In this document: positions 1 to 64,000 of the stretch, piece by piece
Layout: every line of letters begins with the position of its first letter
Position numbering within the stretch: the stretch's first letter is position 1
Assembly: GCA_027622665.1 (NCBI GenBank)
Contig: JAQBYT010000009.1
Location: 57,271 to 121,270 of the forward strand
Origin: Verrucomicrobiota bacterium
GTDB taxonomy: Bacteria > Verrucomicrobiota > Verrucomicrobiia > Opitutales > Seribacteraceae
Length of the DNA: 64,000 nt
Direction: 5' to 3'
The notes under the pieces: model-generated
Databases searched by the model: none
What the model was told of the DNA's origin: nothing
What the model saw: the letters and a program-made list of their open reading frames with translations, nothing else
Program-made: the position numbers and the translations under genes

Positions 1-569
1 ACCACGCCATGGTTATCGAGGCGACTCGGAAGGCCATTGATGCCTCCGCCGACTTCGGTTGTCCCAACGTTATCTCCTTCACTGGTTACGCCGAGGACGT
101 TTCCTCTGCGTCCGGCGCTAAGAATTGTGTCGAGGGTTACAAAAAAATCATCGGTCATGCTGAGAAAAAAGGAGTTACCCTATGCCTCGAGATGCTAAAC
201 ACTCGCGACGATTCCGATCCGAACAAGGGGCACCCCGGTTATCAGGGGGATCACGTCGATTATTGTATGGATATCATCAAGCAGGTGGGGTCTCCCAGAC
301 TCAAGCTTCTCTTTGATATTTATCACGTGCAGATTATGGACGGAGACGTTATTCGGCGCATTCATGAGTGCGGAGAGCACATCGGTCACGTCCACACGGC
401 GGGCAATCCCGGACGCGGGGAACTGGATGACAAGCAGGAGATCAACTACCCGCCAATCATGAAGGCGCTTCTGGAGATCAAGTACAAGGGTTTCGTCGGT
501 CAGGAGTTCATTCCCACCCGAGAACCTTTTAAGGGTCTCTCTCAAGCCGTTTCTCTCTGCGACGTGTAG
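1..569 (+). CDS. Hydroxypyruvate isomerase / xylose-isomerase-like TIM barrel protein (5' end outside window)
   Basis: Motifs CLEMLN, LLFDIYHVQIMDGD, HVHTAGNPGRGE, GFVGQEF typical of the Hyi family; frame open from the window start. Confidence 0.85.
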   Translation, partial: HAMVIEATRKAIDASADFGCPNVISFTGYAEDVSSASGAKNCVEGYKKIIGHAEKKGVTLCLEMLNTRDDSDPNKGHPGYQGDHVDYCMDIIKQVGSPRLKLLFDIYHVQIMDGDVIRRIHECGEHIGHVHTAGNPGRGELDDKQEINYPPIMKALLEIKYKGFVGQEFIPTREPFKGLSQAVSLCDV

Positions 570-639
570 CGGTTCTCCCTTTGGGATTGCTTCGTGGCGC
601 GGTTTTAACTACGCCTCGTTTCCGAAGAGTTTCAGGAAA

Positions 640-1614
640 ATGGGGGGGATGCAATTCATTGATTTGTTCTGTGGCGTAGGTGGTTTCCGCTGGGCTTTGG
701 ATGCACTCGGTCATAAATGTGTCTTTTCTTCAGACATCGATCCTCACGCCCAAGAAACCTATGCCCTTAATTTTGGAGAAAAGCCATTCGGCGACATTAC
801 TTGCATCGATCCTTCCGATATACCGGGTCACGACGTCGTATGCGGAGGTTTTCCTTGCCAACCCTTCAGTATCTCAGGGAAACAACTAGGTTTCGAGGAT
901 GCTCGAGGCACCCTCCTTTATCATATTCTTCGGATAGCCGAGCGGCATCAACCCAAGGTTCTCTTTCTAGAGAACGTAAAGAATTATCGTGGTCACAACG
1001 GCGGACGCACTCTTGCGACGACCTTGCAGTTGCTCGATCGAGTCGGTTACCACTGCCATCACTCCCTCCTCAACGCTTCGAGTTATGGTGTACCTCAAAA
1101 GCGAGAGCGGTTGTACTTCGTCTGTTTTCGAAAAGATCTTGGACTTTCCGAGTTTTCTTTTCCCGAACCTACGAAAGAGGACGTCGCCGTCGAGGACGTC
1201 CTCCTCCCTTCGAGCGATCCCCGGCTGGAGAAACTTTTCGTTCGTCGCCCCGACACGTTTATTTCCACGGACCTTCCGGTGGGACGCGACTTGCGACCCC
1301 TGCGGGTCGGCACTATCGGAAAGGGAGGTCAAGGTGAGCGAATCTATAGCGTCAAGGGTCATGCCATAACCCTGTCTGCCTTTGGAGGTGGCGTTGGAGC
1401 CAAAACCGGAATGTATCTCGTTGACGGTCATCCTCGCCGTCTTCATCCCGAGGAATGCCGACGCGTCATGAGCTTTCCCGAAGGCTTCAAGCTCCATCCC
1501 AATCGGAATGTGAGCTACAAGCAGTTCGGCAATTCGGTCGCGGTCAAGGTGGTGCGATTGATCTTCGAACAAGTTGAAAGTCTTTTACGTGGCAAGAAGC
1601 GTTTGACCGCTTGA
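640..1614 (+). CDS. DNA (cytosine-5)-methyltransferase, M.HhaI-like
   Basis: Motifs FIDLFCGVGG (I), GFPCQPFS (IV), ENV (VI), QKRERLY (VIII), YKQFGNSV (X). TRD GKGGQGERIYS..GHAITLSAFGGG..AKTG closely resembles M.HhaI (GCGC). Start at 640 or 649. Confidence 0.95.
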   Translation: MGGMQFIDLFCGVGGFRWALDALGHKCVFSSDIDPHAQETYALNFGEKPFGDITCIDPSDIPGHDVVCGGFPCQPFSISGKQLGFEDARGTLLYHILRIAERHQPKVLFLENVKNYRGHNGGRTLATTLQLLDRVGYHCHHSLLNASSYGVPQKRERLYFVCFRKDLGLSEFSFPEPTKEDVAVEDVLLPSSDPRLEKLFVRRPDTFISTDLPVGRDLRPLRVGTIGKGGQGERIYSVKGHAITLSAFGGGVGAKTGMYLVDGHPRRLHPEECRRVMSFPEGFKLHPNRNVSYKQFGNSVAVKVVRLIFEQVESLLRGKKRLTA

Positions 1615-2174
1615 TAAGTCTGGGAATCTAATGCGTTCACTGGTTTCCTTTTATCCGATGCAAGCAGTTCGGTTCGATCACCTTTATCTTTTCGCTTCCT
1701 TTTCCGACTTAATACCTGTTCCATGATCTGGTAGAATGACCAGCATGTCAGATTTCGATGCCCCGAAAAAGCCCGCATGGGCTTGTGCTCTTGTGCCCGT
1801 GCTCCTTGAATCGACGTCAGCGGGACTTTATTGGTTCCTCTCTGCAAGAGGAGAGGGCGGGGGAGGTGATCCACCCGTAGATGGCTTTGGCTAAGACCTG
1901 GTTCATTCCTCACACGCAAAGGCGCCAAGCACTGGGTCCCCGGCGAAGTCATCGTTCTAGCAATGACATCATAGACCCCACATCTCACCATCCTTTGGCG
2001 ATAAGGTTCTCCAAGTATTGAAACGACAATATTAGCTTGCGACGCTTTTGGAAATGTCGGTTTGGCTTTCATATATTAATGTCTTCACTTCAAACATTAG
2101 CTAGCTAACTTTAAAATCGGATTGCTTCCCCAATTCCTTTCCCGTAGTTGAATACATCTTGCTTTAAGGTTTCA

Positions 2175-2267
2175 GGAGAGATGGCAGAGTGGTCGAATGC
2201 GCTGGTTTGCTAAACCGGTGAAGGGCTAATCGTCCTTCCACGGGTTCGAATCCCGTTCTCTCCGCCA
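2175..2267 (+). tRNA. tRNA-Ser(GCT)
   Basis: Acceptor GGAGAGA/TCTCTCC, discriminator G plus CCA; anticodon arm CTGGT-TTGCTAA-ACCGG; long variable arm; T arm GGGTTCGAATCCC. Confidence 0.95.
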
Positions 2268-2275
2268 TTTTAAGT
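2240..2275 (+). repeat. attL, 36-bp direct repeat copy 1 (tRNA 3' end)
   Basis: ACGGGTTCGAATCCCGTTCTCTCCGCCATTTTAAGT. Confidence 0.95.
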
Positions 2276-2279
2276 AGTT

Positions 2280-2307
2280 AAGTCCCAGTAGTTTGGGACT
2301 TTTCTTT
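2280..2307 (+). terminator. Intrinsic terminator after tRNA-Ser
   Basis: AAGTCCCA-gtagtt-TGGGACTT followed by TTCTTT. Confidence 0.7.
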
Positions 2308-2320
2308 GTGTCCTGTCCTG

Positions 2321-2455
2321 TACTCAAGCAGTGGAATCCACCAGACCCGCGACGTCGGACAATACGCGGCCAACCCGTGGGGCTTCTTCGACATGCACGG
2401 AAACGTCTGGGAATGGTGTGCGGACTGGTACGGAAATTACCCAACTGGTGCAGTG
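2321..2455 (+). pseudogene. Internal fragment of an FGE-sulfatase (SUMF1-like) domain gene
   Basis: [31 protein letters not shown]; the rest of the domain, including RGGSW and GFR, is absent. Confidence 0.8.
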
Positions 2456-2457
2456 CG

Positions 2458-2680
2458 CGACCTTTTCGGCACCGATTACGCCGGCGGCCAGGTGGCGGAC
2501 GACCTTACCCTTTGAATCAAGTATGGCTACTTCTACATCTGTCTTGGCACTAACGGCAAAGGTGATCTTGACTTTGCCGCCGGCCGTGACGGTCGAGGGC
2601 TTGGTCGCGAACTTGACTTCGCCGCCTAATGCCACTGAACAAATTTGGGTAAGCAGAACGAGGTAGAGGATATTCTCCTC
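2458..2680 (-). pseudogene. Truncated 5' fragment of a secreted protein (signal peptide plus FlgD-Ig-like domain)
   Basis: LYLVLLTQICSVALG then EVKFATKP...[30 protein letters not shown]; ends abruptly at the FGE fragment; no clear start codon. Confidence 0.6.
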
Positions 2681-2886
2681 AAGGGATGTAATGTATTGGG
2701 TGGTCACTCCGGGCGAAGCCACGTACGCACGATGAACCGAACAATCGGCAGGTGACTGATAGGGAACTTGATTCCGCGTGACCGTGCGTCGGCCCGGGCG
2801 TGAGGGGTTTAATGTTGATTCGCATAGGAGGCAGATCCTGGGCACAAGAAGACTCGGCTGACAGACTTCATAATGCAACTTTTCAT

Positions 2887-5631
2887 CTACTTCTTTTTGC
2901 CTTTCCTTTCTTCTTCGGGGCCCGGACGAATATCCTCTGTGATTTCCAGGGCTTTCGGGTCGATCTTGAGTACGTACATGCGCTGACCGTTGTCGACGGA
3001 CCAGATCACATCACGCTTGGGGTCACGCATCATGGCGATACCGACCCCTCCGAGTCCTTTCTGACTCTTGGGGATGTTCAACGTTACCCACCGGTTGCCG
3101 GCCGGGTCATACGCGACCTGCTTGTTGTTGTTGAAGATGTTGAAGAGAACGAGGTCAAGCTTGGGCACATACAATGATTCGCGAATGCGTGTCATCCATT
3201 TCGCGCTTTCTATGTTCTTGGGATTCGCTTTGCTCAGCGCCCTGGCGGTCATGTCGTATTTCCACATTTGTCCTGTCCCCTGACTGAAGGTCTTGGTAGA
3301 ACCCATCCAGATACAGTTGCGTTTGGAATCGTAAGCCATGCTGTTGCAGTCTCCGTGGACGGTGTTGGGCAGGATTCCTTCCCAGGGCAGCTTTGTCCAG
3401 GTTCTCTTCTCAACATCCAGGATTCCAAGATAGCCTCGGTCCCAGGCGACCACGCCGTCCCGCGTGCCAACGGCCTTGGTGTAGTATTGCGCGAAGTTGA
3501 AGGGAAGCGGCAGGTGTGCTTCGAAATCTCTGCGGTCAGGGTTGTAGATCGAGGTGCCCCCTGAAGACAGGCAGACCATCTTGTCGGTCTTCAGGTCGAA
3601 GGCATAATTGAGATACGTATGATTGCCGCAATCCGGCCGGCCGTTGAAGCTGATTCCCTTGGACGAGCCTTTTCCGCCGCCGCCCATATATTCGCCGACA
3701 AAGGGGATACTCCAGCGGTTGATGCCTGGATGATAGGTGCTGACGATCGTCGCGGGATCGGCCATGTGCCCGCCGGTCCAGTGGTAGAACTGATCACGCT
3801 TAGCATCAAAAAGGGCGGTGCCCCAGTCACGCTGAGGACAGGGACGCGGCGCCCTGGGCACGGGCGTCCACGCATTGGCCTGAAGCCCGGCAAGAAAGGC
3901 GGCAGGTTTTTTGTGATCGCCGCGCGGCGCGGCATCGTACCAGGCAGGATTGTACTCTTTGACGATACTCAAGTAGAGGCGGGCGTTGCCAGGTACACCG
4001 AGTTTGGCGGTCAGGGCGTCATCGTTGGAGCCGAGTTTCAGCATCCAGGTGTTTCCGGCCTGGCCCTTGCGGTAGCCATAGCTCTTATAGGCCAGGCCAA
4101 GAATCACATCGCCGGTCCCTGCGGTGAAGTTACACTTCAGGCCGGCTTTCCTGGCCTTCTTGTCGTCGATATCAAAGGTGATCTCTGCCACAGCGGACCA
4201 TTTTCCACTGGCCGTGTCCAAGGTCCAGCAGTCATTCAGCGTGGCGTAGCTGCGGTTGTGGTAAGTGAAGCGCGTGACATACGTTCCGCCGCCCATAAGG
4301 CATAAGGCCTTTCGACTGGGAAGCCAGAACATGGACGCACCCGCACGGGGCGGGGGAGCTTTGTCCGGAAAGAGCCGCCGCCATGATTTTTTAACGCAGT
4401 CATACGCCCACGTATCGGAGTAGAGGAAGTCTCCGTGCTCCCCGCCGAAGAGCATGACGCTTTGGTTCAAGACATCGTAGGCGGTGCTTGCATATTTGCG
4501 CGGGCCGGGGGTGCTACGAAGATAATCGGCAGCCTCATCGATCTGCCAGGCGGCATCAAACGCGGCTTTGAGTGTTTCGGCCGTCACCGTCCCCGAGGCC
4601 CAGTCCTTTGCGGCGACCGTTGCTTTTTCAAGGGCGGTATCGAGGCCTTGAGCGGCATGACTCAGCGCGTCTTTTTCCCATCCCTGTCCCTTGGCAGCGT
4701 TGACTTCTGCGAGAAGCGCTGCGACCAACGTGACGGCTTGAGCGGCGGTCTGTGCGGGCAGTCCTTGCATCAGCTTGGATTCTTCAGTTGCGGGCAATGA
4801 TTTGTAGAAGACATTCCGGGCATAGGCCATGGCGTCGCGCATAGCGGTCTTTGCGGTGACTGCTTTCTCGAATAGTGGGTCGAGGACTCCTGAGGAGACG
4901 GTCAGTTGGGTCCATTCTCCCGATTCAGGAGAGAGAGACCAGTCACCGACGGTGCCCTTGGGTGCACCGGGACAATGTCCGCCGAGAAAGAGCATCTGTT
5001 TGTTGATGGGGTCGAAGGCAATCGATGTTCCGCCCAGCTTTACCTTTCCGTACACGCTGGTCGTATCAACAGGCGGGGGGGTGTCGCCCAGGTACTTCCA
5101 TGCGCGGGAGGCGACATCGTAACTGAAGAGCGGCAGGCGCTTTCCTTCCAGTTCGTTATGCCCATGGTGGGTCGTGAGGATGATGTAGACCTTCTCCGCG
5201 AGCGGATCAAAAGCAAAGCAATCCGATACGGCCGTAACAGGCTCCAGGCGGCGATTCTTCTCGGTATCCATGGAGCAGATATAGCTAAATTGATCGCCTA
5301 CACTTTTGAACTTCGGGGCTTTCGAAGGCCCGTCTTTGGTTCCCCATAGGCCTTCCTTGCCCTCCGGAAAGTAGTTCTTCCATGCCTTATCGCCGGGAGC
5401 AAAGGTCTGTATTTCGAAGGGTGCTCCGCCGGCATCCTGAAAGCCGCCGCGCAGCCCGCAAATGACCATGAACTTGTTCTGCTTCTCGAGCCAGATGACC
5501 GCCGCGTTCTCGCGGGCGCCAAGATCCTGTTTTGTCACAGGAGTCCACGTGTTCACCTCCAGCGTAGTTTCAGCGGTGAGTGTTGCGGCAGAAATGGCAA
5601 GTACTGCTATGGTGAGGACGATTCGCTTCAT
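2887..5631 (-). CDS. Secreted Kelch-like beta-propeller protein (914 aa)
   Basis: Signal peptide MKRIVLTIAVLAISAATLTA; repeated LFGG..DTWAYD..W and YDP..NRW blades; Ala-rich helical insert. Confidence 0.8.
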   Translation of the reverse strand: MKRIVLTIAVLAISAATLTAETTLEVNTWTPVTKQDLGARENAAVIWLEKQNKFMVICGLRGGFQDAGGAPFEIQTFAPGDKAWKNYFPEGKEGLWGTKDGPSKAPKFKSVGDQFSYICSMDTEKNRRLEPVTAVSDCFAFDPLAEKVYIILTTHHGHNELEGKRLPLFSYDVASRAWKYLGDTPPPVDTTSVYGKVKLGGTSIAFDPINKQMLFLGGHCPGAPKGTVGDWSLSPESGEWTQLTVSSGVLDPLFEKAVTAKTAMRDAMAYARNVFYKSLPATEESKLMQGLPAQTAAQAVTLVAALLAEVNAAKGQGWEKDALSHAAQGLDTALEKATVAAKDWASGTVTAETLKAAFDAAWQIDEAADYLRSTPGPRKYASTAYDVLNQSVMLFGGEHGDFLYSDTWAYDCVKKSWRRLFPDKAPPPRAGASMFWLPSRKALCLMGGGTYVTRFTYHNRSYATLNDCWTLDTASGKWSAVAEITFDIDDKKARKAGLKCNFTAGTGDVILGLAYKSYGYRKGQAGNTWMLKLGSNDDALTAKLGVPGNARLYLSIVKEYNPAWYDAAPRGDHKKPAAFLAGLQANAWTPVPRAPRPCPQRDWGTALFDAKRDQFYHWTGGHMADPATIVSTYHPGINRWSIPFVGEYMGGGGKGSSKGISFNGRPDCGNHTYLNYAFDLKTDKMVCLSSGGTSIYNPDRRDFEAHLPLPFNFAQYYTKAVGTRDGVVAWDRGYLGILDVEKRTWTKLPWEGILPNTVHGDCNSMAYDSKRNCIWMGSTKTFSQGTGQMWKYDMTARALSKANPKNIESAKWMTRIRESLYVPKLDLVLFNIFNNNKQVAYDPAGNRWVTLNIPKSQKGLGGVGIAMMRDPKRDVIWSVDNGQRMYVLKIDPKALEITEDIRPGPEEERKGKKK

Positions 5632-5744
5632 CTGCGTGTGTTCATTCTTGCGTTCTATGTTTGATCGTGAAATCTCAATTTAGTTTCGATATTGACCGAT
5701 CATGTCGCCTATGATCGCAGGAACAACAAGATGTTGTCGAACCT

Positions 5745-5937
5745 CTTCGTTCGTATGTTGCAGCCGCCGAGCAGAGCGGAGCCTGCGCGGGGAGCGACTG
5801 GAGCCGAACGAAGCGCCGCTTTTTCGCTTACGCCGGCAATGCCGCGAAGCAGGCTATGATCGGATAGTCGCCTGACCTCGACTTCCGGTTGGCCGGCGCA
5901 TCCGCACCGAGCGAAAAGCCGTCACACGATGTTACGC
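5745..5937. other. Two adjacent long imperfect palindromes (attC-like or ssDNA hairpin element)
   Basis: CTTCGTTCG/CGAACGAAG; GCTTTTTCGCT/AGCGAAAAGC; CGCCGGCAA/TTGGCCGGCG; ends GCCGAAC and GTTACGC. Confidence 0.45.
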
Positions 5938-6200
5938 CTAAGAAGGATTCCCCGTGAGGGTTGGGAATGTTTCGGGGTGGGGTGGGGCGACTTTAGATAT
6001 TACCCGATAAATCGCCATCTTAGGTAGCGATTAGTCCTGCATTGTCCTGCCAAAATATGGCTGTCCTGCCAAGAATAATGCCGTTTATTGCCATTTGAAG
6101 TATTTCATAATGACTGAATTAGAATGTTATAAACCACTGCATAGCAAAGTTTATCGCGTGAATAGTGGCTTATTTGTCCGAAGCGGCGGAAATTGATTCA

Positions 6201-6236
6201 ACGGGTTCGAATCCCGTTCTCTCCGCCATTTTAAGT
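6201..6236 (+). repeat. attR, 36-bp direct repeat copy 2
   Basis: Identical to 2240..2275. Confidence 0.95.
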
Positions 6237-6250
6237 TGAGACCCTTCAAC

Positions 6251-6814
6251 CTAGAGTGGGATGGGTTTATCTATACGGATTCCCCCTTTTTTATCCATGG
6301 GTAGGACCTTACAGGTTTTGCAGCGCTCGGGGCCGGTAATGAAGCGTTTTGCATTACCTTCCGAGTCTGTTTTTCGCAATAGACCCGCTCGTGAGGAAAT
6401 TTCGATGCACTCGATAAGGTCTTTGCCGTTGTATCCGTGTTCGTGAGACGTAGTGAGAAGACCGTCGGGGTGGAGAAAGTTTACTATCAGACCGTACCTT
6501 AAATGATCGACGTAAACCTTGCAGATAACGTCGCCGATACGGAACGAGCGTTTTTTTTCGAACTTTGATTTGTCAAGGAGCTTGCACCGATTTTCGGTTA
6601 GTCGGAATCGCTTGTAATGAGCGAAGTCTCCGCGTCGGATTGGTTCCAGGTTATGCGGATTGAGCTGAATGAGCTCGAAGGAACGTCTGCGACCTTCCCT
6701 AATTAAGATTATCTCCCCAATTCGTACTCGACCGTTTGCGGGAGCGATTTCCTCTACGATTTCGCCTACCGAAAGTACAGTTTTTTTCTTGAGGCGTTTG
6801 GGGATTGAAACCAT
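6251..6814 (-). CDS. Hypothetical protein (basic, 187 aa)
   Basis: Long ORF that fits between attR and a divergent gene; no recognisable family. Confidence 0.65.
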   Translation of the reverse strand: MVSIPKRLKKKTVLSVGEIVEEIAPANGRVRIGEIILIREGRRRSFELIQLNPHNLEPIRRGDFAHYKRFRLTENRCKLLDKSKFEKKRSFRIGDVICKVYVDHLRYGLIVNFLHPDGLLTTSHEHGYNGKDLIECIEISSRAGLLRKTDSEGNAKRFITGPERCKTCKVLPMDKKGGIRIDKPIPL

Positions 6815-6922
6815 TATTATTCATACATTTATATCACCGGAAAGTCAACTCGGGCAGACTTTGAAATGAGGCTCGCAATGGCTGTTGAAAGTTATATTGT
6901 ATTGTATATATTCTTTTGTCTG

Positions 6923-7384
6923 ATGAATCCCGCCTTAAAGATACCTTTTTTTTGTCTCTTGGTTTGCAGTGTTTTGTTCGGATGCAACGGCAACCGGTTT
7001 TCTTCCGGAAATGAGGACCGGGAGTCCGCTCCTTTGATGGATGGCGAAAGTCCTTCTAAATCCGGACCTGTCTTGAGAAAGGGAAATTTGGATTTTTTTG
7101 TTTTGGGTAGGAATCGATTGGAAATCGAAACTTTGTTAGGAGTTCCCTATGAAAAGGACTCCGAGGATGGCAACTTGGTGGTTTGGAGGTATCGTCGGGC
7201 CGTGTTCGACGAAGCGACAAGCATTACCTATGGTTGGAGCCGCCTAACTTTGCAGTTTGCCCGTGGCCTTTGCTCGAAGGTTTCCGTGGATTTGGAGCAT
7301 CCTCTCATTCCGGTTGACGAGAATACTGAGGTGAATCGCAGTTCGGGTTCTCCAGGTTCACCTCTTTTCCGCAAGTTTCAGTAG
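6923..7384 (+). CDS. Lipoprotein with SmpA/OmlA (BamE)-like domain
   Basis: Lipobox LFGC; LGRNRLEIETLLGVP...VWRY...LQF pattern. Confidence 0.6.
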   Translation: MNPALKIPFFCLLVCSVLFGCNGNRFSSGNEDRESAPLMDGESPSKSGPVLRKGNLDFFVLGRNRLEIETLLGVPYEKDSEDGNLVVWRYRRAVFDEATSITYGWSRLTLQFARGLCSKVSVDLEHPLIPVDENTEVNRSSGSPGSPLFRKFQ

Positions 7385-7474
7385 ATTCTGCCAAGATCTG
7401 CCTTTCTTGTCTGAATTCCCGTATCTACTTCGAGGCAAGTGTATTGCTTTGCAATGACTTGTGTGTGTTTTCCA

Positions 7475-7508
7475 AAGAAAACGCCAGGAGTAAAATCCTG
7501 GCGCTTTC
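7475..7508. terminator. Hairpin between convergent genes
   Basis: AGAAAACGCCAGGA-gtaaaa-TCCTGGCGCTTTCT. Confidence 0.55.
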
Positions 7509-7616
7509 TGGCTTAGAAAAACAAACTAGACTGAAACAAACTGACTTTCGTCATTACTACAGACGGGGGGGGGAGCTATTCGTTCAAAAAAAAATCAAAA
7601 ATCTTAAGTGGAGCAT

Positions 7617-8060
7617 TTATGGAAGGCGCAGAATAGCGATACCTTCGTTTTCCGAAGGTTCCTTGAGAGAGCGACCCTCATGATCCAACACTCTAAGGGC
7701 TTTGCCGTTTGATGAAGTGATGGAGATGGATCCTTGCTTGGCAACCGGTAGACGTTCTCCTTTGCGCAAGTTTTGCCATTGTAATTCCACTCCTTGGGCA
7801 TTCTGTACCAATATCCACACGTCTCCAAGAGCTTCAAGGGTAACTACACTCTTTTTCTCGGAACTTTGGGTTGTTCCGGGCACCGGTGCTTGTGTTCTTG
7901 GCGGAAACTGGTTGCTTGTGGGTGAAAACAAATTGGGATGAGGGGGCGGAGCGTCCGGCGGGGGGGCGGTAGGTCCACCGCAAGAGGCAGAAAATAAAAC
8001 CAACAAACCGAACAGAGGTAGATTTATTTTCCAGAAAATATGATAGGATGATCGATTCAT
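7617..8060 (-). CDS. Lipoprotein with Pro-rich linker and DUF4115 (RodZ C-terminal)-like domain
   Basis: Lipobox SASC; VTLEALGDVWILVQ...LRKGE....ISITSSNGKALRV. Confidence 0.6.
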   Translation of the reverse strand: MNRSSYHIFWKINLPLFGLLVLFSASCGGPTAPPPDAPPPHPNLFSPTSNQFPPRTQAPVPGTTQSSEKKSVVTLEALGDVWILVQNAQGVELQWQNLRKGERLPVAKQGSISITSSNGKALRVLDHEGRSLKEPSENEGIAILRLP

Positions 8061-8260
8061 ATTTATGGAGAGTGATTTGTTCTTGTTGAAGGCAAAATAA
8101 TAATGGTCGATCGCAAATTGTTTATAAAGAGCGTTTAAGTAGGCTCAACAACAAAATGATGAGGCTTTTCCGGATGTTTGTGCAAAATGGAAACCGGAAC
8201 CGTTTCCGTACGCCGAATCGTTAATTTGAAAAACAAGTAGCTGACCAGTGGGTCAAGTGA

Positions 8261-8512
8261 CTAGTCGGAAGCTTCTGGTACGGTAACTGACTGCGGAATA
8301 TTCGTCCAGTCTTCCGACCATCGATTCCATTCTGAAAAATCTAAAACTTCGGGTATGGGCTGAAGGTTCCGACAAGAATACGCGAACATTTCCAAGGCTT
8401 GTTCCCTGGAGGTGGCCATGAAATATTTGACTACAGGCGTGATGCTTCCATCAGTCTGGTATGAGATTCGGTATTGAATGGGATCGGGCTCTGCCTGACG
8501 TTTCTTCTTCAT
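8261..8512 (-). CDS. Small hypothetical protein
   Basis: 83-aa ORF co-oriented with its neighbours; protein-like composition. Confidence 0.6.
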   Translation of the reverse strand: MKKKRQAEPDPIQYRISYQTDGSITPVVKYFMATSREQALEMFAYSCRNLQPIPEVLDFSEWNRWSEDWTNIPQSVTVPEASD

Positions 8513-8608
8513 GCCTGAAATTTGGTTTAGTAAAAGCCAATATAAGTCAGCTATTATGCAAAATGCAACTCGGTGGGGATGAAAAATCGAAATTTATGTT
8601 CGCAGAGG

Positions 8609-11600
8609 TTAGCGAGGGGGCGAGGAGTTAAACCAAGAACGTATAAGATCGGCGTTAGGTAAAAGATCAGAATTGGCGCTATCGGATTGCGGGAAGGCGG
8701 GGTAGGCAAGAATTTGTCCGCTTGCTAAGCGACCTGTTGCGAATAACCCGTCGGGAGAGAAGGCGCATGCCTCGAAGGGTGCGGACAGCTTTTCGGCAAG
8801 ATTGGCTTCTAGCTTCCCCGTTTCTGCACGCCATAGTCTCAATGCACCATCGGCAGTGGTTAGGATCCATGCATTATCCGGTGATTGCGAACAACCCCGA
8901 GGCAGGGTGTCTCCGTCCATTTTTTGTCCGTGTTTACGGAGAAAAGCTTCCAGTGTGGAGGGAAGGAGGGAGGGGGACGCGTTATACCGGGCAAGGTCGA
9001 AATAGTAATCCGGAGAGCTAGTCAGAGAACCGTCTTTTGCAACAATTCTTATAGCTTCTGCTTGCGGAACGCTTCTAATGGAGCAAAGACCCTCTTGCGT
9101 AACAACCAGTATGCGGTTTCCTTCAGGAGAATAATGTAAATCCGCTAATTCTTTTCCAGGAAGAGTAATCCTGTTGTAGCTGAGTCCGGTGGAAGTTTCG
9201 CAAAGAAGAATGCGACCGGATCGACAGGCGACGGATATCCCTTTGCCATCGCGTGCGAAACGAGCGGTTACAACATCTTCCAGTTCTACCCTCAAGTGAA
9301 GAATAAAGGCACCGTCCGAACTGCTCCAAAGGGCGGGAGGAGCACCTGGCCCGGATGTGAGAACGCGGGTTCCGTCGGGAGAAAAATCGATATTGTCGAA
9401 TCGCGCTGAATGTCCTTCAAGGAAGACGGGTTTACTTTCAGCTTCGCGTGTTCGAATTACGGCTTTACCCGCTAGTTCGCACGATGCCATAAGATTCTTT
9501 TTTGGGGAGAAAGCGACTGTGGTTACGGGAGATTTGTGATCCGAGAAGGAAGAAATCTTTTTGCCTTCCGCAAGGGAGACGAGGTGGGTGGATCCATCGC
9601 TGCAACCCGTGAAGAGCAGTTTGCCGTCGGGGGATGCCGCCAAAGCGGTTATCGCTGCTGGTAATCTTGGACCTACATTGCGTGGAGGTCTTCCCGCGAG
9701 ATCGGAAAGATAGAGTTCACCCTTGGCATTTCCGGTTAAGATGAGATCCGTTTTCGGTACACTGACTGCGCACCCTCCGGGAAGCTTTTCGGGACTACCT
9801 AATAGAAACGAGCCTGCCGGAATCGGCATTAGACGAAGTCCGAGTTCCTGTACGAGGTGAGGTTTATCAACCAGCACCTTTGTTACATTCGCTTCCGGAG
9901 AGAGATCGGGGGCGAGGGCGACTCGAAAACCTCGGTCGTCTCTCTTGACTCCGGGATCGTTTGCTCCGCGATAGGCCGACCGGCAACGGTTGAAGCCGAC
10001 ATTGAAAGAACCCCCGCGCAGGGAGCGCCAGCGTCCTTCGGTTATGAAGGGGTCCACTCCACCCGGTATTCGGCTCTTAAGCATATTTTGTTTGTTTAAC
10101 TCGACATGATCGAGACACCATTCCCAGAGGTTGCCGTGCATGTCGTGAAGGCCGTACGCATTGGCATCTTTCTCTCCGCCGGCATGGGGAGCATTATTTG
10201 AATTTTCCGAAAACCAAGCGATTTGGGCAAGGTGTTCGGAATAGGCGGTGTCGTCGTTGGGTATGGACGTGATGGAAGATCCGGCAAAGGGACCGTTTAT
10301 CCCCGCTCGGCAGGCGTACTCCCACTCGGCTTCAGTCGGGAGGCGGTATACGTACCCGTTTGCAGGAGGAAACTTTTTGTTGAGAAGCTTGCAGTATTCG
10401 GTGGCGTCGAACCAGGACGTCTTTTCGACGGGAAACTTTGGAGATTTCCGAGTGCTTGGGTTTTCTCCAACGAGTTTCTCGTATTGTTCTTGGGTTACTT
10501 CGAACTGTCCTAGCCAGAAATCCCGTGAAATCGTGGTGAAGCGTTGTGTTTCGTTGGGGAAGCGGCCAAGTTCACCGTGCAGGCTTTCGCTCCCCTTTAT
10601 TTTGCCCGAAGCGAGACGGGCGTGCCCATTCCACAGTCCAAAGGTGGCATCCTTGCCAACGGTCAGAATCGTTTCGGAATCTTCTGCGAAGCTGGCACCG
10701 GCGAGACCCGACTCGGGGTGGGGCGCAAAGCTGAGGATTTCTCTACTCGAAAGAGCTTTTGCGTGAAAAGCGAGGCGCCCCCATAACCATCCCCTCATGG
10801 CCGGGTCCGTTTTTTGTAGAATTTGATTGGCGGTTTCAAGGTTGCGGGCCTCGAGTGCCCTTCGAGCCAAACGCAGCTGGGCCAAGTATTTTTCAAGTTC
10901 GAGTAAATGTATGTTGCAGGCCAGTCTTCGGACGCGAGACATAGAGATTTCTACCAGTCCGAAATTTGGGTTTTCCCCTTTGGCCATACCGTTTCGAATG
11001 GCCGTAAGGTTTAGAGCTAGATTTCCTGACGAGCCTGTTAGCCAAATACGTTCGGAGGCTGTCTTTGTGGTTAATCCGCCTTTTTGAGGGAAGTGTATGG
11101 AGCGAATTCTCTCCACGGGCGTATTAAAGATCCCTCGCTTTGTTTTCATTTGGAGGTTTCCATCGACTAAATTGCCAATTTCGGATGCGGTGGAATCTCC
11201 GTTGACCAAATTTACGCGAGTAGTTGCTTTCTCTTCCGGGGAGGGTTCTTCGACGGGAGTATAGTCGCCTTCCCAACCGGAAATTGAGGTTTCATTTAGC
11301 CGAAGGAAGGAGCTGCCGCCTTGGTTATAGAAGGATACGGTGTTACCCATGGGAATGAATTCCTCATCTCCGTCTTTCCAACTGGCCATTTTCCGATCGT
11401 CTAGCCAAACGGCGAATTCCTTAGTCTTACGATTTCCGTAAATGCGAAAGCGTGCCGATTTCAAGCTCAGTAAATCTTGAATGACGGCCGAACCAATGGT
11501 CTCCCGAGTGAGCTGCCCCTTTTTCCGCTTGGCCACTTGTAGGTTCAACCTGTTGTTGGAAAAAGAAAAGTCGTACCCTATGCTTCCATAGCTATTGGAA

Positions 11601-12511
11601 TGGGAAGCGGGCTGATTTTCAGAAAACATCTGCACGCGAAAATAAAAAGAGCGTTCCCAGTTTGCTTCAAATTCTATTTCAATAGCATCTTTTTCGGGAA
11701 GTATCCGACTTAGACTTCCTGATGCACTCGCAACCAGTCCGCCACCCTCGTATCTCCAAGCGTTCTTACTACTGGGTTTCCAACCGGAAAATCCGTATGA
11801 GGCATCGTATAGGCTTTCGTGACTTGGAGGCAATAGGATGATCGAGGTGATTTTTTCTCTTAGTGTTTCCAAAACTCCAGCAAAGTCGGTTTTCACGGCT
11901 ACGGTCTCTGCATCGACTTTGGTCAGGTGCCCTCTTAAGCGATCTCCGTTGGTGAATTTCAGCAACACTTTGCTGCCTTTTTCGGAGGTTGGCTTTTTTT
12001 TAGGAGCGGTACGCGGGGCAAGTTCGATCGAGTCGACTGCGGAAAAGCGAAAAGACAGTGGATTGGCGGCCGATTCGTTCTCCCATTGGAGAAAACGATT
12101 GGCTGTTAGCTCAATCAATTGCCCTCTGATTTGTGAACCATCGAAGAGGCGGAGGTGGTCCGATGAGTCTATATCTTCCGATACACCTTCGGACTGGTCA
12201 GATGAAGTGGCCGCATTCCATGAAACATTTGGTGTGTTAACCACTCGAATGCGTCCCACTCCTCCTCCTTCAATCAAGATTTCGGCTTTTGCCTGAACTT
12301 GCACCGCTTGTGGTTTGACATTGAGTTGGATTCGAACGGTTTGGGCTTCCACTTTTGGATCGAGGGGAGTGGCGACCTTCAAATCGATGATCGTATTGGC
12401 TTCTGCATTTAGCTGCAGTTTCGGTGCAACTTTAACTTCTTGACCTGATGCGGTAGAAAAACTTGCATTCAGCAGAACTATTCCTGCAAGAGTTGTAGAT
12501 AATGTCGTCAT
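8609..12511 (-). CDS. Large exported multidomain protein: N-terminal beta repeats, FGE-sulfatase domain, WD40 propeller
   Basis: ATGA overlap with the upstream stop; signal peptide; L.(N/D)GD.L.G repeats; RLPTEAEWEYACRAG, DMHGNLWEWC, RGGSF, GFRVA; WD40 repeats H...V..VAFSP. Confidence 0.85.
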   Translation of the reverse strand: MTTLSTTLAGIVLLNASFSTASGQEVKVAPKLQLNAEANTIIDLKVATPLDPKVEAQTVRIQLNVKPQAVQVQAKAEILIEGGGVGRIRVVNTPNVSWNAATSSDQSEGVSEDIDSSDHLRLFDGSQIRGQLIELTANRFLQWENESAANPLSFRFSAVDSIELAPRTAPKKKPTSEKGSKVLLKFTNGDRLRGHLTKVDAETVAVKTDFAGVLETLREKITSIILLPPSHESLYDASYGFSGWKPSSKNAWRYEGGGLVASASGSLSRILPEKDAIEIEFEANWERSFYFRVQMFSENQPASHSNSYGSIGYDFSFSNNRLNLQVAKRKKGQLTRETIGSAVIQDLLSLKSARFRIYGNRKTKEFAVWLDDRKMASWKDGDEEFIPMGNTVSFYNQGGSSFLRLNETSISGWEGDYTPVEEPSPEEKATTRVNLVNGDSTASEIGNLVDGNLQMKTKRGIFNTPVERIRSIHFPQKGGLTTKTASERIWLTGSSGNLALNLTAIRNGMAKGENPNFGLVEISMSRVRRLACNIHLLELEKYLAQLRLARRALEARNLETANQILQKTDPAMRGWLWGRLAFHAKALSSREILSFAPHPESGLAGASFAEDSETILTVGKDATFGLWNGHARLASGKIKGSESLHGELGRFPNETQRFTTISRDFWLGQFEVTQEQYEKLVGENPSTRKSPKFPVEKTSWFDATEYCKLLNKKFPPANGYVYRLPTEAEWEYACRAGINGPFAGSSITSIPNDDTAYSEHLAQIAWFSENSNNAPHAGGEKDANAYGLHDMHGNLWEWCLDHVELNKQNMLKSRIPGGVDPFITEGRWRSLRGGSFNVGFNRCRSAYRGANDPGVKRDDRGFRVALAPDLSPEANVTKVLVDKPHLVQELGLRLMPIPAGSFLLGSPEKLPGGCAVSVPKTDLILTGNAKGELYLSDLAGRPPRNVGPRLPAAITALAASPDGKLLFTGCSDGSTHLVSLAEGKKISSFSDHKSPVTTVAFSPKKNLMASCELAGKAVIRTREAESKPVFLEGHSARFDNIDFSPDGTRVLTSGPGAPPALWSSSDGAFILHLRVELEDVVTARFARDGKGISVACRSGRILLCETSTGLSYNRITLPGKELADLHYSPEGNRILVVTQEGLCSIRSVPQAEAIRIVAKDGSLTSSPDYYFDLARYNASPSLLPSTLEAFLRKHGQKMDGDTLPRGCSQSPDNAWILTTADGALRLWRAETGKLEANLAEKLSAPFEACAFSPDGLFATGRLASGQILAYPAFPQSDSANSDLLPNADLIRSWFNSSPPR

Positions 12512-13503
12512 CTTTCGTAAATCGGTAGATACCTGTAGTTTAGTGCTAGCGATAGTAGAGCAGCCGAAGTGGAGAAGGCTTTTCCGTAATTCCCGTTCCA
12601 ACTGCCGTCGTCGGATTGGGTGGCAAGAAGTTGTTTTACGTTTTTGGAATTCCAGACCCGCCAGAGAGAGGGGTCTGCTCGGAAGACTGCTTGGGATGTG
12701 TAGTAAAGGCTATAGAACTTGTGGCCTTGGCCGTCATGCGCGGCATTTTCCATTAGGTATTTAACGGACTGTTTGTAAGCTTTTGAATCGGTGTCCTTGG
12801 ATAGAGCCAATACGAGGCATCCTATGGCTGATCGAGGTTGGTTGGGACCGCTTGTGGAAGTGTATCCGAAGCCGCCGCTAGAATCTTGGCAGGAGACAAA
12901 AAAATTGATGGCTTTTTCAATTGCGGGTTCGGGGACGGATAGTCCAGCATTTCTGGCGGCAAACAAAGCCACCATCTGGGCACCGGAAACTGTGGTGTCC
13001 GCATCCTTACTTTCAGGACCGTATCGCCAAGCGCCCTTTGTATTGCCTTTCTGTGATCCCAAGATCAGATCGGTTGCCTTTTGTAGCGCGGGACCCAGTC
13101 GGAGGTCGTTGGTTATACCGTAGGCTTCCGCCAAGGCGAGAGTGGCGAATCCGTGATTGTACATGGAAGAGCCAATATAGCCGGTTTTCTTGTCTTGGCG
13201 GGCAAGGATGTAGTCCAGAGAACGTTTCACGGTTATTCGATAGGGACCGAACTCGGGATCATCCCCACGGGCGAGTAAAGCCAAGGTCGCCAGACCCACG
13301 ACCCCTGCTTCGGAACCGTAGGAATTATCAGACCAGTTGCCACCGTCCGTTTGGCTCTTGGCAAGGTATCCCAGGCCTTGTTTGTACATCCGGTCGATTT
13401 GTCGTACGAGATCGTCATTGGCTTCCTCGAACAATTCCTGCGCCCGGAGGGAATTGCCGGCAAGAACAGCCAATAGGAAAACCGAAGTAAGAAAGCTTTT
13501 CAC
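12508..13503 (-). CDS. Prenyltransferase/squalene-oxidase repeat (alpha6/alpha6 barrel) protein, secreted
   Basis: QW-like repeats YLAKSQ.DGGNW and LLATQSDDGSW; MYNHGFATLALAE; no DXDD cyclase motif. Confidence 0.85.
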   Translation of the reverse strand: MKSFLTSVFLLAVLAGNSLRAQELFEEANDDLVRQIDRMYKQGLGYLAKSQTDGGNWSDNSYGSEAGVVGLATLALLARGDDPEFGPYRITVKRSLDYILARQDKKTGYIGSSMYNHGFATLALAEAYGITNDLRLGPALQKATDLILGSQKGNTKGAWRYGPESKDADTTVSGAQMVALFAARNAGLSVPEPAIEKAINFFVSCQDSSGGFGYTSTSGPNQPRSAIGCLVLALSKDTDSKAYKQSVKYLMENAAHDGQGHKFYSLYYTSQAVFRADPSLWRVWNSKNVKQLLATQSDDGSWNGNYGKAFSTSAALLSLALNYRYLPIYER

Positions 13504-13508
13504 GATTG

Positions 13509-16500
13509 TTATTCCTCGATTTGTCGGAAGTAGTTTTCCATGGCTCTGCGAAACTCTGGAGGAGGAACTCCCGAAGCTCCCCCTGCCTGTTGGGTTTTCC
13601 GGTTCCCGGGGGCAATGCCATCTGCATTACCCGTAGTGTTGTCGTGTTCTTGGTCCGTATCGCCGCCCTGTTGGCTGCCGCCACCCGTTTGTCCAGGCAT
13701 CATCCCTTTGCCTTGCCCTGGTTTTCCGCTCGAAAGTTGGCTAAGGAGGAACTGTAGAGCTTGCGAGTTTCCGGAGGATGCCCCTTGGGAGCCGGATTGA
13801 GCGGCTTCTATGAGAAGATTTATGAGGTCGCTTACGGTGTCACGGGATTGTGTTTGAGCGAGGGTGGTCGTACTTCCGAACTCTTCTTTCTCCAACCCCG
13901 CGGCGGAAGTTGCCATGTAGGTGTGTGCATCGTCAAAAACGGGATTGATCTCCTCGATCGCCATTTCCACTTGGACCTCGGTGAGATCGGTCATCAATTC
14001 CCTCTGGTTTTGGCCGAGAATAAGTGAACGATCCTTACGAACCTCTTCTTTGAAATGATCTACGAGCAACTTGGTCTTACCGAGAATAGCCTTTTGTTTT
14101 TCGCGGATACGAAGAAGGGCTACGAGCTGTGCGGTGAGATCTTTGGCCTCGCCACCGCCACCACCACCGCCACCGCCACCGCCACCGTCATTCTCTTCTT
14201 CAAGCATGTCGGCCCATTCCTCAAAGCGTTCGGCCCAGTGATCCAGATTCTCGAGTGCGGCAAAAGCGACGTTTTTTCGAATGAGGGTTGATCCGGCTCG
14301 CAAGCCATCAATAGCACCTTCCTCTTCCATTCGCTTGCCAACTTCTCCATAGTTTTTACGGCCTGTTCTTTCGTGAAAGCGGCTTATTTCTCCTTGTAGA
14401 AGTTCGGTTTCAATATGAGCCTCATGCTGGGTGTTTTCCAGTTCGCCCTGCATCTGGAGTTGCTTCTCAGGTAAAGTGTTCGCGTGCTGTCCGATGGTGT
14501 CCGGCAATTGGGAAACAAGAACTTCGCCAAGTCGATTCTCGGTTTTCTGGACCTGCCGCAACCGCTGGGCGAGGGTGAGCGCCTCCAGATCGTCAAGTTG
14601 TTCGTTTGCTTGCTCCAGTATCTCCCTCAAGTTTTCCAGCGCTTCTTGTTCGGATTGTTCCGCTTTGGAAAGACTGGGCTTGGCGGAAGAGGGGTTTGCC
14701 TTGGCTTCTTCGATTTTGCTTGCCGCTTGAGCCATCTCACCCGATGCGACATCTTCCATTTTCCTCATGGTTTCACTCCATCGTTTAAGCGTTTCCTCGT
14801 CGAAAAGTGGATTGCGTAGAGCCTCTCGAAGGGCTTCGGCACCCTCTTCTGCCGCATCGCGAAGATGCCGAGCATTGTCTCTTTGCGATTCAGCTAAGTT
14901 TTCCAATGCCTTATCCGATTGTCGTTCGTCGAGTTCATCGAAAGCCTCATCGGAGAGTCGTACATTTTCCAGCATGATACCTTCCTCTTCCCTGGCGATT
15001 TCGGAAACTTGGGCTAAGATATCTTCCATCCTTCGACGAACTGCCTCGGCATGCTCTTCGGGTCCTACGACATGAAGGATGATCTCTCTGGAGGTGGAAA
15101 ACTCTCGGTCGGGAACCCGGTCGATGGCCTTGGCGGTAAGTATAGCGACGTCTCCGCGCTTGAGTCCGAGAAAGGAAGGGTCAAAGGGGAAGTCGAGATC
15201 CAGAGTTTTGGCATCGGCGACATGTTCCTCCTTCTTTGACAGTCGGTCGGGTTTGTGGCTTTGTCCATCGCTTGATTGAACTGCGAGTTGGAGTTCCAAC
15301 TGCGCAACACCGTAATCGTCTTTTGCGATGACTCGAAGATCCAAGGTTTCAGTCTCTAGAATCGCACTTTCTCCAGGTAGGTTCTCGAAATCAACCCTTG
15401 GCGCTTCGTCCGGTATGGAGTTCACTGTAAGCGCAGTTGGCGTGGCGGCGGAAAGACCGAAAATATCCGTGAACCTAATCTGCACGTCCAAGGATTCTTC
15501 GACAATGCTCAGCTCGGCTGTGAAAGTTTCCTTGTCTGTCACAACATCGAAATGGGTACTTTTTGTTCGAACGCCAACTCGAACGACGGGTCTATTTGAG
15601 ACACCTTCCAAAGTGAGGTTAGTGCCTTCCAGAACCTTTGTTCGCGTGCCTTCAATGGTCTTTCGCTCTCTTGAATAACCTAAATATTCCGGGAGTTTGA
15701 CGATGGCTTCCAGTCGTTCGATGCGCGGACGTTCCAATGGCGTAATCTGAAGAATTGCTCGCGCGTCTCCCACTTCCAGTGCCCAATCTCTGGCCTCGAA
15801 TTGTCCGGGCAGGATGAATTCGTACAGGAGGCCGTTTCTTTTTGCCGAAAACTCTTGGCCCGTCGGGGAGATGAGGATGGCTTCGTTGGGTTTACGGCGA
15901 GAATCCTTGGACAGAATGCAGCGCAAGGGCACTGGTTCGCCACGGGCACAGAAAGTCTGAGCCGGAACCCATGCCGGCGTGGTTAGAGTAAGGCGAGGGG
16001 AGTCATTCCACGGCACGGCCCAGCGTTGCCATGCATTGAGAGCGATATCTGGTAGCGTCAACGCGATGATTCCCGTAAGCAAAGCAGCCCCGGCGCAGCA
16101 CGAGAGAGCCCGTCTTGCCGGTCGAACGTCTACTGCTTCATTCAGTTCCAGTCGGCTAATTTCTTGCTCCACTTTTTTAGCGGCTGCTTCGAAAAGCGCC
16201 TCGGAATGCCGAATTTCGTCCGGGCCACGACGAGCGAGTTCGAGGACCCCTAGGAAACGATCGCCGGGACCGCCGAATTTGTTCCGAACTAATTTGGCGA
16301 GATGGATTTCCGATTGCGGGAGGAGAATGCCACCACGATACCATGCAAAAAGCATTAAGGTGGTTCCCACCCACCCAGCTCCTGCTAGAAAAATGCGGAC
16401 TAGGCCGGGCGTGTCCCATAAGCGGTCGCTGGCAAATAAAACTAACCAGGAGCACAGCAAACACGCGGCAATGGCACCTGCTCCGCGGGTGTGGGCGAGC

Positions 16501-16583
16501 TTGCCAACTCTTGCCCCCAAGCTGATGGTTGCTCGCCGAAGGCTTTCCGGTAGCGGTGTTGGTCTGTCGCTGCTTGGCTTCAT
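13509..16583 (-). CDS. Membrane-anchored coiled-coil protein, DUF4175-like
   Basis: Three N-terminal TM segments, Ig-like region with AKDDYGV, long E/Q coiled coil, C-terminal VPPEFR...ENYF. Confidence 0.75.
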   Translation of the reverse strand: MKPSSDRPTPLPESLRRATISLGARVGKLAHTRGAGAIAACLLCSWLVLFASDRLWDTPGLVRIFLAGAGWVGTTLMLFAWYRGGILLPQSEIHLAKLVRNKFGGPGDRFLGVLELARRGPDEIRHSEALFEAAAKKVEQEISRLELNEAVDVRPARRALSCCAGAALLTGIIALTLPDIALNAWQRWAVPWNDSPRLTLTTPAWVPAQTFCARGEPVPLRCILSKDSRRKPNEAILISPTGQEFSAKRNGLLYEFILPGQFEARDWALEVGDARAILQITPLERPRIERLEAIVKLPEYLGYSRERKTIEGTRTKVLEGTNLTLEGVSNRPVVRVGVRTKSTHFDVVTDKETFTAELSIVEESLDVQIRFTDIFGLSAATPTALTVNSIPDEAPRVDFENLPGESAILETETLDLRVIAKDDYGVAQLELQLAVQSSDGQSHKPDRLSKKEEHVADAKTLDLDFPFDPSFLGLKRGDVAILTAKAIDRVPDREFSTSREIILHVVGPEEHAEAVRRRMEDILAQVSEIAREEEGIMLENVRLSDEAFDELDERQSDKALENLAESQRDNARHLRDAAEEGAEALREALRNPLFDEETLKRWSETMRKMEDVASGEMAQAASKIEEAKANPSSAKPSLSKAEQSEQEALENLREILEQANEQLDDLEALTLAQRLRQVQKTENRLGEVLVSQLPDTIGQHANTLPEKQLQMQGELENTQHEAHIETELLQGEISRFHERTGRKNYGEVGKRMEEEGAIDGLRAGSTLIRKNVAFAALENLDHWAERFEEWADMLEEENDGGGGGGGGGGGGEAKDLTAQLVALLRIREKQKAILGKTKLLVDHFKEEVRKDRSLILGQNQRELMTDLTEVQVEMAIEEINPVFDDAHTYMATSAAGLEKEEFGSTTTLAQTQSRDTVSDLINLLIEAAQSGSQGASSGNSQALQFLLSQLSSGKPGQGKGMMPGQTGGGSQQGGDTDQEHDNTTGNADGIAPGNRKTQQAGGASGVPPPEFRRAMENYFRQIEE

Positions 16584-16585
16584 GG

Positions 16586-18769
16586 CTAAATCATTCCTGT
16601 GAATTTCCGGCCAGTCCAGTAAATTGCAAGCAATCCGCAAAGGAATAATCCCCAGTTGAGATCGGTTCGTAGTCGATGTATTCGTTCCAGAGGATCGGGG
16701 GCAGGCAGGGCGGCTATGGATTGAACGATGCTTTCTAGATTTTCGGAGAGGCCGTACTTCCCGCCAGTGAGTCTTGCCAGTTCGCGAAGATCGCCTGTCC
16801 GCGCCGGCCGGCCAAGCCGTTCCAGACCATGACTTTCCGCATGCAAGTTGGTTTCCAAGAAACGATTGGCTTTTGTAACTTCCGTTCTGATTCTAATCGT
16901 GCCGGATTGACGAGTCCGAAAGGTTGCGAGAAAGACGCCATCTCCTTCCGGAGCAGGTTCGTAAAAGATTCTTTCGGTTTCCCCTCCGGGGTGCTCAACC
17001 ATACTTTCTACAGGGCCATCTTTAAGGGGAAAACCGTCTTTATCCAAGACGATGCAGCGCAGGTAGACGTTTTCGCCTGTCTTTGGCCTTTCCGGGCTGT
17101 GGATGACTTTCATCCCATCTCCTTCCGACAGATGCCGTCCATGGGCCATCCATCGGGCTATCTGGCTCCAGAAACGATAGTGGTATTTGTCTTCGACGCC
17201 TCGACGCCATCGCCATGCGGAGTCGCTTCCGAGGTAGAGGGTTTTGCCCGCGCCGACATAGCGAATGGCCAACACTGGCATCCGTCCCCATTCGTTTCTA
17301 AAGATCGAGTGTACTGCAAGTACTTCGGATCCCGGCCGACTCTTGAGAGCCGCGGCGGACCAATGAAACCCAGGGAGTCGTTCCCAGAATCGAAGATCTG
17401 GTTCACCCGCGCCTCTTAGCGTGGTTAGCCAGTGATTGCGTCCTTTTGTGGTAAGCGTGATAGCCGAAGAGTTGGAAGTGCCCACCCCTCTGGGTTTGGC
17501 AGGGTCGAAGGCGACGGGGATAAGGTCTCCCAATGGGCTGTCGGCAAGACTAGTTTGACGCCCTCGCCGTCCGGGAAGAAAAATTACCCCGGAGGCATGC
17601 AGGCGGACAAGGTTGGCCAATGCCTCGCAGTTGTCTTCACTCAATTCTCCTTCCTCAAGTCCAATGTCCCCAATGAATACTACGTCGTAAGGGGCCAGTT
17701 CTTCGGGGGAGTCGGGGAATTCTCTAAGGTATCCACGACCGTTGCCGGGATTCATTCCCGGGTGGAGAAGAATGCAGTTCATGTCGACTCGTGGGTCGCG
17801 TTCAAGAGCGTTGCGTAGAAATCGATATTCCCACCTTGGGAACGAATCTACGATCAGGGCCTTGAGTACCTTGCTTTCGATCCGTGTCTCGAGTTCTCTG
17901 AAATTGTTTTCGATTATGCTTTCTCCCGGTTGCCCTTCCACTTCTGCCCGTAAACTTATCTCCCCCTTCATGGAAGGCAGCCAGGATATGGTTCCGCTCA
18001 CCTCTTCGCCAGTGGGCAAGATTATCGGTTTTACCGCCACTTGCTCGTCGTTTCCCATCAGCCTCAAGGTCGTTTCGATCCGCTCGGGGAAGGTGTTCGA
18101 AATACGGTAACTAACGGTCAGGCGTTCACCGAGGAGAGCGAAGGAGGGGGCGGTGAAATCCTCGAGAACGAGATCGGGCAGAGGTTTGTCTCTGCCGACT
18201 CGAACAACGTATGTGGGGACACCTAATGCTCGGCAACGACCTGCGAGAGACAGTGGGGATGGACCTGTGTTTACGTCTCCGTCGGTGAAGTATAGAGCGG
18301 CCTTAAGATTTGAAATACGATCAAGCCCTTCCTTCAAAGGAAGCGAGAGGTCGGTTGCTTCGCTGCCGCTTGCGGAAGAAAAGGGGAGTTCCGAAACAAT
18401 GGCCGTCTTTTCGAGTTCGGAACGCCAAGGTTGAGTCAGTGATTTTTTCACCCAATCCGAACGGGTTATTGTCGTTCCGTTGGCGTCTTTTACATCGCGC
18501 GTATTCATGCTGGCAGAAGTGTCCGACAGCAGAAGTATTTGGGGTTCGGAATCCCTTTCTATACGTTCGACACGTTCAGGGTTAGCTAGCGTGACCAAAA
18601 TCAAACTCACGACAATGAACCTCAGGGCTTCCAGCCATGCTATGGATCTTTTTCTACCTGATCGAATCCAAGTAAGGATGCAAAGCCGGAGGCAGATGAC
18701 CATAACGGCAATCACCACCAAGACTACCGGCCAAGACCAATCTAGGCGCCATTCGGAAAAATCGATCAA
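16586..18769 (-). CDS. Membrane protein with vWA and class I glutamine-amidotransferase-like domains
   Basis: TTGA overlap; MIDAS DTSASM...TDG; PRWEYRFLRNALERD; YDVVFIGD; WRWR; FWSQIARW; C-terminal TM. Confidence 0.8.
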   Translation of the reverse strand: MIDFSEWRLDWSWPVVLVVIAVMVICLRLCILTWIRSGRKRSIAWLEALRFIVVSLILVTLANPERVERIERDSEPQILLLSDTSASMNTRDVKDANGTTITRSDWVKKSLTQPWRSELEKTAIVSELPFSSASGSEATDLSLPLKEGLDRISNLKAALYFTDGDVNTGPSPLSLAGRCRALGVPTYVVRVGRDKPLPDLVLEDFTAPSFALLGERLTVSYRISNTFPERIETTLRLMGNDEQVAVKPIILPTGEEVSGTISWLPSMKGEISLRAEVEGQPGESIIENNFRELETRIESKVLKALIVDSFPRWEYRFLRNALERDPRVDMNCILLHPGMNPGNGRGYLREFPDSPEELAPYDVVFIGDIGLEEGELSEDNCEALANLVRLHASGVIFLPGRRGRQTSLADSPLGDLIPVAFDPAKPRGVGTSNSSAITLTTKGRNHWLTTLRGAGEPDLRFWERLPGFHWSAAALKSRPGSEVLAVHSIFRNEWGRMPVLAIRYVGAGKTLYLGSDSAWRWRRGVEDKYHYRFWSQIARWMAHGRHLSEGDGMKVIHSPERPKTGENVYLRCIVLDKDGFPLKDGPVESMVEHPGGETERIFYEPAPEGDGVFLATFRTRQSGTIRIRTEVTKANRFLETNLHAESHGLERLGRPARTGDLRELARLTGGKYGLSENLESIVQSIAALPAPDPLERIHRLRTDLNWGLFLCGLLAIYWTGRKFTGMI

Positions 18770-20730
18770 GATGGGAGGTCTTTCATCTTTTTGACGGAAC
18801 CGGGTAATCCCAAGAGCGATTCGCCCAATAGGAAAATGAGAACGAGGTAAAGGAAAACGGTCCATATCTCGGATCGAGACGACTGATTGCCCAAAGCTTC
18901 CGTTTTAAGATAGCTTACGAAATCATTGCCTAGAGAATCGACAGCTTGCTTTTGGGGAAAGAGTGAAGGCGAATCCTCCTCGTGCGGGCGATTTACGGCT
19001 GCCACGTTGCCGTCGATAAGGTAAACTCCTGCATGCAAGGCTGGGTTTTTTCTCTCCTGTGAATCAAGGCACTCGATTTCGTTTGCTTCTGCAAATTCGG
19101 AAGAACCGCAAGCCAGCGAACGCGCCGGTGAGTGCGTTGCCGTGGTCTCTTCCAATAGGCGTTGAATCGCCGGCACAAGAATATGCCCGTTGTCCAAACC
19201 GGACCATTTTTCTACGGGTAAAGTGGAAAAGAGATATATCGCTCCCTTGCCCATTATTTTGCGGGACAAGAAGGGCTTCCCGTCCGAGAAATAAGCCAAA
19301 GGTTCGGTACCAAGGGGAATGCTGCGAGTGGCGGTTGAAAGTTCAGTTAAGGGGAGGCGAGTACCATCGGAAGCATTGGCGAGAATGCCGCTGTTTTCAT
19401 TCCAAGAATTTACGCGAAACGAAGACTCGGAGTCAGGTGCTCTTTCTGCTGGTTGCCATCGTATTGGGTCAATTGCCGCACCTTCTTTTGAACTGGGAGG
19501 AAAGCATAGTAGCGTCCCCCCTTCATTGACGAAGGATTTCAAAAGTTCGGCTTCTTGTGAAGTCCGCGGATTTCCTTGAAGGACGATCAGCGTTCTGCCG
19601 GCGAGATCCTCCTTGTTTAGGTTGGATGACGGCAGGGCGTCTGCCGGAATTCCTTTCTCGTTGGCTGCCGCTGCCCGCAGGATGCGTCCTGCCATGGGTA
19701 GGTCGGCCCTGACCGCCGCTTGTGGGCGATTTGCGGAGCCGTAGGCGAAATACCAAGAGTTGTCGCCGAGGCACAGGTCGGGGGGGAGACTAAGGGAAAG
19801 CCATCCTTGGTTTTTCGATTCCGGCAAAGGCACGGAGGATCGCCAAAGAAAGCTCTCCCCCTTGAATTCGGCAGTGAGTTCACTTTGCACGCCGTCTAGA
19901 TTGGCCGTGATTCGCAAGGGAAGATCGGCAATCGGCCGGCGTTGAATATGTGCGAGGAGGTCGAGCTTTTCGCTGCGGCGCAAGAGGTTTTCACCGAGTA
20001 GGGAAGAGTTTGTGGAAGCTTCACCTTCTAGAGCGAGAATTCGTGTGCGCCACGAACCTTCCTTTACCGCCAGAATTTTCTTGATCCGTCGAAAAATATC
20101 TTCGCTCCCCTCTGGTTTCCAGTTGCTTTCCTGCATATCGGAAGCAATGACTATTTCGGCAGTGGCCACGCCGTTTTCCTCTAACCAGTCGAGAGTGGTT
20201 GCTAGGGTGGCGGGTATGTCGGCTGCCGTTTCGGTGGACCCGAGGTATCGTTCCATGGCGGGATCAGCGAGGGTGGACAAATCGGACAATATGACAGGTT
20301 CTCGCAAGGCGCTGTCGACCAAGATGATTCTGCTTTCGGTCCAAGGTTTCGCAAAGTTCTCAAGGGCTTTTAAGGCGAGTTCCCGTTTGCTTGCCGCCCC
20401 TTCTCCTGTTTTCGTTTCCATACTCGCTGAACGATCCAGTATCAAGGCTATCGCCTCGGGTGCTCCGGATGAAAAGGAAAACAGTGAATCTCCGCCCGTC
20501 ATCGGTCGAGACAGAGCAAAAATCAAGCCGAGCAAGGCTAATACGCGGAGTAACAAAGTCAGCCACCGTTTTAAACGAGAAAGTTTCGAGGAACTTCGTC
20601 TAGCCTGTAAGAGGAAGCGAGTGGCCGCCCACGGTTGCGACCGGTGGCGCAGCAGGTTCAGCAGATGGATGATTACCGGCAGTAACGCCAAGGGCAATCC
20701 GTACAGTGCTAGAGGCTGAAGGAATGTCAT
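18766..20730 (-). CDS. BatA N-terminal / vWA domain membrane protein
   Basis: MTFLQP..L..LP..LLPVIIHLL (BatA); DRSASM MIDAS; SDMQ; C-terminal TM. Confidence 0.9.
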   Translation of the reverse strand: MTFLQPLALYGLPLALLPVIIHLLNLLRHRSQPWAATRFLLQARRSSSKLSRLKRWLTLLLRVLALLGLIFALSRPMTGGDSLFSFSSGAPEAIALILDRSASMETKTGEGAASKRELALKALENFAKPWTESRIILVDSALREPVILSDLSTLADPAMERYLGSTETAADIPATLATTLDWLEENGVATAEIVIASDMQESNWKPEGSEDIFRRIKKILAVKEGSWRTRILALEGEASTNSSLLGENLLRRSEKLDLLAHIQRRPIADLPLRITANLDGVQSELTAEFKGESFLWRSSVPLPESKNQGWLSLSLPPDLCLGDNSWYFAYGSANRPQAAVRADLPMAGRILRAAAANEKGIPADALPSSNLNKEDLAGRTLIVLQGNPRTSQEAELLKSFVNEGGTLLCFPPSSKEGAAIDPIRWQPAERAPDSESSFRVNSWNENSGILANASDGTRLPLTELSTATRSIPLGTEPLAYFSDGKPFLSRKIMGKGAIYLFSTLPVEKWSGLDNGHILVPAIQRLLEETTATHSPARSLACGSSEFAEANEIECLDSQERKNPALHAGVYLIDGNVAAVNRPHEEDSPSLFPQKQAVDSLGNDFVSYLKTEALGNQSSRSEIWTVFLYLVLIFLLGESLLGLPGSVKKMKDLPS

Positions 20731-20784
20731 GTCCCTAATGTCGACTGATGTTCAACAGGCTTTGCTTCTACCAAACCGGATCGA

Positions 20785-21693
20785 TCATGCGGCCTTGCCT
20801 GCAGCGCGTTCGCCGAGAAACTTATCCAGTACCTCGGCCACGGGAACGTCAGTGCGAATGATGCGATGATCAGCCTCGGATTCGAGGCATCCCTGAGTAA
20901 TAGATTCGAGATGGATTTTCATGCTCTCGAGGTATTGCTCCCTGATTACGGCAGGTTCCGTAATCAGCGAACCGGCTCCCTCCAAGTCAACGAAGCGAGT
21001 TGGGCGTTCGAAGGGGAAATCCTCTTCTTGAGGGTCGATGAGATGAAATAAAACGACGTCGTGCCGACGGTCGCGTAAATGATGTATGGCATCGATCAAG
21101 TCTTTCGGGTCATCAAGAAAATCCGATATCACGACCGTCATTCCTCGAGGTCGGACTCTCTCCGCTAGATCATGCAGACTATCTACCAGAGAAGGTGCCC
21201 CCTTGGGTTTAAGGGGACCCATAGTCTCGAGCATTTCCTGAACCTGAGCCGGGTTGCGTTTTGCCGGTAGTTCGAACGATTTCTTGTCTCGAATGGCCAA
21301 GAGACCCGCGGCATCGCCTTGTCCGATAATTAAGTAAGCGAAAGTGGCGGCCAGCCTTTTAGCATATTCGAATTTACTTTCTGTCGCTCCAAAGCCCATG
21401 GAACCACTGCAATCTAGGGCAAGGTAGCAGCGTAGATTGGTTTCGGCTTCGAATTCCTTGAGGTAGTATCGGTCCGAACGGGCATACACTCGCCAATCCA
21501 TTCTACGAGGATCTTCTCCGGCTACGTATTCTCGGTATTCTGCAAATTCGACGCTGGAACCCTTGTGGGGACTTCTGTGATGCCCGGACACGCTACCTTC
21601 CATTGGAAATGGTGTGAGCAAGGGTTCAGAGGTGATGCGTGAAATAGCCTCCTTATCCAAGTACTTGAGGTAGGACTTACGTCGTCTACTCAT
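20785..21693 (-). CDS. DUF58 family protein
   Basis: GHHRSPHKGSSVEFAEYREY..GED.R.MDWRVYARSD; DCSGSM; ISDF. Confidence 0.95.
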   Translation of the reverse strand: MSRRRKSYLKYLDKEAISRITSEPLLTPFPMEGSVSGHHRSPHKGSSVEFAEYREYVAGEDPRRMDWRVYARSDRYYLKEFEAETNLRCYLALDCSGSMGFGATESKFEYAKRLAATFAYLIIGQGDAAGLLAIRDKKSFELPAKRNPAQVQEMLETMGPLKPKGAPSLVDSLHDLAERVRPRGMTVVISDFLDDPKDLIDAIHHLRDRRHDVVLFHLIDPQEEDFPFERPTRFVDLEGAGSLITEPAVIREQYLESMKIHLESITQGCLESEADHRIIRTDVPVAEVLDKFLGERAAGKAA

Positions 21694-22724
21694 CGTTTCT
21701 CCTTACGAGCTTCGGAGATGAGGCGTTGCACGACCTCGGAACTTGTCATTCCTTCCGAACGAGCATGAAAGTTAGTTAGAATGCGGTGAAATAGTACGGG
21801 TTCGGCCACTGCTTCGACATCTTCCGTGCTTGCCATGTAATTCCCATGTAAAACGGCTCGAGCCTTGGCTCCGCGAATCAGAAATTGTACAGCTCTTGGG
21901 CCAGCTCCCCACTGCACCCACCTACGCAACCAAGTAGGAGATTCATCGGAGTTCGGCCGAGTTCTGCGTACCAAGTCCACCGCCAGTTCATGCACGTGGT
22001 CGGGCACGGGGACTCGCTCTACCAATTCCTGGAACTCGCGAAGTTTCTTACCCGTAATTACCTTTTTCAATTTCGGAATATCCCCCGTCGTCGTTTCCTT
22101 GGATATTCGAATTTCCTCATCTCGAGAGGGATATTCCACTTTGATGAGGAACATGAAGCGATCGAGTTGAGCCTCGGGCAAGGGATAGGTGCCTTCCTGT
22201 TCGATTGGGTTTTGAGTGGCCAAAACGAAAAACGGTTCGGGCAAAACATGGTGCTTACCGGCCACAGTTACCCGTTTTTCCTGCATTGCTTCCAATAGAG
22301 CCGACTGCGTCTTAGGTGGAGTTCGGTTGATTTCATCGGCCAGAATCACATTTGCGAAGAGAGGCCCTTTGGCAAAAACGAATTCGCGTGCGAACCCTTC
22401 TCCTGTGGATTGGAGGATTTCGGTTCCCGTGACATCCGAGGGCATCAAGTCGGGAGTGAACTGGATACGACCGAAACTAAGTGAAGTCGTTTGAGCCAGA
22501 GAGTTGACCAGCAAAGTTTTCGCCAATCCCGGAACGCCCATGAGCAAGGCATGACCTCGCGACAACATACAGGTTAGCATTCGCTCGATGACTGCATCCT
22601 GACCGATGATGATTTTGCCCACTTCCGAGGTGATGTCGTCGTAGGAGGCGCGAAGTTCCTCGATAGCTTTGACGTCGCCCCCGGAAAGTTCCTTCGGGGT
22701 TTTGGTAGTGGTTTTAGTAGCCAT
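21690..22724 (-). CDS. moxR: MoxR family AAA+ ATPase
   Basis: GVPGLAKT, RIQFTPDLMPSD, DEINRTPPKTQSALLEAM, ATQNPIEQEGTYPLPEAQLDRF. Confidence 0.95.
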   Translation of the reverse strand: MATKTTTKTPKELSGGDVKAIEELRASYDDITSEVGKIIIGQDAVIERMLTCMLSRGHALLMGVPGLAKTLLVNSLAQTTSLSFGRIQFTPDLMPSDVTGTEILQSTGEGFAREFVFAKGPLFANVILADEINRTPPKTQSALLEAMQEKRVTVAGKHHVLPEPFFVLATQNPIEQEGTYPLPEAQLDRFMFLIKVEYPSRDEEIRISKETTTGDIPKLKKVITGKKLREFQELVERVPVPDHVHELAVDLVRRTRPNSDESPTWLRRWVQWGAGPRAVQFLIRGAKARAVLHGNYMASTEDVEAVAEPVLFHRILTNFHARSEGMTSSEVVQRLISEARKEKR

Positions 22725-22909
22725 AGTGGTTAAGGTTGTTGAATGGTAATTCAAGGAAGTGCAAGACGGGAGTCGCGAAAAGAATAGCTAAAATATATAT
22801 TTAGTAGGTTGAATGTACTTCCTGTACAATGCCGATGAAAACTGTCTTTATGCGACAGCTCTACTGTTTACTCTGGACTACCCTTTGCTTTCTCAATCAA
22901 CGTTGCATC

Positions 22910-23119
22910 ATGAGATTGATTCAGCGAAAATATAAGATTATCCGTGCTGCAACCTTAAAGGATTTAGGTGTTGAAGTTAATGAACTTCTTGAACGCGAGT
23001 ACAAAGATACCGAGGGATACCTTTATGTTTCATCAGGACGTTGGCAGTGCCTTGGATCTCCTCTCAAGGAAGAAGATCGTTGGTTGCAAGCTGTCGTTTT
23101 TGTTCAAACTGAAGAATAG
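22910..23119 (+). CDS. Small DUF1737-like protein
   Basis: YKII....L...VNE.L.....GRWQCLGSP.......QAVV pattern; start uncertain. Confidence 0.5.
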   Translation: MRLIQRKYKIIRAATLKDLGVEVNELLEREYKDTEGYLYVSSGRWQCLGSPLKEEDRWLQAVVFVQTEE

Positions 23120-23343
23120 TGTATTTATTACTTTCAGGTAATGAGTGGTTTACGAGTGCGTGGGATGTTTTAGCTGAAAAACCTAATGTAACCCATTAGG
23201 TTATGCTGTGTAGTGGTGGAAAGTGAAATAAGACAAAATATCCATTGAATTGGAAATTATTTGAGTACATCCTTTTTCTTGTACGGAAATATGCGGTGCT
23301 AACTATTGTTGGCACATGCAAAAACCAAGAGACATATCCTATC

Positions 23344-23378
23344 AGCCGTCGGCTTGGGCAAGCCGGCGGCTTTTTTAT
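23344..23378. terminator. Terminator hairpin between convergent genes
   Basis: AGCCGTCGGCTTG-GG-CAAGCCGGCGGCT followed by a T run on the + strand. Confidence 0.7.
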
Positions 23379-23393
23379 GGCCACTTTAGTAGG

Positions 23394-24173
23394 CTAGATC
23401 GTCATTGCGGAATATCCACCGTCAACGATCAACTCGTGACCGGTTATGAAACTGCCCGCCTTGTCGGAGGCCAAAAGTAAGGTCGCTCCAATAAGTTCAT
23501 CCTTATTGCCGAAACGGTCTATCGGGGTGTGCCTCATTATCGATTCGACTCGGTCGGGAGTCAGCACCATTTTATTTTGTTCGGCGGGAAAGAATCCGGG
23601 GACCAATACATTGACGCGCACCTTTTGCGTCGCCCACTCTCTGGCGAGGTTTTTGGAGAGGTTATGTACGGCTCCCTTTGTTGCGGAATAAGTGAATACT
23701 CGGGAGAGAGGGTTGAGTCCCGAGATTGAACCTACGTTTATTATGCTCCCCCCTTCGCCACGCTCCACCATGTGTTTCCCGAAGGTTTGGCAGGCAAGAA
23801 ATACGGCTTTGAGGTTTACGTCGAAAATTCTTTGGAATTCATCTGCCGGAATGTCGAAAAAAGGTGTTGGTGAATTTATGCCAGCTCCGTTTACCAGTAT
23901 GTCAACCTTGCCCGACCTCTCAACCACGTGGTCAAGGAGGTTTTGCAAACTTTCGGTTTCTCCCACATCGCAAGGCTCGAAGTAAGCCGATCCTCCGGCT
24001 TCCTCGATTTCATTGATTTTTAGCTGAGCCTTTTCCTCGTTGCGGCCAACTACCACGACTTCGGCGCCGGCTTTTGCAAGTCCCGTGGCCATTGCCCCAC
24101 ACAATTCGCCGGTACCTCCAATGACGACGGCAGTTTTTCCCGATAGGCCAAAAAGTTCTTCTAGATAATTCAT
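23394..24173 (-). CDS. SDR oxidoreductase (sugar-acid, KduD / mannonate oxidoreductase-like)
   Basis: [17 protein letters not shown] catalytic motif, PGFFP, VDGG. Confidence 0.85.
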
Positions 24174-24199
24174 GCTTTTGGTTTATGTGTTATCTTCAA

Positions 24200-25300
24200 T
24201 TAGCGTACCACTCGGGCTCCGCCTCCACCTTTAACTTTTTCGACTTCCTCTAAAGTGGCCATCGAGGTGTCTCCCGGAGTAGTCATGGCAAGAGCGCCGT
24301 GAGCGGCTCCGTATTCCACGGCTTCCCGAGGGTCGCCCGTGGCGAGAAACCCGTAGATGAGCCCCGATGCAAAACTGTCTCCGCCTCCCACACGGTCGAG
24401 AATTTCAAGATTCTCCCGATGGGTGGCTTCGTAAAAGTTTCCGTCCGCCCAGCAGATGGCCCCCCAGTCGTTTATTCCTGCCGACTTTACAGTTCTCAAG
24501 GTGGTGGCGGTAACCTTGAAGTTGGGAAAAGCGGTGACGGCCTGCTCGATCATGGTTTTGAACTTGTCCACCTCGATATTGGATATGTTTTCGTCCAAAC
24601 CTTCTACTTCGAAACCGAGGCAAGCGGTGAAGTCTTCCTCGTTGCCGATCATTACGTCGACGTATTCGGCGATGCGACGGTTGACCTCTCTGGCTTTTTC
24701 TTGCCCACCAATTGACTTCCAGAGTGAGGGTCGGTAATTCAAATCGTAAGAGACAATGACTCCATGTTTCTGAGCTGCCCGAACTGCTTCGATGACGACC
24801 TCGGCGGAACTTTCGGAGAGGGCTGCAAAGATACCTCCAGTGTGTAGCCAGCGCACACCTTGCTGCCCGAAAATCTCTTCCCAGTCGATATCCCCGGGCT
24901 TCATTTGAGAGGCGGCCGTATTTCCCCTGTCCGACGTGCCTGCAGCACCCCGCAGTCCGTATCCGCGTTCGGTGAAATTGATGCCATTGCGCACATCCCG
25001 TCCGATACCGTCGAAAGGCACCCAGCGTACGAGGTCCGTATCTACTCCTCCTTGCAGTATGAAATCCTCGAGCAGGCGGCCAATGTCGTTGTCTGCGAAG
25101 GCTGTGGCGATTGCGGTTTTCAAGCCAAAGCAACGCCGCAGGCCTCGGGCCACGTTATATTCTCCGCCCCCTTCCCATACTTCAAAGGCGCGAGTGGTGC
25201 GGACTCGACCTTCTCCCGGATCGAGGCGAAGCATGATTTCTCCCAGGGAAACAAGATCCCAGCGGCATTCCTCGGCAGGACGTATATCTAAAACTGACAT
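24200..25300 (-). CDS. kdgK: PfkB family sugar kinase, 2-dehydro-3-deoxygluconokinase-like
   Basis: LGEIMLRL, GGGEYNVA, SYDLNYRPSLW, GNEED, DRVGGGDSF. Confidence 0.85.
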   Translation of the reverse strand: MSVLDIRPAEECRWDLVSLGEIMLRLDPGEGRVRTTRAFEVWEGGGEYNVARGLRRCFGLKTAIATAFADNDIGRLLEDFILQGGVDTDLVRWVPFDGIGRDVRNGINFTERGYGLRGAAGTSDRGNTAASQMKPGDIDWEEIFGQQGVRWLHTGGIFAALSESSAEVVIEAVRAAQKHGVIVSYDLNYRPSLWKSIGGQEKAREVNRRIAEYVDVMIGNEEDFTACLGFEVEGLDENISNIEVDKFKTMIEQAVTAFPNFKVTATTLRTVKSAGINDWGAICWADGNFYEATHRENLEILDRVGGGDSFASGLIYGFLATGDPREAVEYGAAHGALAMTTPGDTSMATLEEVEKVKGGGGARVVR

Positions 25301-25365
25301 GATGGAGTTTGTTTGGCTGAATATGGAATAGACTTAGCTAGAATTTTTGAATTGCGGTCCGAGTT

Positions 25366-26472
25366 TCAGGAGGCCACTGAAAGCCTGTTGCGATCCCACT
25401 TTTCCAAGCCACATTGTTCCGCGACTTCGTCGAACTCGTCGAGTTCTTTTTCGCTGAACAGAAGACCGCCGTTACGTTCCGAGCGTTCGGCAAAGCGCGC
25501 CTCGAGTTGACCGGGCATAAGACAGTTCTCGTTCCCTTCTTTGAGAATGTCGTCCAGAACAGCCTTGAGATTTTCGTTTTGCGTTCGTTGGTGAGCGAAG
25601 CATCCGGCGTCGAAGGCTTCCGGGTGAATCACTTGAAAAAAGAAATTGCAGCAATACTTTTCGCCTGAGACGTTTCCCGGTATGCCGCGAAGAGTCGAGA
25701 GGGATCCTCCGGTCATGGCTCCGAGGATTTCGTTGAGAAGTCCTAGACCGTAGCCCTTGTGCGCGGCAAAGGGTAGGAGGGCTGCCGCGTCATTCGGGTC
25801 GGTGGTCGGTTGACCATCCTTGTCTACCGCTGCATTGGGAGGAAGTTGTTGGTTTTCCCGTTTGAGCTGTTGAACGCGACCCATGGCGATGACTGAGGTT
25901 GCCCAGTCGATGACTACGGGGAAACCGATGGCTTCAGTCGTTGGCAAGCCCCAAGAGTGAGGGTTTGTTCCCAAGGTAGGCGTTTTACCTCCAAAGGGCA
26001 CGACCTCGGCGAGGGTGGAGGTGCAGTTTGTGTAGGCGTAGTAGCCTTTGTGGGCGGCGTGCATGACGTAACCTCCACCCCAAAGGTAATGAAAGGCATT
26101 GTCTATCGCCACGGTTCCCGAGCCATGCTTGTCCGCCATTTCGATGCAGGTGTCGATCGCTTTGTAGGCCACGGCTTGGCCGAGCTTCTTGTTGGCATTC
26201 CAAGTTTGGCAGGCATCGAAGCGGCTTTCCTTTACTTCAATGGTTGCGCCCGGCGTGCAACCACCCACGGCCGAACCGAATAATTCGTCCAAATGGAGAG
26301 CCTTGAGCGCGTTGTGGGTGCGAATGCCATGCTTGGTGGCGTAAGCGGAAAAGGTTGCCGCTGCCGAGGATTCGTCCGAGTTGAAACCCCGGTGTTCGAA
26401 AACATTGCGCACGAGGGTATCGTGAGACTCTTGCGGTACGACGTAAAAAGTGTCTTCCATGAGAAAGGGCAA
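25366..26472 (-). CDS. Ldh_2 family (malate/L-lactate-type, YiaK/AllD-like) oxidoreductase
   Basis: GIRTH, VVPFGG..PTLGTNP, DWATS.IA.G, LLPF..HKGYGL, PGQLE. Confidence 0.85.
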   Translation of the reverse strand: MPFLMEDTFYVVPQESHDTLVRNVFEHRGFNSDESSAAATFSAYATKHGIRTHNALKALHLDELFGSAVGGCTPGATIEVKESRFDACQTWNANKKLGQAVAYKAIDTCIEMADKHGSGTVAIDNAFHYLWGGGYVMHAAHKGYYAYTNCTSTLAEVVPFGGKTPTLGTNPHSWGLPTTEAIGFPVVIDWATSVIAMGRVQQLKRENQQLPPNAAVDKDGQPTTDPNDAAALLPFAAHKGYGLGLLNEILGAMTGGSLSTLRGIPGNVSGEKYCCNFFFQVIHPEAFDAGCFAHQRTQNENLKAVLDDILKEGNENCLMPGQLEARFAERSERNGGLLFSEKELDEFDEVAEQCGLEKWDRNRLSVAS

Positions 26473-26490
26473 AAGATAGGTTTAATTTAC

Positions 26491-27471
26491 TTATGAGGCA
26501 GGAGAAGGAATGGGAGCGTCGTTCGCTTGGGCCAATGGTTTCTCGCCTTTCAACACATGGATGAGATTGCGAACGGCCATGCCTGCCTGACGCTGAACCG
26601 ATTCGTAGGTTCGAGAGCCGATGTGCGGAGTGATCACTGTGTTTGGGGCGGATAGCAACGGATGATCCGATGCCGGGGGTTCTTCTTCCATAACGTCTGT
26701 TCCGTAGCCTCCGAGCTTTCCGGATTCGAGAGCTTCCACCATGGCGGAGGAGTCGACTAATTCACCTCTTGCGCAGTTAAGAACGATAGCTCCGTCCTTC
26801 AGCGTGGCGAGGCTCTGAGCGTTCAACATGTAACGAGTTTCAGACGTCAGGTTGACATGTAAGGAAACTACGTCCGCGTCCGCCATCGTTTCGCCAAGCG
26901 AGGAACAACGTTTTACCTGGTGAGCATCGGCAAACTCCTCGTCCCAGTAAAGGTCGAAGGCCTTTACTTCCATACCGAAGGCTTTTGCTCGTATGGCGAC
27001 TTCCTTGCCTATTCTGCCCAGACCCACGATAGCGATGGTTTTACCCATGATCTCGTTGCCTGTAATACGTTTCCATTCTCCACTTCGGGTTACGTTGGCT
27101 TCCTCCACCAAGTTGCGAACCAGAGCCAGAAGAAGGGCAAAAGTATGTTCGGCAACCGTCGTATGGTTGACCCCGGGGCAAAAGGTGACGGGGATTCCCT
27201 TTGCCGTGGCGTGCTCCATATCGATCTTGTCTATACCTATTCCGTACTTGGCGATCACCTTGAGCCGTGGAAGCGCTTTGTCTATGACGCCCGCCGTGAT
27301 TGAGTCGTCTCCGCAAAGAAAGGCGTCGAGGTCGCCGGCCAGTTCGAGCATTCGTTCTTCCGATAGCGGTCCGCGTTCACAGACGAGTTCATAGCCTTCG
27401 TCTGCAAGCAATTGATGATGTTCGCCTGGCGTATCTTGAAAAGAAGTAGTGGATACGAGTACTCGTAGCAT
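26491..27471 (-). CDS. D-isomer-specific 2-hydroxyacid dehydrogenase (SerA-like, no ACT domain)
   Basis: GLGRIG, NCARGELVD, DV..EEP, TPHIGS. Confidence 0.9.
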   Translation of the reverse strand: MLRVLVSTTSFQDTPGEHHQLLADEGYELVCERGPLSEERMLELAGDLDAFLCGDDSITAGVIDKALPRLKVIAKYGIGIDKIDMEHATAKGIPVTFCPGVNHTTVAEHTFALLLALVRNLVEEANVTRSGEWKRITGNEIMGKTIAIVGLGRIGKEVAIRAKAFGMEVKAFDLYWDEEFADAHQVKRCSSLGETMADADVVSLHVNLTSETRYMLNAQSLATLKDGAIVLNCARGELVDSSAMVEALESGKLGGYGTDVMEEEPPASDHPLLSAPNTVITPHIGSRTYESVQRQAGMAVRNLIHVLKGEKPLAQANDAPIPSPAS

Positions 27472-27605
27472 AGGAAAAATCTCAATTAGTTAGGCTCGAT
27501 CAACTGTCCTCGCAAGGTAAAAAGCCAGTTGCCATGGGTGCTTTACGCCTTTTGCTATATTTCAGACAAAAGCTGTCTCTCAATCAACCCAAAATCTAAA
27601 TAACA

Positions 27606-27944
27606 ATGAGCAAAGGAATCAAGATTCTCACATTTTTCGGATTGGCGTTAGGAGCATGGCTGGTAGCCCATGCCCAGCTTTCGCAACCACCCTCCGGTGG
27701 ACCGCCATCCACTCCGCCAAAATTACCGACCCGTATTCCGCCACCACCAAGTTTTTCCATGTCGGGTAGCGATACGGGAAAATTTCAAATCGTCAGCGCC
27801 GAGTACTATTCCCAAGATGCAAAGCCCTTTCTCTACAAGCGACTCGTGAAAGTCGATACCGAGACTGGCGAAGCTTGGGTTCTCCATTCCGCTAGGGGCG
27901 AACGTGGCGAAGTTCGCAAGTGGTTGCCTATGCTTGGTCAGTGA
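27606..27944 (+). CDS. Small secreted hypothetical protein
   Basis: Signal peptide ending AHA; Pro-rich linker; GKFQIV...VKVDTETGEAW. Confidence 0.7.
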   Translation: MSKGIKILTFFGLALGAWLVAHAQLSQPPSGGPPSTPPKLPTRIPPPPSFSMSGSDTGKFQIVSAEYYSQDAKPFLYKRLVKVDTETGEAWVLHSARGERGEVRKWLPMLGQ

Positions 27945-27998
27945 GGTCTTTGCGTCGTGGTCTGGTCTAGAGACTTTACCGCATATTTGGCCAAAGTT

Positions 27999-28490
27999 CT
28001 AGTGCTCGCAAACGCAGGCGTATTCCTTGAAGTCGCAGGTAGGGCAGTCACTGAGGTTCAGGTTGAATTTTTCTGTTGTCGGATCGGATTCCTGAGTACT
28101 TTTAATTGTCACGAAGACAGGCAGAGCTTTGCCCTTTGGGAAGGATTGATTTGAAATTAGCGAGTCGCCGTCTTTTGAGAATTCGAGGTTAGTGGGGTTT
28201 GATCGGTTTCCACCAATTAAGGTGACGATTTGATCTCCGATGGGGACGACCTGCCCGTCCTTCACTGCCGAGATGCGAATTTTTAGATCTTCTTTGACGA
28301 GGAATTCGAGGTGAGGCGTTACTGAGGTGATGAGTCGTCCGCCGTTGGGGCCACCTTCCTTTTGGTGTGTCGCGTGGTTATCCGGCTGAGCTTGATGGTG
28401 GTCACCTTCCCCGTTATCATTGCAAGATGACCATAGAATGGTAGCCAGAGACGCCGTGATCGTGAAGATTTTTCGGGCCGTTTGTTTCAT
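27999..28490 (-). CDS. His-containing lipoprotein associated with metal efflux
   Basis: Lipobox WSSC; HHQ..H..H; GPNGGRL; C-terminal CPTC...ACVCEH. Confidence 0.75.
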   Translation of the reverse strand: MKQTARKIFTITASLATILWSSCNDNGEGDHHQAQPDNHATHQKEGGPNGGRLITSVTPHLEFLVKEDLKIRISAVKDGQVVPIGDQIVTLIGGNRSNPTNLEFSKDGDSLISNQSFPKGKALPVFVTIKSTQESDPTTEKFNLNLSDCPTCDFKEYACVCEH

Positions 28491-28547
28491 TTTTGAATCT
28501 TTCTTATTTTGTTTGTGGTTTACCATTTTTATAAAATCAATTGTCTG

Positions 28548-28657
28548 GATTGAGATCCTTGGCAAGTATCGATTCAACCGGTTTGCGACAGAATGCATAG
28601 AAGATTGAGATCCTTGGCAAGTATCGATTCAACCGGTTTGCGACAGAATGCATAGAA
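28548..28657. repeat. Exact 55-bp tandem duplication over the RND gene 3' end
   Basis: 28548..28602 equals 28603..28657. Confidence 0.95.
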
Positions 28658-31600
28658 GAGGGAGGGTGTGACCGCGAGGCCGAGGAGAGTCGAAGTGACC
28701 AAGCCACCCACGATGGCGATGGCAACGGGTCCGAGGATTTCCCGTCCGGGTTCATGGAGGGCTAGAAGGATTGGGACGAGCGCGATACCGGCGGAGAGAG
28801 CCGTCATGAGGATGGGCGATAATCGTTCGAGTGTACCTCGTTCGATCATTTGTCGAGTGAAACCTTCCCCCTCATTACGCATGAGATGCAGGTAGTGGGT
28901 GAGGAGCATGATGTTGTTGCGCGCCGCAATCCCGCTCACGGCGATAAAGCCGACCAAGGTGGCGATGCTTACATTGTCTAGCGTGTACTTGGTGTAGAGA
29001 ACGGCGCCAACGAGAGAAACGGGAATGATACCTAGGGTAAGAAAGGCAAGAGCGAAGCTTCGGTAGTGGCCGTAGAGAAGGAAGAAAACGAGAATGAGAA
29101 GAATTGTTGAAGCATAGAATATTGTCGAGGTGGCTTCTCGTTGCGCTTGGTATTCGCCTTCAAGGGAGATGGAGTAACCTTTTGGCAGTTTCACTTTTTC
29201 GGTAACTTCTCTTTGAAGGCGTTCGACCACGGCATTGAGATTCTCTGTCGTTGGGTTGATGGAGACGACGAAGCGTCGTTGCGAGTTCTCTCGGAGGATC
29301 ATGTTCGGTCCGGTTGCTCGACGTATGTCGGCGACCCGTTCGAGGGGGATTCGTTGACCGCTTAGAGTGTCAATGTAGGTTTGCTTGAGACGCTCCGGAT
29401 TTTCCCTCCATTCCTGCGGAAGTCGCAGCACAAGGTCGTATTTTCGTGTGCCCTCGTAGATTTCGGCGACTTTTTCGCCTGCCATGAGGGTCGCGAGTTC
29501 TTCGTTGAGGTCGCCGGGCACAACGCCATAGGCAAGAGCCCGTTTGCGATCCGGTTCTATTCGCAACTGTGGAACGAGGGCTTGTTGCTCGGTTCGGGCT
29601 TCCTCGAGACCAGGAATGCCGCGGGCGATGTCGGCGATTTGAGAACCGAGGCGGCGAAGTTCGTCGAGGTCCGGGCCAAACACCTTCACGGCAACTTTTG
29701 CGGAAACACCACTCAACATGTGTCCGACGCGGTCCGCGAGTGGTCCGCTCATAGAACTGAAGGTGCCGGGGATGCTGCGCATGTTTGTCCCAATATCTTC
29801 GGTGACTTCCTTTTGCTTCCGCCCCGCCGATTTGTCGAACTCGATATCGAACTCAACGGTTGAGACCGGCACCACGTGATCTCCCCGTTCCGCCCGACCT
29901 GCTCGAAAACCCACGCTCTTGATTCCGGGGATACCGAGGAGAAGGTCTTGGCCTACGTGGGCGAGTTCGGTGGTGGTCTTGAGCGACGTTCCCGGCGCTG
30001 TCGTCATGGCGACGACCGCCGAGGGTTCCTGAAAGGGCGGCAGGAAGTTCCCGCCCATGTTCTTGAATGATTGATAGCTAAACCAGAGCAGTCCTCCCAT
30101 TATGGCCAATACCATGAAGGGCTGCGAAAGCGAGAAACGCAGCCAAGTAGCGGCAAAGGCGGACTTAACCCATCGGGTGAGAAAACTGTCTTTCGCTCGT
30201 GCTTTGCAAAGTTTATCCGGCAGGAGGTAGAAGCAGAGAACCGGGATGACTGTAAGGGCTACCAGAAAAGAGGCTGTCATGCTCACGATCGTGGCGATGG
30301 CGATGGGCGTGAACAGTCGGCCTTCCACTCCGCTTAGAGCGAAGAGAGGAAGGAATACGAGCACGATCAAAAGGGTGGCGTAGAATATGGATGAGCGTAC
30401 TTCGCCCGAAGCGTCGGCGATGACTTTTATTCTGGATTCGGGATTGGAAAGGGCAGCGTTTTCTCGTAGCCGTCGGAAAATATTTTCCATGTCTACGATG
30501 GCATCGTCGACTACCATGCCGATGGCTACGGCCAATCCGCCAAGAGTCATTGAGTTTACGCCGACACCGAGCAATTCGAACACTAATGCAGTGATCGCAA
30601 GAGAAAGAGGAATGGCGGTCAGAGTTATTAGGGTAACGCGAAAGTTGAGTAGAAACAAAAAAAGAACGATGCTGACTAGCAAAGCTCCGTCCAAAAGAGC
30701 TTTTTCTAGATTACCGACGGCGAGGTCGATGTAGTCGCTCTGCTTGTACAGTGGAATTATTTCGGTGCCGGTTGGTAGTGAAGGGCCTAATTCCTTCAAG
30801 GCTTGTTCCAGTTGTCTCGTTAAGTCGAGGGTGTCGAATCCCGGAGATTTTCTAACGCTCATAACTACTCCGGGGTAACCTTTGGGGGCTTGGCCGGGGG
30901 CGTGCGTATCGCGCCGAACGCCCATTCCCGCATCCCCGCGCATGGGCTCGACGCCCCAAGCAACCTCGGCTACGTCGCGAATGCGAAGCGGTCGGTCGTT
31001 GCGATAAGTGACCACAATGTCTCCGATGGCATCGAGATCTTTGGTCATGGCTAGGTTGCGAACCATGATCTCTTGAGTGCCTTCCGTGAGGAATCCGCCC
31101 GTGGTGTTTTTTACGGAAGCGGCAGTCGCCAAACGTAACTGTTCAAGGTTTACTCCGTGCCTTAGCATTTTTTCTGGATTTGGGCGCACCTGAACCTGTT
31201 TCACGCCACCTCCCATAGTCTGGATTTCAGCTATCCCCGGGATCGCCTGAAGACGGCGGGATACCACCCAGTCAGCGAGGGCTCGAAGCTCTCGAGGATT
31301 GGTTGCGCCTGTGGTGTCCCTCAATCCGATAAGCATTACCTCGCCCATTAGCGATGTGACGGGGGTCAAGTGGGGACGGATTCCCGGAGGTAGTTCGGAC
31401 GTCATGCTTGCGAGGCGTTCCTGAACGAATATCCGAGCATCGTAAATGTCCATGTCCCAATCGAATTCGACGAATACGAGTGAGAGCGATACGTCGCTTA
31501 TGGAACGAAGACGATCCACGCCCGTCACGCCCATGAGGGCATTTTCGAGCGGTACGGTCACGAGAGTCTCGATCTCCTCGGGAGCGTATCCCGGAACCTC

Positions 31601-31753
31601 GGTAAGGAGGGTGACGGTCGGTTTCGTCAGGTCGGGCAGTACGTCCACGGGCAAATCCAGAGCCTTTTTAAACCCAAGAAACAACAGGGCGGTTGCGAGC
31701 GCGAGGACCATCGCGCGTTGGGATAGAGAAAACCTTATGAGTTGATTGAGCAT
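28574..31753 (-). CDS. Heavy-metal efflux RND permease (CzcA/CusA family)
   Basis: LPVDVLPD, GMVVDDAIVDMEN, ERLSPILMTAL; two large periplasmic loops. Confidence 0.95.
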   Translation of the reverse strand: MLNQLIRFSLSQRAMVLALATALLFLGFKKALDLPVDVLPDLTKPTVTLLTEVPGYAPEEIETLVTVPLENALMGVTGVDRLRSISDVSLSLVFVEFDWDMDIYDARIFVQERLASMTSELPPGIRPHLTPVTSLMGEVMLIGLRDTTGATNPRELRALADWVVSRRLQAIPGIAEIQTMGGGVKQVQVRPNPEKMLRHGVNLEQLRLATAASVKNTTGGFLTEGTQEIMVRNLAMTKDLDAIGDIVVTYRNDRPLRIRDVAEVAWGVEPMRGDAGMGVRRDTHAPGQAPKGYPGVVMSVRKSPGFDTLDLTRQLEQALKELGPSLPTGTEIIPLYKQSDYIDLAVGNLEKALLDGALLVSIVLFLFLLNFRVTLITLTAIPLSLAITALVFELLGVGVNSMTLGGLAVAIGMVVDDAIVDMENIFRRLRENAALSNPESRIKVIADASGEVRSSIFYATLLIVLVFLPLFALSGVEGRLFTPIAIATIVSMTASFLVALTVIPVLCFYLLPDKLCKARAKDSFLTRWVKSAFAATWLRFSLSQPFMVLAIMGGLLWFSYQSFKNMGGNFLPPFQEPSAVVAMTTAPGTSLKTTTELAHVGQDLLLGIPGIKSVGFRAGRAERGDHVVPVSTVEFDIEFDKSAGRKQKEVTEDIGTNMRSIPGTFSSMSGPLADRVGHMLSGVSAKVAVKVFGPDLDELRRLGSQIADIARGIPGLEEARTEQQALVPQLRIEPDRKRALAYGVVPGDLNEELATLMAGEKVAEIYEGTRKYDLVLRLPQEWRENPERLKQTYIDTLSGQRIPLERVADIRRATGPNMILRENSQRRFVVSINPTTENLNAVVERLQREVTEKVKLPKGYSISLEGEYQAQREATSTIFYASTILLILVFFLLYGHYRSFALAFLTLGIIPVSLVGAVLYTKYTLDNVSIATLVGFIAVSGIAARNNIMLLTHYLHLMRNEGEGFTRQMIERGTLERLSPILMTALSAGIALVPILLALHEPGREILGPVAIAIVGGLVTSTLLGLAVTPSLFYAFCRKPVESILAKDLNLLCILSQTG

Positions 31754-31758
31754 GGGCT

Positions 31759-32913
31759 TCAGGCGGTTACAATGTCCTTGCGCTTATTCCACAGGCGTTG
31801 CGCGAAGAACGCGGTCAGCAACGTCATGGTTGCCGCATAGAAGATCAAGTATTGGTTTAGAGCTCCGTCCGTTGCCTCGCCATTACCTTGATCGTTTGCA
31901 TCGGTTCTTGGGTTTTCTGATTTTTGCGGAGCGATCATCTCAGTGCGGTCTTCATTGTGTTCGTGTCCGTGAGCGGCATCGAGCGCTTCCTTCAGCGAGG
32001 GTCCACTGCCACTTCCGGCGAACGCGAGCGGGTAGGCTCCGCGAGTAACTACTTCGTCGCCGGGGAAGAGACCGCTCACGATTTCCACATACTTGTCATT
32101 TCGTTCGCCAAGAACTACAGGTACAGGTGAAAAAGCGTTTTCCAACTCGAAGTCCTTCACGAAGACGATGCGGTTGGTAGGATCACCTTGCACGGTGGCT
32201 TGTGGCACGCTCAAGACCTTTTCTCGAGAGCCAGTGACTATCGAGAATTCAATTCGCATACCGGGTCGCAACTTCCCGTCAGGGTTATTTACTTGAAAAA
32301 TACCTTCCAGAGCCCCCGCGCTGCGATCTGCTTCGACATTGAAACGAAGGAGGTGAGCCTCGATCGCTTTCTTGCCTAGAGCCGGTACGCGAATGCGAGC
32401 AAGTGCTCCAAGCTTAACGGCAGCGGCTTCCGATTCGGGGATTTTAGCTACCGCCCATAAGGTTGAACGATCCGCTATATCCAACAGTGCCCGGTCGGGT
32501 TCAACAGGTTCACCCAAACGGACGTGAGAACGCACGACTATGCCACTTCGGGGTGCCCGCAACTCAATCGTGGGGGGAGGGTTGCCGGGTTGTCGGCTTT
32601 CTACTCGAAGCAGTGTTTGGTTGGCTTCGACTCTATCGCCCTCGTAGGCGTTGAGGTCGATGACTCGCCCGGCGATCCTAGTCGAGAGTACGGAACGATT
32701 GGCGGGGATTTCCTCGATCCGACCAATCGCAAAGACTGTACTCTCAAAGATTCTTTCCTTTGCCTGTTCGGTCTCGATGCGTAGGTTGCGAACGCCTGTC
32801 TCGTCGAGAATAACGGTGCGAGTTGCTGGTCTTGTAGGATCGTCGGTTTCGCCGCAAAGCGAGTTGTGCGATAGGATCATTAGGGCAAGTAGTAAAAAAA
32901 ATGGTGTTTTCAT
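31759..32913 (-). CDS. RND periplasmic adaptor (CzcB-like) with His motif and C-terminal TM
   Basis: Lipoyl-like RIAGRV...GDRV, LRAP.SG.V, LRPGM, GL.PGDEVV; HGHEH. Confidence 0.9.
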   Translation of the reverse strand: MKTPFFLLLALMILSHNSLCGETDDPTRPATRTVILDETGVRNLRIETEQAKERIFESTVFAIGRIEEIPANRSVLSTRIAGRVIDLNAYEGDRVEANQTLLRVESRQPGNPPPTIELRAPRSGIVVRSHVRLGEPVEPDRALLDIADRSTLWAVAKIPESEAAAVKLGALARIRVPALGKKAIEAHLLRFNVEADRSAGALEGIFQVNNPDGKLRPGMRIEFSIVTGSREKVLSVPQATVQGDPTNRIVFVKDFELENAFSPVPVVLGERNDKYVEIVSGLFPGDEVVTRGAYPLAFAGSGSGPSLKEALDAAHGHEHNEDRTEMIAPQKSENPRTDANDQGNGEATDGALNQYLIFYAATMTLLTAFFAQRLWNKRKDIVTA

Positions 32914-32931
32914 GGTATCGGAATCGTTGAT

Positions 32932-34245
32932 TTATTTCCTAGGAGAAACCTGCTTGAGAATGGGTTTTGTCTTCGGGTAATCACCCACAACCTCTCTCAT
33001 TCGGGCTTTGGCCAAATGGTAGTTGACGATAGCCTCGAGAGCAGCGTTCTTCAGTTCCAGCAACTGTTCTTGAACCCGTTGCGTTTGCAGCAGACTTGCC
33101 TGGCCCTGCCGGTAGGCGGCTTGAAAGTCCGCGACGTTTTTCGCCACCAATTGCAAGATTTCTCCGGATGCTTCTCTGGCTAAGCGCCACGCATCGAGTC
33201 TTGCCCTAAAGGCTTGTGCGTATTCGTTGCGCACGCGAAACCGCAAGGCTTCGCTAGTTGCTTCAGCTTCGATACGATCGAATCTGGCTTGCTCCATGTC
33301 GTCGGCGTTGCGTTGTCGGAAGGGAATCGGAATGGAAAATCCGAGGCCGGCCAAGGTATTGCGGTCTAGTCCCGCGGCAGGGTAGGAGGCACGTTCCCTT
33401 TCCACGAAAAAGTTTACTTCCACATCTGGAAAACGGTTCGATTTTTCCAAGTTTAAAGCTGCATCAGCTTCATCTACCCTTGCCCTCGCGAGGGCAAGGT
33501 CCGATCGTCGTCGCACGATTGCTTCGAGTGGTATTTGCTTGTTCGGTTCCTCTTCCGGGATTTGAAGTTTGCGGTCGATGCTTAGGACTTCGTCTGCTTC
33601 CATCCCAAGTAGTTGCTTAAGTGCAAGAGTCTTGTTTTTTTCCTTTGTCGCGAGTTCTGCCGCTTTTTGCTCCATTGCCAGCCCCGTTAGTTCGGCCTGC
33701 GCCAGGTCGAGTGAAGAAGCCTCTCCTCGCTTCACTTGTTCCCTCAGGAAGCTTACGATTTCGGCGTTAACTCCCATGACTGCCCGTTGTCCCTTTGTCC
33801 GTTGGTTCGCGGCCGCCAAACCGATTACGGTCCTCTCCACCTTGGCGGCCAATTTCCATCTGTGTCTTGCCAGTTCCGCCTCGGCTGTGGTCACTTGCCG
33901 CTTTCGCAATTCTCTTTCGCGCCGAAGACGGGAGGACAGTGGAAAGCTTTGCCGTACGGCGACTTCGAAATTCCCCTCGTTTTCGTCGTTTCCAAAGGAA
34001 TCCCCTTTTGCCGATACTTCTACTTCGGGGTTCGGCAGTCTGCCGGAAAGAAGTAAACGGCTTTCCGCCTCCTCCACGCCGGGTTCAGTTATCTGCAGGT
34101 CTCGGTTGTTAAGGAAGGCCAACCGAATGGCTTCGTCCGTCGAGAGCAACAAGACTTCCTTTCCCTCGCCAGTGCTACTGCATAGAACGGCAAAGAGGGC
34201 GATAGTGAAAGGTTTGATTTTGGAAAAGTTTTTTGAAGTTGTCAT
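32932..34245 (-). CDS. TolC/CzcC family outer membrane factor
   Basis: EAIRLAFLNNRDL, LPNP, FSIPIP, YRQGQ.SLL. Confidence 0.9.
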   Translation of the reverse strand: MTTSKNFSKIKPFTIALFAVLCSSTGEGKEVLLLSTDEAIRLAFLNNRDLQITEPGVEEAESRLLLSGRLPNPEVEVSAKGDSFGNDENEGNFEVAVRQSFPLSSRLRRERELRKRQVTTAEAELARHRWKLAAKVERTVIGLAAANQRTKGQRAVMGVNAEIVSFLREQVKRGEASSLDLAQAELTGLAMEQKAAELATKEKNKTLALKQLLGMEADEVLSIDRKLQIPEEEPNKQIPLEAIVRRRSDLALARARVDEADAALNLEKSNRFPDVEVNFFVERERASYPAAGLDRNTLAGLGFSIPIPFRQRNADDMEQARFDRIEAEATSEALRFRVRNEYAQAFRARLDAWRLAREASGEILQLVAKNVADFQAAYRQGQASLLQTQRVQEQLLELKNAALEAIVNYHLAKARMREVVGDYPKTKPILKQVSPRK

Positions 34246-34407
34246 GGTTCAATAAATGATTCGATCGATTCTGATGGGCATCTTTGATGCTCGAGTGACT
34301 TCTTGCGGATAAAGAAAGCCCCACGCGAATAAGACCGCGAGTGCAAGAGGCGGTGAGAGGGGGAACCCCTCCCGGTCAATCCGGACGCGGCGTATCGCCG
34401 AGTAGAA

Positions 34408-34812
34408 TCAAATAAGAAACCTGCCCGTGAAAGGCGGAGAGGAATGGTTCGGAGGGGGTGTGATGACTGTGGGAACTACCTTGATTAGAAGGGCATGTCC
34501 ACCTACCGAAATCAATCTGTCGGGCATGTCCCGAATAGGCATGAAAGAAGTCAGGGAGAGAAGCTTTTTGTACTCAACTTTGAAGAGGGATGCTTCAGGT
34601 AGGTCGAGTATGCAGTCGTCCGAACAAGGAACTTGCTGTTCTTCGTGGTGATGAGCTTCAGAATTCAAGCACGGGGTGTCGCCCGAGTTACCTTCATGGT
34701 GGTGCGGGTCCGATCCAAGCAAGGAGAGTAGTCCGCACACGGTTACTACACTGTTACCCATGGGTATGAGTGCAAGCACGGTAAGCAATAAGATAGGAGT
34801 AAGGCGAAACAT
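34408..34812 (-). CDS. Small His/Cys-rich protein heading the efflux operon (CzcI-like)
   Basis: Hydrophobic N-terminus, HHHE...C..HHHE..C...C, C-terminal PPP. Confidence 0.6.
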   Translation of the reverse strand: MFRLTPILLLTVLALIPMGNSVVTVCGLLSLLGSDPHHHEGNSGDTPCLNSEAHHHEEQQVPCSDDCILDLPEASLFKVEYKKLLSLTSFMPIRDMPDRLISVGGHALLIKVVPTVITPPPNHSSPPFTGRFLI

Positions 34813-34891
34813 AGTCTTTATCTTCGAGCTACATCTATTACTGCCAATGCCTTAGTTGTCAAGCTGATGGTAGGGATGCCTTCAGGGAGCA

Positions 34892-36382
34892 TTACCGGAG
34901 CAAATTGTGTGCGTGGTAGACCACGAGAGCGTTGGCGAGAGGTTCGCCTTCTGCGGTCATCAATGCCTTCAATGAGAATTCGTAAAGCCGTCGATCCTGC
35001 ATTTCGGACAGTACGATCTTCACGGTTTTACGGTCTTCCGAAAGTGTGACCTTGGCGGGTTTGAGTGTTTTTACTCCTACTTGGGGGGAGCCATAACCTT
35101 GGTGGTACTTGTAGGTGTAGCTCTTTATCGCATAGGACTCAGCAGAACTCGCGAGTGTCTTGTCCATCGGTACGGTGAAAGTTAGGTCGAAGCCTTTTGC
35201 CGCAAGGTTCATTCGTAGGACGTCCGCCGGGGTTCGTCCGTTCCAAGTGAGAGTCTGGATGCCTTGGTTTCCTGCCCAACCATGCGAACTGTGACCGATC
35301 CAAAGAGTCTTTCCATCGGGAGAGAAGCACAGACGGTTGTTGCCGGTGGACAATCCATTGCCATCGAAGAACGGGATGCAAGCACCCTGCATCTTGCCGC
35401 CGACCTCTTCGAGCATCACGCGCATGATACGACCTTTGTTCATTTCGCCTACGAGCAACTGCCCGGCAAAGGGGCCGAACTTGCCTGCCGTCGAGTCGAC
35501 GAGGGGTTGCGAAGGTGAGTTGGCCATCAAGCCGTGGGGAAATAGTACGGCAGCAGTCTCCCTGCGCTCGTTCAATTCGGAGACTGGTAGACCTACCGGT
35601 TTGTCTCCTTTCCAGTCCTTCTCCCAAATCAAGCTGCCGGCATGACCGTAAAATTTTCCTTCTTGCACGTGATGCAATTTGCTTGTGCCCACCCAGTCGC
35701 CTTGGTTGTCGGTTACGAAGAGGTTGTCTTTAAGGTCAAAGCCGAGACCGTTTGGGGTGCGCAAGCCGGATGCCCATGGATTCAATCGACCGTCGGGGGT
35801 GATTTGGAGAACCCAACCTCGATAGGGAACGGAGGCATACATGCGCTGAAGATAGCTGCGTTTATCGAAAACACCTCTTTTCTCATGGCGAACGTCGGCT
35901 CCGCTGGAAGCCGTGCCGAGCGATACGTAGAAATTGCCCGCGTTGTCCCTAATTGGCCCGAAGTGAAATTCGTGGTAGTTCCCGGATATGCCGAAGTCAT
36001 CGCAGAACGCCTTGTATTCGTCTGCTTTTCCGTCTTCATCAAGATCTCGAAGGAGGGTAAGTTCGGGGCGTTGGGCGACCATGACTTCTCGGTTATTCAA
36101 AGCCACGACCCCCAGTGGTGTGTGTAGACCGTCGGCAAACAGTTTCCATTTGCCGGTGTCGGGATGCAAGGTGAAGACCTCGCCCCCGACAAAGCAGGCT
36201 ACGAGGCGACCGTCAGGCATGAATGACAGCCCATCTGTCTGAGTTCCCTTGGTCCCGTATCGTTCGAGCAACAGCTTGGGCGGTTCAACTTTACCAAGAG
36301 CGTAGTAATCCGTGATTTTGGCTTTGACCGAGGAGAGAGGCAACCCTAGGCAGAACAGAATTACACAGAGTGCTCGATTCAT
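34892..36382 (-). CDS. Secreted beta-propeller, glucose/sorbosone dehydrogenase-like
   Basis: ATGA overlap; signal peptide; SGNYHEFHFGP, GLRTPNG, TDNQGDW, FGPFAGQLLVGE. Confidence 0.8.
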   Translation of the reverse strand: MNRALCVILFCLGLPLSSVKAKITDYYALGKVEPPKLLLERYGTKGTQTDGLSFMPDGRLVACFVGGEVFTLHPDTGKWKLFADGLHTPLGVVALNNREVMVAQRPELTLLRDLDEDGKADEYKAFCDDFGISGNYHEFHFGPIRDNAGNFYVSLGTASSGADVRHEKRGVFDKRSYLQRMYASVPYRGWVLQITPDGRLNPWASGLRTPNGLGFDLKDNLFVTDNQGDWVGTSKLHHVQEGKFYGHAGSLIWEKDWKGDKPVGLPVSELNERRETAAVLFPHGLMANSPSQPLVDSTAGKFGPFAGQLLVGEMNKGRIMRVMLEEVGGKMQGACIPFFDGNGLSTGNNRLCFSPDGKTLWIGHSSHGWAGNQGIQTLTWNGRTPADVLRMNLAAKGFDLTFTVPMDKTLASSAESYAIKSYTYKYHQGYGSPQVGVKTLKPAKVTLSEDRKTVKIVLSEMQDRRLYEFSLKALMTAEGEPLANALVVYHAHNLLR

Positions 36383-38445
36383 CTTATGGGAGCGGTTGCC
36401 AGTTGACTGAGGCGTTTGATTTCTTCCGAGCTCAACGGTCTTTCGTACACGCTCAATTCGTCTAGTAGGAATTTCGGATGAGATATTTGGGAAGCTATGC
36501 CGACATTGCCGATGGGCGGTCCTTCCCCAGACCGTCGATCCCGTTTGTCGTGAAGGATTCCGTCGAGGTAAATCCGAACGGATGTTTGGTCCAAAGACAG
36601 GGCCAAATGGTGCCATTCGCCGTCGATAGTGGGTTCTTCGAAGGATTTGAGTTCGGTTGGCGCCTTTGATTTGGTTTTTTGTTTCGAGCCGGGCGAGATG
36701 ATTTCCAGGCTATCTATGTTTGGGCCGGTTTTTTTGACCGAGGTCAGGCGAACGAGGTATTCGCCGCTCGCGAATTTCCTTTTAACTTCCTCGTACTTCC
36801 AGGTCGTCCAGCTGCCGGTTCCTGCGAAGGGGAGGGTGGGGGTTAGCAGGTCTACTTCCCCGTTTATGCTCAGTAGCAGAGGTCTGGAGTCTACAGCTGC
36901 ATAGCGAAAACGAAGCCGATGCTCCCCGTCTTTTTCAACCCGAACCTTCCATTCGACGAATTGTCCGGCTTCGGTGCCGAAATCGAGATAACCCGATCCG
37001 TGATGCCCTGGATTACTGGATGCTTTCACGGGGCCCTTGAACTTGGCATGTTCGGCTTCCAGTCCGTTTCCAGAATCTTCGATCTTCAAGTTGGTCGAGT
37101 TGAAGGAGAACGCTTTTCCGGATGGCGAGTATTGCATGTTCCCACCTTTTTCCCAACTCACAAGAGATGGTATAGAGCGTTTGGGATCCGTAAGTTTCAC
37201 CCATGTCGACAATCCCGCTCCGGAGCTGAAATCACCTTTGGGTTGAGCGGGTGTAATCTTTTTTCCGCCTGACAATTGCCAAGCTTGTCCGATAGCGCCT
37301 GGATAAAGAATCCCTCTTCTATTGTTGCTGGCAACGAGATCGTTCATGCTCAAATGAAACACAGGCGCTTTCCGAGGGATTTCTGATTGCGTAATGGAGA
37401 AGCGTTTCGATTCTTCGGGGCTTAGCCGAAGCGTTCCCTTATCGATTGTTCCTTTGTTGCAGGTGGTATTGACGCCTGCATCTGGCGGAAGAGAAAACAG
37501 AAGAACTTCGTGAGAGTTGTTTACGGTGAACTTTCGGAGTAGACCGCTCTTGCCAGGAAGTTTGACGATTAGTTCGGTGAATTCGGCTTTTCCGTATTGA
37601 TATCGAAATTGAGGAATCCCGTCTATCAAACGATAGCCAAGAAAATTAATTTCTGGGCTACCTTTTTCCTCACTTTTAAAACGAAACGGAAAGTTTCTCT
37701 CTCGCAAATAAACTCTCCCTTCTATCGTGGGGAGAATTCTCCAGCGGCCAAAAGACCCGTTCTTCTTGATGAAGCCGTCTCGCCATGCGTAGCGAAGTTG
37801 GCAATTTCCTGCATCCCAACAGTAGGAATGACCTCCGGGGAGTGATACTGCAATTGCTGCAGGTGAAGAGTCGGGCATGAAGGTGCGATGGACTATGGCG
37901 AAACCTGATTGGGGTCGCGAGAGGTTCGAGGCATTTGCGTTTTTCGCGATGTCTTTCGCTTTGGCGATAAGTTCGTCCATCTTCGCTGGTCGCGCCTTGG
38001 CAACAAAGAGCGTGCCGTACATTACGAATCCATGCCCTGGGAAAGTGCATACGTACGGATATTCTCCTTCTTTCTCAGGTGCAACGAAAGTGACGGTGGT
38101 TTTCTTCCCCGGGAGCACTACGGGAGTAGAGGCGATCACGTCTTCGGATTCTGGGATATAATGTCGGTTCGGACCATCTGCTCCTAGGGCTATGGCGGAT
38201 TCGATCACTTTCATGCGGGTCTTTGGAGCCACGAGCACGAAGTTATGCATCATTTCGTCTATGTTGTCGAAAAGCAGTTCCACTTTTTCGCCTGGTTGGA
38301 TGTGAAAGGCAATTGGGTCGTACTTCAGCCCGGGTTTGACGGACAAGAGGAGTTTGGCGGCGTCCGCGGAATTAATTATCAATAATCCCAACAAAAGTGG
38401 TGAGAACAACCGAAGGATACCGTCGGCGCAGACTGTTTGCCTCAC
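36379..38445 (-). CDS. Secreted azurin-like cupredoxin, beta domain, LamG and CBM35/CBM6 multidomain protein
   Basis: MMHNFVL...YPYVCTFPGHGFVM (type 1 Cu); EAE..GSGYLDF..RYA..TGSW..GPNID (CBM); WHHLAL..YLDG..DELSVY (LamG). Confidence 0.8.
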   Translation of the reverse strand: MRQTVCADGILRLFSPLLLGLLIINSADAAKLLLSVKPGLKYDPIAFHIQPGEKVELLFDNIDEMMHNFVLVAPKTRMKVIESAIALGADGPNRHYIPESEDVIASTPVVLPGKKTTVTFVAPEKEGEYPYVCTFPGHGFVMYGTLFVAKARPAKMDELIAKAKDIAKNANASNLSRPQSGFAIVHRTFMPDSSPAAIAVSLPGGHSYCWDAGNCQLRYAWRDGFIKKNGSFGRWRILPTIEGRVYLRERNFPFRFKSEEKGSPEINFLGYRLIDGIPQFRYQYGKAEFTELIVKLPGKSGLLRKFTVNNSHEVLLFSLPPDAGVNTTCNKGTIDKGTLRLSPEESKRFSITQSEIPRKAPVFHLSMNDLVASNNRRGILYPGAIGQAWQLSGGKKITPAQPKGDFSSGAGLSTWVKLTDPKRSIPSLVSWEKGGNMQYSPSGKAFSFNSTNLKIEDSGNGLEAEHAKFKGPVKASSNPGHHGSGYLDFGTEAGQFVEWKVRVEKDGEHRLRFRYAAVDSRPLLLSINGEVDLLTPTLPFAGTGSWTTWKYEEVKRKFASGEYLVRLTSVKKTGPNIDSLEIISPGSKQKTKSKAPTELKSFEEPTIDGEWHHLALSLDQTSVRIYLDGILHDKRDRRSGEGPPIGNVGIASQISHPKFLLDELSVYERPLSSEEIKRLSQLATAPIR

Positions 38446-39083
38446 AGTTTACGAATCTTTAAATTTCGGAATCGGACTTGTCCGCCGTGCTCCTGAAGCA
38501 TGATGCGGCCCAATTTAGTTCCAAAGTCGGGGCGAGACTTGAACTTGCTTTTAGCGTGCCGTTTTTTCCAGTCTTCGGAACCAATTTCAATTTCGGCGAC
38601 CTTTTCGCCGTTCAACCAGTGTTCGATTTTGTTTCCTTGCGCCACGATGCGACTGACATTGAATTTTCCGGGAGCCTTTAGCTTCTTGTCGGCGGATGCT
38701 CCCTTGATTGCGTAAATCGAGGCGGTGGCCCCGAGGTGATCCGGCGCGTACTTCCACTTGGCATCATCAATAATTTGATATTCGGGTCCCATAATCGCCC
38801 CGGAATAGTCGGCTACCCTATACTTGATGCCGCTATTGGTTCCAGCGGCAATTTTCCACTCACACGAAAATTCGAAGTCTTTGAACGTTTCCTTCGAGTA
38901 CAGGTCGCCGGCCTTACTCCGGCGAAGGATACAACCGTCTTCCACTACCCAACCTTCAGCGGGTGGCCCGCCTTGGCGGTCAGTCCAACCGGCAAGGGTT
39001 TTGCCGTCGAAGAGTTGAATCTCCTTGACCTCTGCCAAGGCAAAAAGCGGATGAATTATCGCGAACAGTGATGCCAAGCGCAT
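38442..39083 (-). CDS. DUF1080 / 3-keto-disaccharide hydrolase family protein
   Basis: LFDGKTLAGW, NSGIKY, GPEYQIID, HWLNG, LQEHG..VRFRNLKI. Confidence 0.9.
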   Translation of the reverse strand: MRLASLFAIIHPLFALAEVKEIQLFDGKTLAGWTDRQGGPPAEGWVVEDGCILRRSKAGDLYSKETFKDFEFSCEWKIAAGTNSGIKYRVADYSGAIMGPEYQIIDDAKWKYAPDHLGATASIYAIKGASADKKLKAPGKFNVSRIVAQGNKIEHWLNGEKVAEIEIGSEDWKKRHAKSKFKSRPDFGTKLGRIMLQEHGGQVRFRNLKIRKL

Positions 39084-39095
39084 GTTCTCTAGAGC

Positions 39096-40973
39096 TTATT
39101 CCGATTCCGAGCCGCTGCTTTTATCATCTCTTCGTCCGCGTCCGCCGCCAGATCGTCCTCTGCCTCCGCTACGGCGTCCTCGGTTTTCACCGCCTTGTCG
39201 TTCGCGATCTTCTCTGTCTTTTCTTCCAGCCCCGTCACTACTTTTGCGTGATCCACTTCCACCGCCTTGTCGGCGTACACGGTTGTCCATCGCCGCCACC
39301 TTTTTTTCAAGTCGGCTTGTTTTTAGATGAAAATGTCCGATTACAAGCATGACCCCGTAGATGATGAGAGCGTACTTGCCGAAGGCGACGTCGCCCCACT
39401 TTTTGTTCCAGGCGACATAGACGGCCGCAGTACCCATGATGGCGAGGGCAAACAGCATTCCGGCGTTCCAGATTAATCTGAAACCACCTAACGGTCGTTC
39501 GCGCCCCAGCACTTTCTTACTGTTCATCAGTAAAAAGAAGCTCAGGTAGGCCACGGGGATAAGCGTAAATCCAAAAATAGACGTCGGAATAGCCAACCAA
39601 AAAGCCGCGTCACCCCAAACGAAAGGACCTAAAACTCCCACCCCGGCAAGTAATGCTCCGAGAATGAAGGGTTTTCCTTTGTGAGGCACCCCCATGACTT
39701 CGCAGATAGCGTGTCCGTTGATCGTCATCAGTATGATTATGGTCGATAAAGCCATGCCGAGCACTCCGATTCCGAAGATCCAGTGAGAGAATACCTTGCC
39801 GGTCAGGTTTTCCAAGGACTTGGCGAGGTTCAATGCGTCTCGTTTAACGAGCATTGCGGCCATGTTTTTGTCGGCGTCGGACAAACCTTTTCGAAATTCC
39901 TGTTTCTGGACAGGGGCCATTTTACCGAATGACTCGGCACCGTGCTCTAGACTCAATCGGTCATTTACTAGCGCTTCGTATCTTTTTTCCAGATTTCCTT
40001 CGAGAATGCGTTTCTCATAGTCGACGTATGCCGATTGCGGTTTGACGTTGAATTGGGATCCTGCAGCGATAACTACGCAGGAAGTGGCTACGACGTAGGG
40101 GATCAGCAAGGCCGTCCAAAGATCGAACTTAGCAAGTCCGCGATGTTCCCGGCCCCAGCGTCTGCGCAACAGGATGAAAGGCATGAAGAAGGTCATGTTG
40201 ATGCCTACCGCAGTGGCTGCAGCTGAAATCATCACGTCTTTCTGCATGTTTACGATCCGAGATTTCCAGAATTCACTGAATTCACCTGTGGCTGCTAGCG
40301 CATCGTCGTACTTTGCCGAGGGTTCCGAGAACAGCGAGGGATCAGGGATGAAACCTGCGGCAATTTCGGACCATGGCAGCTTGCCGGAAGCTCCCATCTT
40401 CACCACCACTCCCACAAACGCCAAAACGATAATGGCGACCATGAGCTTGAGGATACGGTCGAAAGCTTTTGCTCCCTTTGCTCCTCTGTCATAGGCGAGG
40501 ATGGCGCCTATGGCGGCGGCGAGCAGGAGTACGCATACTAGAACCTTGCCCCATGTGTTGTTTAATGCAGGAAACAGGTTCTGAGTGGCGGCAGCCGTGC
40601 CGAGGGAAAATTGAGGGAGACACCAGACCATGTTGGCCAGAATAGTCGCTATGGCCCATCCCCAGCCGAGCACGGGGTTTATCTCCTCGTTGATGGCCTT
40701 GAACGGGCTTTGTCCCGTGGACAAGGTGATATGGGATATGGCGCACAACATAATTACGCCGAGCACGATTGCTACTGGCTGGAGCCAAAGCAGTGAGTAC
40801 CCCGCGAGGACACCGAGAAATAGGCTGGAGGCAAGGGAACCACCGCCGAGAGTTATGGCGCTTTGTAGCCAGCCGGGGCCGGATAGTTTTACGTAGGTAC
40901 TTATTCGAGAACCAAAGCCCCCTAGTTCGGCTTCGCGCAGCATGACGCATTCGTCTTCAATTTTGGTAGGCAT
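39096..40973 (-). CDS. NRAMP/MntH-like superfamily membrane transporter with basic low-complexity tail
   Basis: GPGWLQSAITLGGGS; 11-12 TM segments; substrate not inferable. Confidence 0.8.
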   Translation of the reverse strand: MPTKIEDECVMLREAELGGFGSRISTYVKLSGPGWLQSAITLGGGSLASSLFLGVLAGYSLLWLQPVAIVLGVIMLCAISHITLSTGQSPFKAINEEINPVLGWGWAIATILANMVWCLPQFSLGTAAATQNLFPALNNTWGKVLVCVLLLAAAIGAILAYDRGAKGAKAFDRILKLMVAIIVLAFVGVVVKMGASGKLPWSEIAAGFIPDPSLFSEPSAKYDDALAATGEFSEFWKSRIVNMQKDVMISAAATAVGINMTFFMPFILLRRRWGREHRGLAKFDLWTALLIPYVVATSCVVIAAGSQFNVKPQSAYVDYEKRILEGNLEKRYEALVNDRLSLEHGAESFGKMAPVQKQEFRKGLSDADKNMAAMLVKRDALNLAKSLENLTGKVFSHWIFGIGVLGMALSTIIILMTINGHAICEVMGVPHKGKPFILGALLAGVGVLGPFVWGDAAFWLAIPTSIFGFTLIPVAYLSFFLLMNSKKVLGRERPLGGFRLIWNAGMLFALAIMGTAAVYVAWNKKWGDVAFGKYALIIYGVMLVIGHFHLKTSRLEKKVAAMDNRVRRQGGGSGSRKSSDGAGRKDREDRERQGGENRGRRSGGRGRSGGGRGRRDDKSSGSESE

Positions 40974-41067
40974 GGGATTGATACTATGTGTATTGGGTTC
41001 TTGGTAGAACGCTGGTAGTCACCGCGTTTTCTAAGGTTGCGGTGAGGCGGGTGTAGCCTTCGGGCTT

Positions 41068-41544
41068 TTATTTTACGGTCATTACGCCTCGCATCAAGGC
41101 GAAGTGGCCCGGGAAGGTGCATACGTACTCGTAGCTTCCGGATTCTTTGGGTGCGGTGAATACGACGGTGTCGGTTTCGCCTGGACCTAGAAGTTTAGTA
41201 TGCGCCAAGACGTCGCTTTTGATCGAGTCGGGGAGGCCGTTGGTGGCGTTTGCTCCGGCTCCGAGAGCCTTTTGGCCAAAGGCGAATGCGGTTATGCCTT
41301 TCTTCAGGATTACTATATTGTGGCCCATGGCGATTTTAGGAACTACGCCAATGTTCTTGAGCACGATTTTCACTTTCGACCCCGCCTTCACCTCGAAGGT
41401 CTTTATGTCGAATTGCATGGTGTCGTTGCCTGAGATGGTCACGGTTTGATCAACCTTCTCATTCTTTGATTCTTTGGCTTTGGCATGCGAAATGCCCATG
41501 GCTATTAAAAAGGCGCATGTTGTAGCAATTGCGGTAAGTTTCAT
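41068..41544 (-). CDS. Azurin-like blue copper protein
   Basis: Signal peptide; GND.MQFD, MGHNIV, YEYVCTFPGHFALM. Confidence 0.9.
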   Translation of the reverse strand: MKLTAIATTCAFLIAMGISHAKAKESKNEKVDQTVTISGNDTMQFDIKTFEVKAGSKVKIVLKNIGVVPKIAMGHNIVILKKGITAFAFGQKALGAGANATNGLPDSIKSDVLAHTKLLGPGETDTVVFTAPKESGSYEYVCTFPGHFALMRGVMTVK

Positions 41545-41661
41545 ATGGATGAATGTATAGTAGGAAAGGGGGCAGAGACAAACGAAATGGTAATGAAACT
41601 GCAACCCGAAAGCCTTTGCAATCGCTAGTTTAGCGAGGAGAGCTTGCGGATGCTAAGAGGG

Positions 41662-43179
41662 TTACCCCGTTTTGCCGGTAGGCATGTAGCGATAGTACAC
41701 TTCCAGCATGAGAATCGTCATTGTAGTTCGATAGATATCGGAGTCTCCGTGGTAGTGAGCCCCGTGTGGCCAATGCCCGTCGGATTCCTGAGCCCCGCAT
41801 ACGATTTGCTGAAAGTTTTTGTTCCAAGCTCTCCAGTACTTCTGCCCGCCGCTCACGCCTGTCGCTTGAAAGCAGGCTTGGGCGTGGTAGTACCATTCGT
41901 AAACGTTGACACTTTTCCATTCTGTGGCTTGGTTGGCGATTATCCACTCCAGCCCTTTCTGGGCCTCTTGCGATTTGGCGTTTTTCCAAATTTGCAGACA
42001 GAGAACTCCGGCTCCCGTGAGGCTCGCCTTTCCACCAGAACCGATCTTGTAAGCGAACTTCCCGGTGGCATCCTGACATTTCTTAGTGTACTCGACTGCC
42101 TTGTCCATGGCTTCGTCGAGGCCGTCGATGGAAATTCCCGTGTAGGCGGCCGCCTTCAGTGCCTGAATGTTCCATCCTGTGACGGAAAGGTCGGTGTGAG
42201 CTCCAACTCCTTTTCCGTATCCATATGCCCAACCGCCGTTTTCGTTTTGCCCCTTTACGACGTGTTCGGAAGCTCGCTTGGCGAAAAGCTCGAGCTTCTT
42301 GATCTTGGTCATCGTGTAAGCTTCACACAGGGCGTAAGTCCTAATCGGATGGCTGTAAGATCCTTGATTCCCTCCTGCCATTTTCTCGGGCGGAGTAGAG
42401 GTAAGAAAGTTGATGGCTTTATGAACGGTGGGACCGAATGCCGGCGAATCCTGCAACTCGCAATGCCCGAGAAAGCTCAACAAGGCCATCGCCGTCATGG
42501 CGTTCTTGTCTTGCGGTGTTATTGCTCCCTCATCGCCTTTGGCGTCTCCACCCCAAGAGCCATCCTCCGCTTGGGTGTTTTTGAGCCAAGTCAATCCGCG
42601 AATGATGGCTGCTTCTGTAATGTCCTTGCCTCCACCCGAACGCAGTCTTTCAACCCGTTTTTTCGGGTCGCAGCGATTTTGCATGGTTTTGGGTAGATTG
42701 AGTCCGATTCCCTTGAGAGCGCTCTTCATGGCATCGTTGTTCATGCTGACTTCCCCTGTCTCGGGGGAAGCTACATCCACTACGGCAGCTAGGTCCTTAA
42801 CGTCGATTTCGTTGAGATCAGGCATTGCGATGTCGGAGATAGTCGTTGCCCGGAAAGTGGTTTTCACCGTTGGTTTCGCCTTTTTTTGGCGCTGCATCAG
42901 CTTAACTTTTTGCTGCTTCTGCTTTTGCTGGGTGGGAGCTACGCCTGCATCGGCGAAATCGGAAGAGCCTTCACCACCACCGCCGCCGGCCCAACCGACC
43001 GCCCACATTGCGGCCAAAAAAATTGTTACGGAAATGAGGGAAATAAGCAGGCTGTTGAGCAGACGGTATTCCCTGAGGTACTTGCCTAATGCACTTTCTA
43101 CCGGAGGGGCCACGGTTACGTGATCGTACTCTTCCTCCTCCATCGGGATGTCTTCGGGATGTTGGGCTTCCTGATCCAT
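41662..43179 (-). CDS. Membrane-anchored prenyltransferase/squalene-oxidase repeat protein
   Basis: N-terminal TM; WLKNTQAEDGSW, YSHPI.TYALCE, DLSVTGW, QESDGHW, LEVYYRY. Confidence 0.85.
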   Translation of the reverse strand: MDQEAQHPEDIPMEEEEYDHVTVAPPVESALGKYLREYRLLNSLLISLISVTIFLAAMWAVGWAGGGGGEGSSDFADAGVAPTQQKQKQQKVKLMQRQKKAKPTVKTTFRATTISDIAMPDLNEIDVKDLAAVVDVASPETGEVSMNNDAMKSALKGIGLNLPKTMQNRCDPKKRVERLRSGGGKDITEAAIIRGLTWLKNTQAEDGSWGGDAKGDEGAITPQDKNAMTAMALLSFLGHCELQDSPAFGPTVHKAINFLTSTPPEKMAGGNQGSYSHPIRTYALCEAYTMTKIKKLELFAKRASEHVVKGQNENGGWAYGYGKGVGAHTDLSVTGWNIQALKAAAYTGISIDGLDEAMDKAVEYTKKCQDATGKFAYKIGSGGKASLTGAGVLCLQIWKNAKSQEAQKGLEWIIANQATEWKSVNVYEWYYHAQACFQATGVSGGQKYWRAWNKNFQQIVCGAQESDGHWPHGAHYHGDSDIYRTTMTILMLEVYYRYMPTGKTG

Positions 43180-43443
43180 GGTATATTACTGGTAAGTGGT
43201 TTTATTTTGAATAATAATGTACGAGCGAACTTTCTCTAGGTCAAGTCCGGTCGCTGGCGTTGCTTTTCTGCACGCCGATCTATTTCGCGAACTGCATTTA
43301 GTTTCATTCATTGCTCGAGCCCTAATAATAAAATTCTTTAAATTATCTTATGGAGTAGTCTCGATTTTTACGTAATTTCAGGTAAGCTGTATGATTGTAA
43401 CTTGCGGTCTATTCAGTCTAGATTGATGTTTCTAATTATTCCA

Positions 43444-44193
43444 ATGCCTCTGAAATTCTTATATTCTTTCTTTTTTTGGGTTTTTGCGGCCATGATTTGT
43501 TCCTTCGTGTCGGGCCGGGATTCCCCACAGGACAGTAATGCCAGCATCAAACAGGAACAGGCACCCAAGATTGAGCGAGTTGCCTCGGGTGTATATCGGG
43601 TAGAGACCATACTTTTAGACAAGAACAGGAACCAAGTTTCCTTTCCTGCCGTAGTCAATCAGGTTCATGGTCTAGTCGAGTACGGAATCGTTCACGAGAA
43701 CGGCAAGACCCACGAATCCCTCTTTCGTACGAAAGTTCGGCCAATTCATCTGAACTTCGTGCTTCTGTTGGCCAAGTTGAAGCCCGCCAAGGGTTTTATC
43801 GAAAATCTTTGGGCGGAAAAACCCAAACCGATGGATGTGAGAGCTCACACGGTCGCCATAGACGTTTCCTGGGACTTCAATGGCTCGAAGGGCATCGTCT
43901 CCCTCGGATCGCTTGCGCTTAATGAACAGGACGACCAACCGATTGGGCCCAATGCCTTCGTCTTCACCGGTTCCAAGTTTCTCGGCGGTGATTTTCAAGC
44001 CGAGTCGACTGGTTCGATCCTTGCCGTTTATGCCGACGATACGTCCATGATAAATAGCGCCGACTACGACAGCAATAACGACGACGTATGGTACGCCAAC
44101 AAAAAGTCCTTACCTCCTCTGGAGACTCCTGTACTGATTACTTTGAAATTACCGAATAACGATCCGAACCCAAAACCGTTGCCACGACCATGA
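43444..44193 (+). CDS. YdjY-like exported protein
   Basis: VSFPAVVN...LVEY.IV...GKTHESL, FVFTGS, LPPLETPV.I. Confidence 0.75.
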   Translation: MPLKFLYSFFFWVFAAMICSFVSGRDSPQDSNASIKQEQAPKIERVASGVYRVETILLDKNRNQVSFPAVVNQVHGLVEYGIVHENGKTHESLFRTKVRPIHLNFVLLLAKLKPAKGFIENLWAEKPKPMDVRAHTVAIDVSWDFNGSKGIVSLGSLALNEQDDQPIGPNAFVFTGSKFLGGDFQAESTGSILAVYADDTSMINSADYDSNNDDVWYANKKSLPPLETPVLITLKLPNNDPNPKPLPRP

Positions 44194-45362
44194 AGCCAAT
44201 TTGTTTTTTCTCCATCTGCCTTGGACTTTTCCTTTCTGTTTTTTCCGGTTTTGGCGCACCCAAAGTCGAAGAGACGGTTGAGGATCGAAACAACCTTTCT
44301 CTTCGCAACGAAGTGGGGCGAGCCATCGAGAGGGGCGTGAAATGGCTCGCGACTGAACAAAACGCCACCTCCGGTCTTTGGGGGGGCGAAGAGTATCCGG
44401 CCATCACAGGCCTTTCTCTGCGAGCCATACTTGGAGATCCTGCCCGCAGAAACGGCGACAAATATTCTGCCGCCCTAGACAAAGGTTACTCTTTCATTCT
44501 TTCCAAAACCCAGAGTGATGGGGGTATCTACGGCAAAGGCCTCGCCTCTTACAATACTTCCATTTGCCTGATGGCCCTCCTGCAGCGCAAGAAACCCGAG
44601 TACAAACCGGTTATTCTCAAAGCCCGTAACTTTCTCATTAATCAACAGCATGATTTCGACTCTCGCGGAAAAAACGACAATGTTTTCGACGGGGGGATTG
44701 GTTATGGCGCCCGATGGGCTCACTCCGATCTTTCCAATACTCACCTCGCAATGGAAGCGCTCTTCTACACCAAGAAAATGATCGAAACCGAGGAGGGCGA
44801 CAAACTTGACCTGGATTGGAAAGCGGCCATCGCCTTTGTCGAAAAATGCCAGAATCTTCCCGGAAACAATAAAGAGAAGTGGGTTAGCGAAGATCCTTCG
44901 GACCGTGGCGGCTTCGTGTATTTTCCGGGTAGCAGTATGGCGGGCGAGCGAAAGCTGGCCGGCGGCAAGGTGGCTTTGCGTTCCTACGGAAGTATGAGTT
45001 ATGCCGGCATGCTTAGTTTCATTTATGCTGAAATGGATCCCAAGGATGACCGTGTGAAAGCCGTTAGGGATTGGCTCTCCCAAAACTACAGCGTGAAGGA
45101 GAATCCCGGTCTTGGTCCTCAGGGCATGTTCTATTATTTTCATACCATGGCAAAAGCCCTTTCTCTTTCCGGTTCTGAAAAGATAAAGGCCAAGGATGGT
45201 TCCCTCCATGATTGGCGGCATGAACTTGCCCGGAAACTTTTCGACCTGCAGAACCAAAAGGGTTACTGGCTTAATGAAAATGGACGATGGTGGGAGCGCG
45301 ACCCTGTACTCGTTACCTCTTACGCCTTACTCACTCTTGAACGTATTTACTACAGTCTGTAG
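44190..45362 (+). CDS. Secreted prenyltransferase/squalene-oxidase repeat protein
   Basis: ATGA overlap; QSDGGIY, DLSNT, GGFVYFPG, SYGSMSYAG, WWERDPVLVTSYA. Confidence 0.85.
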   Translation: MKPICFFSICLGLFLSVFSGFGAPKVEETVEDRNNLSLRNEVGRAIERGVKWLATEQNATSGLWGGEEYPAITGLSLRAILGDPARRNGDKYSAALDKGYSFILSKTQSDGGIYGKGLASYNTSICLMALLQRKKPEYKPVILKARNFLINQQHDFDSRGKNDNVFDGGIGYGARWAHSDLSNTHLAMEALFYTKKMIETEEGDKLDLDWKAAIAFVEKCQNLPGNNKEKWVSEDPSDRGGFVYFPGSSMAGERKLAGGKVALRSYGSMSYAGMLSFIYAEMDPKDDRVKAVRDWLSQNYSVKENPGLGPQGMFYYFHTMAKALSLSGSEKIKAKDGSLHDWRHELARKLFDLQNQKGYWLNENGRWWERDPVLVTSYALLTLERIYYSL

Positions 45363-45366
45363 CTTT

Positions 45367-46008
45367 TTGCCTCTTCCTTTCCTTCGATCCGGACATTTGT
45401 CCTTTCGAGCGACATTGTGTATCCTGCTGTTCCTGTTCCCGGCTTTTGCTCAAAGCGCTACTGAAAAGTCGGTAATCGTTCCAAGCAACCCCGGCGATTC
45501 TCGAAGCTTTGCCAAGGTAGGTACGGGTTTGATTTTTGCAGATCTTCGCGAAGGAGATTCTCGTGAACTCGTATTAAAAAAACTTAAAGCAGCGAAATTT
45601 CGTGAAATTCATGAAGAAAAGGAAAAACGTCTGATCCGTTGCGCTGCCAAATTGAATGGCTTTCGCTACGAACTTGCCTGCAAGCTTGACGAGGAGGGCA
45701 AGCTTTTGCTCTGTCTCCTCGAAGGAAGCAAGGGTTGGCAATTTTCTTTTTACGATGAAACCCTTGAACCTCAGTGGAACAACCTTCGGGGGCTTTTGTC
45801 GGCGTTTTACGGCCCGAAGCGTTCTTCTCGACCACTTCCGCCACTCGACAAGGTGCCCATGGGAGACCCCGGCGGATACGTGACCGATACTTGGGAACTG
45901 CCCGATCGTATTCTCCTGCTCACCGTACAGGCATTTCAAGTCAAGGATTGCTGTACCAAGCGGATGGTGGAGTACTCCGGTTGCACCTTGCTCATTCAGC
46001 CCAAGTAA
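45367..46008 (+). CDS. Secreted hypothetical protein (start uncertain)
   Basis: Signal-like LCILLFLFPAFA; in-frame TTG starts at 45367 and 45397. Confidence 0.6.
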   Translation: MPLPFLRSGHLSFRATLCILLFLFPAFAQSATEKSVIVPSNPGDSRSFAKVGTGLIFADLREGDSRELVLKKLKAAKFREIHEEKEKRLIRCAAKLNGFRYELACKLDEEGKLLLCLLEGSKGWQFSFYDETLEPQWNNLRGLLSAFYGPKRSSRPLPPLDKVPMGDPGGYVTDTWELPDRILLLTVQAFQVKDCCTKRMVEYSGCTLLIQPK

Positions 46009-46112
46009 ATGTTGTAGCCTTCGCTTGCCTGTGTTTTGCGATGACTTCCGTTTCTCGTAGTTGAAAAATCTTCGAAAATGGGCATCCTGCTCCATTTCCT
46101 CCAAATCAACCC

Positions 46113-47054
46113 ATGGGTATTTTTTCAAAATTTCGAGCCGGATTCCGACAAGGTAGTAAAGCTATTCGCGGTGCTTTCGATCTTCTTTCCGGTCGAGGGA
46201 AACTAGACGAAGACACGCTTCTTGAGCTTGAGGAAGCCCTTTATGGAAGCGATTTCGGCGTAGAGACGACTGAGGAAATTCTCGATGGCATTCGCGAAGC
46301 TCACCGTAAGGACAAGGAACTCCGCGGTAAGGACGCCATCGTGTTGGCGAGAACGATCCTCACTCGAGTCTTGGAAGGGGCCGAAAGTGGTTTCGCTCCA
46401 AGTGAATCGCTCGAAGACAAACCCGAGGTCGTCTGCTTGATTGGGGTAAACGGTTCCGGCAAAACTACGACCTGTGCCAAGCTCGGGCACCTCTGGACGA
46501 ATGCCGGTAATTCCGTCCTTCTTGGAGCCTGTGACACTTTTCGAGCCGCCGCGACCGAGCAATTGAAGAGTTGGTCAACCCGTTTGAGCCTTGACATCGT
46601 GGCGGGGCATCACGGATCTGATGCCGCCGCAGTCGCTTATGATGCTTATGCGGCGGCAGAATCACGGGGTCACGATCTTTTGCTTTTGGATACTGCTGGT
46701 CGCCTGCACGTCAAGGAGGGGCTAATGGAGGAGCTCTACAAGATGCGACGAGTTCTCCAAAAGAAGAATCCTGCCGCTCCGCACCATTCTTGGCTGGTTG
46801 TTGATGGATCTACGGGAGTGAATGCCGTCGAACAGGCACGCGTCTTTCATAAGAAATTCGGTCTATCCGGACTGGTTGTGACTAAGCTCGACGGGACCTC
46901 CAAGGGTGGAGCCATCGTAGGCATTTATCGAGAGCTGAAAATCCCCATTCACTTTGTAGGCCTTGGAGAAGCTCCTGATGACCTACAGCCTTTTTCGGTC
47001 GACCATTACGTGGATTCGATTCTTCCTTTGGAGGTCGAAACAGTCGAAGATTAG
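46113..47054 (+). CDS. ftsY: Signal recognition particle receptor FtsY
   Basis: GVNGSGKTTT, DTFRAAA, DTAGR, TKLDGTSKGG. Confidence 0.97.
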   Translation: MGIFSKFRAGFRQGSKAIRGAFDLLSGRGKLDEDTLLELEEALYGSDFGVETTEEILDGIREAHRKDKELRGKDAIVLARTILTRVLEGAESGFAPSESLEDKPEVVCLIGVNGSGKTTTCAKLGHLWTNAGNSVLLGACDTFRAAATEQLKSWSTRLSLDIVAGHHGSDAAAVAYDAYAAAESRGHDLLLLDTAGRLHVKEGLMEELYKMRRVLQKKNPAAPHHSWLVVDGSTGVNAVEQARVFHKKFGLSGLVVTKLDGTSKGGAIVGIYRELKIPIHFVGLGEAPDDLQPFSVDHYVDSILPLEVETVED

Positions 47055-47120
47055 AGTTTCTGCCTGGCTCCGGTTCATGTTTGTCATTTCCTTTTTTTTT
47101 CGCATGCTTTGGTGGAGTAG

Positions 47121-48230
47121 ATGGTTATGCAAGAAAAGGTGGTCCAACCATTGAGCGTTGGGTTGGGTGAACGTTCCTACGAGATTTTCGTTGGGCGTAA
47201 CCTTTCTGTTGAAATCCGGCGTATGGTTGAATCTCTGGGCGAAAGCAACCGCCGCTTCGTGGTGTTGGCGGACGAGCAACTGGCAACTCTTCAACCGACT
47301 TTTCTTACCGATGCGTTTGGCGATGGTCCAAGGCTTGAACTACCTTCCGGGGAAACCACGAAGTCTCTAGAAAAGCTTGGGCTTGTCTTGGATTTCCTTG
47401 CCAACTCAAAACTGGATCGTTCGGCTTGCGTCTTCGTGGTTGGGGGAGGGGTGACCGGGGACCTTGGCGGTTTTGCCGCAGCATCCTTCCTTCGCGGAAT
47501 CGATTTCATTCAAGTTCCGACCACCTTGTTGGCAATGGTCGATAGTTCCGTGGGAGGGAAAACGGGCATAAACCTCTCGGCGGGAAAGAACCTCGTGGGT
47601 GCTTTTCATCAACCTAGAGCGGTTTTTGCCGATGTGGATCTGCTTGCCTCATTGCCGCCTCGAGAATTTGCGGCGGGCATGGCGGAAGTAATCAAGTACG
47701 GACTCCTCGGCGATCGAGAGTTGTATGAGCGTCTACTCAAGTCGGAGACATTTACTGCGATCAGTCCTGAGATTGGGGATATCATTAAGCGTTGCTGTCA
47801 AAACAAAGCCCGAATTGTTGAAGGAGACGAGCGGGAAACCGATTCCGGGGTTGGTGGCCGAGCTCTGCTTAATCTTGGGCACACATTCGCTCACGCCATA
47901 GAGGCTGTCGCCGGGTATGGGGAATATTTGCATGGCGAAGCAGTGGCAATCGGGATGGTTTGCGCCCTTCGTCTTTCAGAAAAACTGGAATTTCTGGAAC
48001 TCGGGCATGGTCCCGAATTGGAGGCTTTGCTTGATCGACAAGGTTTGCCCACGGTTTTGCGTGCTCCTTTGGCGTTGAAACCGTTACTGCATGCGATGCA
48101 CTCGGACAAAAAGATCAAGGGTGGTATGCTTCGCTTTGTCGTGATGGATGCCGTTGGCGTGTCCCGCGTGGCAGAAGACGTTCCACTTTCACTTGTGGAG
48201 GACACTTGGCGAACGATTGGCGCCTCATAG
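47121..48230 (+). CDS. aroB: 3-dehydroquinate synthase
   Basis: GGGVTGDLGGF, PTTLLAMVDSSVGGKTG, LNLGHTFAHAIE, HGEAV. Confidence 0.97.
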   Translation: MVMQEKVVQPLSVGLGERSYEIFVGRNLSVEIRRMVESLGESNRRFVVLADEQLATLQPTFLTDAFGDGPRLELPSGETTKSLEKLGLVLDFLANSKLDRSACVFVVGGGVTGDLGGFAAASFLRGIDFIQVPTTLLAMVDSSVGGKTGINLSAGKNLVGAFHQPRAVFADVDLLASLPPREFAAGMAEVIKYGLLGDRELYERLLKSETFTAISPEIGDIIKRCCQNKARIVEGDERETDSGVGGRALLNLGHTFAHAIEAVAGYGEYLHGEAVAIGMVCALRLSEKLEFLELGHGPELEALLDRQGLPTVLRAPLALKPLLHAMHSDKKIKGGMLRFVVMDAVGVSRVAEDVPLSLVEDTWRTIGAS

Positions 48231-48240
48231 GGAATTGACG

Positions 48241-48852
48241 ATGGCGTGCTTCGAGGAAGAGGTGGTTCGAGCTTATTTCGAGGTGAACGGTTTTCTCGTT
48301 CGCTCGGCTGGGCATCCTTCCGAGGCGGGCAAAAAGAGGGCCGGTGCCTTGCCTACTCTGGCTGTCTTGAATCCGGAGGTGACGGAAAACGCCACCAATT
48401 TCAGTTTTCGCCTCTTTACCACTGACATCGGTAGGATTCGTGCCGCTATCGTTTCCATTCTGGGTTGGGATTCAATCGGTTTTTCGGCAAACTTACTTTC
48501 GAGCGATGCCGGTTTGCTGAAGTTCATAAAGGCGGAGGTCACGACCAAGCGCTTGAAATCCGGTTTTTCTCCCCCTGTCAATTTGCCGGAGGCTCGTATG
48601 GGCAATTGTTTACGACTGCTCGTGTTGCCTGCCTTGCCTAACGCGGAAGAAAAGATTAGAGAAGCACTGGAAGTGTTGCAAGAAGCCGGAGTACAAGGAG
48701 TCTACACTTTTCGCGTTATGCTGGAAAACTTATTAGGTCGAGTGAAACCCAATAGCGATTACTCGAAGTCGGAGTCGTTGCAAGCCCTTCGTTTTATAAA
48801 GGCCTACGGTCTTGCGAAGGAACCGCAACTCGAGATGTTCGGTGATGAATAG
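48241..48852 (+). CDS. Conserved hypothetical protein
   Basis: EEVVRAYFEVNGFLVR...QLEMF; fits tightly between aroB and lpxA. Confidence 0.7.
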   Translation: MACFEEEVVRAYFEVNGFLVRSAGHPSEAGKKRAGALPTLAVLNPEVTENATNFSFRLFTTDIGRIRAAIVSILGWDSIGFSANLLSSDAGLLKFIKAEVTTKRLKSGFSPPVNLPEARMGNCLRLLVLPALPNAEEKIREALEVLQEAGVQGVYTFRVMLENLLGRVKPNSDYSKSESLQALRFIKAYGLAKEPQLEMFGDE

Positions 48853-49669
48853 GATGACTGCCGCTATTCACGAAACCGCCATACTGGGAGCAGGGGCGAA
48901 ACTGGGTTCTAATGTTAGGATAGGCCCTTACGCGATTGTGGAGGACGAGGTTGAATTGGGTTCCGATTGTTTTGTGGAGGCCCATGCAATCGTTAAAAAT
49001 GGAACAGTGCTTGGGAATGGGTGTCGGGTAGGGCATTTCGCGGTGGTGGGCGGTGAACCTCAATATCTCGCGTTCGATCCCGCGACATCCTCGGGAGTCA
49101 AGGTGGGGAAGGGCACTCGTATCGGCGAGGGAGTCACCATTCACCGATCCATTCGTGAACAAGAGGACACGTGCGTGGGCGATAATGTTTTTCTCATGGG
49201 GTATTCGCATGTGGCCCATGATTGTTTGGTGGGAGATCAAGTCGTGGTTGCCAATGGGGCATTGCTTGGCGGACACGTCGAATTGGGAAAACACTGCTTT
49301 GTCGGTGGAGGTGCAGCTTTTCACCAGTTCGTCAGGGTAGGGGAAGGGGCTATGGTCGGTGGCATGGCCGAGGTCTCAGCTGATGTCCCACCCTTCGTCA
49401 CCGTTGCTCGCCGCAATCTCGCCTGCGGTCTCAATCTCGTGGGCTTGCGCCGTCGAGAGTTTTCCCGAGAAGTGATTGGAGACATAAAGGAATGCTACCG
49501 AGCAGTCTATTTTCACGAAGGAAACCCGCAGAGTCGCGCGGAGAAGACATTGGCGTCAGGGGAACTTCCCTCCACTTCGCAAGGGAGAGAATTCTTGGAG
49601 TTTTTTCTATCCGGTGAGCGAGGCTTTGTTCGAAGCCGAAAGAAGCAAGTTCCCAAAGATGACTCTTGA
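48845..49669 (+). CDS. lpxA: UDP-N-acetylglucosamine O-acyltransferase
   Basis: Hexapeptide repeats; HVAHDC, GHV, HQF.RVG, GLNLVGLRR. Confidence 0.92.
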   Translation: MNRMTAAIHETAILGAGAKLGSNVRIGPYAIVEDEVELGSDCFVEAHAIVKNGTVLGNGCRVGHFAVVGGEPQYLAFDPATSSGVKVGKGTRIGEGVTIHRSIREQEDTCVGDNVFLMGYSHVAHDCLVGDQVVVANGALLGGHVELGKHCFVGGGAAFHQFVRVGEGAMVGGMAEVSADVPPFVTVARRNLACGLNLVGLRRREFSREVIGDIKECYRAVYFHEGNPQSRAEKTLASGELPSTSQGREFLEFFLSGERGFVRSRKKQVPKDDS

Positions 49670-49709
49670 ACTCAGGCTCATCGCACATTATTTGGTGAAG
49701 TCTACATAG

Positions 49710-50090
49710 ATGACCGTAACGCTAAATATTGATACTCAACCCGACCTTGTTCGCAAAGGCGACGAACGCTTGGTTCGCCTTACCGAATCCGCTGGAAGCA
49801 AGCTACATAAGCTTATTGATCGTGAAAAAACAGGTGATTTTTTACGTATTCGAATTACAGGTGGAGGATGCAATGGCCTTTCTTACAATATGAAATTCGT
49901 CCCATTGGGCAAAAAAGGCGATATTCTAGTTGAAAGCTCAGGCGTTGGCGTCCTTGTTGATTCCAAGACCGCACTTTACTTGCGGGGCACGACGCTTGAA
50001 TTTTCCGACAAATTAGTCGGTGGAGGTTTCAAGTTCCAAAACCCAAACGCCACGGCCAGTTGTAGTTGTGGCGAAAGCTTCAACCTATAA
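49710..50090 (+). CDS. A-type Fe-S cluster carrier (HesB/IscA/ErpA family)
   Basis: GGGCNGLSY and NPNA..SCSCGESF. Confidence 0.95.
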   Translation: MTVTLNIDTQPDLVRKGDERLVRLTESAGSKLHKLIDREKTGDFLRIRITGGGCNGLSYNMKFVPLGKKGDILVESSGVGVLVDSKTALYLRGTTLEFSDKLVGGGFKFQNPNATASCSCGESFNL

Positions 50091-50246
50091 TTTCAATTTC
50101 CTTTTCTAAACAAAATCCCCGTTTAAAAGCTTGCCTCACCTCACCTAGAGGGCAATCCTTCCTCTTTTCGTAGATAATACTCTCCCATTTTTATGGCACC
50201 TTCTCAATCCCTTAATAGCCGCCGCCTGTCGGCGTGAATCAACTAC

Positions 50247-50999
50247 ATGGGCAAAAAGCCTAGCGGCAAAGGAAAACGCCGGTTTCAACACAACCGGAAT
50301 CTTATACGAAAAAACCAGCGCATTCGCGTACCTGAAATTCGCGTAATCGGACCCAATGGTGAAATGCTTGGCGTCATGGCTCCCGAAGAAGCCATGGTCA
50401 TTGCCAAAAAATATCGACTGGATCTTGTCGAGGTGGCACCCACTGCACAACCTCCGGTGTGCCGTATTCTGGAATTCGGCAAATACAAGTACGATCTGAG
50501 CAAGAGCAAGAAGAACAAGGAAAATAGCGGTGGAAAACGCGTCAAGGAAGCGAAGTTTCGGCCACGTATTGATACCCACGACTACGAAACCAAACTAAGA
50601 CGATCTGAGAAGTTTTTACACCAAGGTTTCAAGCTCAAGCTTACAATGATGATGCGTGGGCGCGAAATGGAGCACATGGACATAGGCTTCGCTCGTCTAA
50701 GGCAGGCTGTAGTTGACTTGTCGGGAGTTGGTCGTGCTGATGACGAACCTAAGCGTGCGGGTCGATTTATAATGGTGAACCTTTCTCCTCTTCCCAAGAA
50801 CCAACATGTCTTCAAATATAATTCCGTAGCCGAGGCCGCCGTGGAAGATCCCGATGATCAAGACGACGAGGAAGACATTGACGAACACGACGAGGAAGAT
50901 AGCGAGGCAATCGCCGAGGAGGATGGACTATCCGAAGATGACGATTCGGAGGCCGAGACCTCTGCAACGTCGAAAGGGGATTCGGACTCGGAAGATTAA
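50247..50999 (+). CDS. infC: Translation initiation factor IF-3 with acidic C-terminal extension
   Basis: NQRIR.PEIRVI, LDLVEVAP.A.PPVCRI..FGKYKY, KE.KFRP.I..HD. Confidence 0.95.
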   Translation: MGKKPSGKGKRRFQHNRNLIRKNQRIRVPEIRVIGPNGEMLGVMAPEEAMVIAKKYRLDLVEVAPTAQPPVCRILEFGKYKYDLSKSKKNKENSGGKRVKEAKFRPRIDTHDYETKLRRSEKFLHQGFKLKLTMMMRGREMEHMDIGFARLRQAVVDLSGVGRADDEPKRAGRFIMVNLSPLPKNQHVFKYNSVAEAAVEDPDDQDDEEDIDEHDEEDSEAIAEEDGLSEDDDSEAETSATSKGDSDSED

Positions 51000-51031
51000 T
51001 CTTCCTTCATTCGCCGCTGCGGAACCTGCAG

Positions 51032-51397
51032 ATGGAATGGAAGCATTTGTTTTTTGTTGCCGCAGGCGGAGCCTTGGGGTCCGTCCTTCGGACATGGTTA
51101 TGGTTCCTTCTGCACGGAGGATTTCCATGGGTCACCTTTGCCGTGAACGTGGCGGGTTCATTTCTCATAGGTTTTTTGTTTCATACTTTGGGTAATGACG
51201 AAGATAATTTGAACCTACGCTTCTTTTTAATTGCCGGGTTTTGTGGGGGCTTCACTACTTTTTCCACTTTCAGTCTAGATGTTCTAAAGCTTTTTCGGGA
51301 TGGGCATGTTTGGCTTGCGTTGGGAAACGTCGCACTTTCTCTGGTCTGTTGCCTAGTCGCTGTTTTCGCGGGATGGCGGTTGGCTGTTGCGAGCTAA
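51032..51397 (+). CDS. crcB: Fluoride channel Fluc/CrcB
   Basis: GGALGSVLR, VNVAGSFLIG, GFCGGFTTFSTF. Confidence 0.95.
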   Translation: MEWKHLFFVAAGGALGSVLRTWLWFLLHGGFPWVTFAVNVAGSFLIGFLFHTLGNDEDNLNLRFFLIAGFCGGFTTFSTFSLDVLKLFRDGHVWLALGNVALSLVCCLVAVFAGWRLAVAS

Positions 51398-51454
51398 GGG
51401 TCTTAAAAAAGTTCACTTGCGGCAGGTTTATTCGTGTGCAATCCTATAAAGAGA

Positions 51455-52435
51455 ATGCGCACACCTCTTTTTCTTATTTTTACCGCCACTATTTTGTGTG
51501 TTCACATTGAAGGTGCGGTAGCTCCGTCTCCATTTCTGCCGCCCGGGTATAATTCCCGTCCCACGGAAAGACCAATTCAATCTCCGAGAAATCCGAAACC
51601 TCAAACACCGAATGTCCAAATATCAACAGAAATTGAATTAGGAGGATTTTTCTCTCTTGGAACTGGGGAGAGCCGGAAACTTTACTTTTCCCTTTTCAAT
51701 AAAAAAGTGAACCACTCGCAATGGATTACCATTGGAGAAAAAACGGATGAGGATTTTCTCGCCGAATCTTTTGATTTCGATACGGAAACCCTGACGGTAC
51801 GTTTTGGAGACTCTTCGCATGATCTATCCCTGCGGATGTCTAAAGGTACTCCCGGAGAAAAGCGTGGGTCGTCGAATACTCGCAATATTGCATCGACCAC
51901 CGCGTCCACTCCAGGCAAACCTCGCATCATGCCGCCTCGACCCAAGACCACTCCAACCTTGCCCCCTTGGCTTGCCAATCGATCGGCGTCCGGTTCGTCT
52001 CGCTCGGGTGGTGGGTATTCCGGTTCTCCTTCTTCCGGAGGCGGAACGAGCGGTCCAAGTTCAGCGAGTGCCTTACAGGCAACGCGAACTTTTTCCGGCG
52101 GACATTCAGGTGGCGATGTTCCACGTCCTATCAACAGCGTCAATTCTCCCGTTGTGTCGTCTCCTGCTACGGGTGTCTCCTCACCTTCGATAAATCCTTC
52201 ATACACCGGCTCAGCATCTGCACCTAATGACGGCGGCGCAACGACACCTTCAACTGACCCTTCCCCTTCCTCTACTTCGACCGGGGGAGGAAGTTCTGGG
52301 TCCGGATCTGCTGAAACTGGGGGAGGGGTATCGGGTTCAGAGATCGACCTGAGCAACCTGCCACCCCCTCCACCCCCTCCCAGTATTCTTCCTCCGGGAC
52401 CGCCTCCCAACATTATCCCTTCCCGTGAGGATTAG
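51455..52435 (+). CDS. Exported protein with small beta domain (GspC/PilP-like?) and long Ser/Pro/Gly-rich tail
   Basis: Hydrophobic N-terminus; FSL....SQWI.IGE......LTV.....L.L; low-complexity tail with poly-Pro. Confidence 0.6.
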   Translation: MRTPLFLIFTATILCVHIEGAVAPSPFLPPGYNSRPTERPIQSPRNPKPQTPNVQISTEIELGGFFSLGTGESRKLYFSLFNKKVNHSQWITIGEKTDEDFLAESFDFDTETLTVRFGDSSHDLSLRMSKGTPGEKRGSSNTRNIASTTASTPGKPRIMPPRPKTTPTLPPWLANRSASGSSRSGGGYSGSPSSGGGTSGPSSASALQATRTFSGGHSGGDVPRPINSVNSPVVSSPATGVSSPSINPSYTGSASAPNDGGATTPSTDPSPSSTSTGGGSSGSGSAETGGGVSGSEIDLSNLPPPPPPPSILPPGPPPNIIPSRED

Positions 52436-53702
52436 CTATGCGGCGGTCCTTGGACCGACGCTTCTTCTTTTATCTTTTGTAGCTGCGCAGAATCAACGGC
52501 GTATTGGAACTCGACACGATGTTTCGCTTGAGTTGCATCGTCAAATGGGTAGCAACCTCGGTTCCTTTTCATCGGGCGACCATTTTCCCGATCTTTCACC
52601 GGTCGGTCTGGTTCTGTCCCGTAACGGTTTTATTGGTACAGGTACTTTAATCTCTCCAACCATAGTTGTTACCGCCGGACACGTGTTGCGTGGTAGTTAC
52701 AAAGCAAAAGCGCCGGTTGCATCGGAATGGACTTTCTCCCTTGGTCCGGACTCACTGAAACCAACTGAGACTTACTCTGTTTCCGAAATTATTCTCCACC
52801 CCGGTTGGACTGCTCGACTGAGTTATGAAGGCGGTATTGGAGACGGTGACGTACTTGGTCTCGATCTTGCCTTGCTGAGACTCGATTCACCTGTAATCGG
52901 GGTGACTCCTGCTCGTTTTAACGCCGGAGATTCGGAACTGATCGGGTCTCGAGTAATTCTTGCTGGTTACGGAAGCATTGCCGATGGAAAAAGAGGTGTC
53001 ACTTCGGTTGATAATTTCGATCGATTGGCTGGCGAAAACACATTGGATCGAGTCATCGAAACCGTGAATGCCTCTAATGTTCCTCAAGCATATAGGGGAG
53101 GGTTGCTTGGCGTTGATTTCGATAGCCCAGACGAATTTTTCAATGCTCTTGGATCGAACGCTTCTCTCATCGATTATTTAGGCTCGGGATCCAGTGCTTC
53201 CACGCCTCTGCCTTACGAAGCGACAACCGCAGAGGGCGATAGTGGTGGTCCGGCCTTTGTGAAAATCAACGAAGTGTGGAAAGTTATCGGTACCGTATCC
53301 TATGGAAACGAGAGTTCTGTCTATGGCGACGTTACTGTTTACACTCGTTTAGCTTCGCAATCGGATTGGTTTAGCACATACCTAGAACGCTGGGCACCTG
53401 CACGTCGGACGGGCTTCGGGGAGTGGTTGAATCTTGATTGGTTGGGAAATTTTGCCACTTATCAAGGGGATTGGATCTTTCATGAAAAACTCGGCTGGTT
53501 TTATTCTCCAGACAATGAAGCTGATGAGTTTTGGGCATGGCAAACTGGAATCGGGTGGTGGTGGACTAGCATCCAAGCCTATCCTTACTTTTATGCGGAC
53601 GAAGGCAAATGCTGGCTCTATTTCTCTGCCAGTGATTCTACTCCCTCCCGCTGTCGCTTCTACAATTATGAGATTAAGGATTGGGAAATCTTTGAGCGCT
53701 AG
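52425..53702 (+). CDS. Secreted trypsin-like (S1) serine protease with Trp-rich C-terminal domain
   Basis: Catalytic triad VVTAGHV / DLALLRL / GDSGGP; signal peptide. Confidence 0.9.
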   Translation: MRISYAAVLGPTLLLLSFVAAQNQRRIGTRHDVSLELHRQMGSNLGSFSSGDHFPDLSPVGLVLSRNGFIGTGTLISPTIVVTAGHVLRGSYKAKAPVASEWTFSLGPDSLKPTETYSVSEIILHPGWTARLSYEGGIGDGDVLGLDLALLRLDSPVIGVTPARFNAGDSELIGSRVILAGYGSIADGKRGVTSVDNFDRLAGENTLDRVIETVNASNVPQAYRGGLLGVDFDSPDEFFNALGSNASLIDYLGSGSSASTPLPYEATTAEGDSGGPAFVKINEVWKVIGTVSYGNESSVYGDVTVYTRLASQSDWFSTYLERWAPARRTGFGEWLNLDWLGNFATYQGDWIFHEKLGWFYSPDNEADEFWAWQTGIGWWWTSIQAYPYFYADEGKCWLYFSASDSTPSRCRFYNYEIKDWEIFER

Positions 53703-53755
53703 GCTTTAAAGGCTCTCGCTTTTTCTCCCTTTTCGGCAAAAAAAATCTTTTTAGC

Positions 53756-54562
53756 ATGGAACCAATTCTAAGTCTCTTTCGTCGCCACGAGCTTTTTTGG
53801 CAGTTTCTTTCACGTAACGTAAAAGCTCGTCATCGTGGCAGTGTTCTGGGTGCTATATGGCTTGTCGCCAATCCTCTCCTAATGCTAAGTCTCTATGTTT
53901 TCGCATTCGGCGTTGTTTTCGGAGGTCGTTTCACCGACTCCCCCGACGAATCAACTCTCGACTACGCCCTCGGGGTTTTTCTAGGTCTTAATGTTCTGAG
54001 TCTGGTGTCGGGTGTCATTGGCGGTGCTCCCGGAGTGATCGTGGGCCAACCGAACTTCGTTAAAAAGGTCGTCTTTCCGCTAGAAATACTGCCCGCCGCG
54101 ATGGCTGGAGCCCTTGGCTACGACCTTCTCATCGGTCTAGGGCTGTGTCTTGTAGGTGTTGCCTCCCTCGGGCCGGGATTGACCCTTTCCGCTTGCTGGA
54201 TTCCCGTTATCGTTGCACCTGTTTTTTTCATTGCTTTGGGCTTGGCTTGGTTTTTTTCCGCCCTTGGCGTTTTTATTCGCGACGTTGGTCAACTCGGAGG
54301 ATTTTTCGGATTAGGCTTATTATATGCCAGTGGCGTTTTCTATTCCGCGGACAAGGTGCGCGAAACTGCTCCGGGTATCTGGGTTTTCTTAAAATGGAAT
54401 CCCCTGATTCACGTCATCGACTCTCTCCGTCAAGTTTGTCTTTGGGGAGGCGAGCCCTCGTTTCTGGCGTTGGCCTATGTTTGGGTATTCGGCGTTATCA
54501 TTTTGCTCATCGGCGCTTGGTTCTTCCATCGTCTACGTCCCGCTTTTGCCGATGTCTTGTGA
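53756..54562 (+). CDS. ABC-2 polysaccharide export permease (Wzm-like)
   Basis: R.RGS.LG..W....PLL.L..Y.F.F, VKKVVFPLEILP, RD, NPL..., FADVL. Confidence 0.9.
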   Translation: MEPILSLFRRHELFWQFLSRNVKARHRGSVLGAIWLVANPLLMLSLYVFAFGVVFGGRFTDSPDESTLDYALGVFLGLNVLSLVSGVIGGAPGVIVGQPNFVKKVVFPLEILPAAMAGALGYDLLIGLGLCLVGVASLGPGLTLSACWIPVIVAPVFFIALGLAWFFSALGVFIRDVGQLGGFFGLGLLYASGVFYSADKVRETAPGIWVFLKWNPLIHVIDSLRQVCLWGGEPSFLALAYVWVFGVIILLIGAWFFHRLRPAFADVL

Positions 54563-54731
54563 GGAAGAGCGAGTTTTGAAGTCAACCAGCCATAGTTTTG
54601 GAAAAATGAAAACTCCAGGGTTAACGTGATTATGCCTATCGTGCACATGGCCGAAAAGCCACTGGCCACGACGGTGCAGTTGACATTTCCATATGCCCAT
54701 GATTCTCACTTTAGGTAGCAATTCTTTTTCC

Positions 54732-55862
54732 TCAAGTTTCTCCGTATAGCGTCTTGGCTGTCTGTCTCCAAGTGAAGCCTGCGGCTCGTTCTCGGGCTTT
54801 TTGTCCGAGGCGTAGCCTAAGTTCATCGTCACGAAGCAGACGCTCGAGGGAACGGGCTAGATCGTCCGAGTCATTGGGGTCTACCAACAAGCCTGTTTCG
54901 TTATGGACTACGGCGTCCTCTACGCCCCCCGTACGGTGGGCAAGGGCAGGTAGACCGTGAGCGGCGGCCTCGAGGTAGACGAACCCGAACCCTTCAACGC
55001 TGCGAGGGTGGGGGACACTCGTGAGAGCGAATAGATCCGAGCTTTCGTATGCGATGCGGACGTCGTGATCCTTTAGATCGCCAAGAAAGTGGACGGGTAT
55101 GCCTGATGAATCGGCTTGCTCGCGCAGTCCTCGGGCGTAATGAGGACGCACCTCGGGGCCTATGACGTAATACTCCAGACCAGCCTTTAACTCGTTCGGC
55201 ATTTGTCTAATGGCTTCAAGAATGCGGTCCTGTCCTTTTCGAGGATGGAGTCGTCCGACGGTGAGCATTCGAAGTTTGCCTTCGGTGTTTTTGTCTTCGT
55301 TATCCTTGTTCTCGGGTAAGAAGATCCGACGTGAAGCCCCAGGAGCAAGCACGACCTTTGAAGTCAATTCAGGGAAGCGAGTAAGAAGGGCCTTTTTGTT
55401 GAAATGTGAAAGAAGATGAATCTCGTCTGCTTTCCTCAGAAGCTTGCGAAAAAAGAATTTCTCTAGGGGAAATCTGCTGAATAGGGGAATTTCGGAACCA
55501 TGCAGAGTAACTATCAGTCGAGCGGGCAAAAATCCGGCGAACGATCCTAACCGCAAGAAAGCCCGAAGGGCTCCGGGTTCTGCGAGATGCACGATGCTGC
55601 CTGCGAACTCGGCGGCGTTTCTCCGAACTTCTCTGATCAAACCCACGGAACAACGCCAATCCTGAGAACCTCGAAGGGGAAGCGAACTAAGGGAGTAGGG
55701 GAGGGAAGCGTTGCTTTCGGAATCGGGTGTTACGGGTGCCCAAACCTTTACTTCGTGGCCGAGCGATGCTGCTGCGTGAGCCATTTCTTCACAATAGACT
55801 CCTGCTCCACCCCGTTTCGGGGGAAATTCATGTGTGAGAAGATTTATCTTGTGCCTCGCCAT
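54732..55862 (-). CDS. Glycosyltransferase family 4
   Basis: EFPP..GG, VTLHGSE, VGRL.PRKG, EGFGFVYLEA. Confidence 0.92.
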   Translation of the reverse strand: MARHKINLLTHEFPPKRGGAGVYCEEMAHAAASLGHEVKVWAPVTPDSESNASLPYSLSSLPLRGSQDWRCSVGLIREVRRNAAEFAGSIVHLAEPGALRAFLRLGSFAGFLPARLIVTLHGSEIPLFSRFPLEKFFFRKLLRKADEIHLLSHFNKKALLTRFPELTSKVVLAPGASRRIFLPENKDNEDKNTEGKLRMLTVGRLHPRKGQDRILEAIRQMPNELKAGLEYYVIGPEVRPHYARGLREQADSSGIPVHFLGDLKDHDVRIAYESSDLFALTSVPHPRSVEGFGFVYLEAAAHGLPALAHRTGGVEDAVVHNETGLLVDPNDSDDLARSLERLLRDDELRLRLGQKARERAAGFTWRQTAKTLYGET

Positions 55863-55924
55863 ATCAAGAAGGTTCAACCATTGTTGACGAACGGTTACAT
55901 GGAGAAAAGGCGAATTTTCCGCAT

Positions 55925-56737
55925 ATGAAAAAAATCGGAGACATTTACAGGACGGCTTTGATCACTGGAGGCACTTCCGGGTTGGGGTTGGCATTTTCCA
56001 AAATGTTGGCGGGAGAAGGCGTCAAAGTAGTCTCTGTTTCTCGTAACCCTGATCTTTTACCAAAGGTGGAAGGGTTGACCGGAGTGTCTCTTGATTTGGC
56101 AAACATGGCTTCCGCTCGTGACTTTGTCGAGGGATACCTCTCGGAACAGGGAGTACCCGATCTTTTGGTGAACAATGCCGGTTACGGAACCTTTTCCCGC
56201 TGGAGTCAGTTTCCAGAGCAAGAGATCACCCGACAAATTGACGTGTTGTTGTCTGCACCCATACGGCTATGTCGAGCGTTTGCTCCGAAAATGGTGGAGC
56301 GGGGAAGTGGTGGGATAGTTAACGTAAGTTCGATCGCAGGAATGTTTCCTCTGCCCTATATGCCCCTTTATAATGCAGCGAAAGCCGGTCTTTCTGCTTT
56401 TTCTGCCAGCTTGGCCTTAGAGTACAAAGATGTCCCTTTCGTCACCGATTTTCGTTTGGGAGATTTTCGAACAAATTTTAACGAAGCGGTAAAAAAGGAA
56501 TCCGTTCCGGAAAATGATTCCCGGCAAGGTCAAGCGTGGTCTCAAATCGAGAAACAGTTGGATGCATCCCCCGAGCCCATCGTTGCCGCTCGCGCTTTGC
56601 GTCGAGTTTTACGCCGTAGACAAGGTGGCGTAGTTTATTCCGGTGGCTTATTCCAAGTCCGTCTAGCTCCCCTGCTTTTCCGTTTGGCACCCTCTAGTTT
56701 TCTTCGAACCGTCCTTCGGTATTGGTATAAACTCTAG
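55925..56737 (+). CDS. SDR family oxidoreductase
   Basis: TGGTSGLG, NNAG, YNAAK. Confidence 0.9.
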   Translation: MKKIGDIYRTALITGGTSGLGLAFSKMLAGEGVKVVSVSRNPDLLPKVEGLTGVSLDLANMASARDFVEGYLSEQGVPDLLVNNAGYGTFSRWSQFPEQEITRQIDVLLSAPIRLCRAFAPKMVERGSGGIVNVSSIAGMFPLPYMPLYNAAKAGLSAFSASLALEYKDVPFVTDFRLGDFRTNFNEAVKKESVPENDSRQGQAWSQIEKQLDASPEPIVAARALRRVLRRRQGGVVYSGGLFQVRLAPLLFRLAPSSFLRTVLRYWYKL

Positions 56738-56773
56738 AGTCTGTTCCGCTAACGATTCAATTTCCGAAAATAA

Positions 56774-56805
56774 GAAACCCTCGCCAAATAAATGGCGAGG
56801 GTTTC
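56774..56805. terminator. Bidirectional terminator hairpin
   Basis: GAAACCCTCGCCA-aataaa-TGGCGAGGGTTTC between convergent genes. Confidence 0.75.
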
Positions 56806-56832
56806 CGTATTCAAGTTGAAATACCTTATGTT

Positions 56833-59800
56833 TTAATCCGTGAAGTCCGTGCCGTCTGCGTTTATCCATTTGGTGTCGGAATACCGGTAAAACTTTCGCT
56901 TGCCGTTGCTGGTCGTGAAGTAGAGCCAGCCTGCGTGCGTTGAGGAATATAAATACTCAGCTTGAGAGGTTGAAGACGCATCGTAGTATGTAGACCCTGT
57001 CCAGAACCACCCCAGCTCGGCATCGAAGAACCAAAAGTTTCCGGAACCTGCGTCCGTCGAGTATAGCCAGCCGTGAGTTTCATGATACACCCAACCCGCC
57101 AAGGCATCGTAGAAGTTGCCGAGCCATGAGAGGTTGTACCAATCACCACTAGCTGAAGCATCAATCTTAGCCAATCCGGTAGCCAATGCAGAAACCGATG
57201 CATTGGAAACTGGTGCTATGTTTGTGAAGTGATCCGTCGTGGCATAGATTACACTGGCGTTTGAGTCGTAGGTACTGGATTTTAGTGAATCCCAACTGTT
57301 TTTCGTGGTGGAGTAGAATTTTGCCTCCATGTTGTCGGGATCGAGTCCCTTGGCGATGGCGGCGTTCTTATCTACGGGTATCTTCAAGATCACGTCTTTC
57401 TTGAAGTTGCCCTCGACTTTTTTGCCGGTCGAATCAAATAACTCGATGGAGTAGGCGTAGCTGGTCGGTTGATCACTGGCAGATTTCGTTAAACCCTTCA
57501 CGGTGGGGGTTACCACAGCTCGAACGGATGTTTCGGTCGACGCCACGTTTGCCGCACCACCCGGGATTGTCACTTCAGTTCCGTCGGGAAGCTTGGTCAC
57601 GAAGTCTTTTGAGGGATCGAAGGTGCCGTTGGTTCCTTCGGGAATTTTGAAGTCTGGTTTCTTGAGGGTAATGTTTAATTCGCTTTTAGTGTCCGCGTTC
57701 CTCAAGTCGGCATCCAACTCAACTTCCGCCAAGTAGATGGTTTCCGAACCGTTAGCTTCAACCTCTCCATAATCTGCTCCTACGTGCCAGACGACACCCT
57801 TGGGCACTTTTAGCTTGTATGAACCGTTGGCATCGGTTTCGCCTTCAATCACTCGACCGTCATCGGACCAAGCATACACGTATGCTCCGTCTAGGGCCGT
57901 ATTGTTGTCGTCCTTGACGATGCCTTCAATAAAATTGTCGTCGACAATCTTACCTAGCGATAAAGACAATCCGGATACGTTTGCTGACAAATCGACAGTT
58001 TTGACCTTTGGCTCAAGGTAACCGCTATCTCGAAGATCGTCGGGAAGAAAAGCGCCAATCTCATATTTACCGCCAGGGAGTACGGGTATAGAGAAAGTGC
58101 CGTTGGCATCGGTTTCCACTTCTTTCCGGAACTCGTCGAGGGTTCCCGTTCCTTCGCGGTGGGCCCATACGAAAACCGTGCCCGAGGTAATGGAAGCATT
58201 GTTTTCATCAAGAATGGAGCCGGATATGGAACCGGATGCACTTCGAAGAGAGAAGTCCTTCGACACGGATTCACCTGTCAATGCGATTACTTCGATTGGT
58301 TCCGGTGGATGTTGAGGCAAGTTTCGATCCTGTTCATCGGATTCGATGAAGTACCCAAGCGTCCAACGACCCGGAGACAAAGTCATGGAGAATGTGCCAT
58401 TGTCTTCAATTGGAGTCGTTTGCCAACCCCCACCGTCACCCTTGGCTGCATGAACCTCTCCGCTGAGACCAGTAACTCCTGTGCCGTTCAATTTCAAGGT
58501 TCCCGTAACGACTGCATCATTGGCCTCAAGATTAAAGGCGATTTCCGTCAGAGCCGTTCCGTTGACATCGCGAAGTGTACCATTTTGATCAAGTTGAAGG
58601 TACTTTTCAGCAGGGTTCGCATAGCCTGAACCAGGGGGCATCCAGAGACCCACAAAATATTCTCCAGGTACCGCAGGGAAGTCGAACTTACCTCGTGAAT
58701 CGACAGGTACTTCGGCCAAAATGTCATCGAATTCTTCTCCAGTATTTGCATCTCGAGCATAGGCCCAAGCATCTACATCCGTAGCTGCTTTACCTCCCGC
58801 ATAAACAGCGCCTTTAACGGTTGCTCCCGCTTCTTTGGCGGTGAAGTTTATCGATGCGCTCTGGTCATTGGTTAGCTTTACTCTTTTGGGTGGTGCGGGC
58901 AGGTAGGGTGGGACGCTGCCATCTTCGGCAGGCAACAACTCGAAACCGACTTCCCATTGCCCAGGCGAGACGGTTAGGTTGTAGGCGCCGTTGACGTTGG
59001 TGACGTCGGACACCCAGCCTCCTTTTTCGCTCCATGCCCATACTTCTACGTTAGGCAAAGCTTTTCCTCCGTCGGTCTTTACCGATCCCTCGATTTTTGA
59101 ATTGCGAGACTCGAGGTAGAAGTTTTCCAGGACAAGGGCGGTCTTCCCCACTCTGGCGAACTTGATTTCGCTGCTGCCAAAGCCCTTTAGTTCTGGAGAC
59201 ACCCATAAGGAAATTTCGTAATTACCCGGTTGTAGTGGTATCTCGAAACTGCCGTTGGAATCTAGGTCGAGATCCGTCCAGTTGCCACGACCTTCGTGGT
59301 CAAAAGCGTCAACCGAAACATATTGATAGATGTCTGCCCAAGTCTTGCCTGCAGGAGCTACAATGTGTCCGCTAACTTTACCTCCCGCCGCTTTGCTGAC
59401 TGTGAAGTTGACGCTCTTACTTTCCTTTCCGGAGTCTTTCCTGAAGGCAACTCTTTTAGGTTCCTTTTCGTAAGTCCAGTCGACTTTAACGTCGTGTGGA
59501 CGATATACCGTCACTTCCCATTTGCCCGGACCGGCAACGAGTTCAAAGCTACCGTCCGCTGCAGAGAGAATGGAACTCCATCCCTCACCTTCTTCTCGCC
59601 AAGCTACGATCTCTGCGCCGGTCACGGTATTATTGAAGTCATCGAATACGTAACCGGTAATTGTTTTCTTTGGCGGAGCCAAGTAGATGATCGGGTTGGA
59701 AACCTTTACGCTTGATTCATCGAGAGTGATACTTCCCTTACTCGTTTCGGCTTTAACTTGATACTTATAACTTTCACCGGGTTGTACCGAAATATCAACG

Positions 59801-62800
59801 AACGAGGTGATCTTGGCGGTTGGCTTGTCTTCATCAGAACTGAAGATACTTCTGAAGGACGATTCGGCGGATGCCTTTCGTTCTATATCGAAAGAAGTGG
59901 CTTTGACGCTGCTTTTCCATTCCAAGCGAATTGCGTTCCCGAGATTCAGATCCCGATCGGGATTACGGACGTTAAATGAAATCGGTTCCGGTCGTAGGGC
60001 GGAGAGTTGACCAGGAAGGTCAATCTGCAAGGCGTACTGACCTGCCTCTTGAAGGTTAAGAGAGAAGATGCCATTATCGTCCGTTTCACTAAAAGCCTCA
60101 TTAAAAGTAATGGTTTCCGGGTTGCCTGAGGCATCGTCGAAGTCTAAATCAGGAACTCCATCGCCATTATCATCTTGAAAAGCCCATATGTGAGCGTGGG
60201 TAAGGGGAGCATTGCGAGTCTCGCCTGTCGCGGGGTCTTTACGAGGGAAGAGGATTTTCCCGTAGACGTTAGATGATTGCAGGACCAAGTCTACGGTTTT
60301 GTTTGAATCGATCAAGTCGACGTCAATCGGAAGCGATTCGCGGAAACTCCGGAATGATTCTGAGTCGAAGGGAGGTTCGGCGAAAACTACCCAGTCATCT
60401 CTTGCCGGTAAATTCTTTAGTTCGAAACTTCCGTCTGCCCGAGTATTCACATGGTCTAGCCATAACAAATAGTCTCTGGTGTGCACGATAATCCGGGCCT
60501 TAGGCACTGCGGTGCCGTCTTTGGTCTTCACTGTGCCGCTGATCTTTGCGCCGGCAGGAACAGGTCCCGCCTCTTCTCCGTCTTCCTCGTCGTTATCCAT
60601 CCATGCGAATCCGAATCGTTCGGCTTCACTTTTCTCAAAGGCTTTAAGTGCGACTCTTGCCAGAGTTGTGGTATTGCCATCGGTCAGGGTCACGGGAGCA
60701 CCCTTTTCCCATGTGCTGTTACGCCATCCTCCAGTGCCCGAGTCGTTCACAATGCGGAATGCCGGCTCGTATCCATCGGCTTCTACTTGTATCTTGTAAG
60801 TGCCGCCGGGGACTTTCAATACATATGATCCATTGAAGTCCGAATTATCACCCTCAGGGTGGAATTGTCCTACGGAACGAACCTCGGGGAATATCACTTC
60901 TCCTTCTTGGTTTTCCGCATCATGGAAAAGAAACCATGCATATTTAACCGGAGCAGAGGTGTTTACATCTACGACTTGGACATGAACCGTGGCGGTTGGG
61001 CGAGACTCCAATCGGATGTTTATTCCGGCAACGCCGGCATCAGTGACTTGCACAATTTCGGCAGAAGCGAAACTGTCGGCATTCCCTTCACCACTCGTGT
61101 AATACGCCGGAAGCAGAGCACCGTCGAAACGTTTTGCCAATATCTTGTAGGAACCTGCAGGAATCTCTGCAGTGAAATGTCCCGTTGGTAAACCCGTTGA
61201 TTCATTATGTTCAACTTCGAATTGTCTGGGCCAAGTTATTTCTTCTTCTTCGTCTTGATCAACAAAGAGAACCTCTGCCCAAATTCCGTTGCCTTCGGCA
61301 TCCGTAATGCGTCCGCTAACTGTGGAAACCGAACGTTTTGTTAGTACGATTTCAGGTAATTCAAGCAATTGACCGGCTACTAAAGTAATGGACACGTCTT
61401 GATCGTTATAAGCGTTGTCCCATGAGACGACTTCTCCTCGGAAGGTTCCCGACGGTGCGTTTGATTTGATTTTTCCGTCATGCTCTACAAATAGCATATG
61501 AACGGGGTGGTCCGTAAGATCAGCGCCGTTTTCATCGATGGGGAACATTTCAATGGCAAGACCTTCTACCGGCTGTCCATCGAAGGTTACGGATCCAGTT
61601 ACTTCACTCATTTCGTGCGAAACTCTGATCTCAGCCTCTAAGTTGAAATCTTGGGTCAAAGTAGTGTTTGCATCTTGAATTGAAAAGGTGCGAGGAGTTT
61701 CGCGACCACCAGCCAGTACAGGTTTGTAAGATGTATCCGTAGCAGGGTCGTAGGCACTTGCCTCGACATAATAGATACCCTTCGGAAGCCTAGCGACAAA
61801 AGTGCCGTTGGTCTCATTGACTTCCAAGTCGAAGAACACCGGTTTTCCCGCGTAAATATCTTCACCCGCTGTTCGGTTTGCATCAATGATCCATATCCCG
61901 AAGTCACTCAATGGAGTTGGTGAACCGTTGATATTTGTAGTTACCGATCCACTAATCGAACCGAAGTCGTTCACATTGATGCTTGCAAACGGATCCAGCC
62001 ATGGATCACCAATCTGAATTTCACCCGGCCAAGAGGCGTTAACTAAGGAAACACCCAACATGGAATCGACGAAACCATCGCCATCAAAATCGATAAATGA
62101 ATTTTCGACGTCGTCATCGTCACTCTCGTCGTCATGGTCATCCTCCGCATCACCGATTGGACTGGTTTGGAGTCCACCTTCTTGGGCTAAACCTTCTCCA
62201 TGTTCATCCAGACCAAAATGCGTTTCGTCCAGTTTGAATTCATTTTGCGAATGAGCGTCGAAACCATCTGGTTCATATCCCTCGTAAGGGGTGCGGTGGA
62301 AATCAATGAAACTTAGTGTCCCGTCTTCACGCAATACGGCTGCTTTTAAGTCGTTTCGATCCCATATCCCGAACTTGTGTTGAATCAGTTGCTTTGGTAA
62401 ATATGCCTTCACGGATGTATTGGCATCAGATAATCCGTTGAGGCGGAAGCCAGTCACGGGATCCCACGGGGACGATAAATCCGGACCTTTTACGTCCTGA
62501 GGAATGACGTTTGCCACGAAGAGGGCTCCATCGTGGAAACGCTCACCACCCATTTCCACGAGAATGCCGAATGTGGATGAAACCGAGTCGTTGGGGTTGT
62601 GGTTGGAAGCGACGGGGTCGACCGTCTTGGCTTGAATCGTGAATGACCCGGGCTTGTCCCACTCCGGGCGACGATGCTTGAATGCGGTTACGTCGGCGCC
62701 GCTTACGGCAAAGTATCGAGGAGGGCCCATCGCGTAGGTGAAGGTCAAGTTTAGTGATGTGTTGGCGTCAAGAACGGTGGAAGCTAAGTCGAAGTCGGCG

Positions 62801-63999
62801 GCCGAGGCGTTTCCTTCGACGGACGACTTGTTCAAAAGGGCGATGCGGTAGAGCATGCTGCCTTCATCGTCCCCATCCAATTTTTTGATGTGTACGAATG
62901 CGTCTGATCCATTGCCGCCATTCGTTTTGGCAGGACTTGTTTCTGTGTCTTGCACGAAGTTGCCCCCATTGGAGGAAGTCCCCCACTTGGATCGACCAAC
63001 GTCGAATTTCAGACCGGCGTCGACTTGTTGGAGGCGTTCCTGCCAAGGGTCGCGGACCCCAATCTCGGTTCCGTTCGCATCAAAGATGATTTCTCTCTCG
63101 TCGTTAAGGTGAGCGACGAACTCCATAATTCCATCCAAGCCAAGTCTTTCCTCCACCCAATATCCAATTCCTTGTTCGCCGTCCTTGTATTTTTCGTTCA
63201 GAATGTTCGTTGCAGTCGATGGGAGTTCCGGTTCTTTCCATTCCTCAAAATCAGATTTTTCGTGTTCATGCGTGTGAACGATCTTTCCATTAGAATCGAT
63301 TGCTACCTCAAGCTTTTCCCCTTCCGCATTTTCAATTACGGCAAGGTAGTAGAAGCTTTTCTCTTCTCCTGCGGAAACCGGTTCCAAAGAGAATTCCTTT
63401 TCCAGTTCGGTTATTTTTGAACCTGGGAAAGTTGTGTCGATCGATTCTTTAACCACCGCCGGGGAATTTGCAGGAGCAATTTCTTCTACTTCCGTGTCAG
63501 CGAAATCATCAGCATAAGTGGAGTGGAGGAAGGTCTTGTTCTCATCGAAAATAAGGATCTTCCCGTTATCTAGGGCAACTTCGTAAACAAAGCCATTTTC
63601 TCTAGCCGAGTCGAATAACTTTTCAGCCATCATGACTTTGGTACCTTCATAGTGTACCTTGTCGCCCATCCATGCATCGACAAAACCTTCGACTTCGAAA
63701 ATGGGTATACCCTGTTGAGCGGGTTGATGGTGTTCTTGACCAGCCTCTTGTTCATCGGTGCCCGCGGTCTGATTCCCTTCATCGTGCCCTTGTTCGCCTT
63801 GTTCGTCGGTGCCTGCGGTCTGATTCCCGTCGTCGTGCCCTTGTTCGCCTTGTTCGTCGGTGCCCGCGGTCTGATTCCCGTCGTCGTGCCCTTGTTCGCC
63901 TTGGTCATCGGTGCCCGCGGTCTGATTCCCGTCATCGTGCCCTTGTTCGCCTTGTTCGTCGGTGCCCGCGGTCTGATTCCCTTCATCGTGCCCTTGTTC
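56833..63999 (-). CDS. Giant acidic surface protein (>2380 aa, 5' end outside window): tandem repeats, PepSY/BLIP-like domains, carboxypeptidase-regulatory-like repeats, ZU5-like domain, Trp-rich C-terminal domain
   Basis: Translated by hand: frame open from 63999 into the track ORF at 63669; repeated ISG.V...G.P...A.V.......TD..G.F......G.Y units. Confidence 0.9.
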   Translation of the reverse strand, partial: EQGHDEGNQTAGTDEQGEQGHDDGNQTAGTDDQGEQGHDDGNQTAGTDEQGEQGHDDGNQTAGTDEQGEQGHDEGNQTAGTDEQEAGQEHHQPAQQGIPIFEVEGFVDAWMGDKVHYEGTKVMMAEKLFDSARENGFVYEVALDNGKILIFDENKTFLHSTYADDFADTEVEEIAPANSPAVVKESIDTTFPGSKITELEKEFSLEPVSAGEEKSFYYLAVIENAEGEKLEVAIDSNGKIVHTHEHEKSDFEEWKEPELPSTATNILNEKYKDGEQGIGYWVEERLGLDGIMEFVAHLNDEREIIFDANGTEIGVRDPWQERLQQVDAGLKFDVGRSKWGTSSNGGNFVQDTETSPAKTNGGNGSDAFVHIKKLDGDDEGSMLYRIALLNKSSVEGNASAADFDLASTVLDANTSLNLTFTYAMGPPRYFAVSGADVTAFKHRRPEWDKPGSFTIQAKTVDPVASNHNPNDSVSSTFGILVEMGGERFHDGALFVANVIPQDVKGPDLSSPWDPVTGFRLNGLSDANTSVKAYLPKQLIQHKFGIWDRNDLKAAVLREDGTLSFIDFHRTPYEGYEPDGFDAHSQNEFKLDETHFGLDEHGEGLAQEGGLQTSPIGDAEDDHDDESDDDDVENSFIDFDGDGFVDSMLGVSLVNASWPGEIQIGDPWLDPFASINVNDFGSISGSVTTNINGSPTPLSDFGIWIIDANRTAGEDIYAGKPVFFDLEVNETNGTFVARLPKGIYYVEASAYDPATDTSYKPVLAGGRETPRTFSIQDANTTLTQDFNLEAEIRVSHEMSEVTGSVTFDGQPVEGLAIEMFPIDENGADLTDHPVHMLFVEHDGKIKSNAPSGTFRGEVVSWDNAYNDQDVSITLVAGQLLELPEIVLTKRSVSTVSGRITDAEGNGIWAEVLFVDQDEEEEITWPRQFEVEHNESTGLPTGHFTAEIPAGSYKILAKRFDGALLPAYYTSGEGNADSFASAEIVQVTDAGVAGINIRLESRPTATVHVQVVDVNTSAPVKYAWFLFHDAENQEGEVIFPEVRSVGQFHPEGDNSDFNGSYVLKVPGGTYKIQVEADGYEPAFRIVNDSGTGGWRNSTWEKGAPVTLTDGNTTTLARVALKAFEKSEAERFGFAWMDNDEEDGEEAGPVPAGAKISGTVKTKDGTAVPKARIIVHTRDYLLWLDHVNTRADGSFELKNLPARDDWVVFAEPPFDSESFRSFRESLPIDVDLIDSNKTVDLVLQSSNVYGKILFPRKDPATGETRNAPLTHAHIWAFQDDNGDGVPDLDFDDASGNPETITFNEAFSETDDNGIFSLNLQEAGQYALQIDLPGQLSALRPEPISFNVRNPDRDLNLGNAIRLEWKSSVKATSFDIERKASAESSFRSIFSSDEDKPTAKITSFVDISVQPGESYKYQVKAETSKGSITLDESSVKVSNPIIYLAPPKKTITGYVFDDFNNTVTGAEIVAWREEGEGWSSILSAADGSFELVAGPGKWEVTVYRPHDVKVDWTYEKEPKRVAFRKDSGKESKSVNFTVSKAAGGKVSGHIVAPAGKTWADIYQYVSVDAFDHEGRGNWTDLDLDSNGSFEIPLQPGNYEISLWVSPELKGFGSSEIKFARVGKTALVLENFYLESRNSKIEGSVKTDGGKALPNVEVWAWSEKGGWVSDVTNVNGAYNLTVSPGQWEVGFELLPAEDGSVPPYLPAPPKRVKLTNDQSASINFTAKEAGATVKGAVYAGGKAATDVDAWAYARDANTGEEFDDILAEVPVDSRGKFDFPAVPGEYFVGLWMPPGSGYANPAEKYLQLDQNGTLRDVNGTALTEIAFNLEANDAVVTGTLKLNGTGVTGLSGEVHAAKGDGGGWQTTPIEDNGTFSMTLSPGRWTLGYFIESDEQDRNLPQHPPEPIEVIALTGESVSKDFSLRSASGSISGSILDENNASITSGTVFVWAHREGTGTLDEFRKEVETDANGTFSIPVLPGGKYEIGAFLPDDLRDSGYLEPKVKTVDLSANVSGLSLSLGKIVDDNFIEGIVKDDNNTALDGAYVYAWSDDGRVIEGETDANGSYKLKVPKGVVWHVGADYGEVEANGSETIYLAEVELDADLRNADTKSELNITLKKPDFKIPEGTNGTFDPSKDFVTKLPDGTEVTIPGGAANVASTETSVRAVVTPTVKGLTKSASDQPTSYAYSIELFDSTGKKVEGNFKKDVILKIPVDKNAAIAKGLDPDNMEAKFYSTTKNSWDSLKSSTYDSNASVIYATTDHFTNIAPVSNASVSALATGLAKIDASASGDWYNLSWLGNFYDALAGWVYHETHGWLYSTDAGSGNFWFFDAELGWFWTGSTYYDASSTSQAEYLYSSTHAGWLYFTTSNGKRKFYRYSDTKWINADGTDFTD
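63745..63999 (-). repeat. Coding tandem repeat, 51 bp / 17 aa, at least 5 copies
   Basis: EQGHD(D/E)GNQTAGTD(E/D)QG repeated up to the window edge. Confidence 0.95.
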
Positions 64000-64000
64000 G

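Follow-up and report, generated by a model that had tools for sequence, protein, structure and literature searches.

The window, meaning the whole 64,000-nucleotide stretch analysed, belongs to a genome that is 93.5% complete (G000) and carries a giant gene on the minus strand, the frame of which stays open up to the end of contig C30 and is 5'-truncated there. Its features are as follows.

56833..63999, minus strand: giant exported protein, ~2425 aa when complete (by P0289), with 31 D/E-x-N-x-S/T sequons; predicted acceptor
63747..64000, minus strand: 51-bp (17-aa) tandem repeat in 5 copies with one D/E-G-N-Q-T sequon each, directly after the signal-peptide-like start in P0289
57261..63540, minus strand: 26 non-repeat sequons (positions are those of the first Asn-codon bases, running from 63540 to 57261)
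56836..57120, minus strand: Trp/Tyr-rich C-terminal domain, ~95 aa, common in large exported proteins of G000

The frame encodes 2278 aa from its first ATG and is open for 2388 aa. We rejected the ATG at 63669 as the start of the protein, as the N-terminus of P0289, a database protein of 2425 aa that is 99% identical to the giant protein over the searched region, extends upstream with a signal-peptide-like stretch followed by the 17-aa repeat; the junction between the two is matched by the loose end of a contig from a DNA run. The DNA runs containing the window sequence are marine, estuarine or aquatic. Contigs from RNA runs include parts of the giant gene (3/3 runs) and of the enzyme gene described below (4/4 runs), and were rejected as evidence of transcription for want of a silent control or strand information.

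The body of the protein is a chain of tandem CarboxypepD_reg/transthyretin-like beta-sandwich domains, and the structure model of its last 855 aa has a pLDDT of 73. The Trp/Tyr-rich C-terminal domain was not confidently modelled (pLDDT below 50), has no Pfam match, and retrieves only unnamed clusters from the ESM Atlas, with a low recognition score; it is present in 63/251 Opitutales genomes, enzyme-positive and enzyme-negative alike, and likely serves in sorting or anchoring. Elsewhere in the window, a trypsin-like protein (52425-53702, plus strand) has the same domain without any D/E sequon, an ABC-2 permease and a GT4 glycosyltransferase (53756-55877) lie near the giant gene, and 12508-22754 and 41662-45362 hold MoxR AAA, DUF58, BatA/vWA and prenyltransferase/squalene-cyclase-like repeat genes.

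Acidic sequons in the giant protein

The sequence-only reading had rested on a hand count of Campylobacter-type sequons in this protein, and our recount reproduces its figures: the 2278-aa frame contains 43 N-x-S/T, 26 of them with D/E at -2, the terminal repeat contributes 5 further sequons, and with N-G cases removed 16/29 sites keep D/E at -2. The D+E content, estimated there at about one residue in six, measures 16.1%. The proposed enrichment of D/E at -2 of N-x-S/T relative to other Asn is also borne out (26/43 vs 17/73, Fisher p=1.2e-4). In 5000 shuffles of the protein, N-x-S/T occurred 16.6 times on average (maximum 35) and the full D/E-x-N-x-S/T sequon 2.5 times (maximum 12), and control residues taken in the giant protein in place of Asn are not preceded by an excess of D/E (Q 0/6, D 2/28, G 2/20, S 4/36, A 2/28, K 2/18). 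A DNA-repeat artefact behind the motif was rejected, with 28 different 15-mers and mixed codons among the 31 sites.

Such a pattern could nevertheless be structural, the motifs being Asx/beta-turn caps (D-x-N-G-T/S) of the beta-sandwich repeats, inflated by an Asn- and acid-rich composition, with any STT3 gene in the genome unrelated. In keeping with this, 10/26 D/E sequons are N-G-S/T, and the structure model of the last 855 aa places 10 of its 11 D/E-sequon Asn in coil or turn and 1 in a strand. The non-glycine sites counted above, more than half of which still have D/E, argue against it, and composition cancels in an odds ratio computed among Asn residues only; the comparison with homologues, to which we return below, bears on it most directly.

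An STT3/PglB-like enzyme encoded outside the window

An STT3/PglB gene, which the sequence-only reading had predicted for this genome, was found on another contig (C43:2660-5920; L003:2660-5920), intact and with a WWDYG motif. It is the single match above cut-off and encodes 1086 aa, in which the STT3 N-terminal (PF02516) and core (PF21436) domains score above cut-off at 74.5 and 79.8 bits. Its PDB sequence matches are Campylobacter PglBs only, the closest being that of C. lari (E 5e-43; profile 9e-98), and its structure model (pLDDT 84) retrieves 5OGL, 6GXC and 3RCE as top Foldseek matches (E 8e-30, TM 0.72 of target), with eukaryotic and archaeal OSTs at E 3e-11 or weaker. It falls below the NCBIfam PglB equivalog cut-off (NF050801, 196.6 bits vs 1300). 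Its relatives come from Opitutia, Opitutales and Puniceicoccaceae MAGs, and public annotations already name some of these clade proteins STT3 domain proteins or protein glycosyltransferases.

With C. lari numbering read off alignments, residues D56, R147, D154, D156, E319 and R375 correspond to D123, R218, D225, D227, E451 and R529 of the enzyme and are kept in 118/118 clade members, as is WWDYG (630-634); I572 of the +2 pocket corresponds to I746, kept in 115/118, and the equivalent of R331 is R463 (118/118), which stands 12 residues past E451 as in C. lari. Positions of this type (D56/R147/D154/D156/E319/R331/R375/WWD/I572) are listed as acceptor or metal ligands in the available text of PMC3527161. 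By sequence and modelled fold we assign the enzyme to the STT3 family, and its acceptor side appears PglB-like. R331 forms a salt bridge to the -2 acid, yet according to the available text of PMC4894442 its presence is not sufficient: D. gigas PglB retains this residue and is relaxed, so R331 alone is no proof of a -2 rule.

Several further features of the enzyme and its homologues were recorded. It carries a Cys-rich insertion after EL5 (residues ~465-485) and a C-terminal beta-rich extension of ~190 aa (residues ~900-1086), and a phmmer search with its EL5 fragment alone gave no matches. A change of M318 to R was rejected as a peculiarity of the Opitutales clade, being common to 119/119 Campylobacterota-like proteins. 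The homologue P0076 has a match to PF01476, which we take to be LysM, and in the PglB-like protein P0120 the WWDYG motif is degenerate (SWGHG), possibly reflecting another function.

Sequon statistics across the genome

Genome-wide statistics were compiled for the 3369 ORFs of G000, called by an in-house rule and assigned to export classes by an in-house hydropathy rule, with repeats removed. The enrichment of D/E at -2 of N-x-S/T over N-x-other, which the sequence-only reading had suggested comparing between exported and cytoplasmic proteins, is strong in the former and near-absent in cytoplasm-like proteins. In the signal/N-terminal-TM class, D/E at -2 is associated with S/T at +2 with an odds ratio (OR) of 2.7 (902/3373 vs 2551/21567), and in multi-TM proteins with an OR of 3.0; cytoplasm-like proteins give 1.20 (p=0.005) overall and a non-significant 1.11 under 700 aa. 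No such association was seen in the exported class when D, Q, G, S, H or K replaces N, and Pro abolishes it (OR 0.77 with Pro at -1, 0.54 with Pro at +1). Among G000 sequons Pro is depleted at +3, D is preferred over E at -2 and T over S at +2. At -2 the values for D and E, 0.36 and 0.22, are the only ones to rise above the 0.10-0.15 of the remaining residues.

These numbers also bear on the possibility that the enzyme is active but relaxed, accepting any N-x-S/T as Desulfovibrio PglBs do, with D/E only aiding efficiency and the other 17 sites of the giant protein glycosylated too, a reading that differs from our best explanation in strictness only. The D. gigas precedent described above is in its favour, as is the giant protein itself, where 17/73 Asn without D/E at -2 are followed by S/T, slightly above the S+T content of 15%. 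Across the genome, however, N-x-S/T without D/E has no enrichment (0.115 vs 0.116), and the restriction of the -2 signal to the two acidic residues argues in the same direction; we therefore consider a relaxed enzyme unlikely, and a -2 acidic rule the better reading.

Sequons are concentrated in few proteins: 28/3369 ORFs have at least 10 and together hold 766/1648, at 10.6 per 1000 aa. The giant protein had been proposed as a major substrate, and with 31 sequons it is indeed a predicted acceptor, but one among these 28 heavily tagged ORFs. Contigs C34, C2, C3, C55, C42 and C12 hold other giant ORFs, 1600-13400 aa long and with 52-80 sequons apiece. The motif also occurs on folds unrelated to the beta-sandwich repeats, which turn caps would not explain: in YidC of G000 all four sites lie in the large domain ahead of the membrane core, and in SecDF the two large loops contain 3/4, the fourth site being of ambiguous topology. 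The tags on these two proteins point to a general glycosylation system.

Distribution of enzyme and sequons among relatives

The enzyme is present in 57/76 genomes of the family, and in 24/26 of those at least 90% complete. In a sample of the order it occurs in 12/13 family genomes and 0/237 other Opitutales, and in a sample of the phylum STT3 was found in 3/401 genomes, two of these being of a divergent type. A profile search did not find the enzyme in 11 control genomes outside the family, nor in the family genomes G206 and G608, with positive controls detected in 2/2 cases. Both of the latter genomes (90-91% complete) have sequons, and their assemblies are fragmented into ~120 and ~230 contigs; we rejected them as natural enzyme losses, as their housekeeping proteins keep sequons and assembly gaps are likelier. 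The enzyme marks one clade, and the comparisons that follow represent one evolutionary event, for which p-values describe the contrast and not independent trials. Separately, a second, very divergent STT3 of ~705 aa with a WWDNG motif was observed in another family of the phylum (L137 and L138, from G381 and G310).

Proteins sharing the Trp/Tyr-rich C-terminal domain differ sharply between the two groups. They score 343/754 in the family and 17/190 outside it, and S/T comes after D/E-x-N-G in 73/120 cases vs 0/23. Sequon density in 20 family and 20 outside proteins is 7.8 vs 0.67 per 1000 aa, for 40 loci picked for long frames among 150 matches listed of ~550, with totals that include the control loci L062 (wrong frame) and L057 (partial) and that count G206 as family though the enzyme was not found there. 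Not every family surface protein is densely tagged, three carrying merely 1.3-1.5 sites per 1000 aa. Asn content in proteins with this domain is 6.8% in the family vs 4.4% outside, which a compositional origin of the motif would lead one to expect. The reading of the motifs as turn caps is nevertheless largely refuted by homologues of the same fold from the enzyme-negative family f28, which at 41% identity have 2 and 3 sequons vs 13 in the compared region and retain the same turns, with D, S or Q standing where Asn is. We consider this reading hardly tenable, and favour sequons as glycan acceptors. A close homologue, P0333, has 1 site in the compared region.

In an alignment of 50 C-terminal regions, made up of the query plus 49 of 61 matches, 537 sequons occupy 62 columns and are often shifted by one residue. 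The contrast extends to random 20-kb stretches, in which the signal class gives an OR of 1.84 for enzyme-positive genomes (20 stretches, 6 family genomes) and 0.78 for enzyme-negative ones (40 stretches, 14 genomes); multi-TM proteins were not enriched in the small enzyme-positive sample (5/56, OR 0.68). YidC has 4, 4 and 5 periplasmic sites in three genomes of the genus; five genomes from a second genus have 1-2, and 23/26 genomes outside the family have none, with one of 30 loci giving no match. An 895-aa membrane-anchored protein, presumably PpiD-like and without a Pfam or NCBIfam match, has D/E-x-N-R-S/T at one place in 30/30 orthologues, with D/E and S/T interchanging, in a comparison of orthologues only.

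The donor side

On the donor side the enzyme differs from Campylobacter PglB. Y468 is replaced by S in 118/118 clade members vs Y in 119/119 Campylobacterota-like proteins, and D481 by S or A in 118/118 vs D in 119/119, the DGGK loop being of TSPA type; similar replacements of Y468 and D481 in the distant homologues P0118-P0120 mean that the change is not unique to the Opitutales clade. The available text of PMC3527161 describes Y468 and the DGGK loop as important to C. jejuni PglB activity, and proposes that Y468 and D481 coordinate the C2 N-acetyl group of the donor's first sugar. The replacements seen in the clade sequences hint at a different first sugar on the donor.

Alternatively, the sequons might be a relic or be read by another protein, the STT3 enzyme with its changed loop being inactive or serving some other transfer. 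Changes of D475 and G481 inactivate C. jejuni PglB (PMC3527161, available text), and G206 and G608 have sequons with no enzyme found, though in assemblies fragmented as described. Against this, the G000 frame is intact, catalytic residues are invariant across 118 clade proteins down to ~35% identity, and sites move between orthologues yet persist. We judge an inactive or diverted enzyme very unlikely, and regard the enzyme as probably active, with an altered donor pocket.

The PglB-like periplasmic system with a -2 acidic rule put forward by the sequence-only reading is supported, with qualifications. Its two computational checks, on the enzyme gene and on the -2 enrichment, both turned out in its favour; R463 and the sequon statistics favour its acceptor side, and the donor loop and the lack of a pgl cluster depart from it. 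No glycan genes were recognised among the neighbours of the G000 enzyme gene, which does not lie in a pgl-type cluster. When 20 loci are compared, the genes conserved beside it encode a large exported protein and a pair of unnamed membrane proteins, the family-model scan of neighbours covering G000 and one other locus. Because the donor loop and gene context differ from those of the Campylobacter type, we classify the predicted enzyme as a PglB variant.

At L003:5979-9984 (minus strand) the enzyme gene is preceded by genes for the two membrane proteins, a 573-aa coiled-coil protein and a 764-aa protein with 2-4 sequons, which are found upstream of the enzyme in 7/20 and 6/20 loci, most loci being too short to show them; they are possible accessory subunits. 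Directly downstream lies the gene of an FG-GAP repeat protein (G000:C43:1-2435, minus strand; L003) with 43 sequons, most of which belong to a tandem 8-aa D-G-N-F-T repeat continuing past the contig end; in 2 other loci at genus level, the enzyme is likewise followed by a related gene.

Two sets of genes could supply a donor. Contig C13 of G000 carries a short PGT, a WecA-like gene, a dehydratase, a LegC-family aminotransferase, a GNAT acetyltransferase (not PglD-type) and a PglK-like ABC transporter below cut-off. Genes of this type are patchy in 33 family genomes (close short PGT 10/33, WecA-like 14/33, PglK-like 17/33), and such islands assemble poorly. The second candidate is a WcaJ-type PGT, the family's only core phosphoglycosyltransferase, present in 60/76 family genomes; its best specific NCBIfam model is a glucose-1-phosphate transferase, below cut-off, and it adjoins a WecG/TagA/CpsF-family transferase and an exosortase. 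The gene also occurs in 45/81 order genomes and so is not specific to the glycosylation system, and the WcaJ-type/WecG-family pair may serve the exosortase system instead. The idea that the enzyme and the WcaJ-type gene were lost together was rejected: 7/76 genomes are without both (19 without the enzyme, 16 without the WcaJ-type gene; p=0.10), and incompleteness explains this. The locus at G000:C39:8260-15596 (L095) comprises an exosortase-like gene, TPR-like and NusG-like genes, a regulator, the WcaJ-type PGT and the WecG-family transferase, and is conserved among housekeeping genes, the PGT and the transferase occurring together in 18/19 loci.

Because the core PGT resembles a glucose-1-phosphate transferase and Y468 and D481 are changed, a hexose-primed donor is a possibility, though less likely than not. 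We tentatively propose, as a possibility that may well prove wrong, that the clade OST keeps the -2 rule with a donor pocket rebuilt (Y468 to S, DGGK to TSPA) for a non-acetamido first sugar, probably glucose, that the donor is primed by the WcaJ-type PGT and the WecG/TagA/CpsF-family transferase, and that giant surface proteins are coated at ~1 site per 90 residues.

Relation to known glycosylation systems

The enzyme resembles C. lari and C. jejuni PglB (3RCE, 5OGL, 6GXC) in fold, in D56/R147/D154/D156/E319/R375, WWDYG, I572 and R331, and differs in its 1086 aa vs ~710 aa, with insertions and the C-terminal extension, in the Y468 and DGGK replacements, in a structural-alignment identity of only 23%, and in phylum. 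With the Campylobacter Pgl pathway it shares the D/E-x-N-x-S/T signature with x not Pro (statistical here) and periplasmic housekeeping substrates, whereas its gene stands apart from glycan genes and its predicted substrates have dozens of sites per protein. Environmental Campylobacterota PglBs (Sulfurovum, Sulfurimonas, Sulfuricurvum, Hydrogenimonas) share T-I/V-R-E and the R331 equivalent (119/119), and are the neighbouring group of the Opitutales clade in a quick, unrooted tree with long branches, from which we infer neither donor nor direction of transfer; all 119 keep Y468 and D481, and the Opitutales proteins group on a separate branch with a long stem.

Desulfovibrio PglBs are likewise bacterial single-subunit OSTs beyond Campylobacterota, and are set apart by description, accepting non-acidic residues at -2 (PMC4894442, available text) where the Opitutales substrate statistics favour D/E. 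Helicobacter pullorum has pgl genes scattered over several loci and the D/E-x-N-x-S/T sequon (PMC6025236, available text), but differs in its HexNAc reducing end and its PglCAJH enzymes; in the Opitutales family no orthologous set common to all members was identified.

In the available text of the literature consulted, tested bacterial PglBs are described from Campylobacterota, Desulfobacterota and one Aquificae species. No description of an N-OST system in Verrucomicrobia, Verrucomicrobiota or Opitutales was found in the openly accessible literature searched: the available text of PMC12229607 does not mention Verrucomicrobia, and that of PMC4973528, PMC7203096 and PMC6025236 gives no such description either.

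Proposed model and significance

Taking these lines of evidence together, it is highly probable that this marine Opitutales family has one PglB-like OST glycosylating periplasmic D/E-x-N-x-S/T (x not Pro), with the giant protein a major acceptor of ~30 sites, and the family likely coats its exported proteins densely with N-linked sugars. In the model that we propose, the giant protein would be exported via its signal peptide, E451, D123 and D225 of the enzyme would hold the metal and the Asn, WWD630-632 and I746 would read the +2 Ser/Thr, and R463 would read the -2 Asp/Glu. A lipid-linked glycan would then be transferred in the periplasm to Asn in exposed turns, giving ~30 glycans per giant-protein chain. 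The enzyme appears to have been gained first, with existing D-x-D/S-G turns then converted into sequons and sequon repeats expanded. More speculatively, the dense sugars coating rod-like surface proteins could offer protection from proteases, phages or grazers.

C. jejuni PglB transfers glycans with hexose reducing ends poorly or not detectably, a stated limit of PglB glycoengineering in the available text of PMC4422122, and the Opitutales enzyme would address that limit should its altered pocket accept glycans primed with hexose. If our reading is true, a general N-glycosylation system would be added for a marine Verrucomicrobiota family, with a site density far above a handful per protein. 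It would also illustrate how a surface proteome can be rewritten through the gain of a single enzyme: between enzyme-positive and enzyme-negative homologues, the difference falls exactly at the acceptor Asn.
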